64,000 nt of DNA from Octopus vulgaris (lineage: Eukaryota), in NCBI GenBank assembly GCA_951406725.2, contig OX597820.1, positions 116,932,001-116,996,000 of the forward strand, in the 5' to 3' direction. Numbering within the stretch: the stretch's first letter is position 1; each line of letters opens with the position of its first letter. The notes beneath the pieces were generated by a model, which was not told where the DNA came from, ran no database searches, and saw only the letters and a list, made by a program, of their open reading frames with translations. The position numbers were made by a program, and so were the translations under genes. This document shows, piece after piece, positions 1 through 64,000 of the stretch.

Positions 1-633
1 TATGTGACACCAGCACGGGTGCTTTATATATGTGACACCAGCAGGGTGCTTTATATATGTGCACCAGCATGGGTGCTTTATATATGTGACACCAGCATGG
101 GTGCTTTATATATGTGCACCACCAGCATGGGTGCTTTATATATGTGCCACCAGCAGGGTGCTTTATATATGTGACACCAGCACGGGTGCTTTATATATGT
201 GACACCAGCATGGGTGCTTTATATATATGTGCCACCACATGGGTGCTTTATATATGTGACACCAGCATGGGTGCTTTATATATGTGCCACCAGCATGGGT
301 GCTTTATATATGTGACACCAGCATGGGTGCTTTATATATGTGACACCAGCATGGGTGCTTTATATATGTGCCACCAGCATGGGTGCTTTATATATGTGCC
401 ACCAGCATGGGTGCTTTATATATGTGACACCAGCATGGGTGCTTTTATATATGTGCCACCAGCATGGTGTGCTTTATATATGTGACACCAGCACTGGTGC
501 TTTATATATGTGCCACCAGCATGGGTGCTTTATATATGTGCCACCAGCACGGGTGCTTTATATATGTGACACCAGCATGGGTGCTTTATATATGTGACAC
601 CAGCATGGGTGCTTTATATATGTGACACCAGCA
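1..633. repeat. 28-bp minisatellite (TGTG(A/C)CACCAGCATGGGTGCTTTATATA-like), about 22 units, runs off the left edge
   Basis: Direct tandem periodicity with GACACC/GCCACC variants; explains ORFs 114..485 and 340..597. Confidence 0.95.
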
Positions 634-1627
634 CCATACACAATACATCATTTTCCCTACTCCTATTTCTTTTCATCTGGTACAATAGTATTTTGTTTTT
701 TTGTCTTTTTACAGAGAAATAATTATTTAATGTTCAATGAAAAAAATACTTATAGAATAAAATAGAATATCTAACTTCTACTGGTTTTGAACTCTCACTC
801 TGGCTATGAGACACAAACACTTTCACACATGCATTTACACAGGATAGACTTTTAGTTTCCACCTAATCCACTCACAGGGTGTTGGCTGGCTTGAGACATT
901 TGTGGAAGACACCTGCCCGAGGTGCCAAGTCTGTGCTTATTTCCACTCCCAAATGAAAAGTAAGCTTTTATACAAAAAGGAAAACAGGAAAACGTAAATG
1001 ATACACCATGTGAATAAAAGATAAAAAGAGTACAAGAGTGCTATATGGATACGTGATATCTCCATAGATATCACTTTTAGAGAGTACAAGCCAAATGGGG
1101 GGGAGCATCTATGTGGTTACTCGACTACCTAGAAACAGCAGCCAACTCTTTCTCAATACATTAGTTTTGAAAAATGGGAAGGACATACTGAATATCAAGA
1201 TGGTGATGATTAGAACTGTTTTGCTTACAGGTCAACTTAATCATGTCTGACCAGGGGTTAAACAACAGCAATTTCATGTAATATGTTGAAGAGCCAAAAG
1301 CCAAGTGAAATGAAATGACCCAGACAGGAATTTAAACCAGTGTTGCAGAACTTGGTTCACCAGGTACTTTCTATTCTGTTGGCCTAAGAAAATCTACCCA
1401 AAACCTACTACTACATATATTAAATGGAAAAAAAAAAAAAGAAAAAAAAAACTGCAAACTAAAAGAAAAGGAAACACAAACACACACACACACACAAGAA
1501 AAATAAGATACAAACCTATCTTAGCTACTCTGATTTCTTGTACAAGTTCCAAGAAGGAAGGTTGAAGTGTATCTTAAGTTGCATGATATATACATATACA
1601 CACATATATATATATATATTTCAACAT

Positions 1628-1667
<40 letters not shown>

Positions 1668-2031
1668 GTATTTATTACCCCAATCACCATCACAATCATT
1701 GTTTTTATGCCCTTCCCCTAGCCTCATAATTGGGTTGAGCAAGTCTCAAAGAGTCTTACATACTTTGCAATGTAATGGGTATATTTTTATATAGTTATCA
1801 TGCCGCCAACACATGAAAGAGGTTGGCTATAGCAGAAATAAAAGCTTTCTTCTGCCCAGAATCAGTTTTTTTAAGAATTTACTTCCCTCCCAGACAAGTT
1901 GCCTGTGATGTGGTTTGTTGAATCAACATCTCTTTCACACATGCTTTTTTTTTTTGCCGTTTTCTTTGGCACGGTTCTTTATGGTTGGATACCCTTCTTA
2001 TCACCAAATGCTTCACACTCTGCACATTTTA

Positions 2032-2245
2032 TCTATTTCTTTACTACCCACAAGGGGATAAACACAGAGGGGATAAACAAGGACAGACAAACAAATTAAG
2101 TCGATTACATCGACTCCAGTGTGTAACTGGTACTTAATTTATTGACCCCGAAAGGATGAAAGGCAAAGTCGACCTCGGCGGAATTTGAACTCAGAACGTA
2201 GCGGCAGACGAAATACGTTCTGAGTTCAAATTCCGCCGAGGTCGA
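2032..2245 (-). mobile_element. tRNA-derived SINE family B copy with terminal fold-back
   Basis: Matches family B body (GAGTTCAAATTCCGCCGAGGTCGACTTTGCCTTTCATCCTTTCGGGGTCGATAAATTAAGTACCAG...AAAGAAATAG); 2214-2245 is an inverted duplicate of 2169-2200. Confidence 0.9.
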
Positions 2246-2363
2246 ATCGTACCTCCATAGATGTTGGAATTTCAGTTTTGCAAACTGAACAGAAATAATG
2301 CACAGACAGGAAAGACCGATAATATCTTGCAATGTAATAGTGATAAAATATACTTTTGGGTGA

Positions 2364-2478
2364 ATCATCATCATCATCATTTAATGTCTGTTTTCCATGC
2401 TGGCATGGGTTGGATGGCTTGACAGGAACTGAGAAACCAGAGAAGTATGACAAGCTCCAATGTCTGCTTTGCCTGATA
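2364..2478 (-). mobile_element. Family C 3' tail fragment with (GAT)n end
   Basis: Reverse complement of CCAACCCATGCCAGCATGGAAAACAGACATTAAATGATGATG, as in other family C copies. Confidence 0.8.
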
Positions 2479-2763
2479 TTGTGCATGTACATGTGTACAC
2501 ACACACACACGCACACAGAGGCACACACACACAGAGGAACACACATGCACGCGCACACACACACACGCACAAACACATCAAACTTTGCTCCTACACAAAA
2601 TGAACATTTTATCGCCTCAATCATTAGTCTTAAAAATCAACATCATCATCATCATCCTACAGTCAAATCCTTTTACACAATTTTGTTGACATCTACCACA
2701 AATCTCAAATCAAAATAACATTTTTAGTTTATAAAGAAATAATTATACAGCAACTGAGTCAAA

Positions 2764-2796
<33 letters not shown>

Positions 2797-4057
2797 CTAA
2801 AATCTGTGGTACTGTAGACAAACCTGCTTAAAGCAATCCACAGTCTAAAAAAAAAAAAGAAAAAAAAGAAAGAAAGAAAGAAAGCTAATAAATTGTATTT
2901 ATGGATAGACGGGCTATTATGGAAACATAAAAAGAATTTTAAAAAAATAAAATAAATAAGTCAATAATCAGAATGAATTGAACAGAAACTGTTGGTAAAT
3001 CAATAATTTACCTATGTAACAGCTGGCTAGAAGTGAAGGCGTTAAATGAGAGTTGTAGAAATATTAGTTTGGTAAGTAGGGAGGAGGAAGAGGAGGAGGA
3101 GGGGGAGGATCTAGTAGGAGAGGAGGAAATATAATAAGTCTATCATCCAATTTCATTGTTCTCACTGAGATGTTTCTTTCCAATAAATAAACAAAGACTA
3201 TTATTTCAACACTTTTTCCTCAACACCATTCGGTTCTCATTGTATAAATATACACAGCAGGTCCTCCTCTGCATCAATACAGCAAAAACCCCTTCTTACT
3301 TACTTACACACACACAAACACACACACACCTCTATATGTGTGTGTGTGTGTGTATTGGTTTGTTTTGTAACAGATCAATACGAAGATTAGGCAAAAAGAA
3401 ACACTTGCAAGAGTCTTGCAACAACTTGTGCTTTTATATCTCATAAACAGATTTATGTTCCATCAAGCTTAGCTTCGTATACTATGTCTGTGCAGATGTG
3501 CAGATGTAGAAGGAGATGGCAGGGGTGGGAGGCTTCCATGTTCAAAGTAAACACGAAAGAACAGAGCTAGAAAAAAAAACTTCCAAATGTATTAGGTGTT
3601 ATATTTTCATCAAAATAATTCTTTCCCCCCACCCCCCTCTTCTAAATGTGATTATAAAATACAATATCTTTCCAGTTTTGCAGGGGTCAGAAAACATCTT
3701 CTGTAGATAGATACAAAGTACAATACACACACATACACACACACACAAATGCACTAAGATATCAGTACACGCATATACACACAGGCAGACAATATATATA
3801 TATATACACATATATATATATATATATGTATGTATATATATATATGTATATATGTATGTATATATATTTTAATACATAAATACACGCAAACATACACAAA
3901 TTTATACAGATTAACACATATATACACAAATACACATACGTATTAATACATGCACCCAAACACATACACACACAAATATATGCAAATATTTGCACACAGC
4001 ACTATACACACAGCACTATACACACAAATATTGTATTAGCATATATTATATTATATT

Positions 4058-4107
<50 letters not shown>

Positions 4108-4149
4108 AATTAAAATGTAGGACAAGAGATGGAACGAACCGACGAATCG

Positions 4150-4184
<35 letters not shown>

Positions 4185-4331
4185 TACTAATACAAACATT
4201 ATATACACATACAAATACAGTTTTATTTCTGCTGTTCATGCATATGTGCACATAAACTTATGTGCAAATGTAGAAATAAATGCACCAATGGGCAGCAGTC
4301 ATCCAGTGTAAGCGAGTGCACATGTATATTC

Positions 4332-4902
4332 CTATTTTTACTTGTTTCAGTCATTTGACGGTGGCCATGCTGGAGTACTGCCTTTAGTCAAAGAAATCGA
4401 CCTGTGGACGTGTTCTTTGTAAGCCTAGTACTTATTCTATCAATCTCTTTTACTGAACCACTAAGTAACGGAGACATAAACACACCAATACTGGTTATCA
4501 AGTGATGGGGGAGACACACAGACACACAAACACATATATATGTATGAGTGTGTGTGTGTGTGTGTATATGTTTGTGTGTCTGTCTCTGTCCCCACCCCCA
4601 CCCCAACATCGCTTGACAACTGATGCTGGTGTGTTTACGTCCCCATAACATAGCAGTTCAGCAAAAGAGACCAATAGAATAAGTACTAGGCTTACAAAAA
4701 TAAGTCCTGGGGTAGATTTGCTTGACTAAAGGTGGTGCACCAGCATGGCCACAGTCAAATGACTGAAACAAGTAAAAGAGAAAAGAATACGATGATCTAC
4801 TTTCAGTTTCTGTCTACCAAATCCACTCACAAGGTTTGAGGCTATAGCAGAAGACACTTGCCCAAGGTACCACGCAGTGGGACTGAACCCGGAACCATGT
4901 GA
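4332..4902 (-). mobile_element. SINE family A copy with an oppositely oriented family A 3' half (~4540-4787) nested in its central microsatellite
   Basis: Minus 3' half 4332-~4540, plus 3' half ~4540-4787, minus 5' half 4788-4902. Confidence 0.85.
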
Positions 4903-5425
4903 TGAGGTAATGAATGTGTGACGTTCTGTATGGAGGTAGTTAACAGCAGGTTTAAGTGGCTTTCATTAACAGGGCTCAACAGATGACAGACAACAGTAGC
5001 TGACAGGATTTCTCCTTCCCTTCTGTTCCCTTCTCCTCAACCCAACATTTCACTCTTTACTGTTCACACAGCAAATTAACAGCAAAAACCACAAACAAGC
5101 AACAAACGAGCCAGCCAGACAACAAAGCAGTCGGCTTAATATAGCAAGTGAAATCACTTTCCAACAAAGACCCCCACCCCCCAATTATGATAACAAGGTG
5201 GAGGAAGGAGCATGTGGGAAACCATAGATTTTTTTTTTTTAATTTTTGAATAGCAGGGACCAAACAAAGTCAAGATATCCATGAACTCAAAGTCGGATTG
5301 CTAAACAAAGGAACCTCTATACAGTTTCTAGATTTGCAAAAAATAGCAACTAAATTTTCCTTAAACTGCAACTTAACGTACATTATTTACATTGGACAGT
5401 TATGTGTCCTCATCTTGTTTGTTGT

Positions 5426-5472
5426 TAACTCAACGTTTCAGCTGATATACCCTCCAGCCTTCATCAGGTGTC
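5426..5472 (-). ncRNA. Minimal type I hammerhead ribozyme motif in pLTR (degraded second copy at ~6090-6135, +)
   Basis: Minus strand GACAC-CUGAUGA-A-GGCUG(loop)CAGCU-GAAA-CGU-U-GAGUU; the sister arm at 5511 has GAAACGUUGUGUU, restoring stem I; palindromic ACGU stem III. Confidence 0.75.
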
Positions 5473-5610
5473 TTGGAGAAATTTCAAACCTGGTGGAGGG
5501 TATATCAACCGAAACGTTGTGTTAACAACAAACAAGATGAGGACAAATATCTGCCAAATGTAATTAATGTACATAATTCCTGATCTCTTAAATATAGAAC
5601 TGTATTATCT

Positions 5611-6056
5611 AATCAGTACGGAGCCGACATTAGACTTCAATGGAGACATATTGCGAAACTCCAACAAAAACTAGCTCGTCTTTCAAACCATCTAACTTTC
5701 CTGTGTAGATGTAGGGGCTCAAAGCTAATACAACCTGGCTTGAATATAATGACATCAGTGGATTTATATAAAGATAGAAGAGTAGCGGTAAGGGCAGGAC
5801 ATGCCCTCGCCCATGAGAGGATTCATTACAACCGTTGGAAAAAACATCAACTAAACAATGAAATCAAAGAGAGGTTATCTTCATTACTTAGGAAAATAGC
5901 CAGTGATGGTGATAGAGAATTCAACAAGATCTAGAAATGTCATACATGAAAGAATTTGAAATGGTGAAGACATGCCAGATTAAGAAGTTTATGATACTCA
6001 AAGGTCAGAGAATGAAGACTGAAGTCCGTCACCCACCTGTGAAAGCAGTAATTAAT
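5611..6056 (+). pseudogene. Frameshifted N-terminal fragment of a Penelope-like polyprotein (no RT or GIY-YIG domain)
   Basis: Open frame 5611-5934 (includes ORF 5740..5934), continuing in a shifted frame as DLEMSYMKEFEMVKTCQIKKFMILKGQRMKTEVRHPPVKAVIN. Confidence 0.75.
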
Positions 6057-6534
6057 GAAAATGAGAACCCAGGTTCGAAATTTCCCCAAGATACCTGATG
6101 AAGGGTGGAGGGTATATCAGCTAAAACATCGTGTTAACAGCAAACAAGATGAGGACAAATATCCATCAAATGTAAATAATGTAAATAATTCCTCATCTCT
6201 TAAATATAGAACTGTGCAACTTAATGTCTTAAGAAAAAAAAAGTAAACATTGGATAATGCAGTTCCAAATATAGCAAAAGACATGATGGTCATGTCTAGA
6301 ATTTAGATAAAACTTGATCTAACAGATCAAAGGCTGGTTGATGACAACTGAAAGCCATGATTTGATCCAACTGGGTCTCATTTCTTTCAAGAACATTTCA
6401 AGTTAAAATAAAACTGAAGAAGTACTTTCATTCTTTTACTGGTTTTAGTCACTGAACTGTGGCCATGCTGGGGCAGTACCTTCAAGATTTTGTTGACCAT
6501 ACCAACCCCAGGACTTCTAGGATTCCTATAGCTT

Positions 6535-6850
6535 TATACTGACCTGCACATTGTGAATAGAATTGGTAGACAGAAATTGAGAATCTTACTCTGTGTGTGT
6601 GTGTGTGTGTGTGTGTTATACCTCCTTGCCTAGACTTAATGTGATAGTTGTAAACAAATGCTATCGTCGAGCAGTGTCCATTTCCAGTCTTCTGTGAAAA
6701 CATGATCGTGGAGAAATATTACCTTATTTGGAAGACAGGTGAGGGCTGGTGGCAGGAAGGGCATCCAGCTGAGGAACATATTCTCCTAAACAAATTGCAT
6801 CCAACCATGCAAATGTGAAAAAGTGGATGTTAAAACAGTGATGATGATAA
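6535..6850 (+). mobile_element. Old SINE with family A-like middle, (TG)n and RTE-type tail (GGAAGGGCATCCAGCTG...GATGTTAAAACAGTGATGATG)
   Basis: 5' part matches A (TTGTGAATAGAATTGGTAGACAGAAATTGA); 3' part matches family C tail motifs. Confidence 0.6.
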
Positions 6851-7159
6851 ATCATAACAGAATGTTACTAAAAATATTACATTGAACAATTAAATCTACA
6901 AGAATTTCTCTTGTAAAGGTAAATAGCATGTGGTTCAGCAGAGCCAACCATGCACAGGTAGATTTAAAAAGATTCTGTCTGTTCAATCCAGTTGGCTGTA
7001 ATCTGTGATTAAGTTTCTGTGAAACAAAGATAAGACTTCTACCTGCTTTTGTTAACTCAATAATATGTGGCTTCTAAAACCAAATTGTCTTACATATTCT
7101 TTTTCTTTCTCTCTGTAACAACATTTGATAAAAACATCAGACACCTTGGCATATATATA

Positions 7160-7551
7160 TGGCTGTGTGGTAAGTAGCTTGTCTACCAACCGCATGGTTC
7201 CGGGTTCAGTCCCACTGCGTGGCACCTTGGGTAAGTGTCTTCTACTATAGCCTCGGGCCGACCAAAGCCTTGTGAGTGGATTTGGTAGACGGAAACTGAA
7301 AGAAGCCCGTCGTATATATGTATATATATATATGTGTTTGTGTGTGTGTGTCTGTGATTGTCCCCTAGCATTGCTTGACAACCGATGCTGGTGTGTTTAT
7401 GCCCCCGTCACTTAGCGGTTCAGCAAAAGAGACCGATAGAATAAGTACTGGGCTTACAAAAGAATAAGTCCCAGGGTCGAGTTGCTCGATTAAAGGCGGT
7501 GCTCCAGCATGGCCACAGTCAAATGACTGAAACGAGTAAAAGAGTAAAAGA
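7160..7551 (+). mobile_element. SINE family A (tRNA-derived head, CORE-like ACCTTGGGCAAGT block, internal (TA)(TG) microsatellite, GTAAAAGA tail)
   Basis: A-box-like TGGCTGTGTGGTAAG and B-box-like GGTTCAGTCCC; more than 20 homologous copies or fragments in the window. Confidence 0.92.
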
Positions 7552-7577
7552 TATATATATATATATATATATATATA

Positions 7578-7790
7578 TTACGGAGATGTACTTGCATAGC
7601 AAGTGATTTGATCTGAGATCGTGTGCTGAAACGAAAACAATTGCAGCGTGGAAGGTGTTTGTAAGCCATTTAAGAAACACACAAAAGCCGTTCGATTCAC
7701 TTCAACATTTAAGTTTAATTTGTCAAAATATTTTCATCGCTATAAGACCGCGACCTGTTCACTGACAAAAATCCGTGCTGCATCTCTGGT
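7578..7790 (-). mobile_element. Penelope-like pLTR fragment adjoining a (TA)n tract; same family as 16882-17231
   Basis: Close match to 16882-17071 (ORF track 7648 vs 16924 translations are near-identical). Confidence 0.8.
7719..7769 (-). ncRNA. Hammerhead-fold RNA with variant G3:C8 core
   Basis: Minus strand UUUGUCA-GUGAACA-G-GUCGC(GGUCUUAUA)GCGAU-GAAA-AUAU-U-U-UGACAAA: perfect 7-bp stem I, 5-bp stem II, palindromic AAUAUU stem III. Confidence 0.7.
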
Positions 7791-8073
7791 TATACACATA
7801 CAATTTATATACGTTATTATTATTTTTTTTTTGCAATTTACTTAATCTTTGACATTTTATTGTTATTTTAATGTTAATATTTCTATTATATGTAATTTTC
7901 TAGATGGTGTAATTTAATTGTTCATTTTGAATTGATAAAAGGTGTTTTTTTTCTAATTTTTTTACATATATATTATATTGTGTGAAATTTGATTTAGTAT
8001 TTCTAAATTGAATTTTTTTCCTTGTAAGTTTTGGATTTTATTCCCTCAAATATTAATAATTATATATACATAC

Positions 8074-8183
8074 ATATTAGAAGAAATGAGGTACTCAGAA
8101 ATCTGGATGGTTTTATATTTACAGATATTTATTAGCGCTTTTGTCCACTCTAGTGGAGTCTAGTACCTCATTTCTTCTAATAT
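8074..8183. repeat. 22-bp perfect inverted repeat with 66-bp spacer (MITE or PLE remnant)
   Basis: ATATTAGAAGAAATGAGGTACT 8074-8095 versus AGTACCTCATTTCTTCTAATAT 8162-8183. Confidence 0.75.
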
Positions 8184-8294
8184 ATAATACCTGTACATCA
8201 TCTCCAAACATTCTAATATATATGCATGCCAAATTATAAGACTAAATATTTCACAATAGATATTTGACTGGACCCAATTTATATGAAATTAGTA

Positions 8295-8642
8295 GTGGCT
8301 GTGTGGTAAGTAGCTTGCTTACCAACCACTTGGTTCTGGCTTCAATCCCTTTGCATGGCACCTTGGGCAAGTGTCTTCTGCTATAGCCTTGGGCTGACTA
8401 AAGCCTTGGATTTAGTAGATGGAAACTGAAAGAATCCCATCATGTGTGTGTGTGTCCTACTACCACTTGATGACTAGTGTTGATGTGTTTACGTCACCAT
8501 AACTTAGTGGTTTGGCAAAAGAGACTGGTAAAACAAGTAGTAAGCTTAAAAAAGGATAAGTACTGGGGTCACTTTGTTCAATTAAAATTCCTCATAATGC
8601 TCCAGTATGGTTGCAGTCTAATGACTGAAATAAGTGAAAGAT
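8295..8642 (+). mobile_element. SINE family A, diverged copy
   Basis: Head, body and tail motifs align with family A. Confidence 0.85.
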
Positions 8643-9077
8643 ATGTTGGGGGCTGGAAAAGAATTTTGATCCAAAAGACCTATAATCAAAGCCATGTGAG
8701 TTGTACCCCAGATACATTACCCAAACTTCTCTTCTTCTCAAGATAGAGTGAGGTTTGAAGACTAAGCTGCTACATCTAGCAAATCAAATGATTAGATTTC
8801 CTGAGGAAATACTGTATTTATTGGTGGAGCAGAAAGAAATTGTCATTTTTAATAATTGATAAATTGTAAGAATGAAGAGAGGAAATATCCTATAAATTTT
8901 TTTCTGGAATGATATTACCATTTATTTTTAAGAGGTGACAAAGTAACTCTCAACATTTATATTTCATAGCAGCAGTTGTTTTAACTTTAGCCATTAAATG
9001 TCTTGTTGAAGAACGTGGAGAATGAGACTTATGGAGTTTCAAATGGTGAGGCCTGAAATAATTCATCATAATTCAAT

Positions 9078-9300
9078 ATCATCATCATTTAACGTCTGCT
9101 TTCCATGCTGTCATCAGTTGGATGGTTTGGCTGGAGACTGGCAAGCTAGGGGGTTGCACCAGGCTTCAACCTGATCTGGCAATGTTTCTACAGCTGGATG
9201 CCCTTCCTAACGCCAACCACTCCGAGAGTGTAGTGGGTGCTTTTTGACATGCCACCATAATGAGGAGCCAGTCAAGCAGCACAGGCATCGGTCACAACTA
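9078..9300 (-). mobile_element. Family C non-autonomous retroelement (RTE-type tail)
   Basis: Contains TTTCTACAGCTGGATGCCCTTCCTAACGCCAACCACTCC and a (CAT)n end. Confidence 0.85.
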
Positions 9301-9374
9301 CAATTTCCATTTGATTTTAATTATATTTGAATAACTTCATCATTAAGCAGCAACAATAATAATAATGGTTTCAA

Positions 9375-9780
9375 ATTTTGGCACAAGGCCAGCAGTTTTT
9401 GTGGAGGGGATAAGTCGGTTACATCAACCCTAGTGCATAACTGGTACTTATTTTATCAACCCCAAAAGGATGAAAAGCAAAGTCAACTTTGGTGGAATTT
9501 GAACTCAGATCGTAAAGACAGACAAAATACTGCTAAGCATTTTGCCTGGAGTGCAAAGAATTCTGCCAGCTCACCAAATTTATAAATAATAATAACAACA
9601 ATAAGACTTATTTCAACAATTTTAGGAAGGTATCAATCAATGAAATCGGCCCCAGTATATGACAAGTACTTTATTCTACTTTAAGATGGGAAGCAAAGTT
9701 AACCTTGGTGGAATTTGGAACTCAGAATGTAAAGATGGAGGAAATGCTGCTAAGGATTCTGCCGGTGCCACACCGCCATT
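9375..9780 (-). mobile_element. Two diverged family B SINE copies
   Basis: Two occurrences of AAAGTCAACTTTGGTGGAATTTGAACTCAG-like motifs. Confidence 0.7.
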
Positions 9781-9846
9781 AGTGGCAGCGGCAATGGGTT
9801 TCTACTATAGACATAAGGGCCGAAAGTATTCTGTGTAGAGAATTCT

Positions 9847-9879
<33 letters not shown>

Positions 9880-10039
9880 AGGAAAGGAAGGAAGGAAGGA
9901 GGGAGGAAAGAAGGAAGAAGAGAAGGAAGGGAAGGAAGGACAGGATGGTCATATCTCTGATCAAAGCCTTGCAACTACATGCAGCAGACATGCACTGAAC
10001 ATCAAAAGAAATAGAACCCGACATTGCTGAGTGAAAGAA

Positions 10040-10407
10040 GGCATGGCTGGGAGGTTAAGAAGCCCACTTGCAACCATATGGTTTTGGGTTCAGTCCCATT
10101 GCATGGCACATTGAGTAAATGGTCATCTACTGTAGCCCAGTGTTGACCAATGCTTTGTGAGTGAATTGAGTAGATGGAAACTGTGTGGAAGCCTGTGGTG
10201 TGTGTGTGTGTGTGTGTCCCACCACCTGATAACTAATGTTGGTTTGTTTATGTCTCTGTAACTTAGCAGTTCAGAAAAAGAGACTGACAGATCAATTATT
10301 AGACTTAAAAATATGTACTGGGGTTGGTTTGTTCAAGTACACCCCCTCAAGATAGTACCCCAGCATGGCCACAGTCCAATGACTGAAATAAGTAAAAGAT
10401 AAAAGAT
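10040..10407 (+). mobile_element. SINE family A, diverged copy
   Basis: Family A motifs through CAGCATGGCCACAGTCCAATGACTGAAATAAGTAAAAGA. Confidence 0.8.
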
Positions 10408-10943
10408 AAATGACTGGGACACTTGACAGTAATTGCCAACATGAGAGATAAATCATTACGACTGAAGAAAAAAAGAATTTTAAATCATTAAGCAATTATT
10501 TTGGAAAATAATTAATTTGACATGAGTTGATATCTTATCAATCATTAACTGAAGCCTTCCCCAATGAAAGTAGAAGAAATATAAAACATAAAATGGGTAA
10601 AAAGAAAAAAAGAGAAAATTAAACATCAAGAAAAAATATAGACTAAGACTGTGGTGGTGGTGGGGGGATTGACATCATGTAAATATTTAAAATAATTTAG
10701 ATTGTTGTACGAGAAATCTGCTGATGGAATGTTAAAGACAGAAGGTTTGGTAGTTGTGCAGTCTAAAAGGTTTCATCTTTTACCTACAACATTTAAATTT
10801 CTAATGTTAATCCTACATTAACTTTAATAATGTTAAGCTGACATTGCTAATAATTCTGTAATCCATTTCAGTGAATTGGTAATCCAAGAGGATTACCATA
10901 GAACAAGATTTCTTCCTTTCTTGGTGCCATGCCAACAAGCAGA

Positions 10944-11135
10944 TGTGCTGGTGCCATATATAAAACACTGGCGCTGGTGCCATGTAAAAAGCACCAAGTA
11001 CACTCTGTAAAGTGGTTGGTGCCACGAAGGATATCAAATCATAGAAGTGCTGCCAAAACAGACAACTGGAATCTGGTGCAATCCTCTGGCTTGCTAGTTT
11101 CTATAAACAGTCCAACCCATGCCAGCATCGAAAAT
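10944..11135 (+). mobile_element. Family C, diverged copy
   Basis: Tandem TGCTGGTGCCAT..AAAA(G)CAC motif followed by the family C body. Confidence 0.7.
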
Positions 11136-11791
11136 ACATCCGCACAAGGGATCTACAGAATTAATTTGTGAGAAAAAACATATTCAGAAGGAATAAACTA
11201 TAGTAACTATCATTTATTTCTTTGTAATTATTTGATTAATTTAAATAGTTCATGTATGGAACGCTATAAACATGGTAAGATCTACAATTCAAGGACAGTG
11301 GTTGTGGTCTGCATCAGTTGAAGTTAATCTGTAAAAGTTTGGGGGAAGAAACGAATCACAGCAAGTCGATTTCTTGTGAGGCATAAAAAATTCATTGATT
11401 GGAACAATAGTCATTCTTTGGAGAGAGAAAATATGGATAATACGATAGTGTTAGATACGGGAGTGAGAAAGAGATGAAAGAATGAAACATGGTGTAAATG
11501 TGTGTAGAGAAAAGGAAAACAAAGTGTGAGAGTATTGAGCAATGTCGGGGGAAATAAAGCCTCGTCAGGAGATGTTTTGCTAAATTAAAGAACAACTCTC
11601 TGAAATGAAACACTGCATCATCTTCCTATAGAGTGATAACAACAGCAATAATTATCCAACCAAATACTATGAACTTTTTGGTGTTATTTATCTCTAAGCA
11701 GACCTGAGATCAAAAGCATTCCAGCCATGACCATCTCGTCTTTTCTTTTTTTTTTTTTTCAGGTAGTGTATCTAGGACTATATTATAAATG

Positions 11792-12009
11792 ACTGGCAGA
11801 AACGTTAGCATGCTGGGCGAAATGTGTAGCCGTATTTCGTCTGCTGTTACGTTCTGAGTTCAAATTCCGCCGAGGTCGACTTTGCCTTTCATCCTTTCGG
11901 GGTCGATAAATAAAGAACCAGTTACGCAGTGGGATTGATGTAATCGACTTAATCTCTTTGTTTGTCTTTGTCCCCTCTATGTTTAGCCCCTTGTGGGCAA
12001 TAAAGAAAT
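11792..12009 (+). mobile_element. SINE family B inserted in an old family E repeat
   Basis: Family B body; flanking duplication TATATTATAAATGACTGG; family E sequence on both sides (~11685-11790, ~12020-12100). Confidence 0.88.
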
Positions 12010-12108
12010 ATATATTATAAATGACTGGTGTCCTTCTTTTATTAAGACTGTAGGGTGTGATTCAAGTGAATTTTTACTTATTTCTAACAGGTCGCAAGAC
12101 CACATCAA

Positions 12109-12330
12109 CCCTTTAGCATTTAAACCAGCCATATCCGGCCAAAAGTATTCTACCTGTTTTATGTTCAAACTGGCCAGATCTGGTCTCTCACACCAACCTT
12201 ACAATATCGTTTTAAAAATTAACAGCTACCTCATCAAAATCTCAAAGCTACAAGATAATGCCTGATTAGTTCAAGGCAATGTGGATAAAAAAAGGATTAA
12301 TTTTGGCAGAATAATGCGAACACTAAAGGG
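12109..12330 (+). mobile_element. piggyBac-type MITE (~220 bp)
   Basis: CCCTTTAG...CTAAAGGG termini with TCAA/TTAA flanks; homologous to 45097-45317 and 58210-58428. Confidence 0.88.
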
Positions 12331-12474
12331 TTAAAGCTTGAAACTAATGTCATCAGTAGAGAGGATGCGACTAACGAATAAGACAGATTCTTCGCCCACA
12401 ACCCCAACACTAGACCCAACCCCTTTTGTTTTGTTTTTTCAACTGTCATTGCATCACACAAAAAGGATACTTAC

Positions 12475-12516
12475 CGAATAAATTGATGGACTTGGTATTG
12501 TACAAACTATCAACAC
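12475..12516 (-). CDS. Candidate 42-nt frame-preserving coding exon of an unidentified host gene (phase-1 reading VDSLYNTKSINLF)
   Basis: Branch-like CTGAC, then TTTTTATTTCTAATTTCAG acceptor and CG|GTAAGT donor; length divisible by 3; unique non-repeat sequence. Confidence 0.5.
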
Positions 12517-13033
12517 CTGAAATTAGAAATAAAAACTTAAGTCAGAATTTATAGACAAAGTCCTTCTCACAACGAAGGTAAGTTTACTCAGAACAATACA
12601 CTTCACCCCACTTCTTTTTTTTAAAAAATCTAACCCAGATTTATATGTCTTTGTTACATTCAAAATTCACATACCTACACGCAGAAACATTGCGTATGTG
12701 CATGAGTGTGTGCACAAGAAATACATACATGTGGGAGCTGTTAACTTCAACAAAAGATGCAGCTGTGGGAGGAAACTACAAAACCACAACGGCTCCCATC
12801 TCTGTTATTCCTTCCATGCCCTCACGTGTGAGGAAGCTAGAGAAGAAGTGATTTTTTTTTGTTTCTTTTATTGCAATCACATGTGATACTCAGATGGTTA
12901 CGACAAAAGGGGCCACTGCTTGTGTGTGGCACCAAGAAGCCTGAGACTTGTGTTTTCGGGGTTGGGGATGCATGCCTGCAATTCATATTTTGCAGCATGT
13001 GTTTCAATCCCTGAATGTCTGAAGCCAAAAAAA

Positions 13034-13354
13034 CCCTTTTGTTACAGTATTTTTGTTTAAACTATTCTTATATCTGTTATTTTTGAAAATAACGAAGAAT
13101 TCACTAAAGCAATTTTGTCATAATTAAACTGGTCTATTCTATTCTATTACTCTATTACTTGTTTCAGTCATTTGACTGCGGCCATGCTGGAGCACCGCCT
13201 TTAGTCGAGCAAATCTACCCCAGGACTTATTCTTTGTAAGCCCAGTACTTATTCTATCGGTCTCTTTTGCCGAACCGCTAAGTGACGGGAACGTAAACAC
13301 ATCAGCATCGGTTGTCAAGCAATGCTAGGGGGACAAACACAGACACACAAACAT

Positions 13355-13397
<43 letters not shown>

Positions 13398-13659
13398 CGA
13401 CAGGCTTCTTTCAGTTTCCGTCTACCAAATCCACTCACAAGGCTTTGGTTGGCCCGAGGCTATAGTAGAAGACACTTGCCCAAGATGCCACACAGTGGGA
13501 CTGAACCCGGAACCATGTGGTTGGTAAGCAAGCTACTTACCACACAGCCACTCTTAATTAAAACCTATTAAATTTTATGTAAATTTAAGATCACTTTAGA
13601 ACAGGAAGTCAGCATTAGAGAATAAAGGGTTGTCTCAGGAAGGTTGGTATCAAAAAGGG
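13034..13659. mobile_element. Old piggyBac-like MITE interrupted by a family A SINE
   Basis: Ends CCCTTTTGTTAC / GTATCAAAAAGGG are imperfect inverted repeats; TTAA flanks are degenerate. Confidence 0.45.
13153..13553 (-). mobile_element. SINE family A, near full length
   Basis: Near-consensus reverse-complement copy. Confidence 0.92.
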
Positions 13660-14069
13660 TAAAAACTCATGTTTCAAAAGATTGTGTCCTTCTCTTATGT
13701 GAACTTTATCATGTAAATGCACTTACATAATATACATATGCACTTATATTTATGCATATGAACATACATACATGCTACTGAATGGCTATTACTCTCTGAC
13801 AAGTTTTCCTTTTTACCCAGCAAAACTGCCCAAAAGTCCACCTCACCAAAAAAATTTGATGGGGTTGCAGTTTAGCTGCTGACTGCCTGACCGAGCAGAA
13901 GTTGTCTTGGCTTATATGGTTACCAGTAATGGGATCTGGATATCACATCTACTGATACACGTGCACAAATATTCAGCACTGGTTGCACTGCTTTTTATAG
14001 CAGAAACGACTGTAAGCCAATGGCATTCATTGTGAAACTTCTTAACTCGACCTGACATCCATATATTCT

Positions 14070-14480
14070 TTTATTCCTTTACTTGTTTCAGTCATTTGAC
14101 TGCAGCCATGCTGGAGCACTGCCTTTAGTCAAGCAAATCGACCCCAGGACTTATTCTTTGTAAGCCTAGTACTTATTCTATCGGTTTATTTTGCCGGACC
14201 GCTAAGTTACAGGGACCTAAACACACTAGCATCACTTGTCAAGTGATGTGTGTGGGGGAAACAAACACACACATACAAACATATACACACGCACACACAC
14301 AACACACATATATATACGATGGGTTTCTTTTTAGTTTCCGTCTACCAAATCCACTCACAAGCCTTTGGTCGGCCAGTGGCTATAGCAGAAGACATTTGCC
14401 CAAGGTGCCATGCAGTGAGACTGAACCCAGAACCATGTGGTTGGTAAGCAAGTTACTTACCACACAGCCACTCCTGTGCC
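14070..14480 (-). mobile_element. SINE family A, near full length
   Basis: Near-consensus reverse-complement copy. Confidence 0.9.
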
Positions 14481-15000
14481 CATACATATATATATATATA
14501 TATTATATACCCGCTAAAAGGACACTTGTGAAAAATTGAAGAAATCATTATTTCCTAATGTCTTTCAATATACAAGACCAGCTGAAGAATTTAATGCAAA
14601 AGTCTATTTGAGCGAAGTGAGCTTAATGCCAAATATACTTGTGGCAGCAAATATATGCCACTTTAATTAAGTTGAAGTGTAGAGACATTAAAAGATATTA
14701 TGTTCTATATTTATGTATAAAGTGAGTCTGTGGTTAGAAACACTAGGAGACATATTGTGTCTCGGCTCAAAGTTTTGTAGGAGAGTGGGGAGGGGGGGGG
14801 AGATGGAGAGAACAGGCGAGAAAGGAAGATGGAGGGAGGAATGAAGATGGAAGAGAGAGAGAGAGAGATGGAGAGAGTGAAACAGAGAGGAAGCAAGAGA
14901 GAGGGGAGAGAGGAAACAGTTTGAGAGACAGGGAGCAAGTCTGAGAAAAAGATATGTGGGCAAGTTGCAAGAGAGAGAGAAAGAGAGAGAGAGATTGATA

Positions 15001-15453
15001 AAGAGAAAAGTGTGTGTGTGTGAAGAAAAAACTGTGTGCCTGTGAAGAAAAATGTGTGTGCGTGTGAAGAAAAATGTGTGTGTGTGTGTGTGTGAAGAAG
15101 TGTATGTGTGTGTGTGTGTGTGTGAAGAAAAATGTGTGTGTGTGTGTGTGAAGAAAAATGTGTGTGTGTGTGAAGAAAAATGTGTGTGTGTGTGTGTGAA
15201 GAAAAATGTGTGTGTGTGTGAAGAAAAATGTGTGTGTGTGTGTGTGTGTGAAGAAAAATGTGTGTGTGTGTGAAGAAAAATGTGTGTGTGTGTGAAGAAA
15301 AATGTGTGTGTGTGTGAAGAAAAATGTGTGTGTGTGTGAAGAAAAAAGTGTGTGTGTGTGTGTGTGTGTGTGAAGAAAAAAGTGTGTGTGTGTGTGGTGT
15401 GTGTGTGTGAAGAAAAAAGTGTGTGTGTGTGTGGTGTGTGTGTGTGAAGAAAA

Positions 15454-15488
<35 letters not shown>

Positions 15489-15503
15489 GAAAAAAGTGTG
15501 TGT
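15001..15503. repeat. Compound satellite [GAAGAAAAA(A)(TG)n] with variable TG count
   Basis: Direct inspection; explains the long HT/FF-rich ORFs at 14688-15564. Confidence 0.95.
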
Positions 15504-15987
15504 GAGCAAGTGCAAGAGAGAGCAAAGAAGATGATGCAAAAGTGGCAGTATTGTTGCATCTCATGTCTATTTTTTGGTTTATGTAATTCCCCTAACAGGT
15601 TGATCAGTTTGCAGAAAATACAGCCAAATGACTTTGTTTCAGTTGATACGTTAGAATATCAGCACCATGTTACTAACCTACGACCTACAAATTCGGTTTG
15701 ATCTCCCTGCAGCTACCAAAGTTTAAAACCATCTCTCTAACTGCAGAAGCCATGCAATATAAAAGCTAATCAGAGTTTAATAGTCAGCTTAAGAAGACTT
15801 TGCAAAGTCACTTTCAAAGAAGCATCAAGATTTCAGATAAAATAAATTATTGCTGAAAGCAAAATGTTCTTCAGAGAAATTATTTTAAAAGCTAAAGCTC
15901 AACTGGTTCGTTTACTTTAATATTTATGATATTTAAATAATTATGAGACAGGAGTAAAACTGATTTCATATCATCTATGCACACACA

Positions 15988-16245
15988 GTCAGTGCGTGAC
16001 CTGGCATTGACATGAGGAACGCTGCATCTTCCCAGGTGCATATTGCCAAGTTGGAAATGGAATGCAGGCAACTGGTTGGATGGAGTCTTAGAATTTTCAG
16101 AGCAAGAGGGCAGGAAACCAAGATGGGCTTCTGGGGGACATCCGCCCTCAGCTGTGTTGATTACTGGCCCAAACTAGGATCACCATGCAGTGTAAAATTA
16201 ATGGCAGAAGTTGAAATAATCCAACAAAAACTATATAAAGACTGA
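15988..16245 (+). mobile_element. CR1-clade LINE ORF2 fossil (post-RT region)
   Basis: Translation RDLGIDMRNAASSQVHIAKL...LVGWSLRIFRAR...LSCVDYWPKLGSP...EIIQQK matches the CR1 pattern KDLGV...GWILRTF...LDYCSQLWSP...LEAIQR. Confidence 0.8.
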
Positions 16246-16317
16246 AATGGTTAGAAGTCTGCTCAAATCTGGACATGTTGGACAGACCTATACACATTTT
16301 GTTTTTCAAAAAATACA

Positions 16318-16479
16318 GCGTAGGAGTGGCTGTGTGGTAAGTAGCTTGCTTACCAACCACATGGTTCCGGGTTCAGTCCTGCTGCGTGGCACCTTGGGCA
16401 AGTGTCTTCTACTCTAGCCTCGGGCCGACCAAAGCCTTGTGAGTGGATTTGGTAGACGGAAACTGAAAGAAGCCCATCG

Positions 16480-16530
<51 letters not shown>

Positions 16531-16741
16531 ATATATGTTTGTGTGTCTGTGTTTGTCCCCCACCCAACATCACTTGACAACCGATGGTGTGTTTACGTCC
16601 CCCGTAACTTAGCGGTTCGGCAAAAGAGACCGATAGAATAAGTACTAGGCTTACAAAGAATAAGTCCTGGGGTCGTTTTCCTCGACTAAAGGCGGTGCTC
16701 CAGCATGGACACAGTCACATGACTGAAACAAGTAAAAGAGT
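16318..16741 (+). mobile_element. SINE family A, full length
   Basis: Near-consensus copy. Confidence 0.92.
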
Positions 16742-16881
16742 AATCTGTTAACAGCATTTTAATATAGGATCACAGTGTTAGCTGCTGTTATTTAACTCTA
16801 GGTCAGCCTTGATCAAGCAAGCCTATGATCAAAGGCATTCCATCCATGACCGTGTCTATCTAGCACTACATTATTCATTAT

Positions 16882-17231
16882 TATGGAGATGTACTTGCAT
16901 AGCAAGTGACCTGATCTAAGATCGTGTGCTGGAACGAAAACAATTGCAGCGTGGAAGGTGTTTCTGAGCCATTTAAGAAACACACAGAAACTGTTAGATT
17001 CACTTCAACATTTAAATTTAATTTGCCAAAATATTTTCATCACTTTGAGACTGCGATCTTTTCACTGACAAGATTTAGCACAGAGACACAGCACAGAATT
17101 TTATCAGTGATCAGGTCGTGGTCTGAAAGTGACGAAAATATTTTGGCAAATTAAATTTAAATGTTGAAGTGCATCTAACGGTTTTTGTGCTTTTTTTAAT
17201 GGCTTATAAACACCTTCCGCACTGGAGTTGT
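16882..17231. mobile_element. Palindromic Penelope-like element with two G3-type hammerhead motifs in opposite orientation
   Basis: Inverted arms ~16935-17068/17104-17231; TSD TTATTCATTAT at 16871-16881 and 17232-17242; interrupts a family E repeat. Confidence 0.8.
17101..17150 (+). ncRNA. Hammerhead-fold RNA, G3:C8 core variant (second copy)
   Basis: UUAUCA-GUGAUCA-G-GUCGU(GGUCUGAAA)GUGAC-GAAA-AUAU-U-U-UGGCAAA. Confidence 0.65.
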
Positions 17232-17700
17232 TTATTCATTATGTCTTTCTTTTAATAAGATGGTATGGAGTGATTTAAATGAGATTTGATGGTGAATGTC
17301 TTGGATGGCTTGCCAAGTATCCAAATCTCACATCACATCATAGACAATGTGTAGACTCTCAGTTTTCTTAGATATTGTTGCTGATTAGCGCCATGTTAGG
17401 CATATCCGAGCTGGTTTATACAACAAGAGGGAATTCAATGAGTTTCCAAGATATATCGTTGTTCAATGTGTTCGATGTATCCTTTATTTAAGGTGATAGG
17501 ATATGATTCGAGGGAAAGTTGTCTGCTATTGCTAGCGAGGAAAAATAAAGTAAGAGACATGGGTAGACTTTTCGAAGCCTGCAGTTTTAATAGAGAAACC
17601 AACATGCAAATTGTTGAGCAGAGAGAGAAGAAAATGATGGAGGAGAGAATATGGGATGAAAATAGAAATGGATGTAGGTTTAATACATTACCAACAATTA

Positions 17701-17752
<52 letters not shown>

Positions 17753-18588
17753 GAAAAAGAGAGAGAGAGAAAGAGAGTGAGTGAGAAAGAGAGAGAGAGA
17801 GAGAGAGAGCAATTTAGTAGACTCCTAATTTAAATAAGCCATAAGCTTTATCCTGGATGCGTGTGGCATGCAGTCTCTTTCTTCACCGTCTGTGCATATT
17901 CTGTGTGCATGCATGTTTGTCGTATCAGTGTGTGTATGCTTGCTATCTGCATGCAGTGTGTGTGTGTGTGTGTGTGCCTTGTCAGCATGCATGCTCATCT
18001 GCATGCATGGATGCTTGTCAGTGTGCATGTGCGTGTGTCTCGTCTGTGTTTACATGTCTTGTGTATCTCTCATCCGTGTATGCACACGTCATAACTTCAG
18101 ACATGTGCACATGTTTACGTATTTGCATGTGTGTGATACATGCATTGTTAATGCGGGTGTGTTTCTTTTTGTATGTGTGTGTGTGTGAACATATGTCATC
18201 TGTGTGTGGGTGTGAACATGTCTCCATGTGTGTGCTCATATAGTCTGCACATGTGCATGCATGCATGTGAATACCAGGCCTGCAGGAGAGTGCATGTCAT
18301 ATCTGTTAGCATGTGAGTGTGTGTCCATGTGCAGTCTGTGCAGTCTGTGCATACATACATAAAAAGTCAGATTTCACAATCCACTCACAAGGCTTTGGTC
18401 AGCTTGGGGTTATAAGAAGACACTTGCCCAAGGTGTCAAGCAGTGGGACTGAACCCGGAACCATGTGGTTGGGAGGCAAACTTCTTACCACACACCCACA
18501 TCTGCACCTATATACAAGGAACATGGTGTTGGCTGAGTATACCTCCTGAACTTAGAAAGATCATTTTAAGTATTTTAGGTGCACAACA

Positions 18589-18689
18589 TTTTTTCCATTT
18601 TTAATGCATTTTTTTGGCTATAACTCTCTAAAAATGCTTATATAGTTATTTCCCTTACAAACCCGAGCAACGCCGGGTGATACTGCTAG
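18589..18689 (+). mobile_element. Helitron 3' end fragment, same family as 42016-42410
   Basis: Hairpin CCCGAGCAACGCCGGG followed by CTAG|T; shares TATATAGTTATTTCCCTTACAAAC. Confidence 0.8.
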
Positions 18690-19575
18690 TTTATTACTAA
18701 AGCTATAAAGCAACAGAAACTAACATTTAAACCAAATATCAACAATTTATTTTTGAAAGCAATTAAATTGTAAACTGCAAACAGGAAATTCTGACAAGCA
18801 ACGTGTCCCGATATGTAAATGGCCAGTATATATGAAGTCATAATAACTTGTGTCATGTTTGGAAATCATTATAAAGAATTAGTGACTAATGAAGAACTAA
18901 AGATGGAAAATGATATTTAAGGAATGCATGTCAATAACGATCATCAATTTTATGGCGAAACAAGAAAATAAATAAATGAAATGAAGAATAAAATTAAAAG
19001 GGAAATAGCTTTTTTTTTTTTTTAAACTAATCCACTTCATTTGTCATAATTAAATCTTGAGCTTAATAAATATTGTAAATAAAATATGCAAAAACTGGTG
19101 TTTGCTCATCAATCAAACTGAACTGATGCTTTGGGATAAAAGAGATTTCTTTAAAAAACTGAAGAGAAAATGTTTCTTTAATTGTGAAATTATAGAATTC
19201 CTATGTTGACAATGGAATGTGTGAGAGGCAGAGAAACAAGACCACAAAAGAACACAAGAGAAGCGTTGCAGTAAGAAACCATGCAGTAAGATTGGACCTG
19301 AAACTGTGTGGTTGCAAATGAAACTTCACCACACAGCCAGATATCTTTTACTTGTTTCAGTTATTAGACAGCAGCCATGCTGGAGCACCACTTTGAAGAG
19401 TTTTTAGTTGAATAAATCAACCCCCAGGACTTGCTTTCAGTTTCAGTCAAACAAATCCACTTGAAAGGCTTGAAGCCATAGACGACAATTGCCCAAGGTG
19501 TCACTCAGTGAGACTGAACCGGGAACCAAGTGACTGGGAAGCAAAATACTTCCTACCACACAGCCCACACCTGTG

Positions 19576-19629
<54 letters not shown>

Positions 19630-19640
19630 TATTATTATAT

Positions 19641-20054
19641 TGTGCTTGAGAAGACCTGTCAAGCCAAGTGAAATCGTAGTTGTGACTGATGCTGGTGTCA
19701 CATAACTGGCATGTAAAAAGCACCTTTTGAGCGCTGGGCCTCATGGAGGCAAGTGTTGGGCCAAACGGAAGCAATGACTAAGACCTTTGGCATTATGTCG
19801 TGCTTGAGAAGATCCATCAAGCCAAGTAAAATCAGTGGTGGCAGATATTGGTGTCACACAAATGGCACCTGTGCCGGTGGCATGTGAAAGCACCCATTAC
19901 ACTTTCGGAGTGGTTGGCATTAGGAAGGGCATCAAGCTTTAGAAACCATGCCAAGTCAGACTGGAGTCCGATGCAGCCTTCCATCTTGCCAGCTCTGGTC
20001 AAACTGTCCAACCCATGCCAGTATGGACAACGGACGCTAAATGATGATGATGAT
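19641..20054 (+). mobile_element. Family C, long copy
   Basis: Repeated GTGCTTGAGAAGA..C.TCAAGCCAAGT and GGCA.GT.AAAGCACC modules, GGAAGGGCATC motif, (GAT)n tail. Confidence 0.85.
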
Positions 20055-20061
20055 ATATATA

Positions 20062-20288
20062 GCGAGCTGGCTGAAACGTTAGCACGCCGGGCGAAATGCT
20101 TAGCGGTATTTCGTCTGCGTTACGTTGTGAGTTCAAATTCCGCCGAGGTCGACTTTGCTTTTCATCCTTTTGGGGTCGATAAATTAAGTACCAGTTATGC
20201 ACTGGGGTTGATGTAATCGACTTAATACTTATGTCTGTCCTTGTTTGTCCCCTCTATGTTTAGCCCCTTGTGGGTAATAAAGAAATAG
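20062..20288 (+). mobile_element. SINE family B, full length
   Basis: Near-consensus copy ending AAAGAAATAG. Confidence 0.92.
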
Positions 20289-21269
20289 ATATATATATAT
20301 AGGAAACCATTCTATTTATAACTGAGAAGCTACATCAGTGATTGAAGGACCTAGAGTTTCATACCAGAGCACTTACCAAACTGAAAGAGCCACTTACGTA
20401 GTTTCTCAGCTATAAATAATACAAATACTCCAGTTAATGTCAGAAGTTCTAGTTCCCGTGTTTATATAACCTATCGTACATGTATAATATGAGTTTACGA
20501 GAGTGTATACGTGTTTGTATGTAATGTAATTTTAGTATAGTGAATTGCTTTAGATTTTTTTGCTGTTTTTTATGCAATGTAACATTGCAGTACTTTATCA
20601 AATGAAAGAAACATTAATTTCTCTTGCATCGGTGAAGAAACTAATAATTTCTAAAGTGTCTGAGTTAATAAAAAAACAATAAGATATAATGAACACTAGA
20701 AAGACCGCTGGAATGAAGAGATGTAATCAACAGCCAACATTTTGAAATGTCAACAGAATTTTAAAATCTATACTCCTACATAAATAACTATATTTAGCAA
20801 TTTGCAGAATATCAAATTTAATTGGCCCAAGAGAAAGATTGAATCTCTTTGACTGAGTAGTTTAGCAGCAAAGTATTGGTAAAGCTAAACCAAACAGCTC
20901 TTTGATAATCTGCTTAGTCTGTTACTAAAACGGATTTAGCAGCACAACGTTCTGACTATGGTAAACAAATGCAGCATAGAATTCTATTGAATGGCAATGC
21001 TTCAAATTTAAAACTCAAAGCATCGATTTGGAGGTGAATCTCTTCAGAGACTCTTTAAAGACAATTAAGATTGCTTTATTTTCAAAGAAAAATTATGATA
21101 TAAATCCTATTTCTGTGATTGGGTTTTTTTGCTTTTGTTTTTTGTTTTGCTTTTATTTTTTTTTCCGGCAACAAAATCTAGGATTTCATTAAATAGCAGG
21201 CATGTCCACCAATAGACTATAAATGGAGTTCTTTGAAATTAAGCAGTGAAAATTAGTGTGTGTGTGTGT

Positions 21270-21835
21270 AAGAGAGGAAGAGAGAGAGAGAGGAAGAGAG
21301 AGAGAGAGAGAAGAAAGAGAGAGAGAGAGAAAGAAGAAAGAGAGAGAGAGAGAGAGAAGAAAGAAGAAGAGAGAGAGAGAGAAGAAAGAAGAGAGAGAGA
21401 GAGAAGAAAGAAGAAGAGAGAGAGAGAAGAAAGAGGAAGAGAGAGAGAGAAGAAAGATGAGAGAGAGAGAGAAGAAAGAGGAAGAGAGAGAGAGAGAAGA
21501 AAGAGGAAGAGAGATGGAGGGAGAGGAAGAGAGATGGGGGGATAGGAAGAGAGATGGAGGGAGAGGAAGAGAGATGGAGGGAGAGGAAGAGAGATGGAGG
21601 GAGGGGAAGAGAGATGGAGGGAGGGGAAGAGAGATGGAGGGAGGGGAAGAGAGATGGATGGAGGGGAAGAGAGAGATAGGAAGAGAGAGAGAGCGGAAGA
21701 GAGGGAGAGGAAGAGAAAGAGAGGGAGAGGAAGAGAGAGAGAGGGAGAGGAAGAGAGAGAGGGAGAGGAAGAGAGAGAGGGAGAGGAAGAGAGAGAGGGA
21801 GAGGAAGAGTGGGAGGGAGAGGAAGAGAAGGAGAG
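21270..21835. repeat. Polypurine GA-rich compound micro/minisatellite (units of roughly 18-21 bp)
   Basis: Direct inspection; explains the E/R/G-rich ORFs. Confidence 0.95.
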
Positions 21836-22205
21836 TGTGTTAATATAAATGGTGGCAATCTAATATTTCAATAAATCTGAAAGTAGTCAAAGATATTAAA
21901 ATTTAATCTAATTAATAACAAAGGAAAGATTTAATTTCTAACGTCGTAACATACAACAATCGTTCAATTTTAATGGAGCTAAGAGAGAAAATTGGAAAAT
22001 TTAAGGAAAAGAAAAAAAAAAAAAGACAATTTCCATCTGTAACTAGAAAATAGAAGTTCTGTAGAATAGCAGAATGGTTTGTGATATTTAATAGAAGAAT
22101 ATTCACAAAAAAGAAAGGATGAATTGTGAAAGAAATTCAAAAAGATATGTTAGAAATCAACAAAGTATTTTACACATTATGTAACACTAGGATAGAAAGT
22201 ATTGA

Positions 22206-22252
<47 letters not shown>

Positions 22253-22519
22253 CTCATTAACTCTTTGCCTGTCCAAAGCATTTTTATAAGTTTATCCTAA
22301 ATGTCCGTGCTTGTCCTCAGACATTTAGTTCTTGTTTCATATGTTCTGAGCCCAAGTTTGCCGGTTGGAAAAAATTGGGAATATGTATCACATATGATGC
22401 AGGAATGTTGTGGGAATATGTGCTGAGTATCACGTGATACAGGGGACAGGCAAAGGGTTTCCTTAAGCATCCTTAGGATGCTGAAGGAAACCTGCAAACT
22501 ATCTACATGTAATGAATTG

Positions 22520-22895
22520 TTCATCATCATCAACATTTAATGTCCGCTTTCCATGCTGGCATGGGTTGGACGATTTGACTGAGGTCTGGCGAACCAGACT
22601 CCAATCTGATCTGGAAGAGTTTCTACAGCTGGATGCCCTTCCTAACGCCAACCACTTTGAGAGTGTAGTGGGTGCTTTTACGTGCCATCAGCATGAGGGC
22701 CAGTTTGGTGGTACTGGCAAAGGCCACGCCCAATGGTGCTTTTTATGTGCCACCTGCACAGGAGCCAGTCCAGTGGCACTGGTGACGACCTAGCTCGAAT
22801 GTCTCATGTGCCACCAGCACAAGTGCCAGTAAGGCGACGCAGTAACAATCACACTTGGATGGTGTGTTTAACGTGCCATCAGCACGAAGGCCAGC
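22520..22895 (-). mobile_element. Family C copy with four internal motif modules
   Basis: (CAT)n end, GGATGCCCTTCCTAACGCC and repeated GGTGCTTTT.A(C/T)GTGCCA motifs. Confidence 0.85.
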
Positions 22896-23337
22896 TATCA
22901 ACAGATAATTGTCCTCTTCTGAGCCATGAGAGGATCTAAACGTTAGTAAAATTAATCTTTCCACAATCAAATTATACGTAAGTATTATAGGGGTCATAGG
23001 AGATTAACCAATTTGATGAGGAAAGTTTCAGCCTCTGTTATTCTATGTTTCTGGCAAAACCTCTTGAATTTAGAAAAAAAGAAAAAAAATACCAACTAGT
23101 TTTCACTCCAAGTCAGGAGAGCTCTATTTTGCCTATGGAAAATTTCCAAACATATGAACTTCCCTAGCAGACAATTAATACAAGGGAGATAATCATTTCT
23201 TCATAATATTTGGTAGGATTAAAAGTTTAAAATTCAAATTAACAAGATACACAGAATATAGATTTTTTTTTTTTGCTTTTGTCTATTTATTAAGAAGGTT
23301 TAGGTTTTCTAGTCTTAGGTAATCATCTATAGCACCA

Positions 23338-23740
23338 AGCTAATATGGCAGTCCATAAATATAAGACTAAAGCTGCTGTTGATCAGCTCCAAGAGGCCAT
23401 TGCCTCTAGCTAGCTATATGACACACGAACCTGCGTCCATTACAACCTTCGAACAGGGGAGGACAGCCGCTTCACCTTGCTGGTCAGACATCTGCAGACA
23501 TGTTTCAGGGTTGTTGCCCTTCATCAATGCAGAGTAGCCAGACCTCCCCTGTTCGAAGGTTATAATGGACACAGGTTCGTGTGTCATATAGCTAGCTAGA
23601 GGCAATGGCCTCTTGGAGCTAATCAACGGCAGCTTTAGTCTTATATATATGGACTGCCATATTAGCTTGGCGATAACTGTTAATTTCCAGTACCGCTGCC
23701 GTAGTCTCCTTTAGAGAGACTTAGAAATTTTAATATTTCT
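23338..23740. mobile_element. Palindromic Penelope-like element with ~128-bp arms and a hammerhead motif in the loop
   Basis: Arms 23335-23462/23543-23670 are near-perfect inverted repeats; TSD ATCTATAGCACCA at 23325-23337, right copy split by the SINE at 23748-24151. Confidence 0.8.
23491..23533 (-). ncRNA. Minimal type I hammerhead ribozyme motif (C3 mutated to U)
   Basis: Minus strand UCUGCA-UUGAUGA-AGGG(CAACAA)CCCU-GAAA-CAUG-U-C-UGCAGA; perfect stem I, palindromic ACAUGU stem III, GUC site. Confidence 0.78.
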
Positions 23741-23747
23741 ATCTATA

Positions 23748-24151
23748 GGCGCAGGAGTGGCTGTGTGGTAAGTAGTTTGCTAACCAACCACATGGTTCTG
23801 GGTTCAGTCACACTGCGTGGCATCTTGGGCAAGTGTCTTCTGCTATAGCCCCGGGCCGACCAATGCTTTGTGAGTGGATTTGGTAGACGGAAACTGAAAG
23901 AAGCCTGTCATATATATGTATATATATATGTATGTATGTGTATGTGTGTTTGTGTGTCTGTGTTTGTCCCCCTAGCATTGCTTGACAACCGATGCTGGCG
24001 TATTTACGTCCCCGTTACTTAACGGTTCGGCAAAAGAGACCGGTAGAATAAGTACTGGGCTTACAAAAAATAAGTCCCGGGGTCGATTTGCTCGACTAAA
24101 GGCGATGCTCCAGCATGGCCGCAGTCAAATGACTGAAAACAAGTAAAAGAG
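23748..24151 (+). mobile_element. SINE family A, full length
   Basis: GGCGCAGGAGTGGCTGTGTGG start through GTAAAAGAG tail. Confidence 0.93.
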
Positions 24152-24905
24152 TATAGCACCATTTCATAAAATTTCTCATTCCTTATTACTGAAATAAATA
24201 AAAGAATCATATTGAAGAAATCTTAATCAACATTCTTACCCTAATCCTAAAGGTATTAAGGCTGCTGCATTAAAAACCGATGTAAGGGTCTGCAGAGTGA
24301 GTCAGTAATTCAGCTTATTGTAAAGCTACTTTGGCTGAAGCGGTGCCAAGAGAAATCTGACTTAAGTGAAAAATAATCAGACCACTTTTGTTGTCAGTTT
24401 TAGTCTTAACTCCTCAGTGAAAAGGCATTAACAATTACAGTATCTAAATGGCTGATAATAAATGGAATTCAGTAACTCGTTAAGAAATTCTCATAATGAA
24501 GATGTTTAATTTAATGCAAATTTCAAGTTGTTTAATACACAGTGTTTTATAAAGAGGAAGATAAAAGTTCTCTTTGAATATAGAAATTAAATCAATACTT
24601 TTACATGGTTAACTGTAGTCTTAAAGTATTAATTCTCATTTGGCTGCTATTTAGCCCCAGGTCAGCCTGGATTGTGGGGTGGGGGGAACTTTAATCAAAA
24701 GGCACTCAAGCTAGGATTAACTTGTCTTTTCAGCCAGTTCACAGTTCATCTCGGACTACAATATCTGATGTTCTCTTTTCTTAAAGATGTTGGAGTAGCA
24801 AAGAGCAATGTATGGCAGCGTTTAGCTTGGTTTCTCAAGTTCTTGAGAGTACCAGTAAGATAATGGGGGTTATTTCATTTGCTTAAATACCTTAATTTAA
24901 AGCAA

Positions 24906-25173
24906 CCGGCCTCCGTGCCGGTGGCACGTAAAAAGCACCATCCGAGCGTGGCTGTTCGCCAGCCTTGTCTGGCACCTGTGTCGGTGGCACATAAAAAGCA
25001 CCCACTACACTCACGGAGTGGTTGGCGTTAGGAAGGGCATCCAGCTGTAGAAACACTGCCAGATCTGACTGGAGCCTGGTGCAGCCTTCGGGCTTCCCAG
25101 ACCCCAGTTGAACCGTCCAACCCATGCTAGCATGGAAAGCGGACGTTAAACGATGATGATGATGATGATGATG
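24906..25173 (+). mobile_element. Family C, young copy with long (GAT)n tail
   Basis: CpG-intact GGTGGCACGTAAAAAGCACC modules and GGCGTTAGGAAGGGCATCCAGCTG. Confidence 0.9.
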
Positions 25174-25499
25174 AATATAACAAAACCATCAGGCCTTGTG
25201 CCTAGAGAAGAAAAGAATATAATGAAACTGTATTTCAAAGAAAAAAAAAAAAAAAGAACCAAATAAGTTCTATATTAGACATGGTTGGGTGATTAAGAAA
25301 TCCACTCAGCAAAGGTGTAATTCCAGGTGTTTGACTCCACCATGCAGTGCTCTGAGTAAATGTCTGTTTTCTCCAAGAGTCTCAGGTTGTTCAATATCTT
25401 GGGAGTGGAATTGATAGATCGAAGCTAATCAGAACCTGCCATATATCGATCTGTGAGCATGTGTGTGCCTACATTTAGATGTTCATAGTCTAAAAAGCA

Positions 25500-25695
25500 G
25501 TGTTGCAGCCAAACTGCCCTCAAATCTCACCCAATAGGGTTAAAACACACACACATACACACAAACATTGAATAATGCATTGAAATATGTTATACCTGAA
25601 AAAAAAAAGTGGTGGGAGAGATGGTCATGATCAGAACGTCTTTGATCATAGATTTGCTCAATCAAGATTACTGAATTGGTGCTAAACAACAACAT
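25500..25695 (+). mobile_element. Ancient family E repeat (other fragments near 1105-1270, 5325/6215-6340, 11685, 16780, 17460, 24640, 30930, 42545, 53880-54090)
   Basis: Recurrent motifs GCAGCCAAA..TCCCTCAAATC.CACCC...ATGGTCATG.CTGGAA..CTTTGATCA...GCTAAACAACAAC; class not determined. Confidence 0.65.
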
Positions 25696-26455
25696 ACCAA
25701 CAACCCGCCTAAAACACCCACCAAAAGTTCTATTTGGATGGGAGTGTGTGGTAAAAGTACCAAAGTACCAAAGTACCAGCTGGTAATTAACAAGATATAT
25801 TACGATAGAAGGAATCACAAAAATAACAAAATATTTTTGTACAGCAAGACTAAAAGTGTTTGCATCTTGTATACATTTCCTGCAAAATACATTTGTGTTA
25901 TGATTCTTCAGGGAACTGATAAGTGGAGGAAGGTTTATTTTCTTTCTTTTTTTTTTTTTTTTTTTTAGGGAATTCTAGATCAAGTTTAGAACAGAAGAGA
26001 ACCCAGTCACCCCAATCAGAAGCCACACATTTTGGATATGGAACAGGTAAACATGAAACCATTGACACTTACATGTGTTGTTGTTGTTGTTTCAAAGTAA
26101 GAACTACTTAATACTGTACATAGATTCCAGCTGTCATGGAATGGTAAAACCATAAGAGAATTAAGAGAAGGAAGAAAGGAAAATGAAATAGGAGACAGAA
26201 TGGTAAGAGAAGGTCAGAAATAGGATAGAAGAAAGGGTGCAGATCCAAGGATGTTGCCAGGTTAACCTTCAGTTAATATTTCAACTAAATAAAAAAAAGG
26301 CAAAAACTGTAGTTTCAGGATGGTTGTGATTCTAAAATTCTATCCTGCCTTTTAGCATTTATTTCTAAGACATGTACAAAGCCTCAGATTTCAGGGGTTG
26401 GATGTAGTTGATTATACCGACCCCAAGTAATGACTGGTATTTTATTTTGCTGACC

Positions 26456-26813
26456 ACCAGTCTTTGTTGCTGTGTAAAAGATTATTTGCCTCAATGACTC
26501 TGAGAGCGATGCCAATGGGGTGAAAACTCCCAACAGAGCCTCTTGTGCTGGACAAGTCAAAGAACAGAAGCCGGACTAATATGGACTGCTTGCTTCCAAG
26601 AATAAAAATTAGGTTGCGACTAGAACAAAAACAAATTTACAGAAATACTGATGACAATTCAAAACCAACAAGACTTGGGGTAAACATACAAATCCACAAG
26701 TGGGGACACCTTAAGAGCTGGAAATGGATCCAACTGGAGAAGAAGCAGAGAAAATGGCCCAGAGTTGAGGACAGTGAAGGCCAGTTGTTGATGGTTTGAT
26801 GTAAAGAGCTGAA
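26456..26813 (+). mobile_element. Bipartite non-autonomous RTE derivative inserted in an old family B SINE
   Basis: RTE-5'UTR-like CTCAATGACTCTGAGAGCGATGCC...TGCTGGACAAGTCAAAG fused to RTE C-terminus-like MDPTGEEAEKMAQS*GQ*RPVVDGL; family B halves on both sides. Confidence 0.6.
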
Positions 26814-27512
26814 GTATGTTATTTTATCAACCCTGGGAAAATGAAGGGTAAAGTTTTGACTTCAGCAGGATTTCAACTCAGAATGCAAAGAACTATGCAG
26901 TGTTCCACCAATTTTGCCAGATTCCATAATAACAGTAATTGGTGTCAGCAGGCAATTAATAAATAAATAAATAAATCAGCTATGATGAAGTAGACACAGA
27001 GTTAAGGCCCTTGCAGCACACTGTTAGTAATAAGATCTGAATTATAACCTTATGGTCACAGCATCTGAACATCACAACATATAAAGGTTTACATTATGAC
27101 AGCAGGTTCATTCATTCACAAAGACAAAACAAAACACACACACACACACAAACAAACACAAACTTTAAAGGAGAATTTGCGCCTGAAATTACAACAAAAG
27201 CTCAAATTGGTGACCTTTGACATCCATTTTTTATGCCATTAAATACATAAACTTTGAACCATTCTTAGGGTTCTTACCAAAAATGGATAGGATTGCTTCC
27301 TTTAATCTATTGAGAGTCTTGAATCAATTTCTGTTGACTACTAATTTTCCACAGTGAAGGGGAAAGAAAAAACCCCCAAAAAGACCAATCAGATTTCAGA
27401 GACTTTAGTGACTATTCAACTGCAACTGACATCCTGTTCTACCTTCCAAGAAATGTGACGTGTAGTTTGGGGTTTGGTAAGTCTTAGTAGAATAAGTTAT
27501 TGGGTAGAATAA

Positions 27513-27927
27513 GGCGGCGAGCTGGCAGAAATGTTAGCACACTAGGAGAAATGCTTAGTAGTATTTCGTCTGCCGCTACGTTCTGAGTTCAAATTCTGCC
27601 GAGGTCGACTTTGCCTTTCATCCTCTTGGGGTCGATAAATTAAGCACCAGTTATGCACTGGGGTTGATGTAATCGACTTAATCCGTTTGTCTGTTCTTGT
27701 TTGTCCCCTCTGTTTTTAGCCCCTTGTGGGTAGTAAAGAAATAGGTATTTCGTCTGCCGCTACTTTCTAAGTTCAAATTCCACCGAGGTCGGCTTTGCCT
27801 TTCATCCTTTCAGGGTCAATTAAATAAGTACCAGTTACGCACTGGGGTCGATATAATTGACTTAATCCGTTTGTCTGTCCTTGTTTGTCCCCTCTGTTTT
27901 TAGCCCCTTGTGGGCAGTAAAGAAATA
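27513..27927 (+). mobile_element. SINE family B partial tandem dimer
   Basis: Junction AAAGAAATAG|GTATTTCGTCTG at 27744/27745; flanking duplication AGAATAAGTTATTGGGT at 27489-27505 and 27928-27944. Confidence 0.92.
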
Positions 27928-28179
27928 AGAATAAGTTATTGGGTGGCTGCCTTATTTCGTGACCAAAACAAACTTTTTCCTCCCAATTACCACAGTAATG
28001 TCTAGTGAAGAGCTGTGTGTGGGGGTGTATGCATGCCTCCAGCGCCAAAAAAAGTGCTGTCGCCAAAACAGTCAGCTGTGCCAAATCATCTCATTCCAGG
28101 GGACGACAGAATCGTTGCAACAAACAACACTTTGTGATGTTTCGCTCTGTTGCAGTTCTCTTTCATTATATTTACTCTC

Positions 28180-28396
28180 TTTTACTCTTTTATTTGTTTC
28201 AGTCATTTAACTGCGGCCATGCTGGAGCACCGCCTTTAGTCGAGCAAATCGACCCCGGGACTTATTCTTTGTAAGCCCAGTACTTATTCTATCAGTCTCT
28301 TTTGCTGAACTGCTAAGTGACGGGGACGTAAACACACCAGCATCGGTTGTCAAGCAATGCTAGGGGGACAAACATAGACACACAAACACATACACA

Positions 28397-28438
<42 letters not shown>

Positions 28439-28603
28439 TACGACAGGCTTGTTTCAGTTTCCGTCTACCAAATCCACTCACAAGGTATTGGTCAGCCCGG
28501 GGCTATAGCAGAAGACACTTGCCCAAGATGCCACGCAGTGGGACTGAACCCGGAACCGTGTGGTTGGTAAGCAAGCTACTTACCACACAGCCACTCCTGC
28601 ACC
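28180..28603 (-). mobile_element. SINE family A, full length
   Basis: Near-consensus reverse-complement copy. Confidence 0.92.
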
Positions 28604-29157
28604 TTATTTTATTCAACTGAGAAGAGGGATAAGGGCCAAGGCAGCCAAACTAGCAGCACTGGTAGTTTAATCAGTATAAACTGGTACCACAGAGGGTGGT
28701 GGTACTATTTTGCGAATGTTGTAATTGCGGTATCAGTAAGTGTGTGTCACTTGTTATGAAAAGAGACTAGAAGAGCAGCTCTTGTGGTGAAGTATTTGGT
28801 TACTGGTAGTTATAAGAGATCAAATACAACTTAACAGGATCTAAAGTAATGTTGACTGGAACATTTGCAGGAAATTGAAATGAAAAAACGAAAATTTTCT
28901 TTTTTAGTATTTTGGTTTTTAAAAGTGCTATGTAGAGCAGTAGCGCCGAAATGAGTATAACATCTGAGGGTGAAAGAAGAGGTGAAGTGACAAGTGTGAG
29001 AGGGAGGGGGATGGAAAGAGAGAGAGAGAGACATACATAGAATGGATATACAACAGAGATATATACAGTTAAAAAAAAAATGAGCTAAGGGAAATAATTC
29101 AAATGGTGCCAGTGGTATAATTTTGAATAAACAAGTTGAGGGGTGATATACTGAAAA

Positions 29158-29375
29158 GGCGGCGAGCTGGCAGACACGTTAGCACACCGGGTGGAATGCT
29201 TAGCGGTATTTCGTCTGTCGTTACGTTCCAAGTTCAAATTCCGCCGAGGTCGACTTTGCCTTTCATCCTTTCGGGGTCGATAAATAAAAGTACCAGTTTC
29301 GCACTGGGGTCGATGTAATTTGTCTGTCCTTGTTTGTCCTCTCTATGTTTAGCCCCTTGTGGGCAATAAAGAAAT
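29158..29375 (+). mobile_element. SINE family B, full length
   Basis: Near-consensus copy. Confidence 0.92.
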
Positions 29376-29625
29376 ATATATTGAATGCTACATGCAAAAA
29401 ATTCTTAATCGTAAGGGTCTTTACTTTCGTCACACACACACACACACACACACTTATGACTATTTACCCCCACCACATGACATCCCCCTACCACCACAAT
29501 CAAAGCAGGTTCACAAGAAACATCAAACATATAAGCACTTTCTCATTGATATCAGTTCCTGTAGACATATTCTGGTATTTCCTTCATGTAGTCAGAGAGA
29601 ATACAAGCAGAAAAAAAGGCACAGA

Positions 29626-29697
<72 letters not shown>

Positions 29698-30189
29698 ACA
29701 TACCTCTCTCCATGTGTGTACTACACATATAAAAAGAAAAAGGAAAAAAAGTATTCAATAAAAAGGCTAAAATTATAAATATTGGAAGCTGAAAACTTTG
29801 TTCACCATTTCTGAGTTTCTTGTTTCCAGTTTTTGGACAGTTGTTTTGGAGAGAACCATTCCAACAGTAATAATAAACTTATAAAGGAAAAAAAAGTACA
29901 GAAAAATACACAAAATACTCGGATGTGATGTTAATCTTTGAAAAAAGAGATTGTAACCTATAGCCTCTTTTGGTCCTAATGAGGCAAACACTTAAAAAGG
30001 ATGGAAGATAAATTAATGTTTATTTCATAAGAAAGTCTGCAGAAAGATTCATGGAGTTGGTTTACAGTGAGGATGGCAAAAATTTGAGTTTTAAGATCTT
30101 GTACTGAGGCAGACAGTGTGTGTGTGTGTGGTTAAATACCAGCAATTGCACCCTTCCCAAGCCTTTTTTTATTAAAAAAAAAAAAAAAA

Positions 30190-30417
30190 AGCACCAACTG
30201 ATCGTGGCCGGTGCCAGACCCCTCTGGCACCTGTGCAGGTGGCACGTAAAAAGCACCCACTACACTCGCGGAGTGGTTGGCGTTAGGAAGGGCATCCAGC
30301 TGTAGAAACACTGCCAGATCAGACTGGAGCCTGGGCAGCCCCTGGCTCCCCAGACCCCGGTCGAACCGTCCAACCCATGCTAGCGCGGAAAACGGCCATT
30401 AAACAATGATGATGATG
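30190..30417 (+). mobile_element. Family C copy
   Basis: Near-identical to 24930-25173. Confidence 0.9.
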
Positions 30418-31709
30418 AAAGCTGTATAGGACTGGGTCAATTCCTCTCTCAAATGATCTACACATCTGTTCGTTCTGCTAATGATTTACATTCCCAAGAA
30501 TTCAGTTTATCATTTCTTTTGTTATTCAATAAAACATTAAAAATAATAACAAATATGTTTACTTCATTTTAACTTGTTTTAATTGATTTTCTTCAGTTGG
30601 TGTTTATAAGTTTATTGTCTTTATCAATGAACTGGGTCAGTCGGAGAATCGTGTGTGATAGGGGAGGGGGTCTGAAATAAGAGATTATTTGGTATCCTGT
30701 TGGGAATAAGGAGAAGATGGAGAAATAGATGAGGCTGGAGCCATAAACATTAAGATTGCATATGGGATGAGATGGAATGGATATGTGCATCGTGCATGTG
30801 TGTGCACATGGGCATGCAATGGTTCACTCATGCATGTCACGTGAGACATTAACCAAGCATGGTTCTATAATAGATATCTTGGTCAATGGCTGCTTAACAA
30901 ACATCTACTCAAGCCACTGAAGCAGCCTTTTATGCTGTTGTTTGGTCTGCTAGAAAGAGCAACCAAATTTCCATCGAATCACATCCTGATATCTTAAGAC
31001 AGAATGGATGGTCATGGCTGGAACACTTTGATCAGTCATTGAACTGTGGCCAAGCTGGGGCACTGTCTTGATGGGTTTAGTTGAACAAATCAACCCCCAC
31101 CCACTCTCAAGTGAAATCAGCAAGATGGTTTGACAAAGCAGGACCTTTATAGATAGAAACCATCTGATAAATAGCCACAGTTTCCAGTATCAATTTCACT
31201 GACTACCTGAAGCCTTTGGAAAAAGATGCTGGCCCACAATGCCACAACAATGAGATGGAACCCAGGATGTTATGATAAGAAAGCAAACATCTTAACCATT
31301 TAGCCATTTTGGCATCCACCATCCACCATTGTAATAGTAGTATTAAGATAGAAAAGAGAATGTCTGTGGGTGAGAAACTGTAGTATATTGGAGAATGAGT
31401 TTTTGTCAATCAATGAGATGGCCTTCTTTTAGATGCAATCTAGGATAATCACGTGGCAGCAACACTCCTCCCAGATATTGGACCGAGGAAGATCCATTGT
31501 GGATCTTACTTGAGTTGTGTATGTACAGTATGAGAGAGAGAGAGAGAGAGAGAAATTTTCTGAAATATTATATAACCCTGAAGTGATGTTGTCATAATTG
31601 ATCCAGAGGTTGTTAATCATGTTTTAAGAATTTTAAATAATTATGAAAGTAAAAAAGCAATTTTGAATACTTTTTAAGTTTTGAACCAATACAAAAACAA
31701 AGTTCGTAT

Positions 31710-31914
31710 ACTCTTTTACTTGTTTCAGTCATTTGACTGCGGCCATGCTGGAGCACCGCCTTTAGTCGAGCAAATCGACCCCGGGACTTATTCTTTGTAA
31801 GTCCAGTACTTATTCTATCGGTCTCTTTTTGCTGAACCGCTAAGTGACGGGGACGTAAACACACCAGCATCGGTTGTCAAGCAATGCTAGGGGGACAAAA
31901 ACAGACACACAAAC

Positions 31915-31949
<35 letters not shown>

Positions 31950-31950
31950 T
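31710..31950 (-). mobile_element. SINE family A 3' half, truncated at the internal microsatellite
   Basis: Consensus tail to (TA)n, then unrelated sequence. Confidence 0.88.
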
Positions 31951-32223
31951 CCAGAGGCTTCAAATTTATAAGAACGCTGTTGGGCAGTGAAATATTAATG
32001 TCTTCCAGAGCCTCAAAGTTATCAAATAGACCAGTATTTGGCCACTGAGACACTCTACAGGGTTAGCTTATTACAGTTTGAAATCCCATAAAACCTGGGA
32101 CTTTGTTCTTATCAGTTAATTCCACACGGTAAGCTTGACCTCTGAATCACACTGAATCATGGACAGAAAATTTAAACCCAAGATATATGAACATCAAGTC
32201 CATTAGTTTCTCCATTTGACCAT

Positions 32224-32259
<36 letters not shown>

Positions 32260-32864
32260 TTGAATTCAAATGTAGAATCTTGGCAGAAAGCAATCAACAC
32301 AAATGGGATGAAAGGCAAAAACCAATCTTAAAGATGAACAGATTTGGATGTAGAAAAATGCAGTGCTTCTACACATGTGCATACAACCATTTCTCTTTTT
32401 CTCTCCTCAATTCATGTGAGAATAAAAGGGAAAAGGTTATATTTTAGTCTAGGATTATAGGAATGAAGCATGCATAGGAATGTGGGAATAGGTGGAGACT
32501 GGAGATAAACGGAGTGAACATGATCTATTGGATGCTTAATGTCAACCCACATAAGAGGCAGAGCACAAGTGAGCTGAGAAAGCAGCTGAGCATTAAAGGC
32601 ATCAAGTGAAGTGTGCAGAAGAGATGACTGTCTGTGTGGAGATGCAGTGTGAATGAATGACAAGTGTTGGGGGGAAACAACAACAACAAAAAAACATTGT
32701 ATACTGTCAGTAGAAGAGAGAGAGTCATTGAAGAGGTAGAACAAGAAAGATGTGGAAACGATTGATGGTGTCGGACTTTAGGATTGTGGATCTCACAGAA
32801 GAAATAACGAAATACTGGAAAACAATTAGAAATATATTGTGCAGCAGACTTTTGAAACTAATAC

Positions 32865-33093
32865 CTATTTCTTTACTACCCACAAGGGGCTAAACACAGA
32901 GGGGACAAACAAGGACAGACATAGGTATTAAGTTGATTACATCGACTCCAGTGCGTAACTGGTACTTAATTTATCGACCCTGAAAGGATGAAAGCAAAGT
33001 CGACCTCGGCGGAATTTGAACTCACAACGTAACGCAGACGAAATACCGCTAAGCATTTCGCCCAGCGTGCTAACGTTTCTGCCAGCCCGCCAC
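32865..33093 (-). mobile_element. SINE family B with TSD
   Basis: CTTTTGAAACTAATAC(C) at 32849-32864 and 33094-33110. Confidence 0.92.
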
Positions 33094-33469
33094 CTTTTGA
33101 AACTAATACCAGCATGGAAAAAGGAATATTTGAGTGCTGCTGCTGCTGAAGATGACATAGAATTTAACATCATTCACTGCCTACGTCTATAGCCACTACA
33201 TTACAACAAAAACCAACAACAGTAAGAACATCCCGCCTGTAATAAAATGCCAGGCTGAGTCATCAGCTCAGCAAAGGCGGTTGTTTTCCTGATTAACCTG
33301 AGGAATTAACAGCAGCATAAATGAAACACTTGACGAAGAAGAAGATGCCATAACCCCATGCCATGATTACCGAGACAAAAATAAAAAATTCATGTAAATA
33401 CAGGGAAAAAGAGAGGAGAAATCTGTTGTTTAATACAAGGAACCAATTCTATGCAAATAATATCTGTCT

Positions 33470-33827
33470 CTGTTTCTTTACTACCCACAAGGGGTTAAAC
33501 ACAGAGAGGACAAACAAGGACAGACAAACGGATTAAGTCAATTATATTGACCCCAGTGCGTAACCGGTACTTAATTTATCGACCCCCAAAAGGATGAAAG
33601 GCAAAGTCAAACCTGGTGGAATTTGTACTCAGAGCAGAAGGACGGACGAAATACCTATTTCTTTACTACCCGCAAGGAGCTGAACACAGAGGGGACAAAA
33701 CAAGGACAGACAAAGGGATTAAGTCGATTATATTGACCCCAGTGCGTAACTGGTATTTAATTAATCAACCCCGAAAGGATGAAAGGCAAAATCAACCTTG
33801 GCGGAATTTGAACTCAGAATGTAACGC
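33470..33827 (-). mobile_element. SINE family B partial tandem dimer
   Basis: Junction GACGAAATAC|CTATTTCTTT at 33654/33655, the same junction as at 27744. Confidence 0.85.
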
Positions 33828-34177
33828 AAATAATATCTTCTTCCCTCTGAAACACATGACCACAATTTTTTTTTTTTATTTTGGTTGGTGGTGGGGTAAT
33901 TAATGAATCAAACAGTGAAGATGTATGTCTGCAAGTCATTTGGATTGACTGAAGGAAAAAGAAAAGAAAAAAAAGGAGCAGGGTGGGGCATGAAAGGAAA
34001 GGTTGGTCCCAGTGGAATTTGAACTTAGAACATAAAAAGCTTTAAGTACAATATCACAACACACTTTTTCTGGTGCTCCACCATTTCTGATATAAAGTCA
34101 CCAATTTTGTAAAGGAAAAATATAGTTGATTTTGTCAACCTCAAAATATTACTGGTATTTTTTTTTTTGGTCGAACA

Positions 34178-35085
34178 TAGGTGCAGGTGTGGCTGTGTGG
34201 TAAGAAGTTTGCTTCCCAACCACATGGTTCTGGGTTCAGTCCCACTGCATAGTACCCTGGGCAAATGTCTTCTGCTATAGCCTCAGGCCAACCAAAGCCT
34301 TTTGAGAAGATTTGGTAAATGGAAACTGAAAGAAGCCTGTCATGTGTCTATGTGTTTGGCTGTGAAGCAGTGATGGGGGATAGTGTTGGTTTGTTTATGT
34401 CCCTATAACTTAGTGGTTTGGCAAAACAGACTGAGAGAATAAGTACCAGGCTTAAGAAACAAAGTACTGGGGTTGATTAGTTCAACTAAAATATTTTTCA
34501 ATGTGGTGCTCCAGCATGGCCTCAGTCAAATGACTGAAAAGCATAAAAGATAAAAAGACAAACTCAGAATTGGTAGAGTGCCAAGCTAAATAATTTGTGT
34601 ATAGTTATGCTCCTTTTATATTCCCACTGTCTAATCATTTCTGACAAAGCCAGGGATTCTGGTCCCTTATTGTAACCCCTGAATGATAACAGGCAAAACT
34701 GATCATTGTAGGGTTTGAACTCAGAATATATAAAGATGAAAGAGATGCCTCAAGATATTTCATTGTTTACTGGTTTCACTCATTGGACAGCAGCCATGCT
34801 GGGGTTTTAGAAAAGAAAAGAATTACCTGGGTTTTTTTTAAAGTAGGGAACTTGTTCTAATGGTCTCTTTTGCTGAACCACTAAGCTATTAGGACATAAC
34901 CAAACCAGCACCAGTTCTCAAGAAGTGTGGGGGAGAACAAAGACACATACAAGCTTCTACACAGTTCCTGCCTATCAAATTCACTGGGGCTAAATTAGAA
35001 GACACTTGTCTAAGGTGCTGTATAGAGGAATTGAACCAAAAACCACCTGGTTGCAAAGTGAGCTAACCACGGGGCCAAACCTGTA
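34178..35085. mobile_element. Two diverged family A SINEs in opposite orientation (34178-34557 +, ~34765-35085 -)
   Basis: Family A head and tail motifs on each strand. Confidence 0.75.
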
Positions 35086-35351
35086 CCATACAGTTTGACC
35101 AATCATCCATCGGGTAATTAGTCCAAGGCCCTACTAACTAATGTGTTTGAGAAAGGCATGAACGTCGCTCAATCTCATTTCCTTTCTATAAAAGAGATGT
35201 AATGTGTTGAGCTGCATATAAGAAATCCTCATTGTTATGCAACTTTCACTCCTGTCACTTCGTATAAAAGAAGTTTGTCTGTCTGGATTACCCGGGTAGC
35301 AATCAGGGTGGCAGACGTAGTAATGAAGATATTTATTCAAACATATTTATT

Positions 35352-35387
<36 letters not shown>

Positions 35388-35494
35388 TATGTTTATTGGA
35401 TATGCTTATGTATAATGAAAAAAATACCATAAATTATTTCCTCCAATACACAATCACAAACTTCACTTGAAATAGTAGCATTACATAAGTTAGA

Positions 35495-35535
<41 letters not shown>

Positions 35536-35572
35536 TTAGTAGTAATATTAGTATTAGTAGTAGTAGTAGTAA

Positions 35573-35610
<38 letters not shown>

Positions 35611-35695
35611 TTAGTAGTAGTAGTAGTAATAGTAGTAGTAGTAGTGGTGGTAGTAGTATTAGTAGTAATATTAGTATTAGTAGTAGTAGTAGTAA

Positions 35696-35736
<41 letters not shown>

Positions 35737-35821
35737 TTAGTAGTAGTAGTAGTAATAGTAGTAGTAGTAGTGGTGGTAGTAGTATTAGTAGTAATATTAG
35801 TATTAGTAGTAGTAGTAGTAA

Positions 35822-35862
<41 letters not shown>

Positions 35863-36140
35863 TTAGTAGTAGTATTAGCAGCAGAGTTAATAACAGTGAA
35901 ATAACAATGGGTGGTTGTGACAGTGATGGTAGTAGTGGTAATAATAGTGCAGGTAGAGGTGATAGTAATAATGGCAATAGTGTGGTGATGGTGGCGGCAG
36001 CAATAGTAATAGTGGTGGTGGTAACAGCATTAGAAGTGATATTAGTGGTGGTGGTGGTGGTGGTGGTGGTGGTGGTGGCTGTAGCGATGGTAGAGCAAGG
36101 GTGGTGGTGGTGGTGGGTGGTGGTGGTGGTGGTGGTTTTA
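35495..36140. repeat. (AGT)n/(GGT)n trinucleotide array with a 126-bp higher-order period
   Basis: Same variant pattern recurs at 35611, 35737 and 35863; explains the poly-V/poly-L ORFs. Confidence 0.92.
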
Positions 36141-36235
36141 GAGTGGTAGAAATGAGAATTAAGGAAAGTAGCAACCCATCGTTGTTACATGTGTAATCTA
36201 TAGGATTGGTGTTGGAGCTAAAAGCTTCAGCTGCT

Positions 36236-36660
36236 GAAGAGGAAGGAGAAGAAGAAGGAGAATGAGGAGGAGAAGAAGAAAAAGGAGGAGGAGAAGGAGG
36301 AGGAGAAGGAGGAGGAAGAAAAAGGAGGAGGAGGAGGAGGAGGAGAAGGAGGAGAAGAAGAAAAAGGAAGAAGAAAAAGGAAGAAAAAGAAGGAGAATGA
36401 GGAGAAAAAGGAGGAGAAGAAGAAGAAAAAGGAAGAAAAAGAAGGAGAATGAGGAGAAAAAGGAGAAGAAGAAAAAGGAGGAGGATGAGGAAGAAAAAGG
36501 AGGAGGAGAAGAAGAAGGTGAAGGAGAAGAAGGAGAAGAAGAAAAAGGAGGAGGAGGAGAAAAGGAGGAGGAGGAGAAGAAGGGGGAGGAGGAGAAGAAG
36601 GGGGAGGAGAAGGAGAAGAAGAAGAAGAAGGAAAAGAAGAAGGAAAAGAAGAAGAAGGGA
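36236..36660. repeat. (GAA)/(GGA) polypurine low-complexity tract
   Basis: Direct inspection. Confidence 0.95.
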
Positions 36661-36979
36661 ACTTTATAGGGATTGGTGGATGATGTCTGTTTGACTGGGC
36701 TGAGTAATAATAATAATAATAATAAGGTCACCATTTATTTAACACACACACACACACTATAGCAAATATATGCAGAGGTACACGCGTGTATACACAAGCA
36801 AAATCAAAATGACAATGAGTGGTGTGTGTGTGTGTGAGGGAAAGAGAATGGGGGATATAAAGTATGTGTATTAGACAAAAGCACAGGGGTGTTGCCCAAA
36901 CACATGGATGTGTGAGTGTCACCCAAATGGAAATGATGTTACATCATGCACAAGTGTGTATGTGTGTATATGGACATAA

Positions 36980-37370
36980 GAACAGGTTTGGCCATGTGGT
37001 TAAGGAGCTTGTTTTGTAATCCTATGGTTTTAGGTTCAGTCCCACTGTGTAGCACCTCAAGTATTTCCTTGACTGACCAGTGCCTTGAGAGTATATTTGA
37101 AGGATGGAAACTGTGTGGAAGCCCATCGTATACACACACACACACACACACACACATCTATGTATGTATGTCTGTGTTTGTCTCCCATCATTGCCCGACA
37201 ACCTGTGTTGGTTTGTTTATGTCCCCGTAACTAAGCAGTTCAGCAAAACAGACCGACAGAATCAGTACCTGACCTAACAACAAGTCCTGGGATCAATTTG
37301 ATGAAACCTTTCAAAGCAGTGCCCCAACATGGCCGCAGTCCAATGACTGAAACAAGTAAAAATTAAAAGA
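36980..37370 (+). mobile_element. SINE family A, diverged copy
   Basis: Family A motifs throughout. Confidence 0.8.
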
Positions 37371-37718
37371 TGAATATGCGAATAAGCAGAGGAATGGATG
37401 TGTGGTTACATTTACTCAGCAACCACTTGGTTTCGGGTTCAATCCCAGCGTATGGTACCTTGAACAAATAGCTTCAAGTTGATTCAGGTTTTCGAAGTGA
37501 AACTGGGTTGATGTACAACTATACTTCATTGCTTTTATGCAAAAGTGTAGTAAGTCCAAAATGCTGCATTTTCAGAAATGAAAATATAGTTTAACCATTC
37601 CAAAGCAAAACTGTTGTATGTACGACACTTTGACAATTTTTGATATTTTGGCATCTGAAGAAGCTGCAGAACAATAGTTTGACCAAAAGAACCGGCTATT
37701 GCAAGCAAAAATAAATAT

Positions 37719-37952
37719 TTATTTCTTTGTTGCCCACAAGGGGGTAAACACAGAGGGGACAAACAAGGACAGACAAAAGGATTAAGTCGATTACATCGAC
37801 CTCAGTGCGTAACTGGTACTTATTTAATTGACCCTGAAAGGATGAAAGGCAAAGTTGACCTCGGCGGGATTTGAACTCGGAACATAGCAGCAGATGATAT
37901 ATCGCTAAGCATTTTGCCTGGTGTGCTAACGATTCAGCCAGCTCGCTGCCTT
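37719..37952 (-). mobile_element. SINE family B with TSD AAGCAAAAATAAATATT
   Basis: Full reverse-complement copy with duplicated flank. Confidence 0.9.
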
Positions 37953-38107
37953 AAGCAAAAATAAATATTGGGAAAAAAACAAAAAAAAAACACATTTGGC
38001 CAAATTTGGACATACGACAGTTTAACATAACAGCAACAATTTGTAATACAAAGAGGTCAGACTTGTCACACACTGTGTCATTCTGACTGAGTGAGGATTA
38101 TGTAAAC

Positions 38108-38258
38108 CAGTGGTTCTCAATTGGGGTCCACATGAACCTTAGGGATCCATATAAGATTTTATTGCCAAAGTTTATGGACAAGAAACTGGTTTATAGTCCT
38201 GCAATACAACAAAATACTTTCAACAATTTTTAGAGAAGAATTGATAATAATATTTAAT
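38108..38258 (-). mobile_element. hAT MITE fragment, same family as 44770-45000
   Basis: CAGTGGTTCTCAATTGGGGTCC...CATATAAGATTTT matches the reverse complement of the 45000 end. Confidence 0.65.
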
Positions 38259-38259
38259 T

Positions 38260-38642
38260 TTACTCTTATTCTTTTACACATTTCAGTCACCTGACTGTGA
38301 CCATGCTGGAGCAACTGACCCCAGGACTTATTCTTTGTAAGCCTAGTACTTATTCTATCAGTCTCTTTTGCCAAACCACTAAGTTTTAGGGACATAAAGA
38401 CACCAACATCAGTTCTCAAGCGATGCCTGCAGGGACAAACACAGACACAAAGGCACATGCATAAATATATATATATATATATACACGACGGGCTTCTTTC
38501 AGTTTCCATCTGCCAAATCCACTGAAGGCTTTGGTCGGCCCTAGGCTATAGTAGAAGACACTTGCCTGAGGAGCCACGCAATGGGACTGAACGTGGAACC
38601 ATGTGGTTAGGAGGCAAGCTTCTTACCACACAGCCAAGCCTA
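38260..38642 (-). mobile_element. SINE family A
   Basis: Reverse-complement family A copy. Confidence 0.85.
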
Positions 38643-38835
38643 TGCCAAAAGAATTCGAATGGGCATGGGACCCAGTTGAGTAGGGTAGGAAACAAAGGGG
38701 TCCATAGGCAAAAAAATGGATGAGAATCATTGGTGTAAAGGGTACAAGATCCGAGAAGAATATGCAACCACAAATACAACGGTAAGCAGAAGCAGTCCGG
38801 ATGATCGAAGAAATGACACTGGGGGCCATTTACTT

Positions 38836-38867
<32 letters not shown>

Positions 38868-39061
38868 ATACATGTGAGCAAATAGTGCACCATGTGTGTA
38901 AATGAAGCTGTTATTCTGTGCATATATTTATGCAGTTATTGCACTGTGTGAGCATGTGTATATGGCTGTAAGGGTGTTGCACTCTGATATTACGAGATTA
39001 TGTACTGTGTGTGCATATGTGTATGTGTATATATATATACATATATAAATTTACTTTTTTT

Positions 39062-39358
39062 TATTTTTTACGACCAGTACATCAGATGTAGTTATCAATG
39101 CTGGTCACAATGCGTTCGCATTGTTTTAGCCTTCGAATGACGCCACCCCGCTGGCTAAGCGAGTAGGTCAACAGAAGAAAGAGTGAGAGAAAGTTGTGGC
39201 GAAAGAGTACAGCAGGGATAGCCACCACCCCCTGCCGGAGCCTCGTGGAGTTTTAGGTGTTTTCGATCAATAAACATACACAACGCCCGGTCTGGGTATC
39301 GAAACCGCGATCCTACGACCGCAAGTCCGCTGCCCTAACCACTGGGCCATTGCGCCTC

Positions 39359-39361
<3 letters not shown>
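39062..39361 (-). mobile_element. tRNA-derived SINE family D, tail type 1
   Basis: Head TGGAGGCGCAATGGCCCAGTGGTTAGGGCAGCGGAC...GGTTTCGATACCC with A and B boxes; A-rich end. Confidence 0.85.
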
Positions 39362-39389
<28 letters not shown>

Positions 39390-39946
39390 GTATATGTATG
39401 TATGTATGTATGTACGTATTACTAAGTGTGTGAGTGTTGCATTGCATACATCTGTATACACAGGCAGATGTTGCATCACGACTGTGTCTGTACATAAGTG
39501 TGCAGGTGTTGCACTGCACGTGCATGCGTGTACTTGCATGTATTGTGCTGCACAATGAAAGACAGAGAGAGAGAGAAATTCCCTGGTAGATTAACTTCAT
39601 CTAACCTCACAATACAGCAGTGTCAACAATGAAAACTCAGCAAGCAGCTGATGCACCAACAATAAGATTACATCTATCTACCCACATGCATGTGTGTGTG
39701 TGTGTGTGCGCGCGTCTCTTTCCCTCTCCCTCTCTTACTCTCTCTCTCTCTCTCTCCCTCTCGTACTCTCTCACCCTCTCTTACTCTCCCTCTCTCTGAC
39801 AAGGAGATAAGAAAAGAATCACATGTTTAATGGATTAGCAAAATATTAGAGCATCGGACAAACTGCCTTGCAATATTTTGTTACTGCCCACCACATTCTG
39901 AGTTCAAATCTTGCTGAAGTCAATTTTACTTTCCATTCTCATAGTA

Positions 39947-39977
<31 letters not shown>

Positions 39978-40215
39978 CGGTGTGTGTAAGCGCATATCTT
40001 CACTGTGAGTTTGCCTTCTGCACTTTGGCATTTCCTTGGCCACAAACTATCTGCTAGCGCTGTTCTTTCAGTGATGTCTAGAAGAATAAAAAAAAGTCCT
40101 TGTTCTGACAAAAAAGGTAAGAGTTGGCAACTGGAAGAGTATCTGGTTGTAAAACAAATCTTCAATAAGGTGTACTCATGTAACCCATTCTGACATAAGA
40201 AAACAGGCGTAAAAC

Positions 40216-40405
40216 GGCCCAGTGGTTGGTGGGGTGCACTCATGATCACAAGACCGTGGTTTCGATTCCTAGGCTGGGCAGTGTGTTTGTGCTCTTGAGC
40301 AAAACACTTCATTTCATGCTGCCCCAATCAACACAGCTGTAAATGAGTTCCAGCAATAGTTGGGAAGTTAACCCTGCAATGGACTGGTGTCCTATCCAGG
40401 TAGGG
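40216..40405 (+). mobile_element. Diverged tRNA-derived SINE with CORE-like and V-domain-like blocks
   Basis: GTGCTCTTGAGCAAAACACTT and CCCTGCAATGGACTGGTGTCCTATCCAGG follow a tRNA-like head. Confidence 0.65.
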
Positions 40406-40810
40406 AATGTTTTGGAATCTCATTCACTTATTTGCTGTCAGAGATTCGGGGGTTCCATGGAGGTTGAAAATTTGTCTGGATAGTAGTGTTGTTAAGGGGT
40501 TTAGCCATTCGTGAGACATGACAGATGGGTCTGAGGTCCTGTACAACTGTGTCAGATGCACAAGGTCACTGACCGGACGACAGAGTTGATTGAGAATCCA
40601 AATTCATTTTGTATGACGTATGATGCATGTTGTAGCTGGGGTCCTCGTTGAGCAATGGCACAAAGACACACACCCACAAATATGCATACAGTGTTAGGTG
40701 TATGGTTATAAACACATGTACATTAATGTACATCAATGGACATCACCTCATTTGCTTTGTCTCCCTCCATATTCAGGTATTAAAAATTGTTTTACTTGAT
40801 AAGAATTAAC

Positions 40811-40858
<48 letters not shown>

Positions 40859-41184
40859 AAGAAGAGATGATAAATGAGTTCTCTGCAAGTAGGAAGTTCA
40901 GCAGAGGAAATTGTTAAACCAAGCTGGTTTCATAGTTTAATAAGCTCTCTTGATAGCACTTCCAGCCAACATGTTTACACACAATAAACATACAAGTACA
41001 TTGAAGAGTTGAGTTTTAATGGGGGGAGGGGCATAGTAGAACAATGATTGGCAAGTAAGGGAAAACCATAGTCATAGCCGTGGAACAGCAAGTATGGTTA
41101 TGTGGTTAGGAAATTGGTTTCATAATAACTGGTTCAGAGTTCAATCCCAACGAACAGCACTCTACACCTATTATCAAACTCCTT

Positions 41185-41546
41185 AGACTGTGGCCATGCT
41201 GGGGCATTGCCTTGAAGAACCTTTAGTCAAATGAACTGACCCTACAACTGATTTTCTTCTTATAAAGCCTGGTACTTGTTTCATTGGTCTCTTTTGCTGA
41301 ACTGCTAAGTTACAGGGATGTAAACAAACAAACACCAGTTGTCAGACTATGGTAGAGGACAAACACAAAGACACACAAACACACGATGAGCTTCATTCAG
41401 TTTTCCATCTACCGAATCCACTCACAAGGCTTCGGTCAGTCCGAAACTATAGTAAAAGACATTTGCTCAAGCTGCCACACATAGGGACTGAACCTGGAAC
41501 CATGTGGTTGGGATGCAAGCTTCTTACCACATGGCCATACCTGTGC
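41185..41546 (-). mobile_element. SINE family A, diverged copy
   Basis: Reverse-complement family A motifs. Confidence 0.8.
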
Positions 41547-42015
41547 ATTTATCATTGTGAGTCTTTTTTGCTTACCATTATACATTATTTCATTTTTCTT
41601 CTTTCATATCAAAATATCTGAAGGTTGACTCCATTTGTGTACACAAATGTTTTATGATCAGGCCCAATCCTAAAACACTCAAAAAATCTCTGGTATTCTC
41701 TAATTCAACAACAACAACAATCACATGGCTGTTGTATTTCATTACATATCCCATGTTTTATTGGAATTTATTTCTATTTACAGACACACAATGGTCAGTG
41801 AATGAGTGTAGGATTAAAATATAAAATAAAAATAAGAGGTGACTGCATGACTACACCTCAGCAGGGGAGAACCAAACAGACAAGCAGGTAAGTGTATACA
41901 TAAGACAGGTGAGCACTAAGCAATTAAAAGTGTGTGTGTGTGTGTGTGTGAGCACATATGCAACTATGTGCTCATACAGCCAAGTTGGGTAAAGCCATTT
42001 AGCTTTATTGTTAAA

Positions 42016-42410
42016 CTAGCAGTATCGCCCGGCGTTGCTCAGGTTTGTAAGGGAAATAACTATATAAGCATTTTTAGAGATGTAAAGTATAATAGCCATC
42101 TCAATATGGCTAACCACAAAGGAGGGTATTACTGTAGCTTTTTACGTTCTGAGATTTAATAATAAATTTTTAAAGAGTTACTTCCCTTATATATGCCAAA
42201 AATGCATTAAAAATGGGAAAAATTGACGGTAAATTTTTTTTTAAATCGTAGACTCATCGTAGACACGCGCTAATACCCAGAAGGGGTCGATATGAATCAT
42301 GACTATAAGATACCCGGTTTTGGTTAAACTGCACCGCAAAATGTGGGAGTAGTTAGGAATCTAAATCGTAGGAGACAGACAGCACACAACCTCTCTTTTA
42401 TATATAAAGA
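42016..42410 (-). mobile_element. Non-autonomous Helitron, complete (395 bp)
   Basis: Minus strand A|TCTTTATATATAAAA start, subterminal hairpin CCTGAGCAACGCCGGG, CTAG|T end, no TSD. Confidence 0.88.
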
Positions 42411-43390
42411 TGAGAATTAAACAATTGCAGTGCAATCAGGTCATTGAAGCAGAGGAATGCAGAATAAAAAAAAAAACCCACAGACAACAAAATGTAAAAA
42501 GAGATGAAATATCTTTAATGAATAACTCACTCAAGAATGATTACTATTGCCGTTTAGCCCAAGGTGAAACAGACTTATAACAAAAGGTATTCCAGTCTTG
42601 ACCATGCTGTCTTTTTGCCTTTGTGCCAGCAAACCCAGGACAATATTAGCGAAAACAAGTAGGTTGTGATTTGAGGGTGATTTCGCTATTTCTAACGAGT
42701 TATGTGAACAGAGAGAGCAGAGGTCCCCACCATTGGCTCATCTCAAGGGTGGTAAGTGTAGTTGAGTGAAATAGAATGGTTAGAACCAAGAACAAAATCC
42801 CAATTGATGTAACAAAGCATCCTCTACAAGGTTGCTCAATGCCCTAGGAGTGGCAGCCACAATTCCTTCGAAATCATTTTTCTTGTCTTCAGAATAGAAG
42901 TAGATGTTGAAGAAAATAGTCCTTATTACACTGTCTACAAACTGATGTTCTATACAGTATTTTAGGCTGGGTTTAGAAAAATGTATAAATAAATTTAAAT
43001 GACTGATTATGATTAGCACAATGTCGCTGGCCATTCTCTGAGGCAACATCCTTGTGGTCATGACTGCAGGACATGGCTGAGTATACCATTTGTTCTGGCA
43101 TGTGCAGCCCATTGCTCCCTCCCCATCCATTTCCTGCTGCTTAATCCTCGCCATTTTTCTTTTCCGTTTTTTTGTAATTAAATTGTGATAAATAAAGAGA
43201 TACGTGTAAAGAAAAACAACTCCCAAATCTCAGACCAACTGTCTGAGACTTTGGCCAAAATGTCTTTTTCTGTAGCCTTAATTTAACCAAAAATTTATGA
43301 GTGGAATTTAGTAGACAGAAACTATAAGAAAGCTGAGTGTTTGTGGATGTGTGTGTGTGTGTGTGTGTGTGTGTATTTACTGACATAAAA

Positions 43391-43619
43391 GGCAGCGAGC
43401 TGGCAGAAATGTTAGCACGCCAGGTGAAATGCGTAGCCGTATTTCGTCTGCTGTTACGTTCTGAGTTCAAATTCCACCGAGGTCAACTTTGCCTTTCATC
43501 CTTTCGGGGTCGATAAATTAAGTACCAGTTCACTGGGGTCGATGTAATCGACTTAATCCGTTTGTCTGTCCTTGTTTGTCCTCTCTGTGTTTAGCCCCTT
43601 GTGGGTAGTAAAGAAATAG
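43391..43619 (+). mobile_element. SINE family B with TSD GTATTTACTGA(C/T)ATAA
   Basis: TSD at 43373-43388 and 43620-43635. Confidence 0.92.
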
Positions 43620-43843
43620 GTATTTACTGATATAAGTCGATGAAGGATACGCATGCATCCTTCACAGACATATCAGCAAGTAATTTGGTGGAAAAGGATC
43701 TTAAAAACTGCAATGGTCTACAAATGAAGTTCCTCCTAACATCAGGTCAGATACTCCTTATGTTTGCCGTCACCATCAGAAATATAGTGAAGCAATGAGT
43801 GACTGGAAACATGAGCCAACAATGTTTGTTGTTCAGATATTGT

Positions 43844-44131
43844 TTGGTTTTGTTTGTTCCTTCTTGAGCCATGCCTGGCTCATAAGGGCCGATTTCCCGG
43901 TTTCCTTGGCGTATAGGTTCCCCACCTGGACGGGACGCCGGTCCGTCACAGGAAAGAGTAAGAGAAAGTTGTGGCGAAAGAGTCAGCAGAAGTTTGCCAT
44001 TACCTTCTGCCAGAGCTGCGTGGTGTTTAAGTGTTTCGCTCATAAACTCACACACAGCCCAGTCTGGGATTCGAACCCACAATCCCTTGACCGCGAGTCT
44101 GCTGCTCTAACCACTAGGCCATGTGCCTCCA
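43844..44131 (-). mobile_element. tRNA-derived SINE family D, tail type 2 (V-domain-like)
   Basis: Head with GGTTCGAATCCC B box; TSD CAGATATTGT at 43834-43843 and 44132-44141; (CAAA)n-like tail. Confidence 0.88.
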
Positions 44132-44541
44132 CAGATATTGTGATATAAAATAAAGATAGAAGTAAATCAGCAGACAAAAGAGAGGAACTACCAAATACTT
44201 TTAACTAGAATTCCAGGAGCCAAGTTAATTAGGAATGATCTGTTTCTGACAAAATTCAACTCAGTGAAAATATGTTGTTAGTGTGGAATGGCATATGATG
44301 AAGAAATTCTCTCCATGGAGCTTTTTAACAGAGCAGAGAAGGCTTATGATGAACTATGCCAGTAACCTGGTTTTGTTCACTTGAAATTCTTTACAAACCA
44401 AAAAGAGAACTGAGGCTGGTGCTGACCTCCATTCCACGGATAAACTACTGGTGTCAAACTAGTTGTGAACTCTGTAAATTTTTAATCATACACAGCTAAA
44501 CACACATACATATACACATGTGTGCATATACTCACACATGT

Positions 44542-44577
<36 letters not shown>

Positions 44578-44694
44578 TGGGTTATAGAAATTTATCAGAC
44601 ATGACAGGTTCAGAAGATAAGGAATATCAGGTTTCTTTGTTGATTATCAGTTTAAGACACACACACACACACACACACACACGCACGCACTCAT

Positions 44695-44743
<49 letters not shown>

Positions 44744-44769
44744 GATGAAGATGGTGAGTTACTTTAAAG

Positions 44770-45000
44770 CAGTGGTTCAAACAGTTTTCTTACCCATGGG
44801 CCTCTTTGGTTCCTATTCGAGGCCTAATTGTTTTTTGTTTTTTTAAATAATTAAATGTTATTAGAAATTTGTATTAAAAAATTGTTAAAAATATTTCATG
44901 CATTGCAAAAGTATAACCAATATATTACATGTATACAAACTTATAAAATCTTATATGCACCTCACCCAAGGACAATAAGGACCCTAGTTGAGTACCCCTG
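44770..45000 (+). mobile_element. hAT (Charlie-like) MITE
   Basis: CAGTGGTTCAAAC...GTTGAGTACCCCTG imperfect TIRs; 8-bp flanks CTTTAAAG/GTTTAAAC. Confidence 0.7.
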
Positions 45001-45096
45001 GTTTAAACCAAGGCAAGGGTAGCAAAATACTGCCCAAAGCACAGACACAACACAACCCAAAAGCCAATGCAGTACAACACAATTTGCCTGATTTAA

Positions 45097-45317
45097 CCCT
45101 TTAGCATTTAAACCGGCCATATCCGGCCAAAAGTATTCTGCCTGTTTTATGTTCAAACTGGCCAGATCTGGTCTCTCACACCAACCCCACAATATCGTTT
45201 TAAAAATTAACAGCAACCTCATCAAAATCTCATAGCTACAAGATAATGCATGATTGGTTCAAAACAATGTGGATAAAAAAGCATTAATTTTGGCAGAATA
45301 ATATGAACAGTAAAGGG
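45097..45317 (+). mobile_element. piggyBac-type MITE
   Basis: TTAA|CCCTTTA...TAAAGGG|TTAA. Confidence 0.92.
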
Positions 45318-46894
45318 TTAAGAAGCTCTAAAATTAAGAAATGCAGTGTTAATTTAATGACTTTGTTAAACTTAATTACCAATCATTCATTGTTGATGTT
45401 GGACCAACCAACATAATCATAGCCATCACTACCAACACTGCCACAATCATCTACAATAACATGGCGCCATTCCAGCTGGTTCCTACTCTTTGATAAAAGC
45501 AATCTTTCTACATTTTATATCATTCTCAGAATGCAATAACTAAACTATGTTCTCAAGTCCAGAAGAGACCCCTTGAGGACAAATACTAGCAACTCCACCT
45601 AACTTTAGGATGATTAAGGTGAAAATTAAAATAACTAAATTATCTGAAATTTTTTTCAGTTATCTTTCACGAATTTAATTGACAGAATGATTTGTGTTGT
45701 AGTTTTGCATGGAATATTTTGGAACTTCTTTTTTACCTGTTAGCTACTCAGGAGCAGTAGTTGGTTTATCATGTTGCCCAGTTTAATGCCCCCCTAGTGC
45801 TAGGATACAAATTCTGTTTGAAAAAGGTCCAAATTCCAATGTATGCTTTGACAGTCTCTACAACTAAAGGCTCTTCCTGATGTTAACTTCTTTACCAAGT
45901 AGACCCAGTGCTTATTTTTACCCATGGTGTTAGCACTAGGGAGGTCACTAAGTAACCCTCGACTGAGATGAAGATTAGAGTTGAGAGAAATGGCTTTATG
46001 TCAGACGACTTTGAGAACTTCTAAAAAAGAATTCCATTAAAAAAAGTTGACCCCATTTACTAAGTTTTTAGATACTGGAGTAAACTTTGAACCTTTGACC
46101 TTTATATTGTCAAAGCAAAGGATTGAATTCAATAAAATCAAAAATAACTAAAATTCCTAACACATCCTCTGCCTACCTACCAAAAGTGACACACCTAAGT
46201 AGATATTCACACCTGCTTACAAAGTTCTACATACATAAATAAATTCTAAACAATAATATAACCCCAAACTTGATCAATAAAAATTTCTCCAAAACATCTC
46301 TCCATAACAATCCACCTTAAAACCCAGTTACAACTCAAACCCATATATGCAAGAAAGATTTTAGCTCAAGAGAGTCTGTGTAGAGCCAAGATTAACTTCA
46401 ATACATCACAGTTCAATGATGGCTTATCTGGCCAAAACTTTGAAGTTACTATCAGCATGGACAACGGCCATTAAATGATGATATATTTAGTGATGTTTAT
46501 CAGCAAAAAAAAAAAAAAAATAATAATAATAACAACAGGTAAAACTGCTGCTTTACAAATGAAGTCCTTTGAGATATTTGATCTGCTTTGAATAAAACCT
46601 CTTTGTCATCATTCTCACTGTCAGAAATGCAATGAACCAATGCTTAGCTTGCAGAAAACCCATAACTAATGATGCTTTCACTCACAAATTGCAACATATA
46701 ATAAATAAACATCTCTGGTGCTTTATTTCACTAATCTATAATACCATCTATGGGGGTGGGGTGGGGGTTAGGACATAAAAACCTAACAAATAACGGAATT
46801 GGATTAACAGATAATCCATAAACATGTTGACCAGTGATTCTCTACCCACTCCCCACCTCCATGACACTTTGAATAAGAAGTTAAATGTGTTTAT

Positions 46895-47058
46895 ACTCTT
46901 TACTCGTTTCAGTCATTTGACTGCGGCCATGCTGGAGCACTGCCTTTTAGTCGAGCAAATCGACCCCCAGGACTTATTCTATTGGTCTCTTTTGCCGAGC
47001 ATCGGTTGTCAAGCGATGTTGGGGGGACAAACACAGACACACAAACATATACACACAC

Positions 47059-47097
<39 letters not shown>

Positions 47098-47120
47098 ACA
47101 ATGATAAATCTCAGAGCGAG

Positions 47121-47171
<51 letters not shown>

Positions 47172-47225
47172 TATATATACAGTGGGCTTCTTTCAGTTAC
47201 CGTCTACCAAATCCACTCACAAGAC
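46895..47225 (-). mobile_element. Rearranged SINE family A with a short foreign insert in its (TA)n
   Basis: Internal deletion; ACAATGATAAATCTCAGAGCGAGT lies within the TA tract. Confidence 0.8.
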
Positions 47226-48068
47226 ATTTGTACTACAGAGCCAGAGCCGGTTTCAGCCGGGTTGGTAACGAAAGGGTCACGCTGTGTGCGTGAGAGAGAA
47301 AGGGAGCGAGAGGGGATCAATCAAATTAAATGATTAACCCAAAACTGTTAAACTCCTCTCTAGAGGGGAAGAAACAGAAAAATGACATCCTTTTGATAAC
47401 CATCTCCTTTTAAAATGGTGGTAGTAGAAGTAGTATTAGTAGTAGTGGTGGTGGTGGAAGAGCCCATCAAACATTAGAAATCATACAACACACTAGAATT
47501 TAGGCCATTTGCTTCTTTTTTTTTTAAATGTATTTTTTTTTTAATCTTATATTTTTGTTCAGTAAAAAGAAAGGGAAATTCTCAAGTACTACTCACAGAC
47601 ATTTATGTCTGAGTGACTGCAATGAGTGTGACTTCCTGTACAATCAATTTCCAAAACATGAGGCTGCAGCAGTAACAACAACAACAACAACAACATCATC
47701 ATCAGCAGCAGTAGTAGCAGTAGAAGTAGTAGCAACAACAGTGGTAGCTGCAGTAGTTGTGAGGTAGGAGGAATAGTAAGAGAAGGGTTTTAGAGAGACT
47801 CCCTGAAAGCAGCTGTCGACGTTACAGTCAAAATTCCTGGATGTTTGAATAAAGTAAACGGTGGGTTGTTGGCGGGGGTGGAAGGTATGGGAAGGGCTGA
47901 GATGGTAAAATACAGAAGCATCATATTAACCATGTACAGGAGATCCAGCATCTTAACGCTGAAGGAAACCCTACTGCCATCACTACTATGTCTGCAGGGC
48001 CTTCCCCCATCACCCACCACTCAATTCTCATGTCTACTGGCATCATTTGTAATATATATATATATATA

Positions 48069-49298
48069 TATTCTTTTACTTGTTTCAGTCATTTGATTGC
48101 GGCCATGCTGGAGCACCGCCTTTAGTCGAGCAAATTGACCCCGGGACTCATTCTTTGTAAGCCCAGTACTTATTCTATCGGTCTCTTTTGCCGAACCGCT
48201 AAGTAACGGGGACATAAACACACCAACATCGGTTGTCAAGCAATGCTAGGGGGACAAACACAGACACACAAACAAACACACATACATATATATATATATA
48301 CATATATACGACAGGCTTCTTTCAGTTTCCTCCAAATCCACTCACAAGGCATCGGCCCGGGGCCACTAGCAGAAGACACTTGCCCAGATGCCACGCAGTG
48401 TCTGAACCTGGCATGTGGCTGGTTTGCAAGCTATATATATATGCGATATATATTCTTTTACTTGTTTCAGTCATTTGATTGCGGCCATGCTGGAGCACCG
48501 CCTTTAGTCGAGCAAATTGACCCCAGGACTTATTCTTTGTAAGCCCAGTACTTATTCTATCCGTCTCTTTTGCCGAACCGCTAAGTTACGGGGACGTAAA
48601 CACACCAGCATCAGTTGTCAAGCAATGCTAGGGGGACAAACACAGACACACAAACACACACATACATACATATATATATATATACATATATACGACAGGC
48701 TTCTTTCAGTTTCCGTCTACCAAATCCACTCACAAAGCATTGGTCGGCCCGGGGCTATAGCAGAAGACACTTGCCCAAGATGCCACGCAGTGGGACTGAA
48801 CCCGGAACCATGTGGTTGGTTAGCAAGCTACTTACCACACAGCCACTCCTGCGCCTATATATATATATATTCTTTTACTTGTTTCAGTCATTTGACTGCG
48901 GCCATGCTGAAGCACCACCTTTTAGTTGAGCAAATCAACCCCTAGTCTTTGTAAGGCTAGTACTTATTCTATCCGTCTCTTTTGCCAAACTGCTAAGTTA
49001 CAGGGATGTAAACACACCAGCATCAGTTGTCAAGCAATCTTGGGGGGACAAGCGCAGACACACAAGCACAAACACACACATATATATACATATATACGAT
49101 GAGCTTCTTTCAGTTTCCGTCTACCATTTATATATATATACACATACATATATACATGATGAGCTTCTTTCAGAATCCACTCACAAGGCTTTGGTCAGCC
49201 CAAGGGTTTAGTAGGAGACACTTGCTCAAGGTGCCACGCCATGACACTGAACCCGGAACCAAGTGGTTCGTAAGCAAGCTACTTACCACACAGCCACT
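48069..49298 (-). mobile_element. Head-to-tail array of three family A SINEs
   Basis: Tails restart at ~48069, ~48452 and ~48869, each preceded by (TA)n. Confidence 0.9.
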
Positions 49299-49914
49299 CA
49301 TATACATATAACTTTTTTTATTCTTAGTAGGAAATGTTTGAAAAAAGAAGCAAAGAAGGGACTCAAGTGAGAGATTAAGCAATTTCCTCTCCTCTCTCAT
49401 CTCCATATTTTCTATCTTTGATCTTTTACTGGTATCGGTCATTGGACTGTGACCATGCTGGGGCACCACCTTGGAAGGTTAAGTCAAACAAACTGACCTC
49501 AGTAATTTTTTCTTTTTCAAACCTGGCATTCATTCTATCATTCTCTTTTTGCTGAACTGCTAACACAAGTTGTCAAGCAGTGGTGGGCGCATACCACAAA
49601 GACGCACACAATGGTGATAATGGGCTTCTTTCAGTTTCCATCTAGCAAATCCACTCACAAAGCTTTGGTCAGCCCAAGAATATAAGGATGAAAGGCAAAG
49701 TCAAACTCGGCAGAATTTGAACTCAGAATGTAAAGCCGGACAAAATGTTGCAAAGCATTTTGCATAGCGTGCTAATGATTCTTCCAGCTCACCACCTTAA
49801 TAACGACAATGAATATTATCAGAGACACTGTTATAGAAAAGTGAAACTCAAAAAATTATCAGTGAAGTTCCAGAAAATGTTTATTGCTATTGGAAAAAAC
49901 TGAAACTGGGACAA

Positions 49915-50503
49915 GTGCCCAAGACCTTTGGAGATAATGCTGCGCTTGAGAAGACCAGGCAAGCCAAGTGAGACCATAATCATGGCCTATGCCAGTGCAG
50001 TATAACCAGCCCATTTAAGAGTATCCTTCAATCATTGGGCAATAAACTGTGCTTGCAAAGACCTGTTGAGGCAAGTGAAGCCATTGTCATGACCGATGAC
50101 AGTACCACCTGATTGTCACCTGTGCCAGTGCCACATAAAAGGCACCATTCAAGCGTGGTTGTGCCAGTGCTGCCTGACTGGTCCTGTGCTGGTGGCATGT
50201 AAAAATCCCCATTCAAGCATGGTCAATGCCAGTACCACCTGACTGGCCCTCGTGCTGGTGGCATGTAAAAATCCCCATTCAAGCATGGTCAATGCCAGTA
50301 CCACCTGACTGGCCCTCGTGCTGGTGGTATGTAAAAAGTACCCACTACACTCTCGGAGTGGTTGGCATTCGGAAGGGCATCCAGCTGTAGAAACTTTGCC
50401 AGATTGGATTGGAGCCTGGTGTAGCCTTCTGGCTTGCCAGCCCTCAGTCAAACCGTCCAACCCATATCAGCATGGAAAGTAGATGTTAAACAATGATGAT
50501 GAT
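49915..50503 (+). mobile_element. Family C, longest copy, with 66-bp internal tandem modules
   Basis: 22-codon repeat visible in ORF 50149..50460; standard family C 3' body and (GAT)n tail. Confidence 0.88.
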
Positions 50504-50721
50504 GGGCCAAGTTTCACTAAAACTAAGAAATCTATAACTATCATTGATGGTTTTGGTTAATTACAGAGCATCAGAGATTGAAATGTTGATGCAATCAACC
50601 AAATTTATATCAGAGGGAATGGATTTATGAGTTTCCAGTATATAAGGTATTATGGTTACGTTTACACATATTTGGATTATCTAATAATAAAACAAGAATT
50701 AAAGAATCATTTATTACTTAC

Positions 50722-51295
50722 AGGACATTTTGTGCATACATAATTTAGTTACGTTCCAAGCAGTCTGTGAATCACTATTGACTTTTATTTGACTTTTCCC
50801 GCTGAGGTCTATTACGTTCCTTTGATATTGTTCAATTACCCGAACAGAGCCAGATTTATGTCTCAACAATCACTTTCACACACTTTGAATGATTCATCGA
50901 TAACAGTGTCGTTTGAATTAAGAGAAATTTAATGGAGTCAGTCAAATGTAGGATTCAATGAAATCAAAAAAGAAATATAGTGATTGTCCCTTACAAGATT
51001 AAAAAATTATTATTTTCTTTTTTGTCATAAATTTTATCCACAATGATGATCTGTTTATTAAAGAACATTATTGCACAATTGAAAATAAGATAAAAATATA
51101 CTGGAATCCGAACTTCAGTAGTCTAAGTTATTGACACCTGTTTGACATCAGCTTCAGTGAAGTGCTGACGACTGTCACACATTGTAACTCATCAGTTATA
51201 GACTTTCCAAAATCATTTTATTCGTTCAAAAGTAATAAATATGAAAGAATATGAGAATGAATATAAAACTTGGAGAAATGATTTTACTGATATAT
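50722..51295 (-). other. Candidate 5'UTR exon ending in a start codon (ATG TCC T|gtaagt; coding part 50722-50728)
   Basis: Long polypyrimidine acceptor ...TCTCTCTCGTGTGCTTCTTTCTACAG, GTAAGT donor, CACAAA-ATG context; lies in a repeat-poor island. Confidence 0.4.
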
Positions 51296-54200
51296 CTGTA
51301 GAAAGAAGCACACGAGAGAGACAAAAAAAAACAAAGAAAAAAGTAAATACCTTGCTGTGTTAAAAAAAAAAAAAAACTATCTCACAGTGATAGTTTTGTT
51401 TGTTTGTTTCTTTCTTTTTTTGATGGGGGTGGGGGCTTTTTTTGTAGTTGAAATCTTCAATAATAAAAGTACTTTCAAAACCATGCTTTGATAAATATAT
51501 ATATATATATATAAAACAATACTGGGAGGATAAGAAACGGAACGAAGCGAAGAATCGAACATATATATATATATATATATATAGATACTAAAATTGGAAT
51601 TTTTAAGAATTTTCTAGATGGTATACATTTTAACATTTGCTTTGTTTTAGAAAAAGTTACATACTCCCAACTAACTGATCAGCTTTCTTCATTGTCGTAG
51701 AGATTGATGTCAAATTAATGTCCAGTTTTATGCTATATTTTGTTGACTCTTTAAGGGAAATAATCTTATTAAGTGACCAATCAATTTTACATATTTGAAA
51801 CTAAATGGGTTGCTTGAAAGATTATACAAATAACCAAATTATTTAGTATAGATTTAAGTGAAACTGACTGCATTCATATTTCTGTTTCACCAAAGATTGA
51901 ATCTTTGGACTGTTTTGTGCAATATTTATGGCAAATACACAACGTTAACTCTCAAGAGACTTCCTTTAACAGAAGTTTGGTCTTTTAAGGTAAAACAATT
52001 TACTTATATTAAAATATGATTACTTTGCTACAGAGGTGTTAACCATCTTAACCATTCCAAATGGAATAACCAAACAAATTAGGAGCCAGCAAAGCAGCTG
52101 CTAAAAATATCAATAATTAATTTGAAAGTTTTAGAGAAGAACAAGACATTTACATATTTTCTCAAAACTAAAGATGAACAACTTGAAATCCACTTCAAAT
52201 CAAACCAACTAAGTAGTTAACTTCTTTGGAATAAACTGTTGAAGTTTAGTTGTTTCACAGGAGGATATTTCCTGCTGAGAAACTTGCATCCCTTTTGTTT
52301 CAAATTACAGGTTTTCCATATTATGAGCAAAGAAAACCAGGGCTGGAATGAAACTTTATATTCTCCCCGTTCTGAATACTCCAACATATGCTTCGCGGCT
52401 GCACAATATGGAAAATGTTAAAAATTATGAAGTTTATAAAAGTTAAAGAAAGATTGTAGAGCAAGCACATTTGCTTTGTAAGACTACAATTCCAGCTGCA
52501 ACTACATTGAGTAATTTCCTTCCCAGGAAATTATAGATTGAATAAGTTAAGAAAAAATTGCTGAAGTCATTAAGAAGTTTAGTGTTTAAATCTTCTGACT
52601 AAGTCTTTATAATTGAAATGTCAGATGAAATCTTCATTACTGCCATCGATTGTGGTTTTAACAGGTTTTCCTAATCTGAAATAATTTAGAGGGCCTTGGG
52701 CTCAACTTTTGCACAATCTCTACCAATCCAGTTCTTAATCAGTTTATATGATACCTTAAAAGGCCAATGGTGGATGGCAGCAACAAATTACTGAAGAATT
52801 ATCAGCCCTACGAAAGAAAATCTAAACTGGTGGTGAAATTAAAAACAAAATCACTGCTGGCACTGCTGCCTGTAACAGATTTAGGGTAATCAAAATAACA
52901 GGTTACAACAACACTTTTGAACCTAATCAAAAAGTGAAACTCCAGTTTATTTTTAGATAATTAAATAAACTTCCTGTTTGTAAGAGTTGCTAAGAGCAAA
53001 CTATGAAGTTGTTAAAGTATCCAACCTGCACTTAATCTCAATAAAACTGTATCATCTCTTCCTCCACTCTGTTTATAAGCATAGAGCACTGATTATTAGT
53101 AATTATCTCTTAATTGAGACAATTATCATTAACAAATGAGGAAATAACTATTTTCATGAGTCTGTTTATCTAAATGAGAGCACATCAAATCTATTTGCTT
53201 GCTATTTTGGCACAAAACAGTCTCACACAAACCAATTTGAACTGAACCCGGATTGTAGGGGCACAGTGCGACAGCCCGTCTGTGGGGGACACACTGACGG
53301 GCAATATGTGCATCATCTTAGTCTAGTGATTCCCCAAACCTAGATTCACAATACTGTAATCATCCATTTAGGGCGGTTATAAAATTATTTAGGTTATGAC
53401 AGCAAGAGATGCATTCCTAACTATGCCAACAATGCGAAATATGTTATGCAATAATTGATCCCAAAAAAGATTGAAAAAAAAAGGGTATCACTTATGTATG
53501 AAGTCACCGTAATTGAGGATTTGAAAGAAGCCCCATAGAACAATACAAAACGAGAGGGGTGGGGTGATTGAAAACACTATTGTATATAATGAAAATCCAC
53601 ATAATTAGAAACCTCAATGGTGGTCTATGGCCGTTAACTAGAAACTAGAGAAGCCATAATGGCTTAGCTCGAAGACAAGAAACATTTAATTCTTCAATAT
53701 TTGTTAACAGTTAACAGAATGTTTTCATCTTTTTTCATCTTTTTAAAAAAAATTTTTTTTTTATTTTCAGTTGAAAATAACCTATTTATGAATATCAGAA
53801 AAAGAATAATTTCTGAATCATCAATTTGAGATTAGGGCCACTCCAGTAAGGGAGTTTCTAACTCTCCCTTACATCATGATAGAAAAAGAAAAAAAATGCA
53901 CATTCCACAATACAGTCTTAGATAGAATAAAATGTTGGGATGGTCACAGTTGGAGCCCTTTTTTTTTTCAGTTACAAGCTGGTTGGGGTTTAACAACTAC
54001 TACCTATTGATGAACAAATAAAAGAATGTGTAGGCAGTTGTTCAACCTGCTAAAAATAGTAGGCAAATCACCCTCAAATCACACCCTACTTTTTTGGTCT
54101 TTGGTAACGCTGTCTGGGAAATATGTGTGTGGGTGCATGAGATGGTAACAGGAGGAACGTCTTTGATGAAAGCACACATGATCAGGGATGACCCAGTGGT

Positions 54201-55564
54201 AGAAATGAGTGTGTCATCCTCCTCAACAACAACAACAACAACAACAACCTACTGGATCAAAGGGATACTCAATGACATATTCAACTCCCTCCTAACAAAA
54301 TTGAAAACTGACAAGCATCATGGCGAAGCCCATTTAACACATGAATAAAATCAGTAATATTCCTCAAATTATTTTTACAATCTAATTAAACTAATTAACT
54401 AATCCACACCAGATACACTACTATCATTTGTCTATTCTGCAGAATGGAAAACCTTGTCTTCTTCTTCAACAGATTTGTTTTGTTTTTGTTTTAAGCCAAG
54501 TGAATCAGATTTTATTTTTAATTTTAATCTGCTGCAGATTCCCATCCAGGTTTTGCAAAATGATCCAATAAAAACCAAGCATTCCCTGTAACAGATACTA
54601 TCGACTACTAACAGAGGTTAAATTTAATCTCTTTTTAGTACTAGCATAGCAATTTCATATATGCAAGGAAGCGGCAGGACATTCCTGCCAGACCAAGCTT
54701 AGTCTGCTAAAAGTTGATTGCTACTTTATGATACATATTTGCAGCCATGACTGTATTCCTGATGGTTGACAGACCATTTCCAATTTGACATGTTTGACTA
54801 TCCTGTCAATATCACTTATAGAATTACAGTGATTGCAAAAGGAATTAATTTTCACGGTTGTTAAATTTTCAGTTTAGAGCAGACATCAGATGGGTGCAAT
54901 TTACATTTGAAAGTATACAACATATTCTGACAGTGTTAAATAGCTTGTATTTATTAATTAAAAAAACTGAAATAAAATTTTTATTCAAATCAATGTAACT
55001 TCATCGCCATCCTCCTCATATTGCAAGTTTTTCCATGCTGTCATGGATTGGATGGGCTGTCACAATCCATATTATCATGCATCACACAGTAAAAGCACAA
55101 CAGAAGCAACATTGGTGCGGCCTGTGTCAAGCTACCGACACTAAAGAGAGGAGTGCCTAATGTAAGGACTATTCTTGTTACCCTTCATCAATTCTTGCTT
55201 GGAAACACTGTCCTAGAATGGTAGTTTGCAAGACAACTTTCAGAATCTACATAACATTTAATTTTAAAAATTAAGAAATATTTTTCATTTTAGATGAAAA
55301 AAAAATTATATTTTTTCTTTTGTTGGATGGTCTTAAGAAAGAAAAATTTATATAATTTAATAATCAAAAAAATAAAGATAGAATTTAATTAAGTGAATAA
55401 CAACTTAAAGCAAATAAAATCAAAAACCATCTTGTTTCAAAATTTTTTATGAACATCATTCTCCTTTCATATTTTAAACCTCTCATCACTTGGCATCAAA
55501 GCGTCCTCCCTCAATACTGCATTCCTTTGGTTCTTGTCTTGTGAGTTACTTGATGACCTCACTA

Positions 55565-55915
55565 GTGCTAGTTGCATATCAAAAGCATCTACTACACCAG
55601 TGGTTCCCAACCTGTGGTCTGCAGACCACCAGGGGTCCACAAAGGCAGTACTGGGCAGAGGTGGGGTCTGTAAACATGTTAAGCTGACAGACCTTTCAAT
55701 ATCCTGAGGTCCATGAGAAAACTCATTTTAATAAAAAGGGGTCCTTGGCAGGGAAAAGGTTGGGAACCACTACACTGCACTCTGTGGTATGGTTGGCATT
55801 AAGAAGGGCATCCAATCATAGGACCAATACCATGATGCTCGTTTCCATCATCTGGCTCACTAACTCCTGATAAACTGTCCAACCCATGGAAAATAGGTGT
55901 TAAACAATGATGATG
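55565..55915 (+). mobile_element. Old family C copy interrupted by a hAT MITE
   Basis: AAAAGCATCTACTACAC | MITE | CACTGCACTCTGTGGTATGGTTGGCATTAAGAAGGGCATCC...(GAT)n. Confidence 0.7.
55598..55772 (+). mobile_element. hAT (Charlie-like) MITE, 175 bp
   Basis: TIRs CAGTGGTTCCCAACCT / AGGTTGGGAACCACTA; degenerate 8-bp TSD TACTACAC/CACTGCAC. Confidence 0.85.
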
Positions 55916-55963
55916 ACAAAGAGAGTGGACTGGTGCACTCATTAAAGTAACTGATAAAATACC

Positions 55964-56199
55964 TGTTTCTTTATTACCCACAAGGGGCCAAACATAGAGG
56001 GGACAGACAAGGACAGACAAATGGATTAAGTCGATTATATCAACTCCAGTGCGTAACTGGTACTTATTTAAATCGACCCCGAAAGGATGAAAGGCAAAGT
56101 CGACCTTGGCGGAATTTGAACTCAGAACGTAACGGCAGACGAAATACTGCTAAGGACTTCGCCCGGTGTGCCAATGTTTCTGCCAGCTCGCAGCCTTGC
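55964..56199 (-). mobile_element. SINE family B with TSD AACTGATAAAATACC
   Basis: TSD at 55949-55963 and 56200-56214. Confidence 0.92.
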
Positions 56200-57404
56200 A
56201 ACTGATAAAATACCTTACAGTACTACATATCTTTACATTCAGGGTTCAAATCTCACAAGAACTGACTATGACTTTCATTCATCTGAGTGGTGGAGGAGAT
56301 TGCTAGAATAAATAACAGGACTGAGATTAATTTAATCAACCATGCCCTTCTCCAAAATTCCAGGCTTCTAGTACTTATATTCTATATGGCATAATGGTAA
56401 ATTTCTATGAAATGAAATAGTATGCATTTGGCATGCAAATCTTATAATCCGGTTTTGATTCTCAGCTGCAAGTCATATCTTATATTCGCCATCTGCTGGA
56501 ATGGTGTGAACATCACACCATCTCACTTTCCTCCTGACACATATTGGAGAAATCTTGTATGTATGTCAGAAATCAATATTTTCTATGACAGCAAAATTGA
56601 CTAATCAATAGCTTACAAATATTTACTTCACTTTTATTTATTTATGTATATTTATACATATGTGTATGTAGGTAGATAAATTATAGGTTTCTAAAAAAAT
56701 TAACATATCTGTGTCGTCTTTAAAACAAAAAAAAAAAATGAAATTTTGAGTATAAATAAAATATAAAACTATGTGTATTTAAAATTTTACTTTTCTAACC
56801 CATTTCAAGTGAATCTGATAAATTTAAACAGAAAACATTTTATGAGGGAAGGGAGAGGTGGTAGGGAAATGACAAGAGTGAGAGAGGAAAAAGAGAGGGA
56901 GGTTATGAGAGAGAAAGAACGAAAGGGTGATAAAGGCAGGAGAAAGAGGAAGAGAAGCAAAACGTAGAGGGAGGAGGTGAGAGACAGAGAGAATAAGGAG
57001 GTGAGAGACAGAGAGAATAAGGAGGTGGGAAGAGTGGGTTTGGGGGTTTTGTAAAGAAAATCTCTTTGAGCAATGTTTTTTTTTGTTTGGTTTTGTGCAA
57101 AAAGTCATTAAATATGTGAAACGCCAAAAGGAAATAAAACCTCGAAATTTGTCATCTTCAAAAAATGTTTTTACAGTACTTTTACAGTAATCAAAACTAG
57201 ACAAACCAATTGGAATTTTTACAATTAAGAAATAGCTGAAACAATGCAGGATATTTTTACTGTTGAAAAAAGAAAGAAAAAAAACCCCATTTCTTTCGCT
57301 CTGTTCAAAGTTGTATCCTCAAGAAGAGTTCTATTTCACACAGAAAAGGTAACAAAACACATCCATTTTACACTGTTACCATTGCAGATGCACTTTTGGT
57401 TTAG

Positions 57405-57902
57405 GGCAGGCTTGATTGTGTGGGTAAAACACTTGCTTCCCAACTATGTAGACATGGGTTCAATCCCACAGTATGGCATCTTGGGCTGTCTAAAGCCTTG
57501 TGAGTGGATCTTGAGGATGGAAACTGAAAGAAGCTCATCAGATTCTTTTATTATTTGCTTCAGTCATTCGACTATGGCCATGCTGGAGCACCGCCTTTAG
57601 TCGAGCAACTCAACCCCGGGACTTATTCTTTGTAAGCCCAGTACTTATTCTATCGGTCTCTTTTGCCGAACCGCTAAGTGGCGGGGACATAAACACACCA
57701 GCATCGGTTGTCAAGCAATGCTAGGGGGACAAACACAGACACACAAACACACACACACACATCTATATATGTACAATGGGCTTCTTTCAGCTTCCGTCTA
57801 CCAAATCCACTCACAAGGCTTTGGTTGGCCTGGGGCTATAGTAAAAGACACTTGCCCAAGGTGCCATGCAGTGGGACTGAACCCGGAACCATGTGGTTGG
57901 TG
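57405..57902. mobile_element. Family A-like head (+, 57405-57540) abutting a younger family A copy (-, 57543-57902)
   Basis: Opposite-orientation family A motifs; the RTE-type tail of the older element resumes at ~57920-58090. Confidence 0.8.
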
Positions 57903-58209
57903 AGACAGCTGTACCACTCCTGGTTTATGTGTCTTTGCACTGTGAGACATTGTGTGATTGTTGCAAATGAATGTCATTCCCAATATTTGGCAGAAATGTT
58001 TCTAGGTAGGAGGAAATATTACTTTGCTTCGAAAACCGGTCAAATTTGGCAACAGGAAGGGCATCTGACCATAGAAAATCGGTCTCAATGAACTCAAACT
58101 CCTCACTTAAACCCTATCAATCTTGGAGGCCCCCCCATAAAGTACTACATTTCCACTTCTGGCTAAACAATGCAAACATCTTTCCCAGATTAAATTGTAT
58201 CACCTTTAA

Positions 58210-58428
58210 CCCTTTAGTATTTAAACCGGCCATATCCGGCCAAAATAGCTAATCTGTTTTATGTTCAAACTGACCAGATCCAGGCTCTCACACCTACCCC
58301 ACAATGTTATTCTACATTAAGTAATTACACCATCAAGATCTTGAAGATATGAGATAATGCATGATTAATTCAAATCAATGGGAATCAATAAGCATTATGT
58401 TTGATAGGATAATCTGAACACTAAAGGG
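58210..58428 (+). mobile_element. piggyBac-type MITE
   Basis: TTAA|CCCTTTAG...CTAAAGGG|TTAA. Confidence 0.9.
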
Positions 58429-59761
58429 TTAAAAAGGAAGGACACTCTAAGAAAGATATTGAAGATTGGATAATCACTACCAGGCTGCCTTTGATGAGGA
58501 CTGTACAGGTCTAAAGAAACTTTGACCTTTCTCAATGAATAAAAATTAAAAAGAGAATGCCTTAACAACAACAAAGTGAAATCATTAGAAAACACCCAAC
58601 TCCAGTGAACTAAATCAATGAAGTCATACGTTTTCTGAGGAGTCTCAGTTAACTGCTGCTGCAGGTGAAGTAGCATTTGTTGCCCAGGCTGAGCTTTGAG
58701 CAGCCAAGGGAAGGTGGTGGTGGTGGGGGGGGGGTAGATAAAACTTCCATACTAATAATTGAGTTTACTTAGAATAATATGATATCAGGAAGTGATATCA
58801 TATTATTTCCTGAGCACAGGTGGAGAAGTGGAAAACAGAAAAGGAAATGGAGAGAAAAAAAAGACAAAAAAAAACTGAGGCTGGAATTAGTTAAAAAAAA
58901 ATAAGCACGATAACATAAGTTTACTAATAGCAGTAAACTTGTTAGCTATCTTCAACATCAATTTCCTCAAGAGTTGTTAGTTGTCTAATAGGTGAGAAAT
59001 ATAGACATTCACTGACAGTTACAAAGTGATCAGAGAAGATATATGTATGAGAAAAAAGAGAGGCTGACAGAGTGTGTGTATGTGAGAGAGAGAGAAAGGG
59101 AGAAAGAAAGCATGTGCGAGAGAAAAAGAAAGAGGGAGAGGGAATGAGTGTGTGAGAGAGAGAAGGAAAAAAAGTGGTTCGTGGAATCTCACTTTCAGTG
59201 TAAATGACAAGAATGGAAAAGATTTGACGAATTAAATTCCAAAATCAATACAGACACTTTCAGAAAGATCGAATATATTGAATGATACACGATTTTTAAA
59301 CATTCTATCATTGTAGTAATATTATTGTAATAATTTCAAGAGATGAATTTCAGGAGTGAAGAAAGAATAAAAAAAAAAAAAAAAAGGAATTAAGAGAGAT
59401 TTTGACAGTTTTAATTTTATAAAATCAAATATTTTCAAGTAGGAATGACAAAAAAGAAAAAAATCTATATTTTACAAATCTATAAGATATTCAGTGAAAT
59501 GAATTTTAAAAAGAGAAAATAAAATGCTAAATGCTTCGATAACCACATTAAGGTCTTCTGGTTGTGAATAATCAAGAGTTAATGGCCAGCTTCATGTTAG
59601 GAATCCAGTTTTATTAGCATGAATTAACTGAATTTTCATGGCAGATCGAAATTATGTCAATTTAAAAGCTAAATATGTTACAAGAAGGTAGAATGGTTCA
59701 CTATAGATGTCCACTATCAGGCAGGTGTTCTCAAGCCAAGGTAGATATACTTCAAGGGATA

Positions 59762-60280
59762 ACTGGTAGTCCCTTAGTTATAACAATAAGGGTTCCAGTT
59801 GACCCAGTCATGTGGAACAGGGTGCTTGTGAAATTAATACTACACACAGAGAGGACAAACAAGGATGGACAAATGGATTAAGTCAATTATATCGACCCCA
59901 GTGCGTAACTGGTACTTATTTAATCGACCCCGAAAGGATGAAAGGCAAAGTCAACCTCAGCAGAATTTGAACTCGGAACGTAACAGCAGACAAAATACCA
60001 CTAAGTATTTCGCCTGGCGTTGCTAACGTTTCTGCCAGCTCGCCACACACATACACATACCTTTAACGTATTTCTCAGGGAGGTTCAGGGTTACACTGAA
60101 CGTGACAAGACTGGCCCTCAGAATTACAGGTACAACTCATTTTTGCCAGCTGAGTGGACTGGAGTAATAAAGTGAAATAAAGTGTCTTGCTCAAGGACAC
60201 AACACGCCACCAGGAATTGAACTCTCAACCTTATGATCATGAGCCGAATACCCCTTACCACTAAGTTACACACTTTCACA
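59762..60280 (-). mobile_element. CORE-like tRNA SINE interrupted by a family B SINE (59843-60044)
   Basis: Minus-strand head with GAGTTCAATTCC and GTGTCCTTGAGCAAGACACTT; probable tail continues left of the nested family B copy. Confidence 0.7.
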
Positions 60281-60439
60281 TCTCCGTCCCTAGGGATACA
60301 CAAGAGAAATTGAAGTACAAGAGGGTTGTAGAGACACTAGAAATTAAAAGTAATCAGAACCACTAAATGCAACCAATGGATGTCTTGTAAACTTGATATT
60401 CTGAAGGAAATGCCAAAGTCAGTTTTAATAATATACATT

Positions 60440-60875
60440 AGGCGCAGGAGCGGCTGTGTGGTAAGAAGCTGGCTTCCCAACAACATGGTTTGGGGTTCAG
60501 TCCCACCGAGTGGCACCTTGAGCAAGTGTCTTCTACTATAGCCTCGGGCCGACCAAAGCCTTGTGAGTGGATTTGGTAGACGGAAATTGAAAGAAGCCCG
60601 TCGTATATATGTGTATATATATATGTGTGTGTGTGTGTGCGCGTGCATGTGTATATTTGTGTGTGTGTGTTTGTCTCCACCACCACCACCACCACCACTT
60701 GACAACCGATGTTGGTGTGTTCACGTCCCTGTAACTTAGCGGTTCAGCAAAAGAGACTGATAGAATAAGTACTGGGCTTACAAAGAATAAGTTGTGGGGT
60801 CGATTAGTTCAACTAAAGGCGGTGCTCCAGCATGGCCGCAGTCAAATGACTGAAACAAGTAAAAGAATAAAAGAA
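60440..60875 (+). mobile_element. SINE family A, full length
   Basis: Near-consensus copy. Confidence 0.92.
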
Positions 60876-61312
60876 TTATAATCCAGTTTGATTGTGCACT
60901 CACCTCACACTATTTGAGTATAGCACCATATTGTGCAGAGCTTTGCTCTTTGAACTAATTGTGTGAACACACCTTCTTATCTGCCTCAACCTATCCGATA
61001 ATACTTTCACGTGTCGCCATATTATCTCTAGATGGACTTATTTGAATTATTGTGCCTACTGACAATAATCAACAAAATGAGTCTATCTGGCACTTGCATG
61101 TCACCTATAAGGTTAGCATGAGAATTGCAACAACAAAAAAACAAAAAAAAACAAAAAAACAAAGAAAGAAACTTCCAACAATTGATGAAGCTTTGAGGTT
61201 GCCCTGTTAGAAAGATATTACTGATTGCAAGTTGGGTGAAAATGTAACAGAGAAACTGAGTACTCTGCCAGTGTCAAATGGTACCATTCCTGGAAAGACG
61301 CCCAATATGTCA

Positions 61313-61697
61313 GATCATCATCATCATCACCGTCGTTTAACGTCCGCTTTCCATGTTGGCATGGGTTTGACTGAAGACTGGTAAGCCAGGAGGCTGCACC
61401 AGCCTCAATCTGATCTGGCAAAGTTTCTACAGCTGGATGACCTTCCTAATGCCAACCACTCCAAGAGTGTAGTGGGTGCTTTTACATGCCACCGGCATGA
61501 GGGCCGGTCAGGCTGTACTGGCAACGACCACGCTCAAAAGGTGTTTTTTAAGTGCTACCTGCATGGGAGCCAGTCCAGTGGCACTGGCAATGCCCACACT
61601 CAAATGTTGTTTTTCACGTGCCACTGGCACATGTGCCAGCAAGGCGGCATTGGCAACAATCATGCTCAAATGGCACTTTTTATGTGCCACTGGCACA
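61313..61697 (-). mobile_element. Family C copy with four internal motif modules
   Basis: Same architecture as 22520-22895. Confidence 0.85.
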
Positions 61698-62053
61698 AGA
61701 GGCATATAATATACAAAATAAAGTTAATTTCAGAAATCAAAAATGCTCCACTAGATATCTCTACTATCCAGTTCGACAAAGACTGCAGACATACCATTTG
61801 ATACCCAGCTTCTTGTATACACAAGATAAATAAAGCATTTTGGTTTTATATGATTCCTATTTTGTCAACTCTTGGAAAGCAAAATGAAGGAAGGCATACG
61901 AAGTTGGAATTGGCTTTAAAAAAAAAAATCATTTTGGGAAAACCATAGCACAAGTGATGGAATTCCAGCAATGCTGGGTTATAGATCTAGTTTCTTAGCA
62001 AGAGTGTCAAATGCCAAAGTAAATGCCCTGTATGATCTATAAGATTATGTACA

Positions 62054-62600
62054 GAGATTCTGCCTCCAGCTCTCAATCCATTTTGGATGTTGCAGGCATC
62101 TAGTGTCCTCTGAAAACAAGGATATGCGTTTGCTGTATCAAGAATTAAATGCTAAAATAGAAGGTACTTTTGTTTCACACAGACATGAGAAGGCTTTCGG
62201 GAGGTAATATGGCAGCTCAAGTTGCAATGATGAAAGACAAGCTGGAAGAATTCTTTCTGAGACATCAAAAGGATAAATCAATCAAGTTGGCAAATTTTCT
62301 GATAAAAATACTGGAGGAACTAAACCCTTTTTGAACCGTCTTCTCTAATATGAAGCTCCATGGTTAAATTTTAGTCATCTGTGTGTTGAAAGTGAGGGGA
62401 GGGCCTTGTGAAGGATGAGGATAAAATACAAACTTGACTAAGATGGGATCTAAATTCTTTAAATTAATAACAAATGATACATGTTCATTATCTGCTCTAT
62501 GGTATCCAATCATTTGGTACCATATTCTTTAAAAGGAATGTGTTGGCATTGCCAGACATGATGAAGGGGTACACCAAAATAAAAAGCTTGAAAACCTTGT
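62054..62600 (+). mobile_element. hAT Charlie/Buster-type transposase fossil with probable 3' terminus
   Basis: Frameshifted ILPPAL-SILDVA...PLKTRI-RLLYQELNAK-KVLLFHTDMRRLSGGNM...KDKLEEFF matches the LLFHTEVRWLSRG motif; AGGGGTAC...AAAAAGCTTGAAAACC near 62564-62600 resembles a Charlie end. Confidence 0.75.
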
Positions 62601-63562
62601 CATAAACTAAATTTCTAAGAGACTAAAAAACTCTTTTTTTTCTTTTTTCTACAGTACTATACACTGTACTGTACACACTACACTTAAGACTAGTGGCATA
62701 GTCAACATTCTAGTTAGAGATACATTAGACTACACAACACAATCCATCTGGCAGCTACAATTTGGACAGCACTGCACAATATTTGGTAGCTTTAGTCTGG
62801 ACCACACTGAACAACTTATCTGGTGGTAGCCTATGGCGATCACTATTTACATCTTAAAACACTGATAGAATTTTATAACACAAAATCTATAAATGTTAAA
62901 TTAAAGCCATCAAATGAAAATAAACAAATAGATAAATAAATAAATAGAAAGATATCCCAGACTCTACTCAATGCAGTAACTAATGAGCAAGGAATATTTG
63001 AGACTTGCCTGATCAGACCTTACCCAGGGCTACACACCAACAACAACCGAGAGATCTATAAACAGTTCAATATTAAGAAATTCCATAAATCTAACATACC
63101 AACAGTTTGTAACATCACTAATTAATTAGAATAAGAACATCTAACCTGTACTTGGAAGCAAATCGTAAATTGATTAAATTCAATATAGAATGTTGTTTTC
63201 TGTGGTTCTTTTGAGTTGTACAAAGTAATACATATTACCTCTCATGCCGTTTCCACAGACGTAACACAGAAGCATGAAAATTTCCATCAAATAAATAGAT
63301 GTAGCATGAGGCAGAGGCAAGTGTATGTCTCTAACAATATTACTAAGTTTATTGTAGATAAACAATAGGTTCACATCTTAAAACTCTTCTATACACCTCC
63401 TCCCACACACACATACACACACACACATGGCTATACACTTTCTTGTAAACATGCACATACACACACGTGTGTGTGTGTGTGTGTGTGTGTGTCCATATAG
63501 GAGGCCAAGAGACAGAACAATATAAAAATGAAATATATACTTCAAGAGATGTTTACAAGTTC

Positions 63563-63563
63563 T

Positions 63564-63609
<46 letters not shown>

Positions 63610-63716
63610 CAATAATGATAACAATAATGATAACAATGATAATAATAATGATGATAATAATAATAATAATAATGATAATAATAATAATAATGATGATGAT
63701 AATAATAATAATAATG

Positions 63717-63750
<34 letters not shown>

Positions 63751-63767
63751 TAATAATAATAATAATG

Positions 63768-63804
<37 letters not shown>

Positions 63805-63872
63805 TAATAATAATAATAACAACAATAATAATAATGATAATGATGATGATGATAATAATAATAATAATAATA
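63563..63872. repeat. (AAT)/(GAT)/(AAC) trinucleotide array
   Basis: Direct inspection; explains the poly-N/poly-Y ORFs. Confidence 0.95.
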
Positions 63873-64000
63873 AATCATATTATCTCTGGCTGCCCAGTCC
63901 TGGTTAAGAAGGAATATATTCACAGACACGACAGAGTTGGGATCTATATACACTGGAAGCTATGCCAACATTATGAAATAACAACAGAGAAAAGATGGTA

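Follow-up and report, generated by a model that had tools for sequence, protein, structure and literature searches.

Three unrelated hammerhead-bearing insertions in Octopus vulgaris with a likely common Penelope-type integration footprint

Why should three insertions without common sequence, lying in one 64,000-nt stretch of Octopus vulgaris DNA (the window), look alike? The sequence-only reading took E1 (5380-6214), E2 (16882-17231) and E3 (23333-23740; in that reading 23338-23740) for recurrent non-autonomous ribozyme elements sharing one palindromic architecture. The results showed that this observation was largely real, yet the three are different kinds of thing. Four of the five pairwise BLASTs were empty (E<=1) and the remaining one returned an 11-nt chance match. 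As had been described, each element has unequal head-to-head arms and none encodes a reverse transcriptase (RT); a scan of the window with HMMs of Penelope-like elements (PLEs) gave no match. The reported target duplications of 11-13 bp stood for E2 (11 bp) and, if one mismatch is allowed, for E1 (10 bp exact, 13 bp with the mismatch), but that of E3 is 8 bp; random window flanks reached the duplication length in 0.6% (E1), 0.4% (E2) and 1.5% (E3) of 3000 trials. The expectation of Penelope-type, hammerhead-bearing insertions was borne out. The unrelated elements probably resemble one another because a Penelope-type enzyme inserted each of them by working from the two sides of a cut in the DNA. 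The families gave about 18 (E1), 6 (E2) and 5 (E3) matches per Mb in a 1-Mb sample of position-picked DNA.

Table 1. Features of E1, E2 and E3 in the window
Element	Feature	Position	Strand	Remark
E1	Left target-site duplication	5367..5376	+	10 bp exact; 13 bp to 5379 with one mismatch
E1	Inverted pLTR arm	5379..5493	-	outer end at short start site
E1	Inverted-arm hammerhead core, C3:G8	5461-5467	-	stem II closing pair wobble; one stem I mismatch
E1	Palindrome ACGU	5433-5436	-	in inverted pLTR arm
E1	Upstream pLTR	5492..5602	+	5'-truncated, without core
E1	Remnant of PLE ORF N-terminus	5603..6059	+	open over 5614-5931, 106 codons
E1	Internal deletion, ~2 kb	junction 6059/6060	+	unique
E1	Downstream pLTR	6060..6214	+	end at long start site; tail about 25 nt
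E1	Downstream-pLTR hammerhead	core 6095-6101	+	decayed: G12 and palindrome gone
E1	Right target-site duplication	6215..6224	+	
E2	Left target-site duplication	16871..16881	+	11 bp
E2	Long arm	16882..17075	-	includes ~57-nt tail (16882-16939)
E2	Long-arm hammerhead core	17059-17065	-	broken (C8A)
E2	Short arm	17083..17231	+	hammerhead with bulged G
E2	Short-arm core, G3:C8	17107-17113	+	
E2	Palindrome AAUAUU	17137-17142	+	
E2	Right target-site duplication	17232..17242	+	11 bp
E2 family	Second copy, one-armed	7579..7788	-	adjoins TA microsatellite
E3	Left target-site duplication	23325..23332	+	8 bp
E3	Short arm	23333..23542	-	ends about 13 nt before usual short site
E3	Type I hammerhead core	23521-23527	-	U3.G8 in window copy, family U3:A8
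E3	Palindrome ACAUGU	23498-23503	-	
E3	Long arm	23541..23740	+	monomer positions 163-362
E3	Tail, ~55 nt	23686-23740	+	part of long arm
E3	Right target-site duplication	23741..23748	+	8 bp

Identity of the three elements

E1 derives from an old autonomous Penelope/Poseidon-type element through a single, unrepeated internal deletion; recurrence as a non-autonomous, protein-free family held for E2 and E3 but not for E1. Its deletion junction was spanned by only one of 40 scored matches, the window copy itself; other deleted copies of the family have different junctions, and no recurrent short non-coding monomer was seen in this scoring. A splice origin of the deletion was considered, as donor-like and acceptor-like motifs lie at the two breakpoints, but the junction carries 2 extra bases and is unique. 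Relatives of E1 extend into RT (PF00078; YVDD in locus L070) and GIY-YIG-type ORFs between pLTRs; in L070, L071, L073 and L079, a single ORF combines a PLE-type RT with a C-terminal GIY-YIG, which was recognised by eye (Pfam gave no match). E1 has the hammerhead pLTRs, the inverted 5'-truncated pLTR and the optional tail of EN+ PLEs, and the absence of the Zn-finger linker present in L201-L210 suggests that it belongs to the Penelope/Poseidon clade. The pLTR of the family opens with a tRNA-like Pol III head containing A/B boxes. Alongside full-length copies, there is a short class: 7 of 18 fragments in the 1-Mb sample start inside this head (reference 2316-2334).

E2 belongs to a family of ~207-nt solo pLTRs whose 5' limit is hard and whose hammerhead core is G3:C8. 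The same terminal base was found in all 30 tail-selected loci, and 26 of 47 arm ends fall at positions 4-22, with unrelated flanks upstream. Neither an ORF nor a tandem array was seen in the tail-selected loci, and a regular tandem unit with two same-orientation hammerheads was absent from 60 selected loci and 6 position-picked copies; L133 is one irregular compound copy. The RNA fold is no better than that of shuffles (z -0.24). Near the predicted cleavage site, 11 of 21 arm ends lie at 55-85 (p 0.019), a weak signal in an interval chosen after looking. Pol III A/B boxes, the criterion for a SINE, are absent from E2 and E3 within one mismatch of the box consensus.

Judged from sequence, E3 belongs to a tandem non-LTR retrozyme family that has a 362-nt monomer and a U3:A8 hammerhead of canonical type. 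The monomer-junction query returned 1389 candidates, of which 40 were scored, all at 98-100%; the junction was present in 30/30 junction-selected loci and an ORF in none. In L034, L104, L165 and L261, we found 362-nt tandem units, each with a type I hammerhead. Among 39 tail-selected arms, four run beyond one monomer (395-551 nt) and four stop at 362-372 nt, which hints weakly at a single pass around a circle; an arm of 944 nt is present in one junction-selected insertion. The monomer fold has a z of -4.8, and arm ends showed no pile-up at the predicted cleavage site.

Autonomous partners with matching pLTRs were found for E1, whose relatives are autonomous, but not for E2 or E3. The PLE-HMM scan of the window and 170 loci gave no match outside 20 E1 loci, and the protein query P0043 recovered E1-family copies and two young Neptune-type families. 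The flanks of young intact Neptune-type ORFs at L201, L203, L206 and L210 match neither E2 nor E3. Top matches of an RVT_1 family search were taken for non-PLE RTs.

Hammerhead motifs and their core pairs

No fully consensus hammerhead was found in the window by an exact-core scan, and a one-mismatch scan found E3 only; Rfam reported none for the window, none for 5 loci, and no match for E3. The motifs are clear at the family level, where the 3:8 core pair is C3:G8 in E1, G3:C8 in E2 (88 of 96 copies) and U3:A8 in E3 (78 of 79). A descriptor allowing any Watson-Crick 3:8 pair gave 9 matches in 1 Mb of position-picked DNA versus 0, 0 and 0 in three shuffles. In the E3 hammerhead, 7 pairs changed on both sides, a value reached in 3 of 500 shuffles, in a set of 21 rows picked for diversity from 55 distinct pattern matches with kinship ignored. 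The distinct stem III palindromes of the sequence-only reading (ACGU, AAUAUU, ACAUGU) were all located, and they are kept within families (E2 87/96; E3 63/79; E1 29/59, plus 18 CpG-type decays). Its description of all three hammerheads as minimal fails for E3, whose layout is the canonical metazoan type I. E2 matches the minimal PLE core (C3-U-G-A-N-G8-A, GAA, bulge, G10.1-C11.1, palindromic helix III) in everything except the 3:8 pair.

Arm pairing and the mode of integration

Each family has two fixed outer ends, lying 25 nt (E1), 57 nt (E2) and 55 nt (E3) apart. In 46 of 48 classifiable copies, one arm comes from the 'long' and the other from the 'short' fixed site. With both ends left free, 24 of 52 two-armed copies were classifiable (22 long+short, 2 short+short, 0 long+long), the other 28, with an end at neither fixed site, being set aside. 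The tail-selected sets, which cover E2 and E3 (the E1 tail query gave no sample, its words being likely common), were long+short in 24/24 classifiable of 31. One locus, L032, is long+long. Of the insertions classified in the tail-selected loci, 13 of 31 (E2) and 17 of 30 (E3) have a single arm. Every insertion builds its own hairpin: its centre varies between copies of a family, and many copies are one-armed, so the proposed family-wide palindromic architecture gives way to a PLE footprint left per insertion. Duplications are mostly 7-15 bp, and TA-microsatellite targets are frequent. Because most loci were chosen as top-scoring matches, the sample is biased to young or window-like copies.

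We consider it likely (probability about 0.8) that the three unrelated RNAs were written in by a PLE RT/GIY-YIG enzyme through double priming at a staggered cut, and that the templates differ. Both strands of a staggered cut in AT-rich DNA would serve as primers, each of them once, and reverse transcription would begin at two fixed internal sites of the template RNA. An asymmetric enzyme dimer may then produce two cDNAs, joined head to head where each stopped. In the accessible part of PMC11167929, a PLE protein in vitro nicks and extends both strands, and the tail is defined by the two internal sites where RT starts. The putative templates are a full-length autonomous Poseidon-type element that lost ~2 kb once (E1), a ~207-nt linear solo-pLTR RNA with a fixed 5' end, likely made from the pLTR promoter (E2), and a 362-nt multimeric or circular retrozyme RNA (E3). 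We predict that the hammerheads cleave in dimeric form, via the palindromic stem III. The palindrome was likely retained because it permits pairing of two identical neighbouring motifs, and discrimination between families would be a by-product.

Self-priming or fold-back might instead produce the inverted arm, with a single cDNA, or else an antisense template, directing its own copying, a route suggested for rotifer PLEs in the part of PMC3846280 available. Arms of the same copy are indeed closer than arms of different copies (E3 94.6% vs 89.2%, n=36; E2 93.6% vs 92.5%, n=34), and the short arm is sometimes contained entirely in the long one. However, in many copies, including L130, L140, L142, L146, L149, L158, L160 and L168, each arm has sequence missing from the other, the fixed internal site where the second arm stops is also the terminus of one-armed copies, and no more than 15/36 (E3) and 6/34 (E2) copies have the partner arm as best match. 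We consider fold-back improbable. MITEs, that is, DNA transposons with terminal inverted repeats and hammerhead motifs by chance, would also appear as short, AT-rich, high-copy hairpins with duplications. This explanation is next to negligible, given that the arms are unequal, variably truncated from inside and often single, that duplication length varies where equal repeats and a fixed duplication define the class, that E1 relatives encode a PLE RT, and that the hammerhead exceeds its shuffled controls and covaries. A better contender, though we lean against it, denies that E2 is an independent family and takes it for the short by-product of a parent transcript that is longer and rarer, with RT that primes at the 5' pLTR running off the 5' end after ~200 nt. 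The hard 5' limit is compatible with a transcript start, and the E1 family has the same kind of short class; but an ORF or common longer flank adjoins 0/60 selected loci and 0/6 position-picked copies, and contig loose ends at the 5' limit are mutually discordant.

The same evidence bears on the proposal that the three are fixed palindromic non-autonomous families whose stem III palindromes are a selected self-recognition code, letting same-family RNAs alone dimerise and cleave. Retention of the palindromes speaks for it, and in E3 sister lineages the palindrome centre is swapped yet still palindromic (ACAUGU, ACGCGU, ACUAGU; 6/21 rows change both sides), with predicted homoduplexes at -4.6 to -7.5 kcal/mol and between-lineage heteroduplexes at -0.8 to +0.9. 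Against it, the hairpin varies from copy to copy, E1 does not represent a non-autonomous family, and the E2 duplex is predicted at only -0.2 kcal/mol. The code is further weakened because unrelated autonomous families, that of E1 and a Neptune-type pLTR family, have ACGU in common, and cis pairing in a tandem transcript requires a palindrome rather than a code (PMC4209133, PMC6765202). We regard this proposal as quite unlikely. A bolder extension of double priming, also doubtful, would make asymmetric priming by a dimer obligate, with one subunit at the long site and its partner at the short one, and would let the parasites' hammerheads diversify both in the 3:8 core pair (C:G, G:C, U:A) and in the palindrome of stem III, so that sister RNAs do not cleave one another. 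On this view, E2 would represent a novel class of SINE, a solo pLTR of ~207 nt whose natural G3:C8 ribozyme cleaves only by trans pairing.

Relation to known elements

The inverted-pLTR-plus-tail footprint has already been described for PLEs in the available portions of PMC3846280 and PMC8557442. As far as the accessible text of these papers and PMC11167929 goes, EN+ PLEs of the Penelope/Poseidon clade (Adineta Pen2a/Pen2, PMC3846280; anole PAc, PMC11167929; overview, PMC8557442) have, as here, a direct and an inverted 5'-truncated pLTR, a single-end tail, 8-10 bp duplications, AT-rich targets and two RT start sites, and Pen2 (PMC3846280) has an internally deleted derivative flanked by inverted pLTRs, like E1. 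Relative to the same text, E2 and E3 differ in having no ORF and tails of 55-57 nt (published, 30-40 nt), the E1-family pLTR differs in its tRNA-like head, and the near-strict long+short pairing counted across three families goes beyond it. Chlamydomonas MRC1-type derivatives, in the portion of PMC8557442 available, are likewise protein-free and non-autonomous, form pLTRs and insert head-to-tail; unlike E2, their clade is reported to have no canonical hammerheads and their 3' end resembles an autonomous partner, whereas E2 has a single pLTR, a hard 5' limit and no partner found.

Palindromic helix III with dimer cleavage has been published (PMC4209133), and minimal PLE hammerheads share with ours a palindromic 15.2-16.2/loop 3, a bulge between 9 and 10.1 (E1, E2), the dimer model, opposite-strand pairs 100-700 bp apart and a natural U3-A8 variant; the family-wide G3:C8 of E2 sets it apart. 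In the accessible parts of PMC11167929 and PMC3884650, G3:C8 occurs only as a laboratory double mutant. No natural case was found in the literature searched, though paper supplements or the largest variant survey (Lunse et al., RNA Biol 14:1499) may report one. Metazoan non-LTR retrozymes (Cervera and de la Pena 2020, PMC7229834; Li, Clavereau and Pollet 2026, 10.64898/2026.07.22.740005), as the available text presents them, resemble E3 in the non-coding tandem monomer (362 nt in E3), type I hammerhead, 1-bp helix III, palindromic tetraloop, strong fold and proposed PLE mobilisation. E3 differs from that description in its U3:A8 core, A10.1-U11.1 closing pair and dispersed short insertions with a PLE twin-arm footprint, and no homologous PLE pLTR was found in the partner search.

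The layout is textbook Penelope. From the near-strict long+short pairing in three unrelated high-copy families, the existing in-vitro PLE system gains a sharp prediction based on genomic data. The family-wide natural G3:C8 core is missed by standard searches for hammerheads and would allow the 3:8 tertiary pair to be tested in a natural ribozyme, and homo- versus heterodimer cleavage could be tested directly with the E3 sister lineages, whose palindromes are swapped.

A shared insertion footprint

The window lies in a 2.8-Gb, AT-rich animal genome dense in repeats, and its twin-armed insertions E1, E2 and E3 each belong to a different family. Pairwise comparison confirmed the claim of the sequence-only reading that they have no sequence in common, and unequal head-to-head arms were present in all three. 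The target duplications, which that reading had put at 11-13 bp, were exact over 10 bp (E1), 11 bp (E2) and 8 bp (E3), so that the range stands for E2, for E1 with one mismatch allowed, and not for E3; random flanks gave equal lengths in 0.6, 0.4 and 1.5% of 3000 trials, respectively. A very abundant SINE-like repeat of about 400 nt with an internal TA/TG tract, occurring more than 10 times in the window, adjoins the right duplication of E3.

Coordinates of the insertions and associated features
Feature	Sequence	Position	Strand
E1	window	5380-6214	
E1 deletion junction	window	6059/6060	
E2	window	16882-17231	
E2 unit	window	16882-17085	minus
E3	window	23333-23740	
SINE-like repeat	window	23749-24150	
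tRNA-like head of pLTR	E1-family reference	2316-2390	
E3 sister lineage	L261	8460-9666	
E3 sister lineage	L256	48-299	
E3 sister lineage	L264	8156-8597	
Lone hammerhead-like motif	L224	near 9801	minus

Each family has two fixed outer end sites, long and short, spaced 25 nt (E1), 57 nt (E2) and 55 nt (E3) apart, with the tail between them. Of 52 two-armed copies with both ends left free, 24 could be assigned a site at each end; these comprised 22 long+short, two short+short and no long+long, while at most half would be long+short if the ends were independent (p ~2e-5). In the tail-selected sets, long+short was found in all 24 classifiable copies of 31. The other 28 and seven copies, respectively, were set aside for internal inversions, deletions or ends just beyond the 8-nt tolerance; one exception, L032, is long+long. 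Outside microsatellites, duplication lengths were 6-15 (E2, 27 copies) and 4-15 (E3, 20 copies), and TA or AAT repeats were the site of 17 of 44 E2 and 25 of 45 E3 two-armed copies.

The footprint described in the accessible text on Penelope-like elements (PLEs), an inverted terminal repeat (pLTR), a tail on one side and 8-10 bp duplications (PMC3846280, PMC8557442), matches that of E1-E3. A simple fold-back origin of the inverted arm was ruled out in many copies, because each arm holds sequence absent from the other. The simplest reading of the footprint is double priming at a staggered cut, which would give rise to both arms. According to the accessible text of PMC11167929, the purified PLE protein of the anole nicks AT-rich DNA on both strands and extends each of them, its reverse transcriptase (RT) starts at two internal sites bounding the tail, and it is a predicted dimer.

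Templates of the three families

The sequence-only reading had proposed a set of non-autonomous elements, to be refuted if no such structure recurred or if stem III palindromes varied within families. This refutation did not occur, as the palindromes showed conservation and both E2 and E3 are recurrent; E1 proved to be a one-off. E1 contains 106 open codons of the PLE ORF N-terminus, and its relatives extend into ~2.6-kb units in which RT (PF00078) is followed by a C-terminus of GIY-YIG type, flanked by pLTRs; the best 150 RT candidates scored were all decayed, with a longest open frame of 569 aa. The window copy lacks ~2 kb of the family sequence and also the tRNA-like pLTR head. Of 40 scored hits to a junction-spanning query, a single one matched it end to end, and this was the window; three further deleted copies have different junctions; therefore, E1 is a one-off deletion. 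Deletions of this type (window, L065 and L075, chosen for likeness to the window) begin near a splice-donor-like motif; an acceptor-like motif precedes the window's right breakpoint, and L065 breaks at the donor position with another joining point. In E1-family copies in L220, L231, L260, L261, L266 and L272, the tRNA-like head stands at the start of the pLTR, contains A and B boxes and leads into (AAT)n. Many family copies begin exactly there, as a SINE-like short class of the autonomous PLE; in the 1-Mb position-picked sample, seven of 18 fragments start inside this head.

The best 30 E2 loci had common outer ends and differing centres, and 30 loci picked solely by the 64-nt E2 tail shared the same terminal base. 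The 31 tail-selected insertions counted were 18 two-armed and 13 one-armed. Arm ends fell at positions 4-22 of the 212-nt reference in 26 of 47 cases, with unrelated upstream flanks, and no regular tandem unit or adjoining ORF was found for any copy at the selected and position-picked loci. Judged from these sequence features, the E2 template would thus be linear RNA whose 5′ end is fixed ~25 nt upstream of the core. No A or B box was found in E2, and its RNA folding energy was not unusual. The E2 unit begins and ends with complementary stretches of ~8 nt, and the 207-nt RNA is therefore predicted to close on itself. Six copies per Mb in the position-picked sample (C1-C17 only) suggest, by extrapolation, ~17,000 copies genome-wide.

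E3 has a 362-nt tandem unit, first seen in L034. A monomer-junction query gave 1389 candidates, of which the 40 scored had 98-100% identity; all 30 junction loci fetched were partial or full tandems without an ORF, and none adjoined the 30 tail-selected loci. Among 39 tail-selected arms, four exceeded one monomer (395-551 nt), and the template is therefore multimeric or circular; four stopping at 362-372 nt give only a hint of an excess at one turn of a circle. E3 density was five copies per Mb, counting sister lineages. One sister lineage, ~82% identical, has an ACGCGU palindrome and a G-C closing pair in helix II; a young ACGCGU tandem from the position-picked sample (L261) has near-identical units and was therefore recently active. 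Sequencing runs contained E3 words in four organisms and E2 contigs in two of these, so both families are common to related species.

Hammerhead motifs, palindromes and candidate partners

A hammerhead had been assigned to each insertion. Neither Rfam nor an exact-core scan found one in the window, since those present there are decayed or variant copies, whereas the motifs were clear at the family level. Among copies spanning at least 80% of the motif, core pair 3:8 was C3:G8 in 49 of 59 (E1), G3:C8 in 88 of 96 (E2) and U3:A8 in 78 of 79 (E3), and the palindromes were ACGU (29 of 59, plus 18 CpG-type decays), AAUAUU (87 of 96) and ACAUGU (63 of 79). When any Watson-Crick 3:8 pair was permitted, a descriptor gave nine matches in 1 Mb of position-picked DNA versus none in three shuffles, and a second version seven versus none in five. 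The L224 motif (C3:G8, long helix II, ACGCGU), not related to E3, is a putative further family with a palindrome common to an E3 lineage.

The E3 monomer fold (z -4.8) forms a rod whose tip carries the predicted hammerhead. Its helix I with internal loop and outer stem, 4-bp helix II and 1-bp helix III with palindromic tetraloop share the layout of the canonical metazoan type I hammerhead (PMC4209133; accessible text of PMC7229834). In 21 rows picked for diversity, with relatedness uncontrolled, both partners of seven pairs vary, a count reached in 3 of 500 shuffles, and the centre of the palindrome alternates between ACAUGU, ACGCGU and ACUAGU.

Conservation within families and the weaker predicted heteroduplexes than homoduplexes of E3 would fit the proposal that the palindromes form a family self-recognition code. 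However, ACGU also occurs in a pLTR family matching L201, L203 and L210, which are intact Neptune-type elements, and cleavage of dimers paired at a palindromic helix III has been published and requires no code in cis (PMC4209133; accessible text of PMC6765202); we consider such a code unlikely. Two young Neptune-type PLE families have open frames of 806-878 aa (L201, L203, L206, L210), with intact RT, Zn-finger linker, GIY-YIG and ACGU in their pLTR hammerheads; one has long (CA)-rich tracts after the ORF. These families could supply enzymes acting in trans on E2 and E3, but the search for an autonomous partner with a matching pLTR failed, as their flanks match neither.

Retrozymes as PLE parasites (accessible text of PMC7229834 and Li et al. 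2026) and a natural U3-A8 hammerhead (PMC4209133; accessible text of PMC3088659) have been published. Our literature search, with Lunse et al. outside its scope, found no natural G3:C8 hammerhead; in the accessible text of PMC11167929 and PMC3884650, the pair is confined to a laboratory mutant with partial activity. Titles and abstracts on octopus, Penelope and hammerhead contained nothing on these families. E1-E3 show one already known insertion footprint, shared by three templates of different kinds, together with one unusual predicted ribozyme variant, and the long+short pairing rule is testable.

Follow-up and report, generated by a model that had tools for sequence, protein, structure and literature searches.

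The window analysed here is a 64-kb stretch of Octopus vulgaris DNA, and in it we found three hammerhead-like motifs, all at the positions noted earlier. The earlier note had claimed a type I topology for them, which was confirmed by reading the sequence and by a topology scan. We refer to the G3:C8 Penelope-like family of the window as family A and to its sister as family B. The features are as follows.

7578..7785, minus strand: copy 1 of family A, a short copy consisting of the pLTR only, spanning the common 5′ start through the 3′ end, with (TA)n directly after it
7719..7769, minus strand: hammerhead motif of copy 1, minimal type I, found by topology scan and folding
7769-7763 with 7725-7719, minus strand: stem I of copy 1, TTTGTCA with TGACAAA
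7762-7756, minus strand: core of copy 1, GTGAACA, with G3 at 7762 and C8 at 7757; the extra G is at 7755
7735-7726, minus strand: GAA (7735-7733), palindrome AATATT (7732-7727) and U17 (7726) of copy 1, whose stem II is GTCGC/GCGAT
Between 7726 and 7725, minus strand: predicted cut site of copy 1
7578..7669, minus strand: ORF stub of about 31 codons in copy 1, with an inferred ATG start at 7669
16879..17072, minus strand: copy 2, an older pLTR arm, 90% identical to copy 1; motif at 17072-17022 with the decayed core GUGAAAA
17081..17233, plus strand: copy 3, the inverted partner arm, 84% identical to copy 1; motif at 17100-17150 with the core GUGAUCA

The 39 other best genomic copies match copy 1 at 97-99% identity. 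The A+1 of copy 1 lies at 7785, the preceding G (window position 7786) is absent from long copies, and 56 nt separate the predicted cut from the ORF stub downstream of it. Copies 2 and 3 count once, as arms of a single inverted insertion, which leaves two insertions in the window rather than three; the 3′ boundary of copy 3 is near the shorter 3′ end of family A. The core of copy 2, GTGAAAA, amounts to a decayed G3:A8. This core had been assigned to the third copy but sits in the second one listed (17072-17022, minus strand). None of the window copies is a tandem array.

When positions 3 and 8 were left free, the topology scan of the 64 kb returned four matches, namely the three copies and one unrelated motif, and the motif pattern occurred twice in the window versus never in 100 shuffles. 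Stems I and II make up the minimum-energy fold of copy 1 (z -2.3). Copy 2 adopts the same fold but no better than shuffles (z -0.9), and the minimum-energy fold of copy 3 differs from this shape. Young copies show a 7-bp stem I and a 5-bp stem II in the minimum-energy fold, in a three-way topology with the ends in stem I. The Rfam search of the window listed 82 matches at E<=5, none of them a hammerhead, in keeping with the earlier claim that standard searches miss the motif. The modest z-scores and the missing Rfam match would suit a chance likeness to a hammerhead in an A+T-rich hairpin of a repeat, a reading that we find scarcely credible in view of the relatives described below.

The unrelated motif belongs to another family (23470-23560, minus strand, core at 23527) and lies inside an inverted repeat fragment. 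It reads UUGAUGA (U3 with G8, possibly a decayed C3), with a short stem II, GAA ACAUGU C and a 6-bp stem I. Interspersed repeats of 200-450 nt, which we take to be SINE-like octopus repeats, are abundant on both strands (4326-4581, 13143-13561, 28178-28604, 48064-48856 and others); one of them flanks copy 1 and another lies near copy 2.

The Penelope-like element that carries the motif

The genome (2.8 Gb in 227 contigs) was searched with the window unit of 208 nt, which gave 1,625 candidate copies at first look. Family A copies end in (TA)n, are variably truncated at the 5′ end and often have an inverted partner. Two 3′ end points recur throughout the family, one near +146 and one near +208 or later, leaving a tail of about 60 nt of the kind known from Penelope elements. 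By walking upstream through longer copies, we found about 1-1.3 kb of microsatellite-rich untranslated DNA and then an ORF, which carries reverse transcriptase (RT) motifs, a CX3CXXC linker and a GIY-YIG-type nuclease at its C-terminus. The 839-aa open frame of locus L099 shows, by eye, the motifs RYVDD, VY..YIG, E..H, E and N, and the family A protein P0002 carries the linker CQSNCAVC and the CCHH residues. P0002 had no Pfam match; RVT_1 was found in 4 of its 26 aligned homologues and GIY-YIG in 3 of the 26, and a search of solved structures gave weak RT matches only.

We then related the ORF to the motif unit in the 20 best RT hits after the query itself, of 40 scored. The unit lies downstream of the ORF on the same strand in 16 of these 20 copies, in 15 of them at about 1 kb; one of the 16 units is only 43 nt and one is displaced by an insertion. 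Of the remaining copies, two have the unit inverted upstream and two have no unit. At locus L100 the 3′ end of the unit continues into the ORF, and this stretch aligns with the N-terminus of the family B protein, indicating that the unit is the pLTR of the element. The layout of family A is therefore ORF, an untranslated stretch of about 1 kb, pLTR with the motif, ORF stub and (TA)n. Among 26 ORF-bearing stretches, none proved to be an intact, full-length copy with a pLTR at each end. The second protein query recovered only families A and B among 57 scored hits, as judged by place and score.

These results show that the three window motifs are the pLTR ends of a Penelope-like retroelement, and the retroelement family proposed earlier is thereby identified as one with an RT and GIY-YIG-type nuclease ORF next to the motif unit. 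Its features are those of EN+ Penelope-like elements: a single RT and GIY-YIG-type ORF, a pLTR with hammerhead and ORF start, 5′ truncation, inverted arms and a 3′ tail. A CX2-5CxxC linker before the nuclease, a CCHH motif and (TA)n targets, all features of Neptune and Nematis, are present as well. Judged by published descriptions rather than by reference elements, the predicted domain order and linker fit the Neptune or Nematis clade. The accessible part of Craig et al. 2021 (PMC8557442) describes the same order of RT, CX2-5CxxC linker and GIY-YIG-type nuclease, two Cys between the VY and YIG motifs with two later His, (TA)n targets, tandem and inverted pLTRs, and a 3′ tail. Unlike the elements described there, family A reads DKS at the DKG motif, and P0002 has no Pfam match.

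Some G3:C8 units are arranged otherwise. One tandem array comprises 30 copies of 166 nt (L031 2589-7529; G000:C2:17.908-17.913 Mb) and another, at L058 1840-3159, at least 8 of about 172 nt. Short hammerhead units derived from the pLTR also stand in tandem in non-LTR retrozymes, as far as the accessible text describes them (bioRxiv 10.64898/2026.07.22.740005); family A, whose arrays were seen in genomic DNA, differs from these in its G3:C8 core and in having no stable monomer stem III. In addition, an inverted two-arm unit occurs dozens of times (L113, L126-L130, L139, L148 and others on C1). It carries a U-G variant of stem I, and 20 and 19 arms share the starts +14 and +27. Since an identical junction recurs dozens of times, this unit was amplified again as a block.

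Positions 3 and 8 in family A and its relatives

The 3:8 tertiary pair of the hammerhead is established by crystallography and engineered swaps, and any Watson-Crick pair at 3:8 is reported to work in engineered type III ribozymes. The earlier note had proposed that G3:C8 is family-wide, and the genome searches agree. With positions 3, 7 and 8 free, 98 of the 100 listed matches, out of 1,090, carry G3:C8. A shorter pattern gave 5,632 exact G3:C8 matches versus 173 with another base at position 3; among the 100 listed of these 173, C3 occurs in 11, all of which keep C8. No C3:G8 was seen among those 100, and a canonical C3:G8 subfamily within family A was rejected on this count. We also picked 99 arms by a downstream anchor alone, in the order of chromosome C1, from 3,533 matches; about a third of this sample is one secondarily amplified inverted unit. 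The whole motif was present in 80 of the 99 arms, with the core GTGAACA in 76 of the 80, GAA in 77, AATATT in 78 and U17 in all 80. Collapsing shared junctions reduced 236 arms to 125 independent copies, of which 111 have G:C at 3:8. The other core bases of the family (U4, G5, A6, A9, G12, A13, A14, A15.1-U16.1 and H17) are intact. In place of the literal core CUGANGA, family A has GUGAACA.

Variation among the copies tells a different story from the pairing of stem II that had been put forward as evidence. Among the 125 independent copies, changed pairs were kept in 27 cases and broken in 30, mostly by CpG decay, which is neutral decay, and covariation of stem II within the family was rejected. 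Non-majority letters make up 2.0% of the core columns versus 1.8% of the 3′ non-coding flank, so the core is no more conserved. Shared subfamily variants fall in 5 of 8 non-CpG columns of loop 2 and in none of the core, stem II, stem III or N17; this pattern is weak evidence because the flank also has few (2/45). In contigs from four runs with four organism labels, no variant reached 5% in the 5′ strand of stem I, the core, GAA, stem III or N17; these contigs cover the unit and carry no information on RNA ends or strand. A look for expression turned up no RNA record with the unit. Copies within family A decay neutrally.

Neutral decay would suit a dead ribozyme, that is, a decayed hammerhead in which two chance changes gave G:C and which was then passively amplified. 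This reading, which we rate as improbable, could also draw on the G:C state being confined to one lineage, on the 26 ORF-bearing stretches, none of which is an intact, complete element with both pLTRs, and on the route from C:G to G:C, which would take two transversions and a mismatched stage. However, only about one in four such outcomes would be Watson-Crick at 3:8, and other lesions would be expected. The subfamily changes avoid the core, no core variant of at least 5% appeared in the four runs, and the other core positions, both stems and the perfect 6-nt palindrome are intact although stems I and III and loop 2 were rewritten relative to family B.

Family B (L228-L257) is young, with intact frames of 1,312 aa and copies that are 99% identical. 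Its protein matches an NCBI-named Octopus vulgaris protein at 100% and is 54.9% identical to the family A protein over 800 aa. In 13 of 30 family B loci the motif stands on both sides of the ORF (pLTR-ORF-pLTR). The motif reads GGACCA CUGAUGC G GUCAC loop GUGAC GAA AGAACU U UGGCC in 48 of 52 copies; all 52 have C3:G8 and 51 have U at N17. The two families share the extra G, the 5-bp stem II, GAA, the 6-nt stem III and U17, and stem II of family B (GUCAC/GUGAC) shows a compensatory change, with A-U where family A has G-C. Stems I and III and loop 2 are rewritten between them. A direct DNA alignment of the two pLTRs did not place the motifs against each other; their correspondence is drawn from the agreement of structure, position and protein homology. 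Family B has C instead of A at position 9, and its stem III, AGAACU, is not a palindrome.

A metagenome scan added 58 related loci, 24 of which have sequence after the ORF end. The strict motif scan of all 58 gave 8 motifs versus 0.57 per shuffled set. Relaxing the scan for the 24 and leaving positions 3 and 8 open gave 12 motifs located 100-400 nt downstream of the ORF, versus 0.375 hits per shuffled set. The extra base is present in all 12 and the 6-nt palindrome in 11. At 3:8 the 12 motifs read C:G in seven, U:A in four and A:U in one, all Watson-Crick; among the shuffled hits, 22 of 75 were Watson-Crick. Together with families A and B, the pair is Watson-Crick in 14 of 14 motifs, of which G:C comes from one lineage only and the relatives are not fully independent. 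If position 8 is dealt at random, this gives p ~1e-5, or 1.6e-4 when five close C:G relatives are counted once, other kinship being ignored. All 14 retain G5, A6, G12, A13, A14 and a non-G at 17, which the design of the scan itself partly ensures. Of 8 scan-negative loci inspected, a looser scan added one with U:A, and reading by eye suggests C:G in three others, which carry lesions elsewhere. The unrooted 21-row tree groups A with B at a support of 100 and places U:A on several branches; deep support is weak.

Three of these loci deserve separate mention. L295 has a candidate natural A3:U8 hammerhead about 385 nt after the ORF end. L258 carries, about 90 nt after the ORF end, a motif that by eye looks like C3:G8, with U15.1:A16.1 and the palindrome UAGCUA. 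L259 shows U3:A8 with C9 at 2496.

Taken together, the predicted motifs of this one clade use all four Watson-Crick pairs at 3:8. Since the pair takes all four standard forms in relatives, the fold is likely still under selection, and the C3:G8 of the sister family together with the tree suggests that G:C was derived from C:G. The clade appears to tolerate departures in the core, given that family B and L259 carry C9. The 3:8 covariation that had been predicted thus holds across related families and fails within family A. Canonical CUGANGA hammerheads, with the extra base and the 6-nt palindrome, occupy the same pLTR position in relatives, and family B, the scan of the relatives and the shuffles leave the chance reading close to refuted.

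Much of this architecture is already published. Minimal palindromic hammerheads at Penelope ends and a natural U3:A8 swap have been reported, to judge from the accessible parts of PMC4209133 and PMC3088659. In the former (Cervera and De la Pena 2014), the minimal pLTR hammerheads have an extra base and a palindromic stem III and cleave weakly as dimers, and a variant with U3:A8 is included. Family A resembles this metazoan set in the type I form, the extra base between 9 and 10.1, G10.1-C11.1, the palindromic stem III, the pLTR location and the mostly solitary or inverted copies, and the natural U3:A8 swap there is from Schistosoma. It differs in having G3:C8, an extra G (A or U there) and the palindrome AAUAUU, and its wider clade also shows A3:U8. 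The variants of Perreault et al. 2011 (PMC3088659) are likewise compensatory 3:8 changes in nature; those in the accessible text are U3:A8 only and scattered, unlike the G3:C8 fixed in thousands of family A copies.

Folding, copy ends and the question of cleavage

Our preferred reading, which we hold to be fairly probable from the comparisons above, is that the pLTR motif, G3:C8 throughout family A, likely keeps the catalytic fold and would act as a slow, conditional cutter after AAUAUUU. Several observations bear on the speed of such a cut. Stem III of the monomer is a single base pair. For the natural 166-nt tandem units, a model without tertiary terms puts two monomers 2-3 kcal/mol ahead of the double hammerhead and gives stem III a pairing probability of 0.01-0.04. 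The predicted fold pairs G3 with U17 as a wobble, which extends stem I over the cut site and resembles the 3-17 trap described in the accessible part of PMC3884650, where the 3:8 pair is reported to form in the active conformation.

We also examined where copies start. Of the starts of 72 independent arms, 45 precede stem I, a further 8 precede the cut site, 5 fall no more than three bases from it and 14 follow it. In 53 of the 72 the start is thus upstream of the cut site, and these arms retain most or all of the motif. By hand count, 100 listed of 155 matches gave 24 apparent starts at the cut site versus 3-14 at each of the next eight positions; two of nine checked starts were point mutants, and several had microhomology. 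The 100 listed of 151 upstream matches gave 3, 4, 6, 12, 9, 3, 13 and 11 at positions -7 to 0. Among the listed matches, no sharp peak of 5′ starts stands at the cut site, and apparent starts spread from -4 to +8. A start peak as a sign of cleavage was rejected, as stalling at the hairpin explains the counts equally well. Cleavage would probably be slow: stem III calls for a dimer, a G3-U17 wobble is predicted, 53 of 72 arms start upstream, and no sharp peak is seen.

An extra G precedes A+1 in 22 of 27 copies that start at A+1 and is absent from long copies. It is either a copied cap or a spliced exon end, and on both accounts the RNA template began upstream of the motif. Just upstream of A+1, long copies show a branch-point-like, pyrimidine-rich stretch and CAG (L021 1476-1503); no splice donor for a possible 5′ intron was found in the three long copies inspected. 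Most of the RNA copied into the genome appears to be uncut.

Uncut templates would also be expected if the fold were kept for a role other than cutting, as a site of protein binding or dimerisation or as a signal for reverse transcription, with 3:8 preserved for the sake of the fold. We regard this as unlikely, although it is the most probable of the alternatives. Odd cores recur, with C9 in family B and L259 and U15.1:A16.1 in L258. As reported in the accessible part of PMC11167929, cleavage mutants of Anolis Penelope insert normally in vitro and no RNA ends are seen at the cut site, and the excerpted PMC4209133 notes low activity and leaves other functions open. Against it, the 3:8 pair belongs to the active conformation (PMC3884650, as excerpted), and the retention of G5, A6, G12, A13, A14 and a non-G at 17 in 14 of 14 motifs, partly built in by the scan, fits catalysis.

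In the preferred reading of a slow, conditional cutter, cutting would probably occur only as a dimer or with the help of the element's protein. Transcripts would start about 23 nt upstream of G3, and a cut would shed the first 60 nt, which precede the start codon; alternatively, it would release unit-length RNAs from tandem repeats. The PAc Penelope/Poseidon element of Anolis offers the nearest precedent in the accessible text of PMC11167929: its hammerhead cuts only with protein, uncut RNA is the main template, and a C3G/G8C double change partly restores activity. As in family A, its hammerhead lies next to the ORF start and there are two 3′ end points. The G3:C8 pair is engineered there and natural in family A, and the CX3CXXC linker of family A is absent from Poseidon. 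The single change G8C is reported to cost 1e5-fold in activity (PMC8495972, as excerpted). Excerpts of PMC6765202, PMC7761336 and PMC6155905 provide context.

The history we propose is that a C3:G8 ancestor would have passed through a mismatched stage and been repaired by a second change to G3:C8. If so, such a loss and repair of the pair would imply that cutting is useful in the long term and not needed in every round.

What the 3:8 variants mean for Penelope hammerheads

No natural G3:C8 or A3:U8 hammerhead was found in the literature searched, several key hammerhead papers, some of which may treat 3:8 variants, being outside its reach. The comparative evidence, as far as predicted motifs go, is solid. 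It may be, at slightly under an even chance, that family A is the first natural, family-wide and active G3:C8 hammerhead, in a marine Penelope-like clade that uses all four 3:8 pairs and tolerates C9 and U15.1:A16.1.

If this were true, searches with descriptors fixed on CUGANGA would have missed whole families, and Penelope clades reported without hammerheads may carry such variants. More than 5,600 swapped motifs lie in one genome, and the window copies are invisible to an Rfam-type search; descriptors and covariance models for ribozymes should accept any pairing bases at 3:8. The occurrence of C:G, U:A, A:U and G:C within one clade would amount to comparative proof of the 3:8 pair. One genome also supplies a test pair, an older G3:C8 family and a young, intact sister with C3:G8 and C9. 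Penelope hammerheads are poor cutters that appear dispensable in vitro, which leaves their role in question, and the variety at 3:8 would show selection on their active-site fold.
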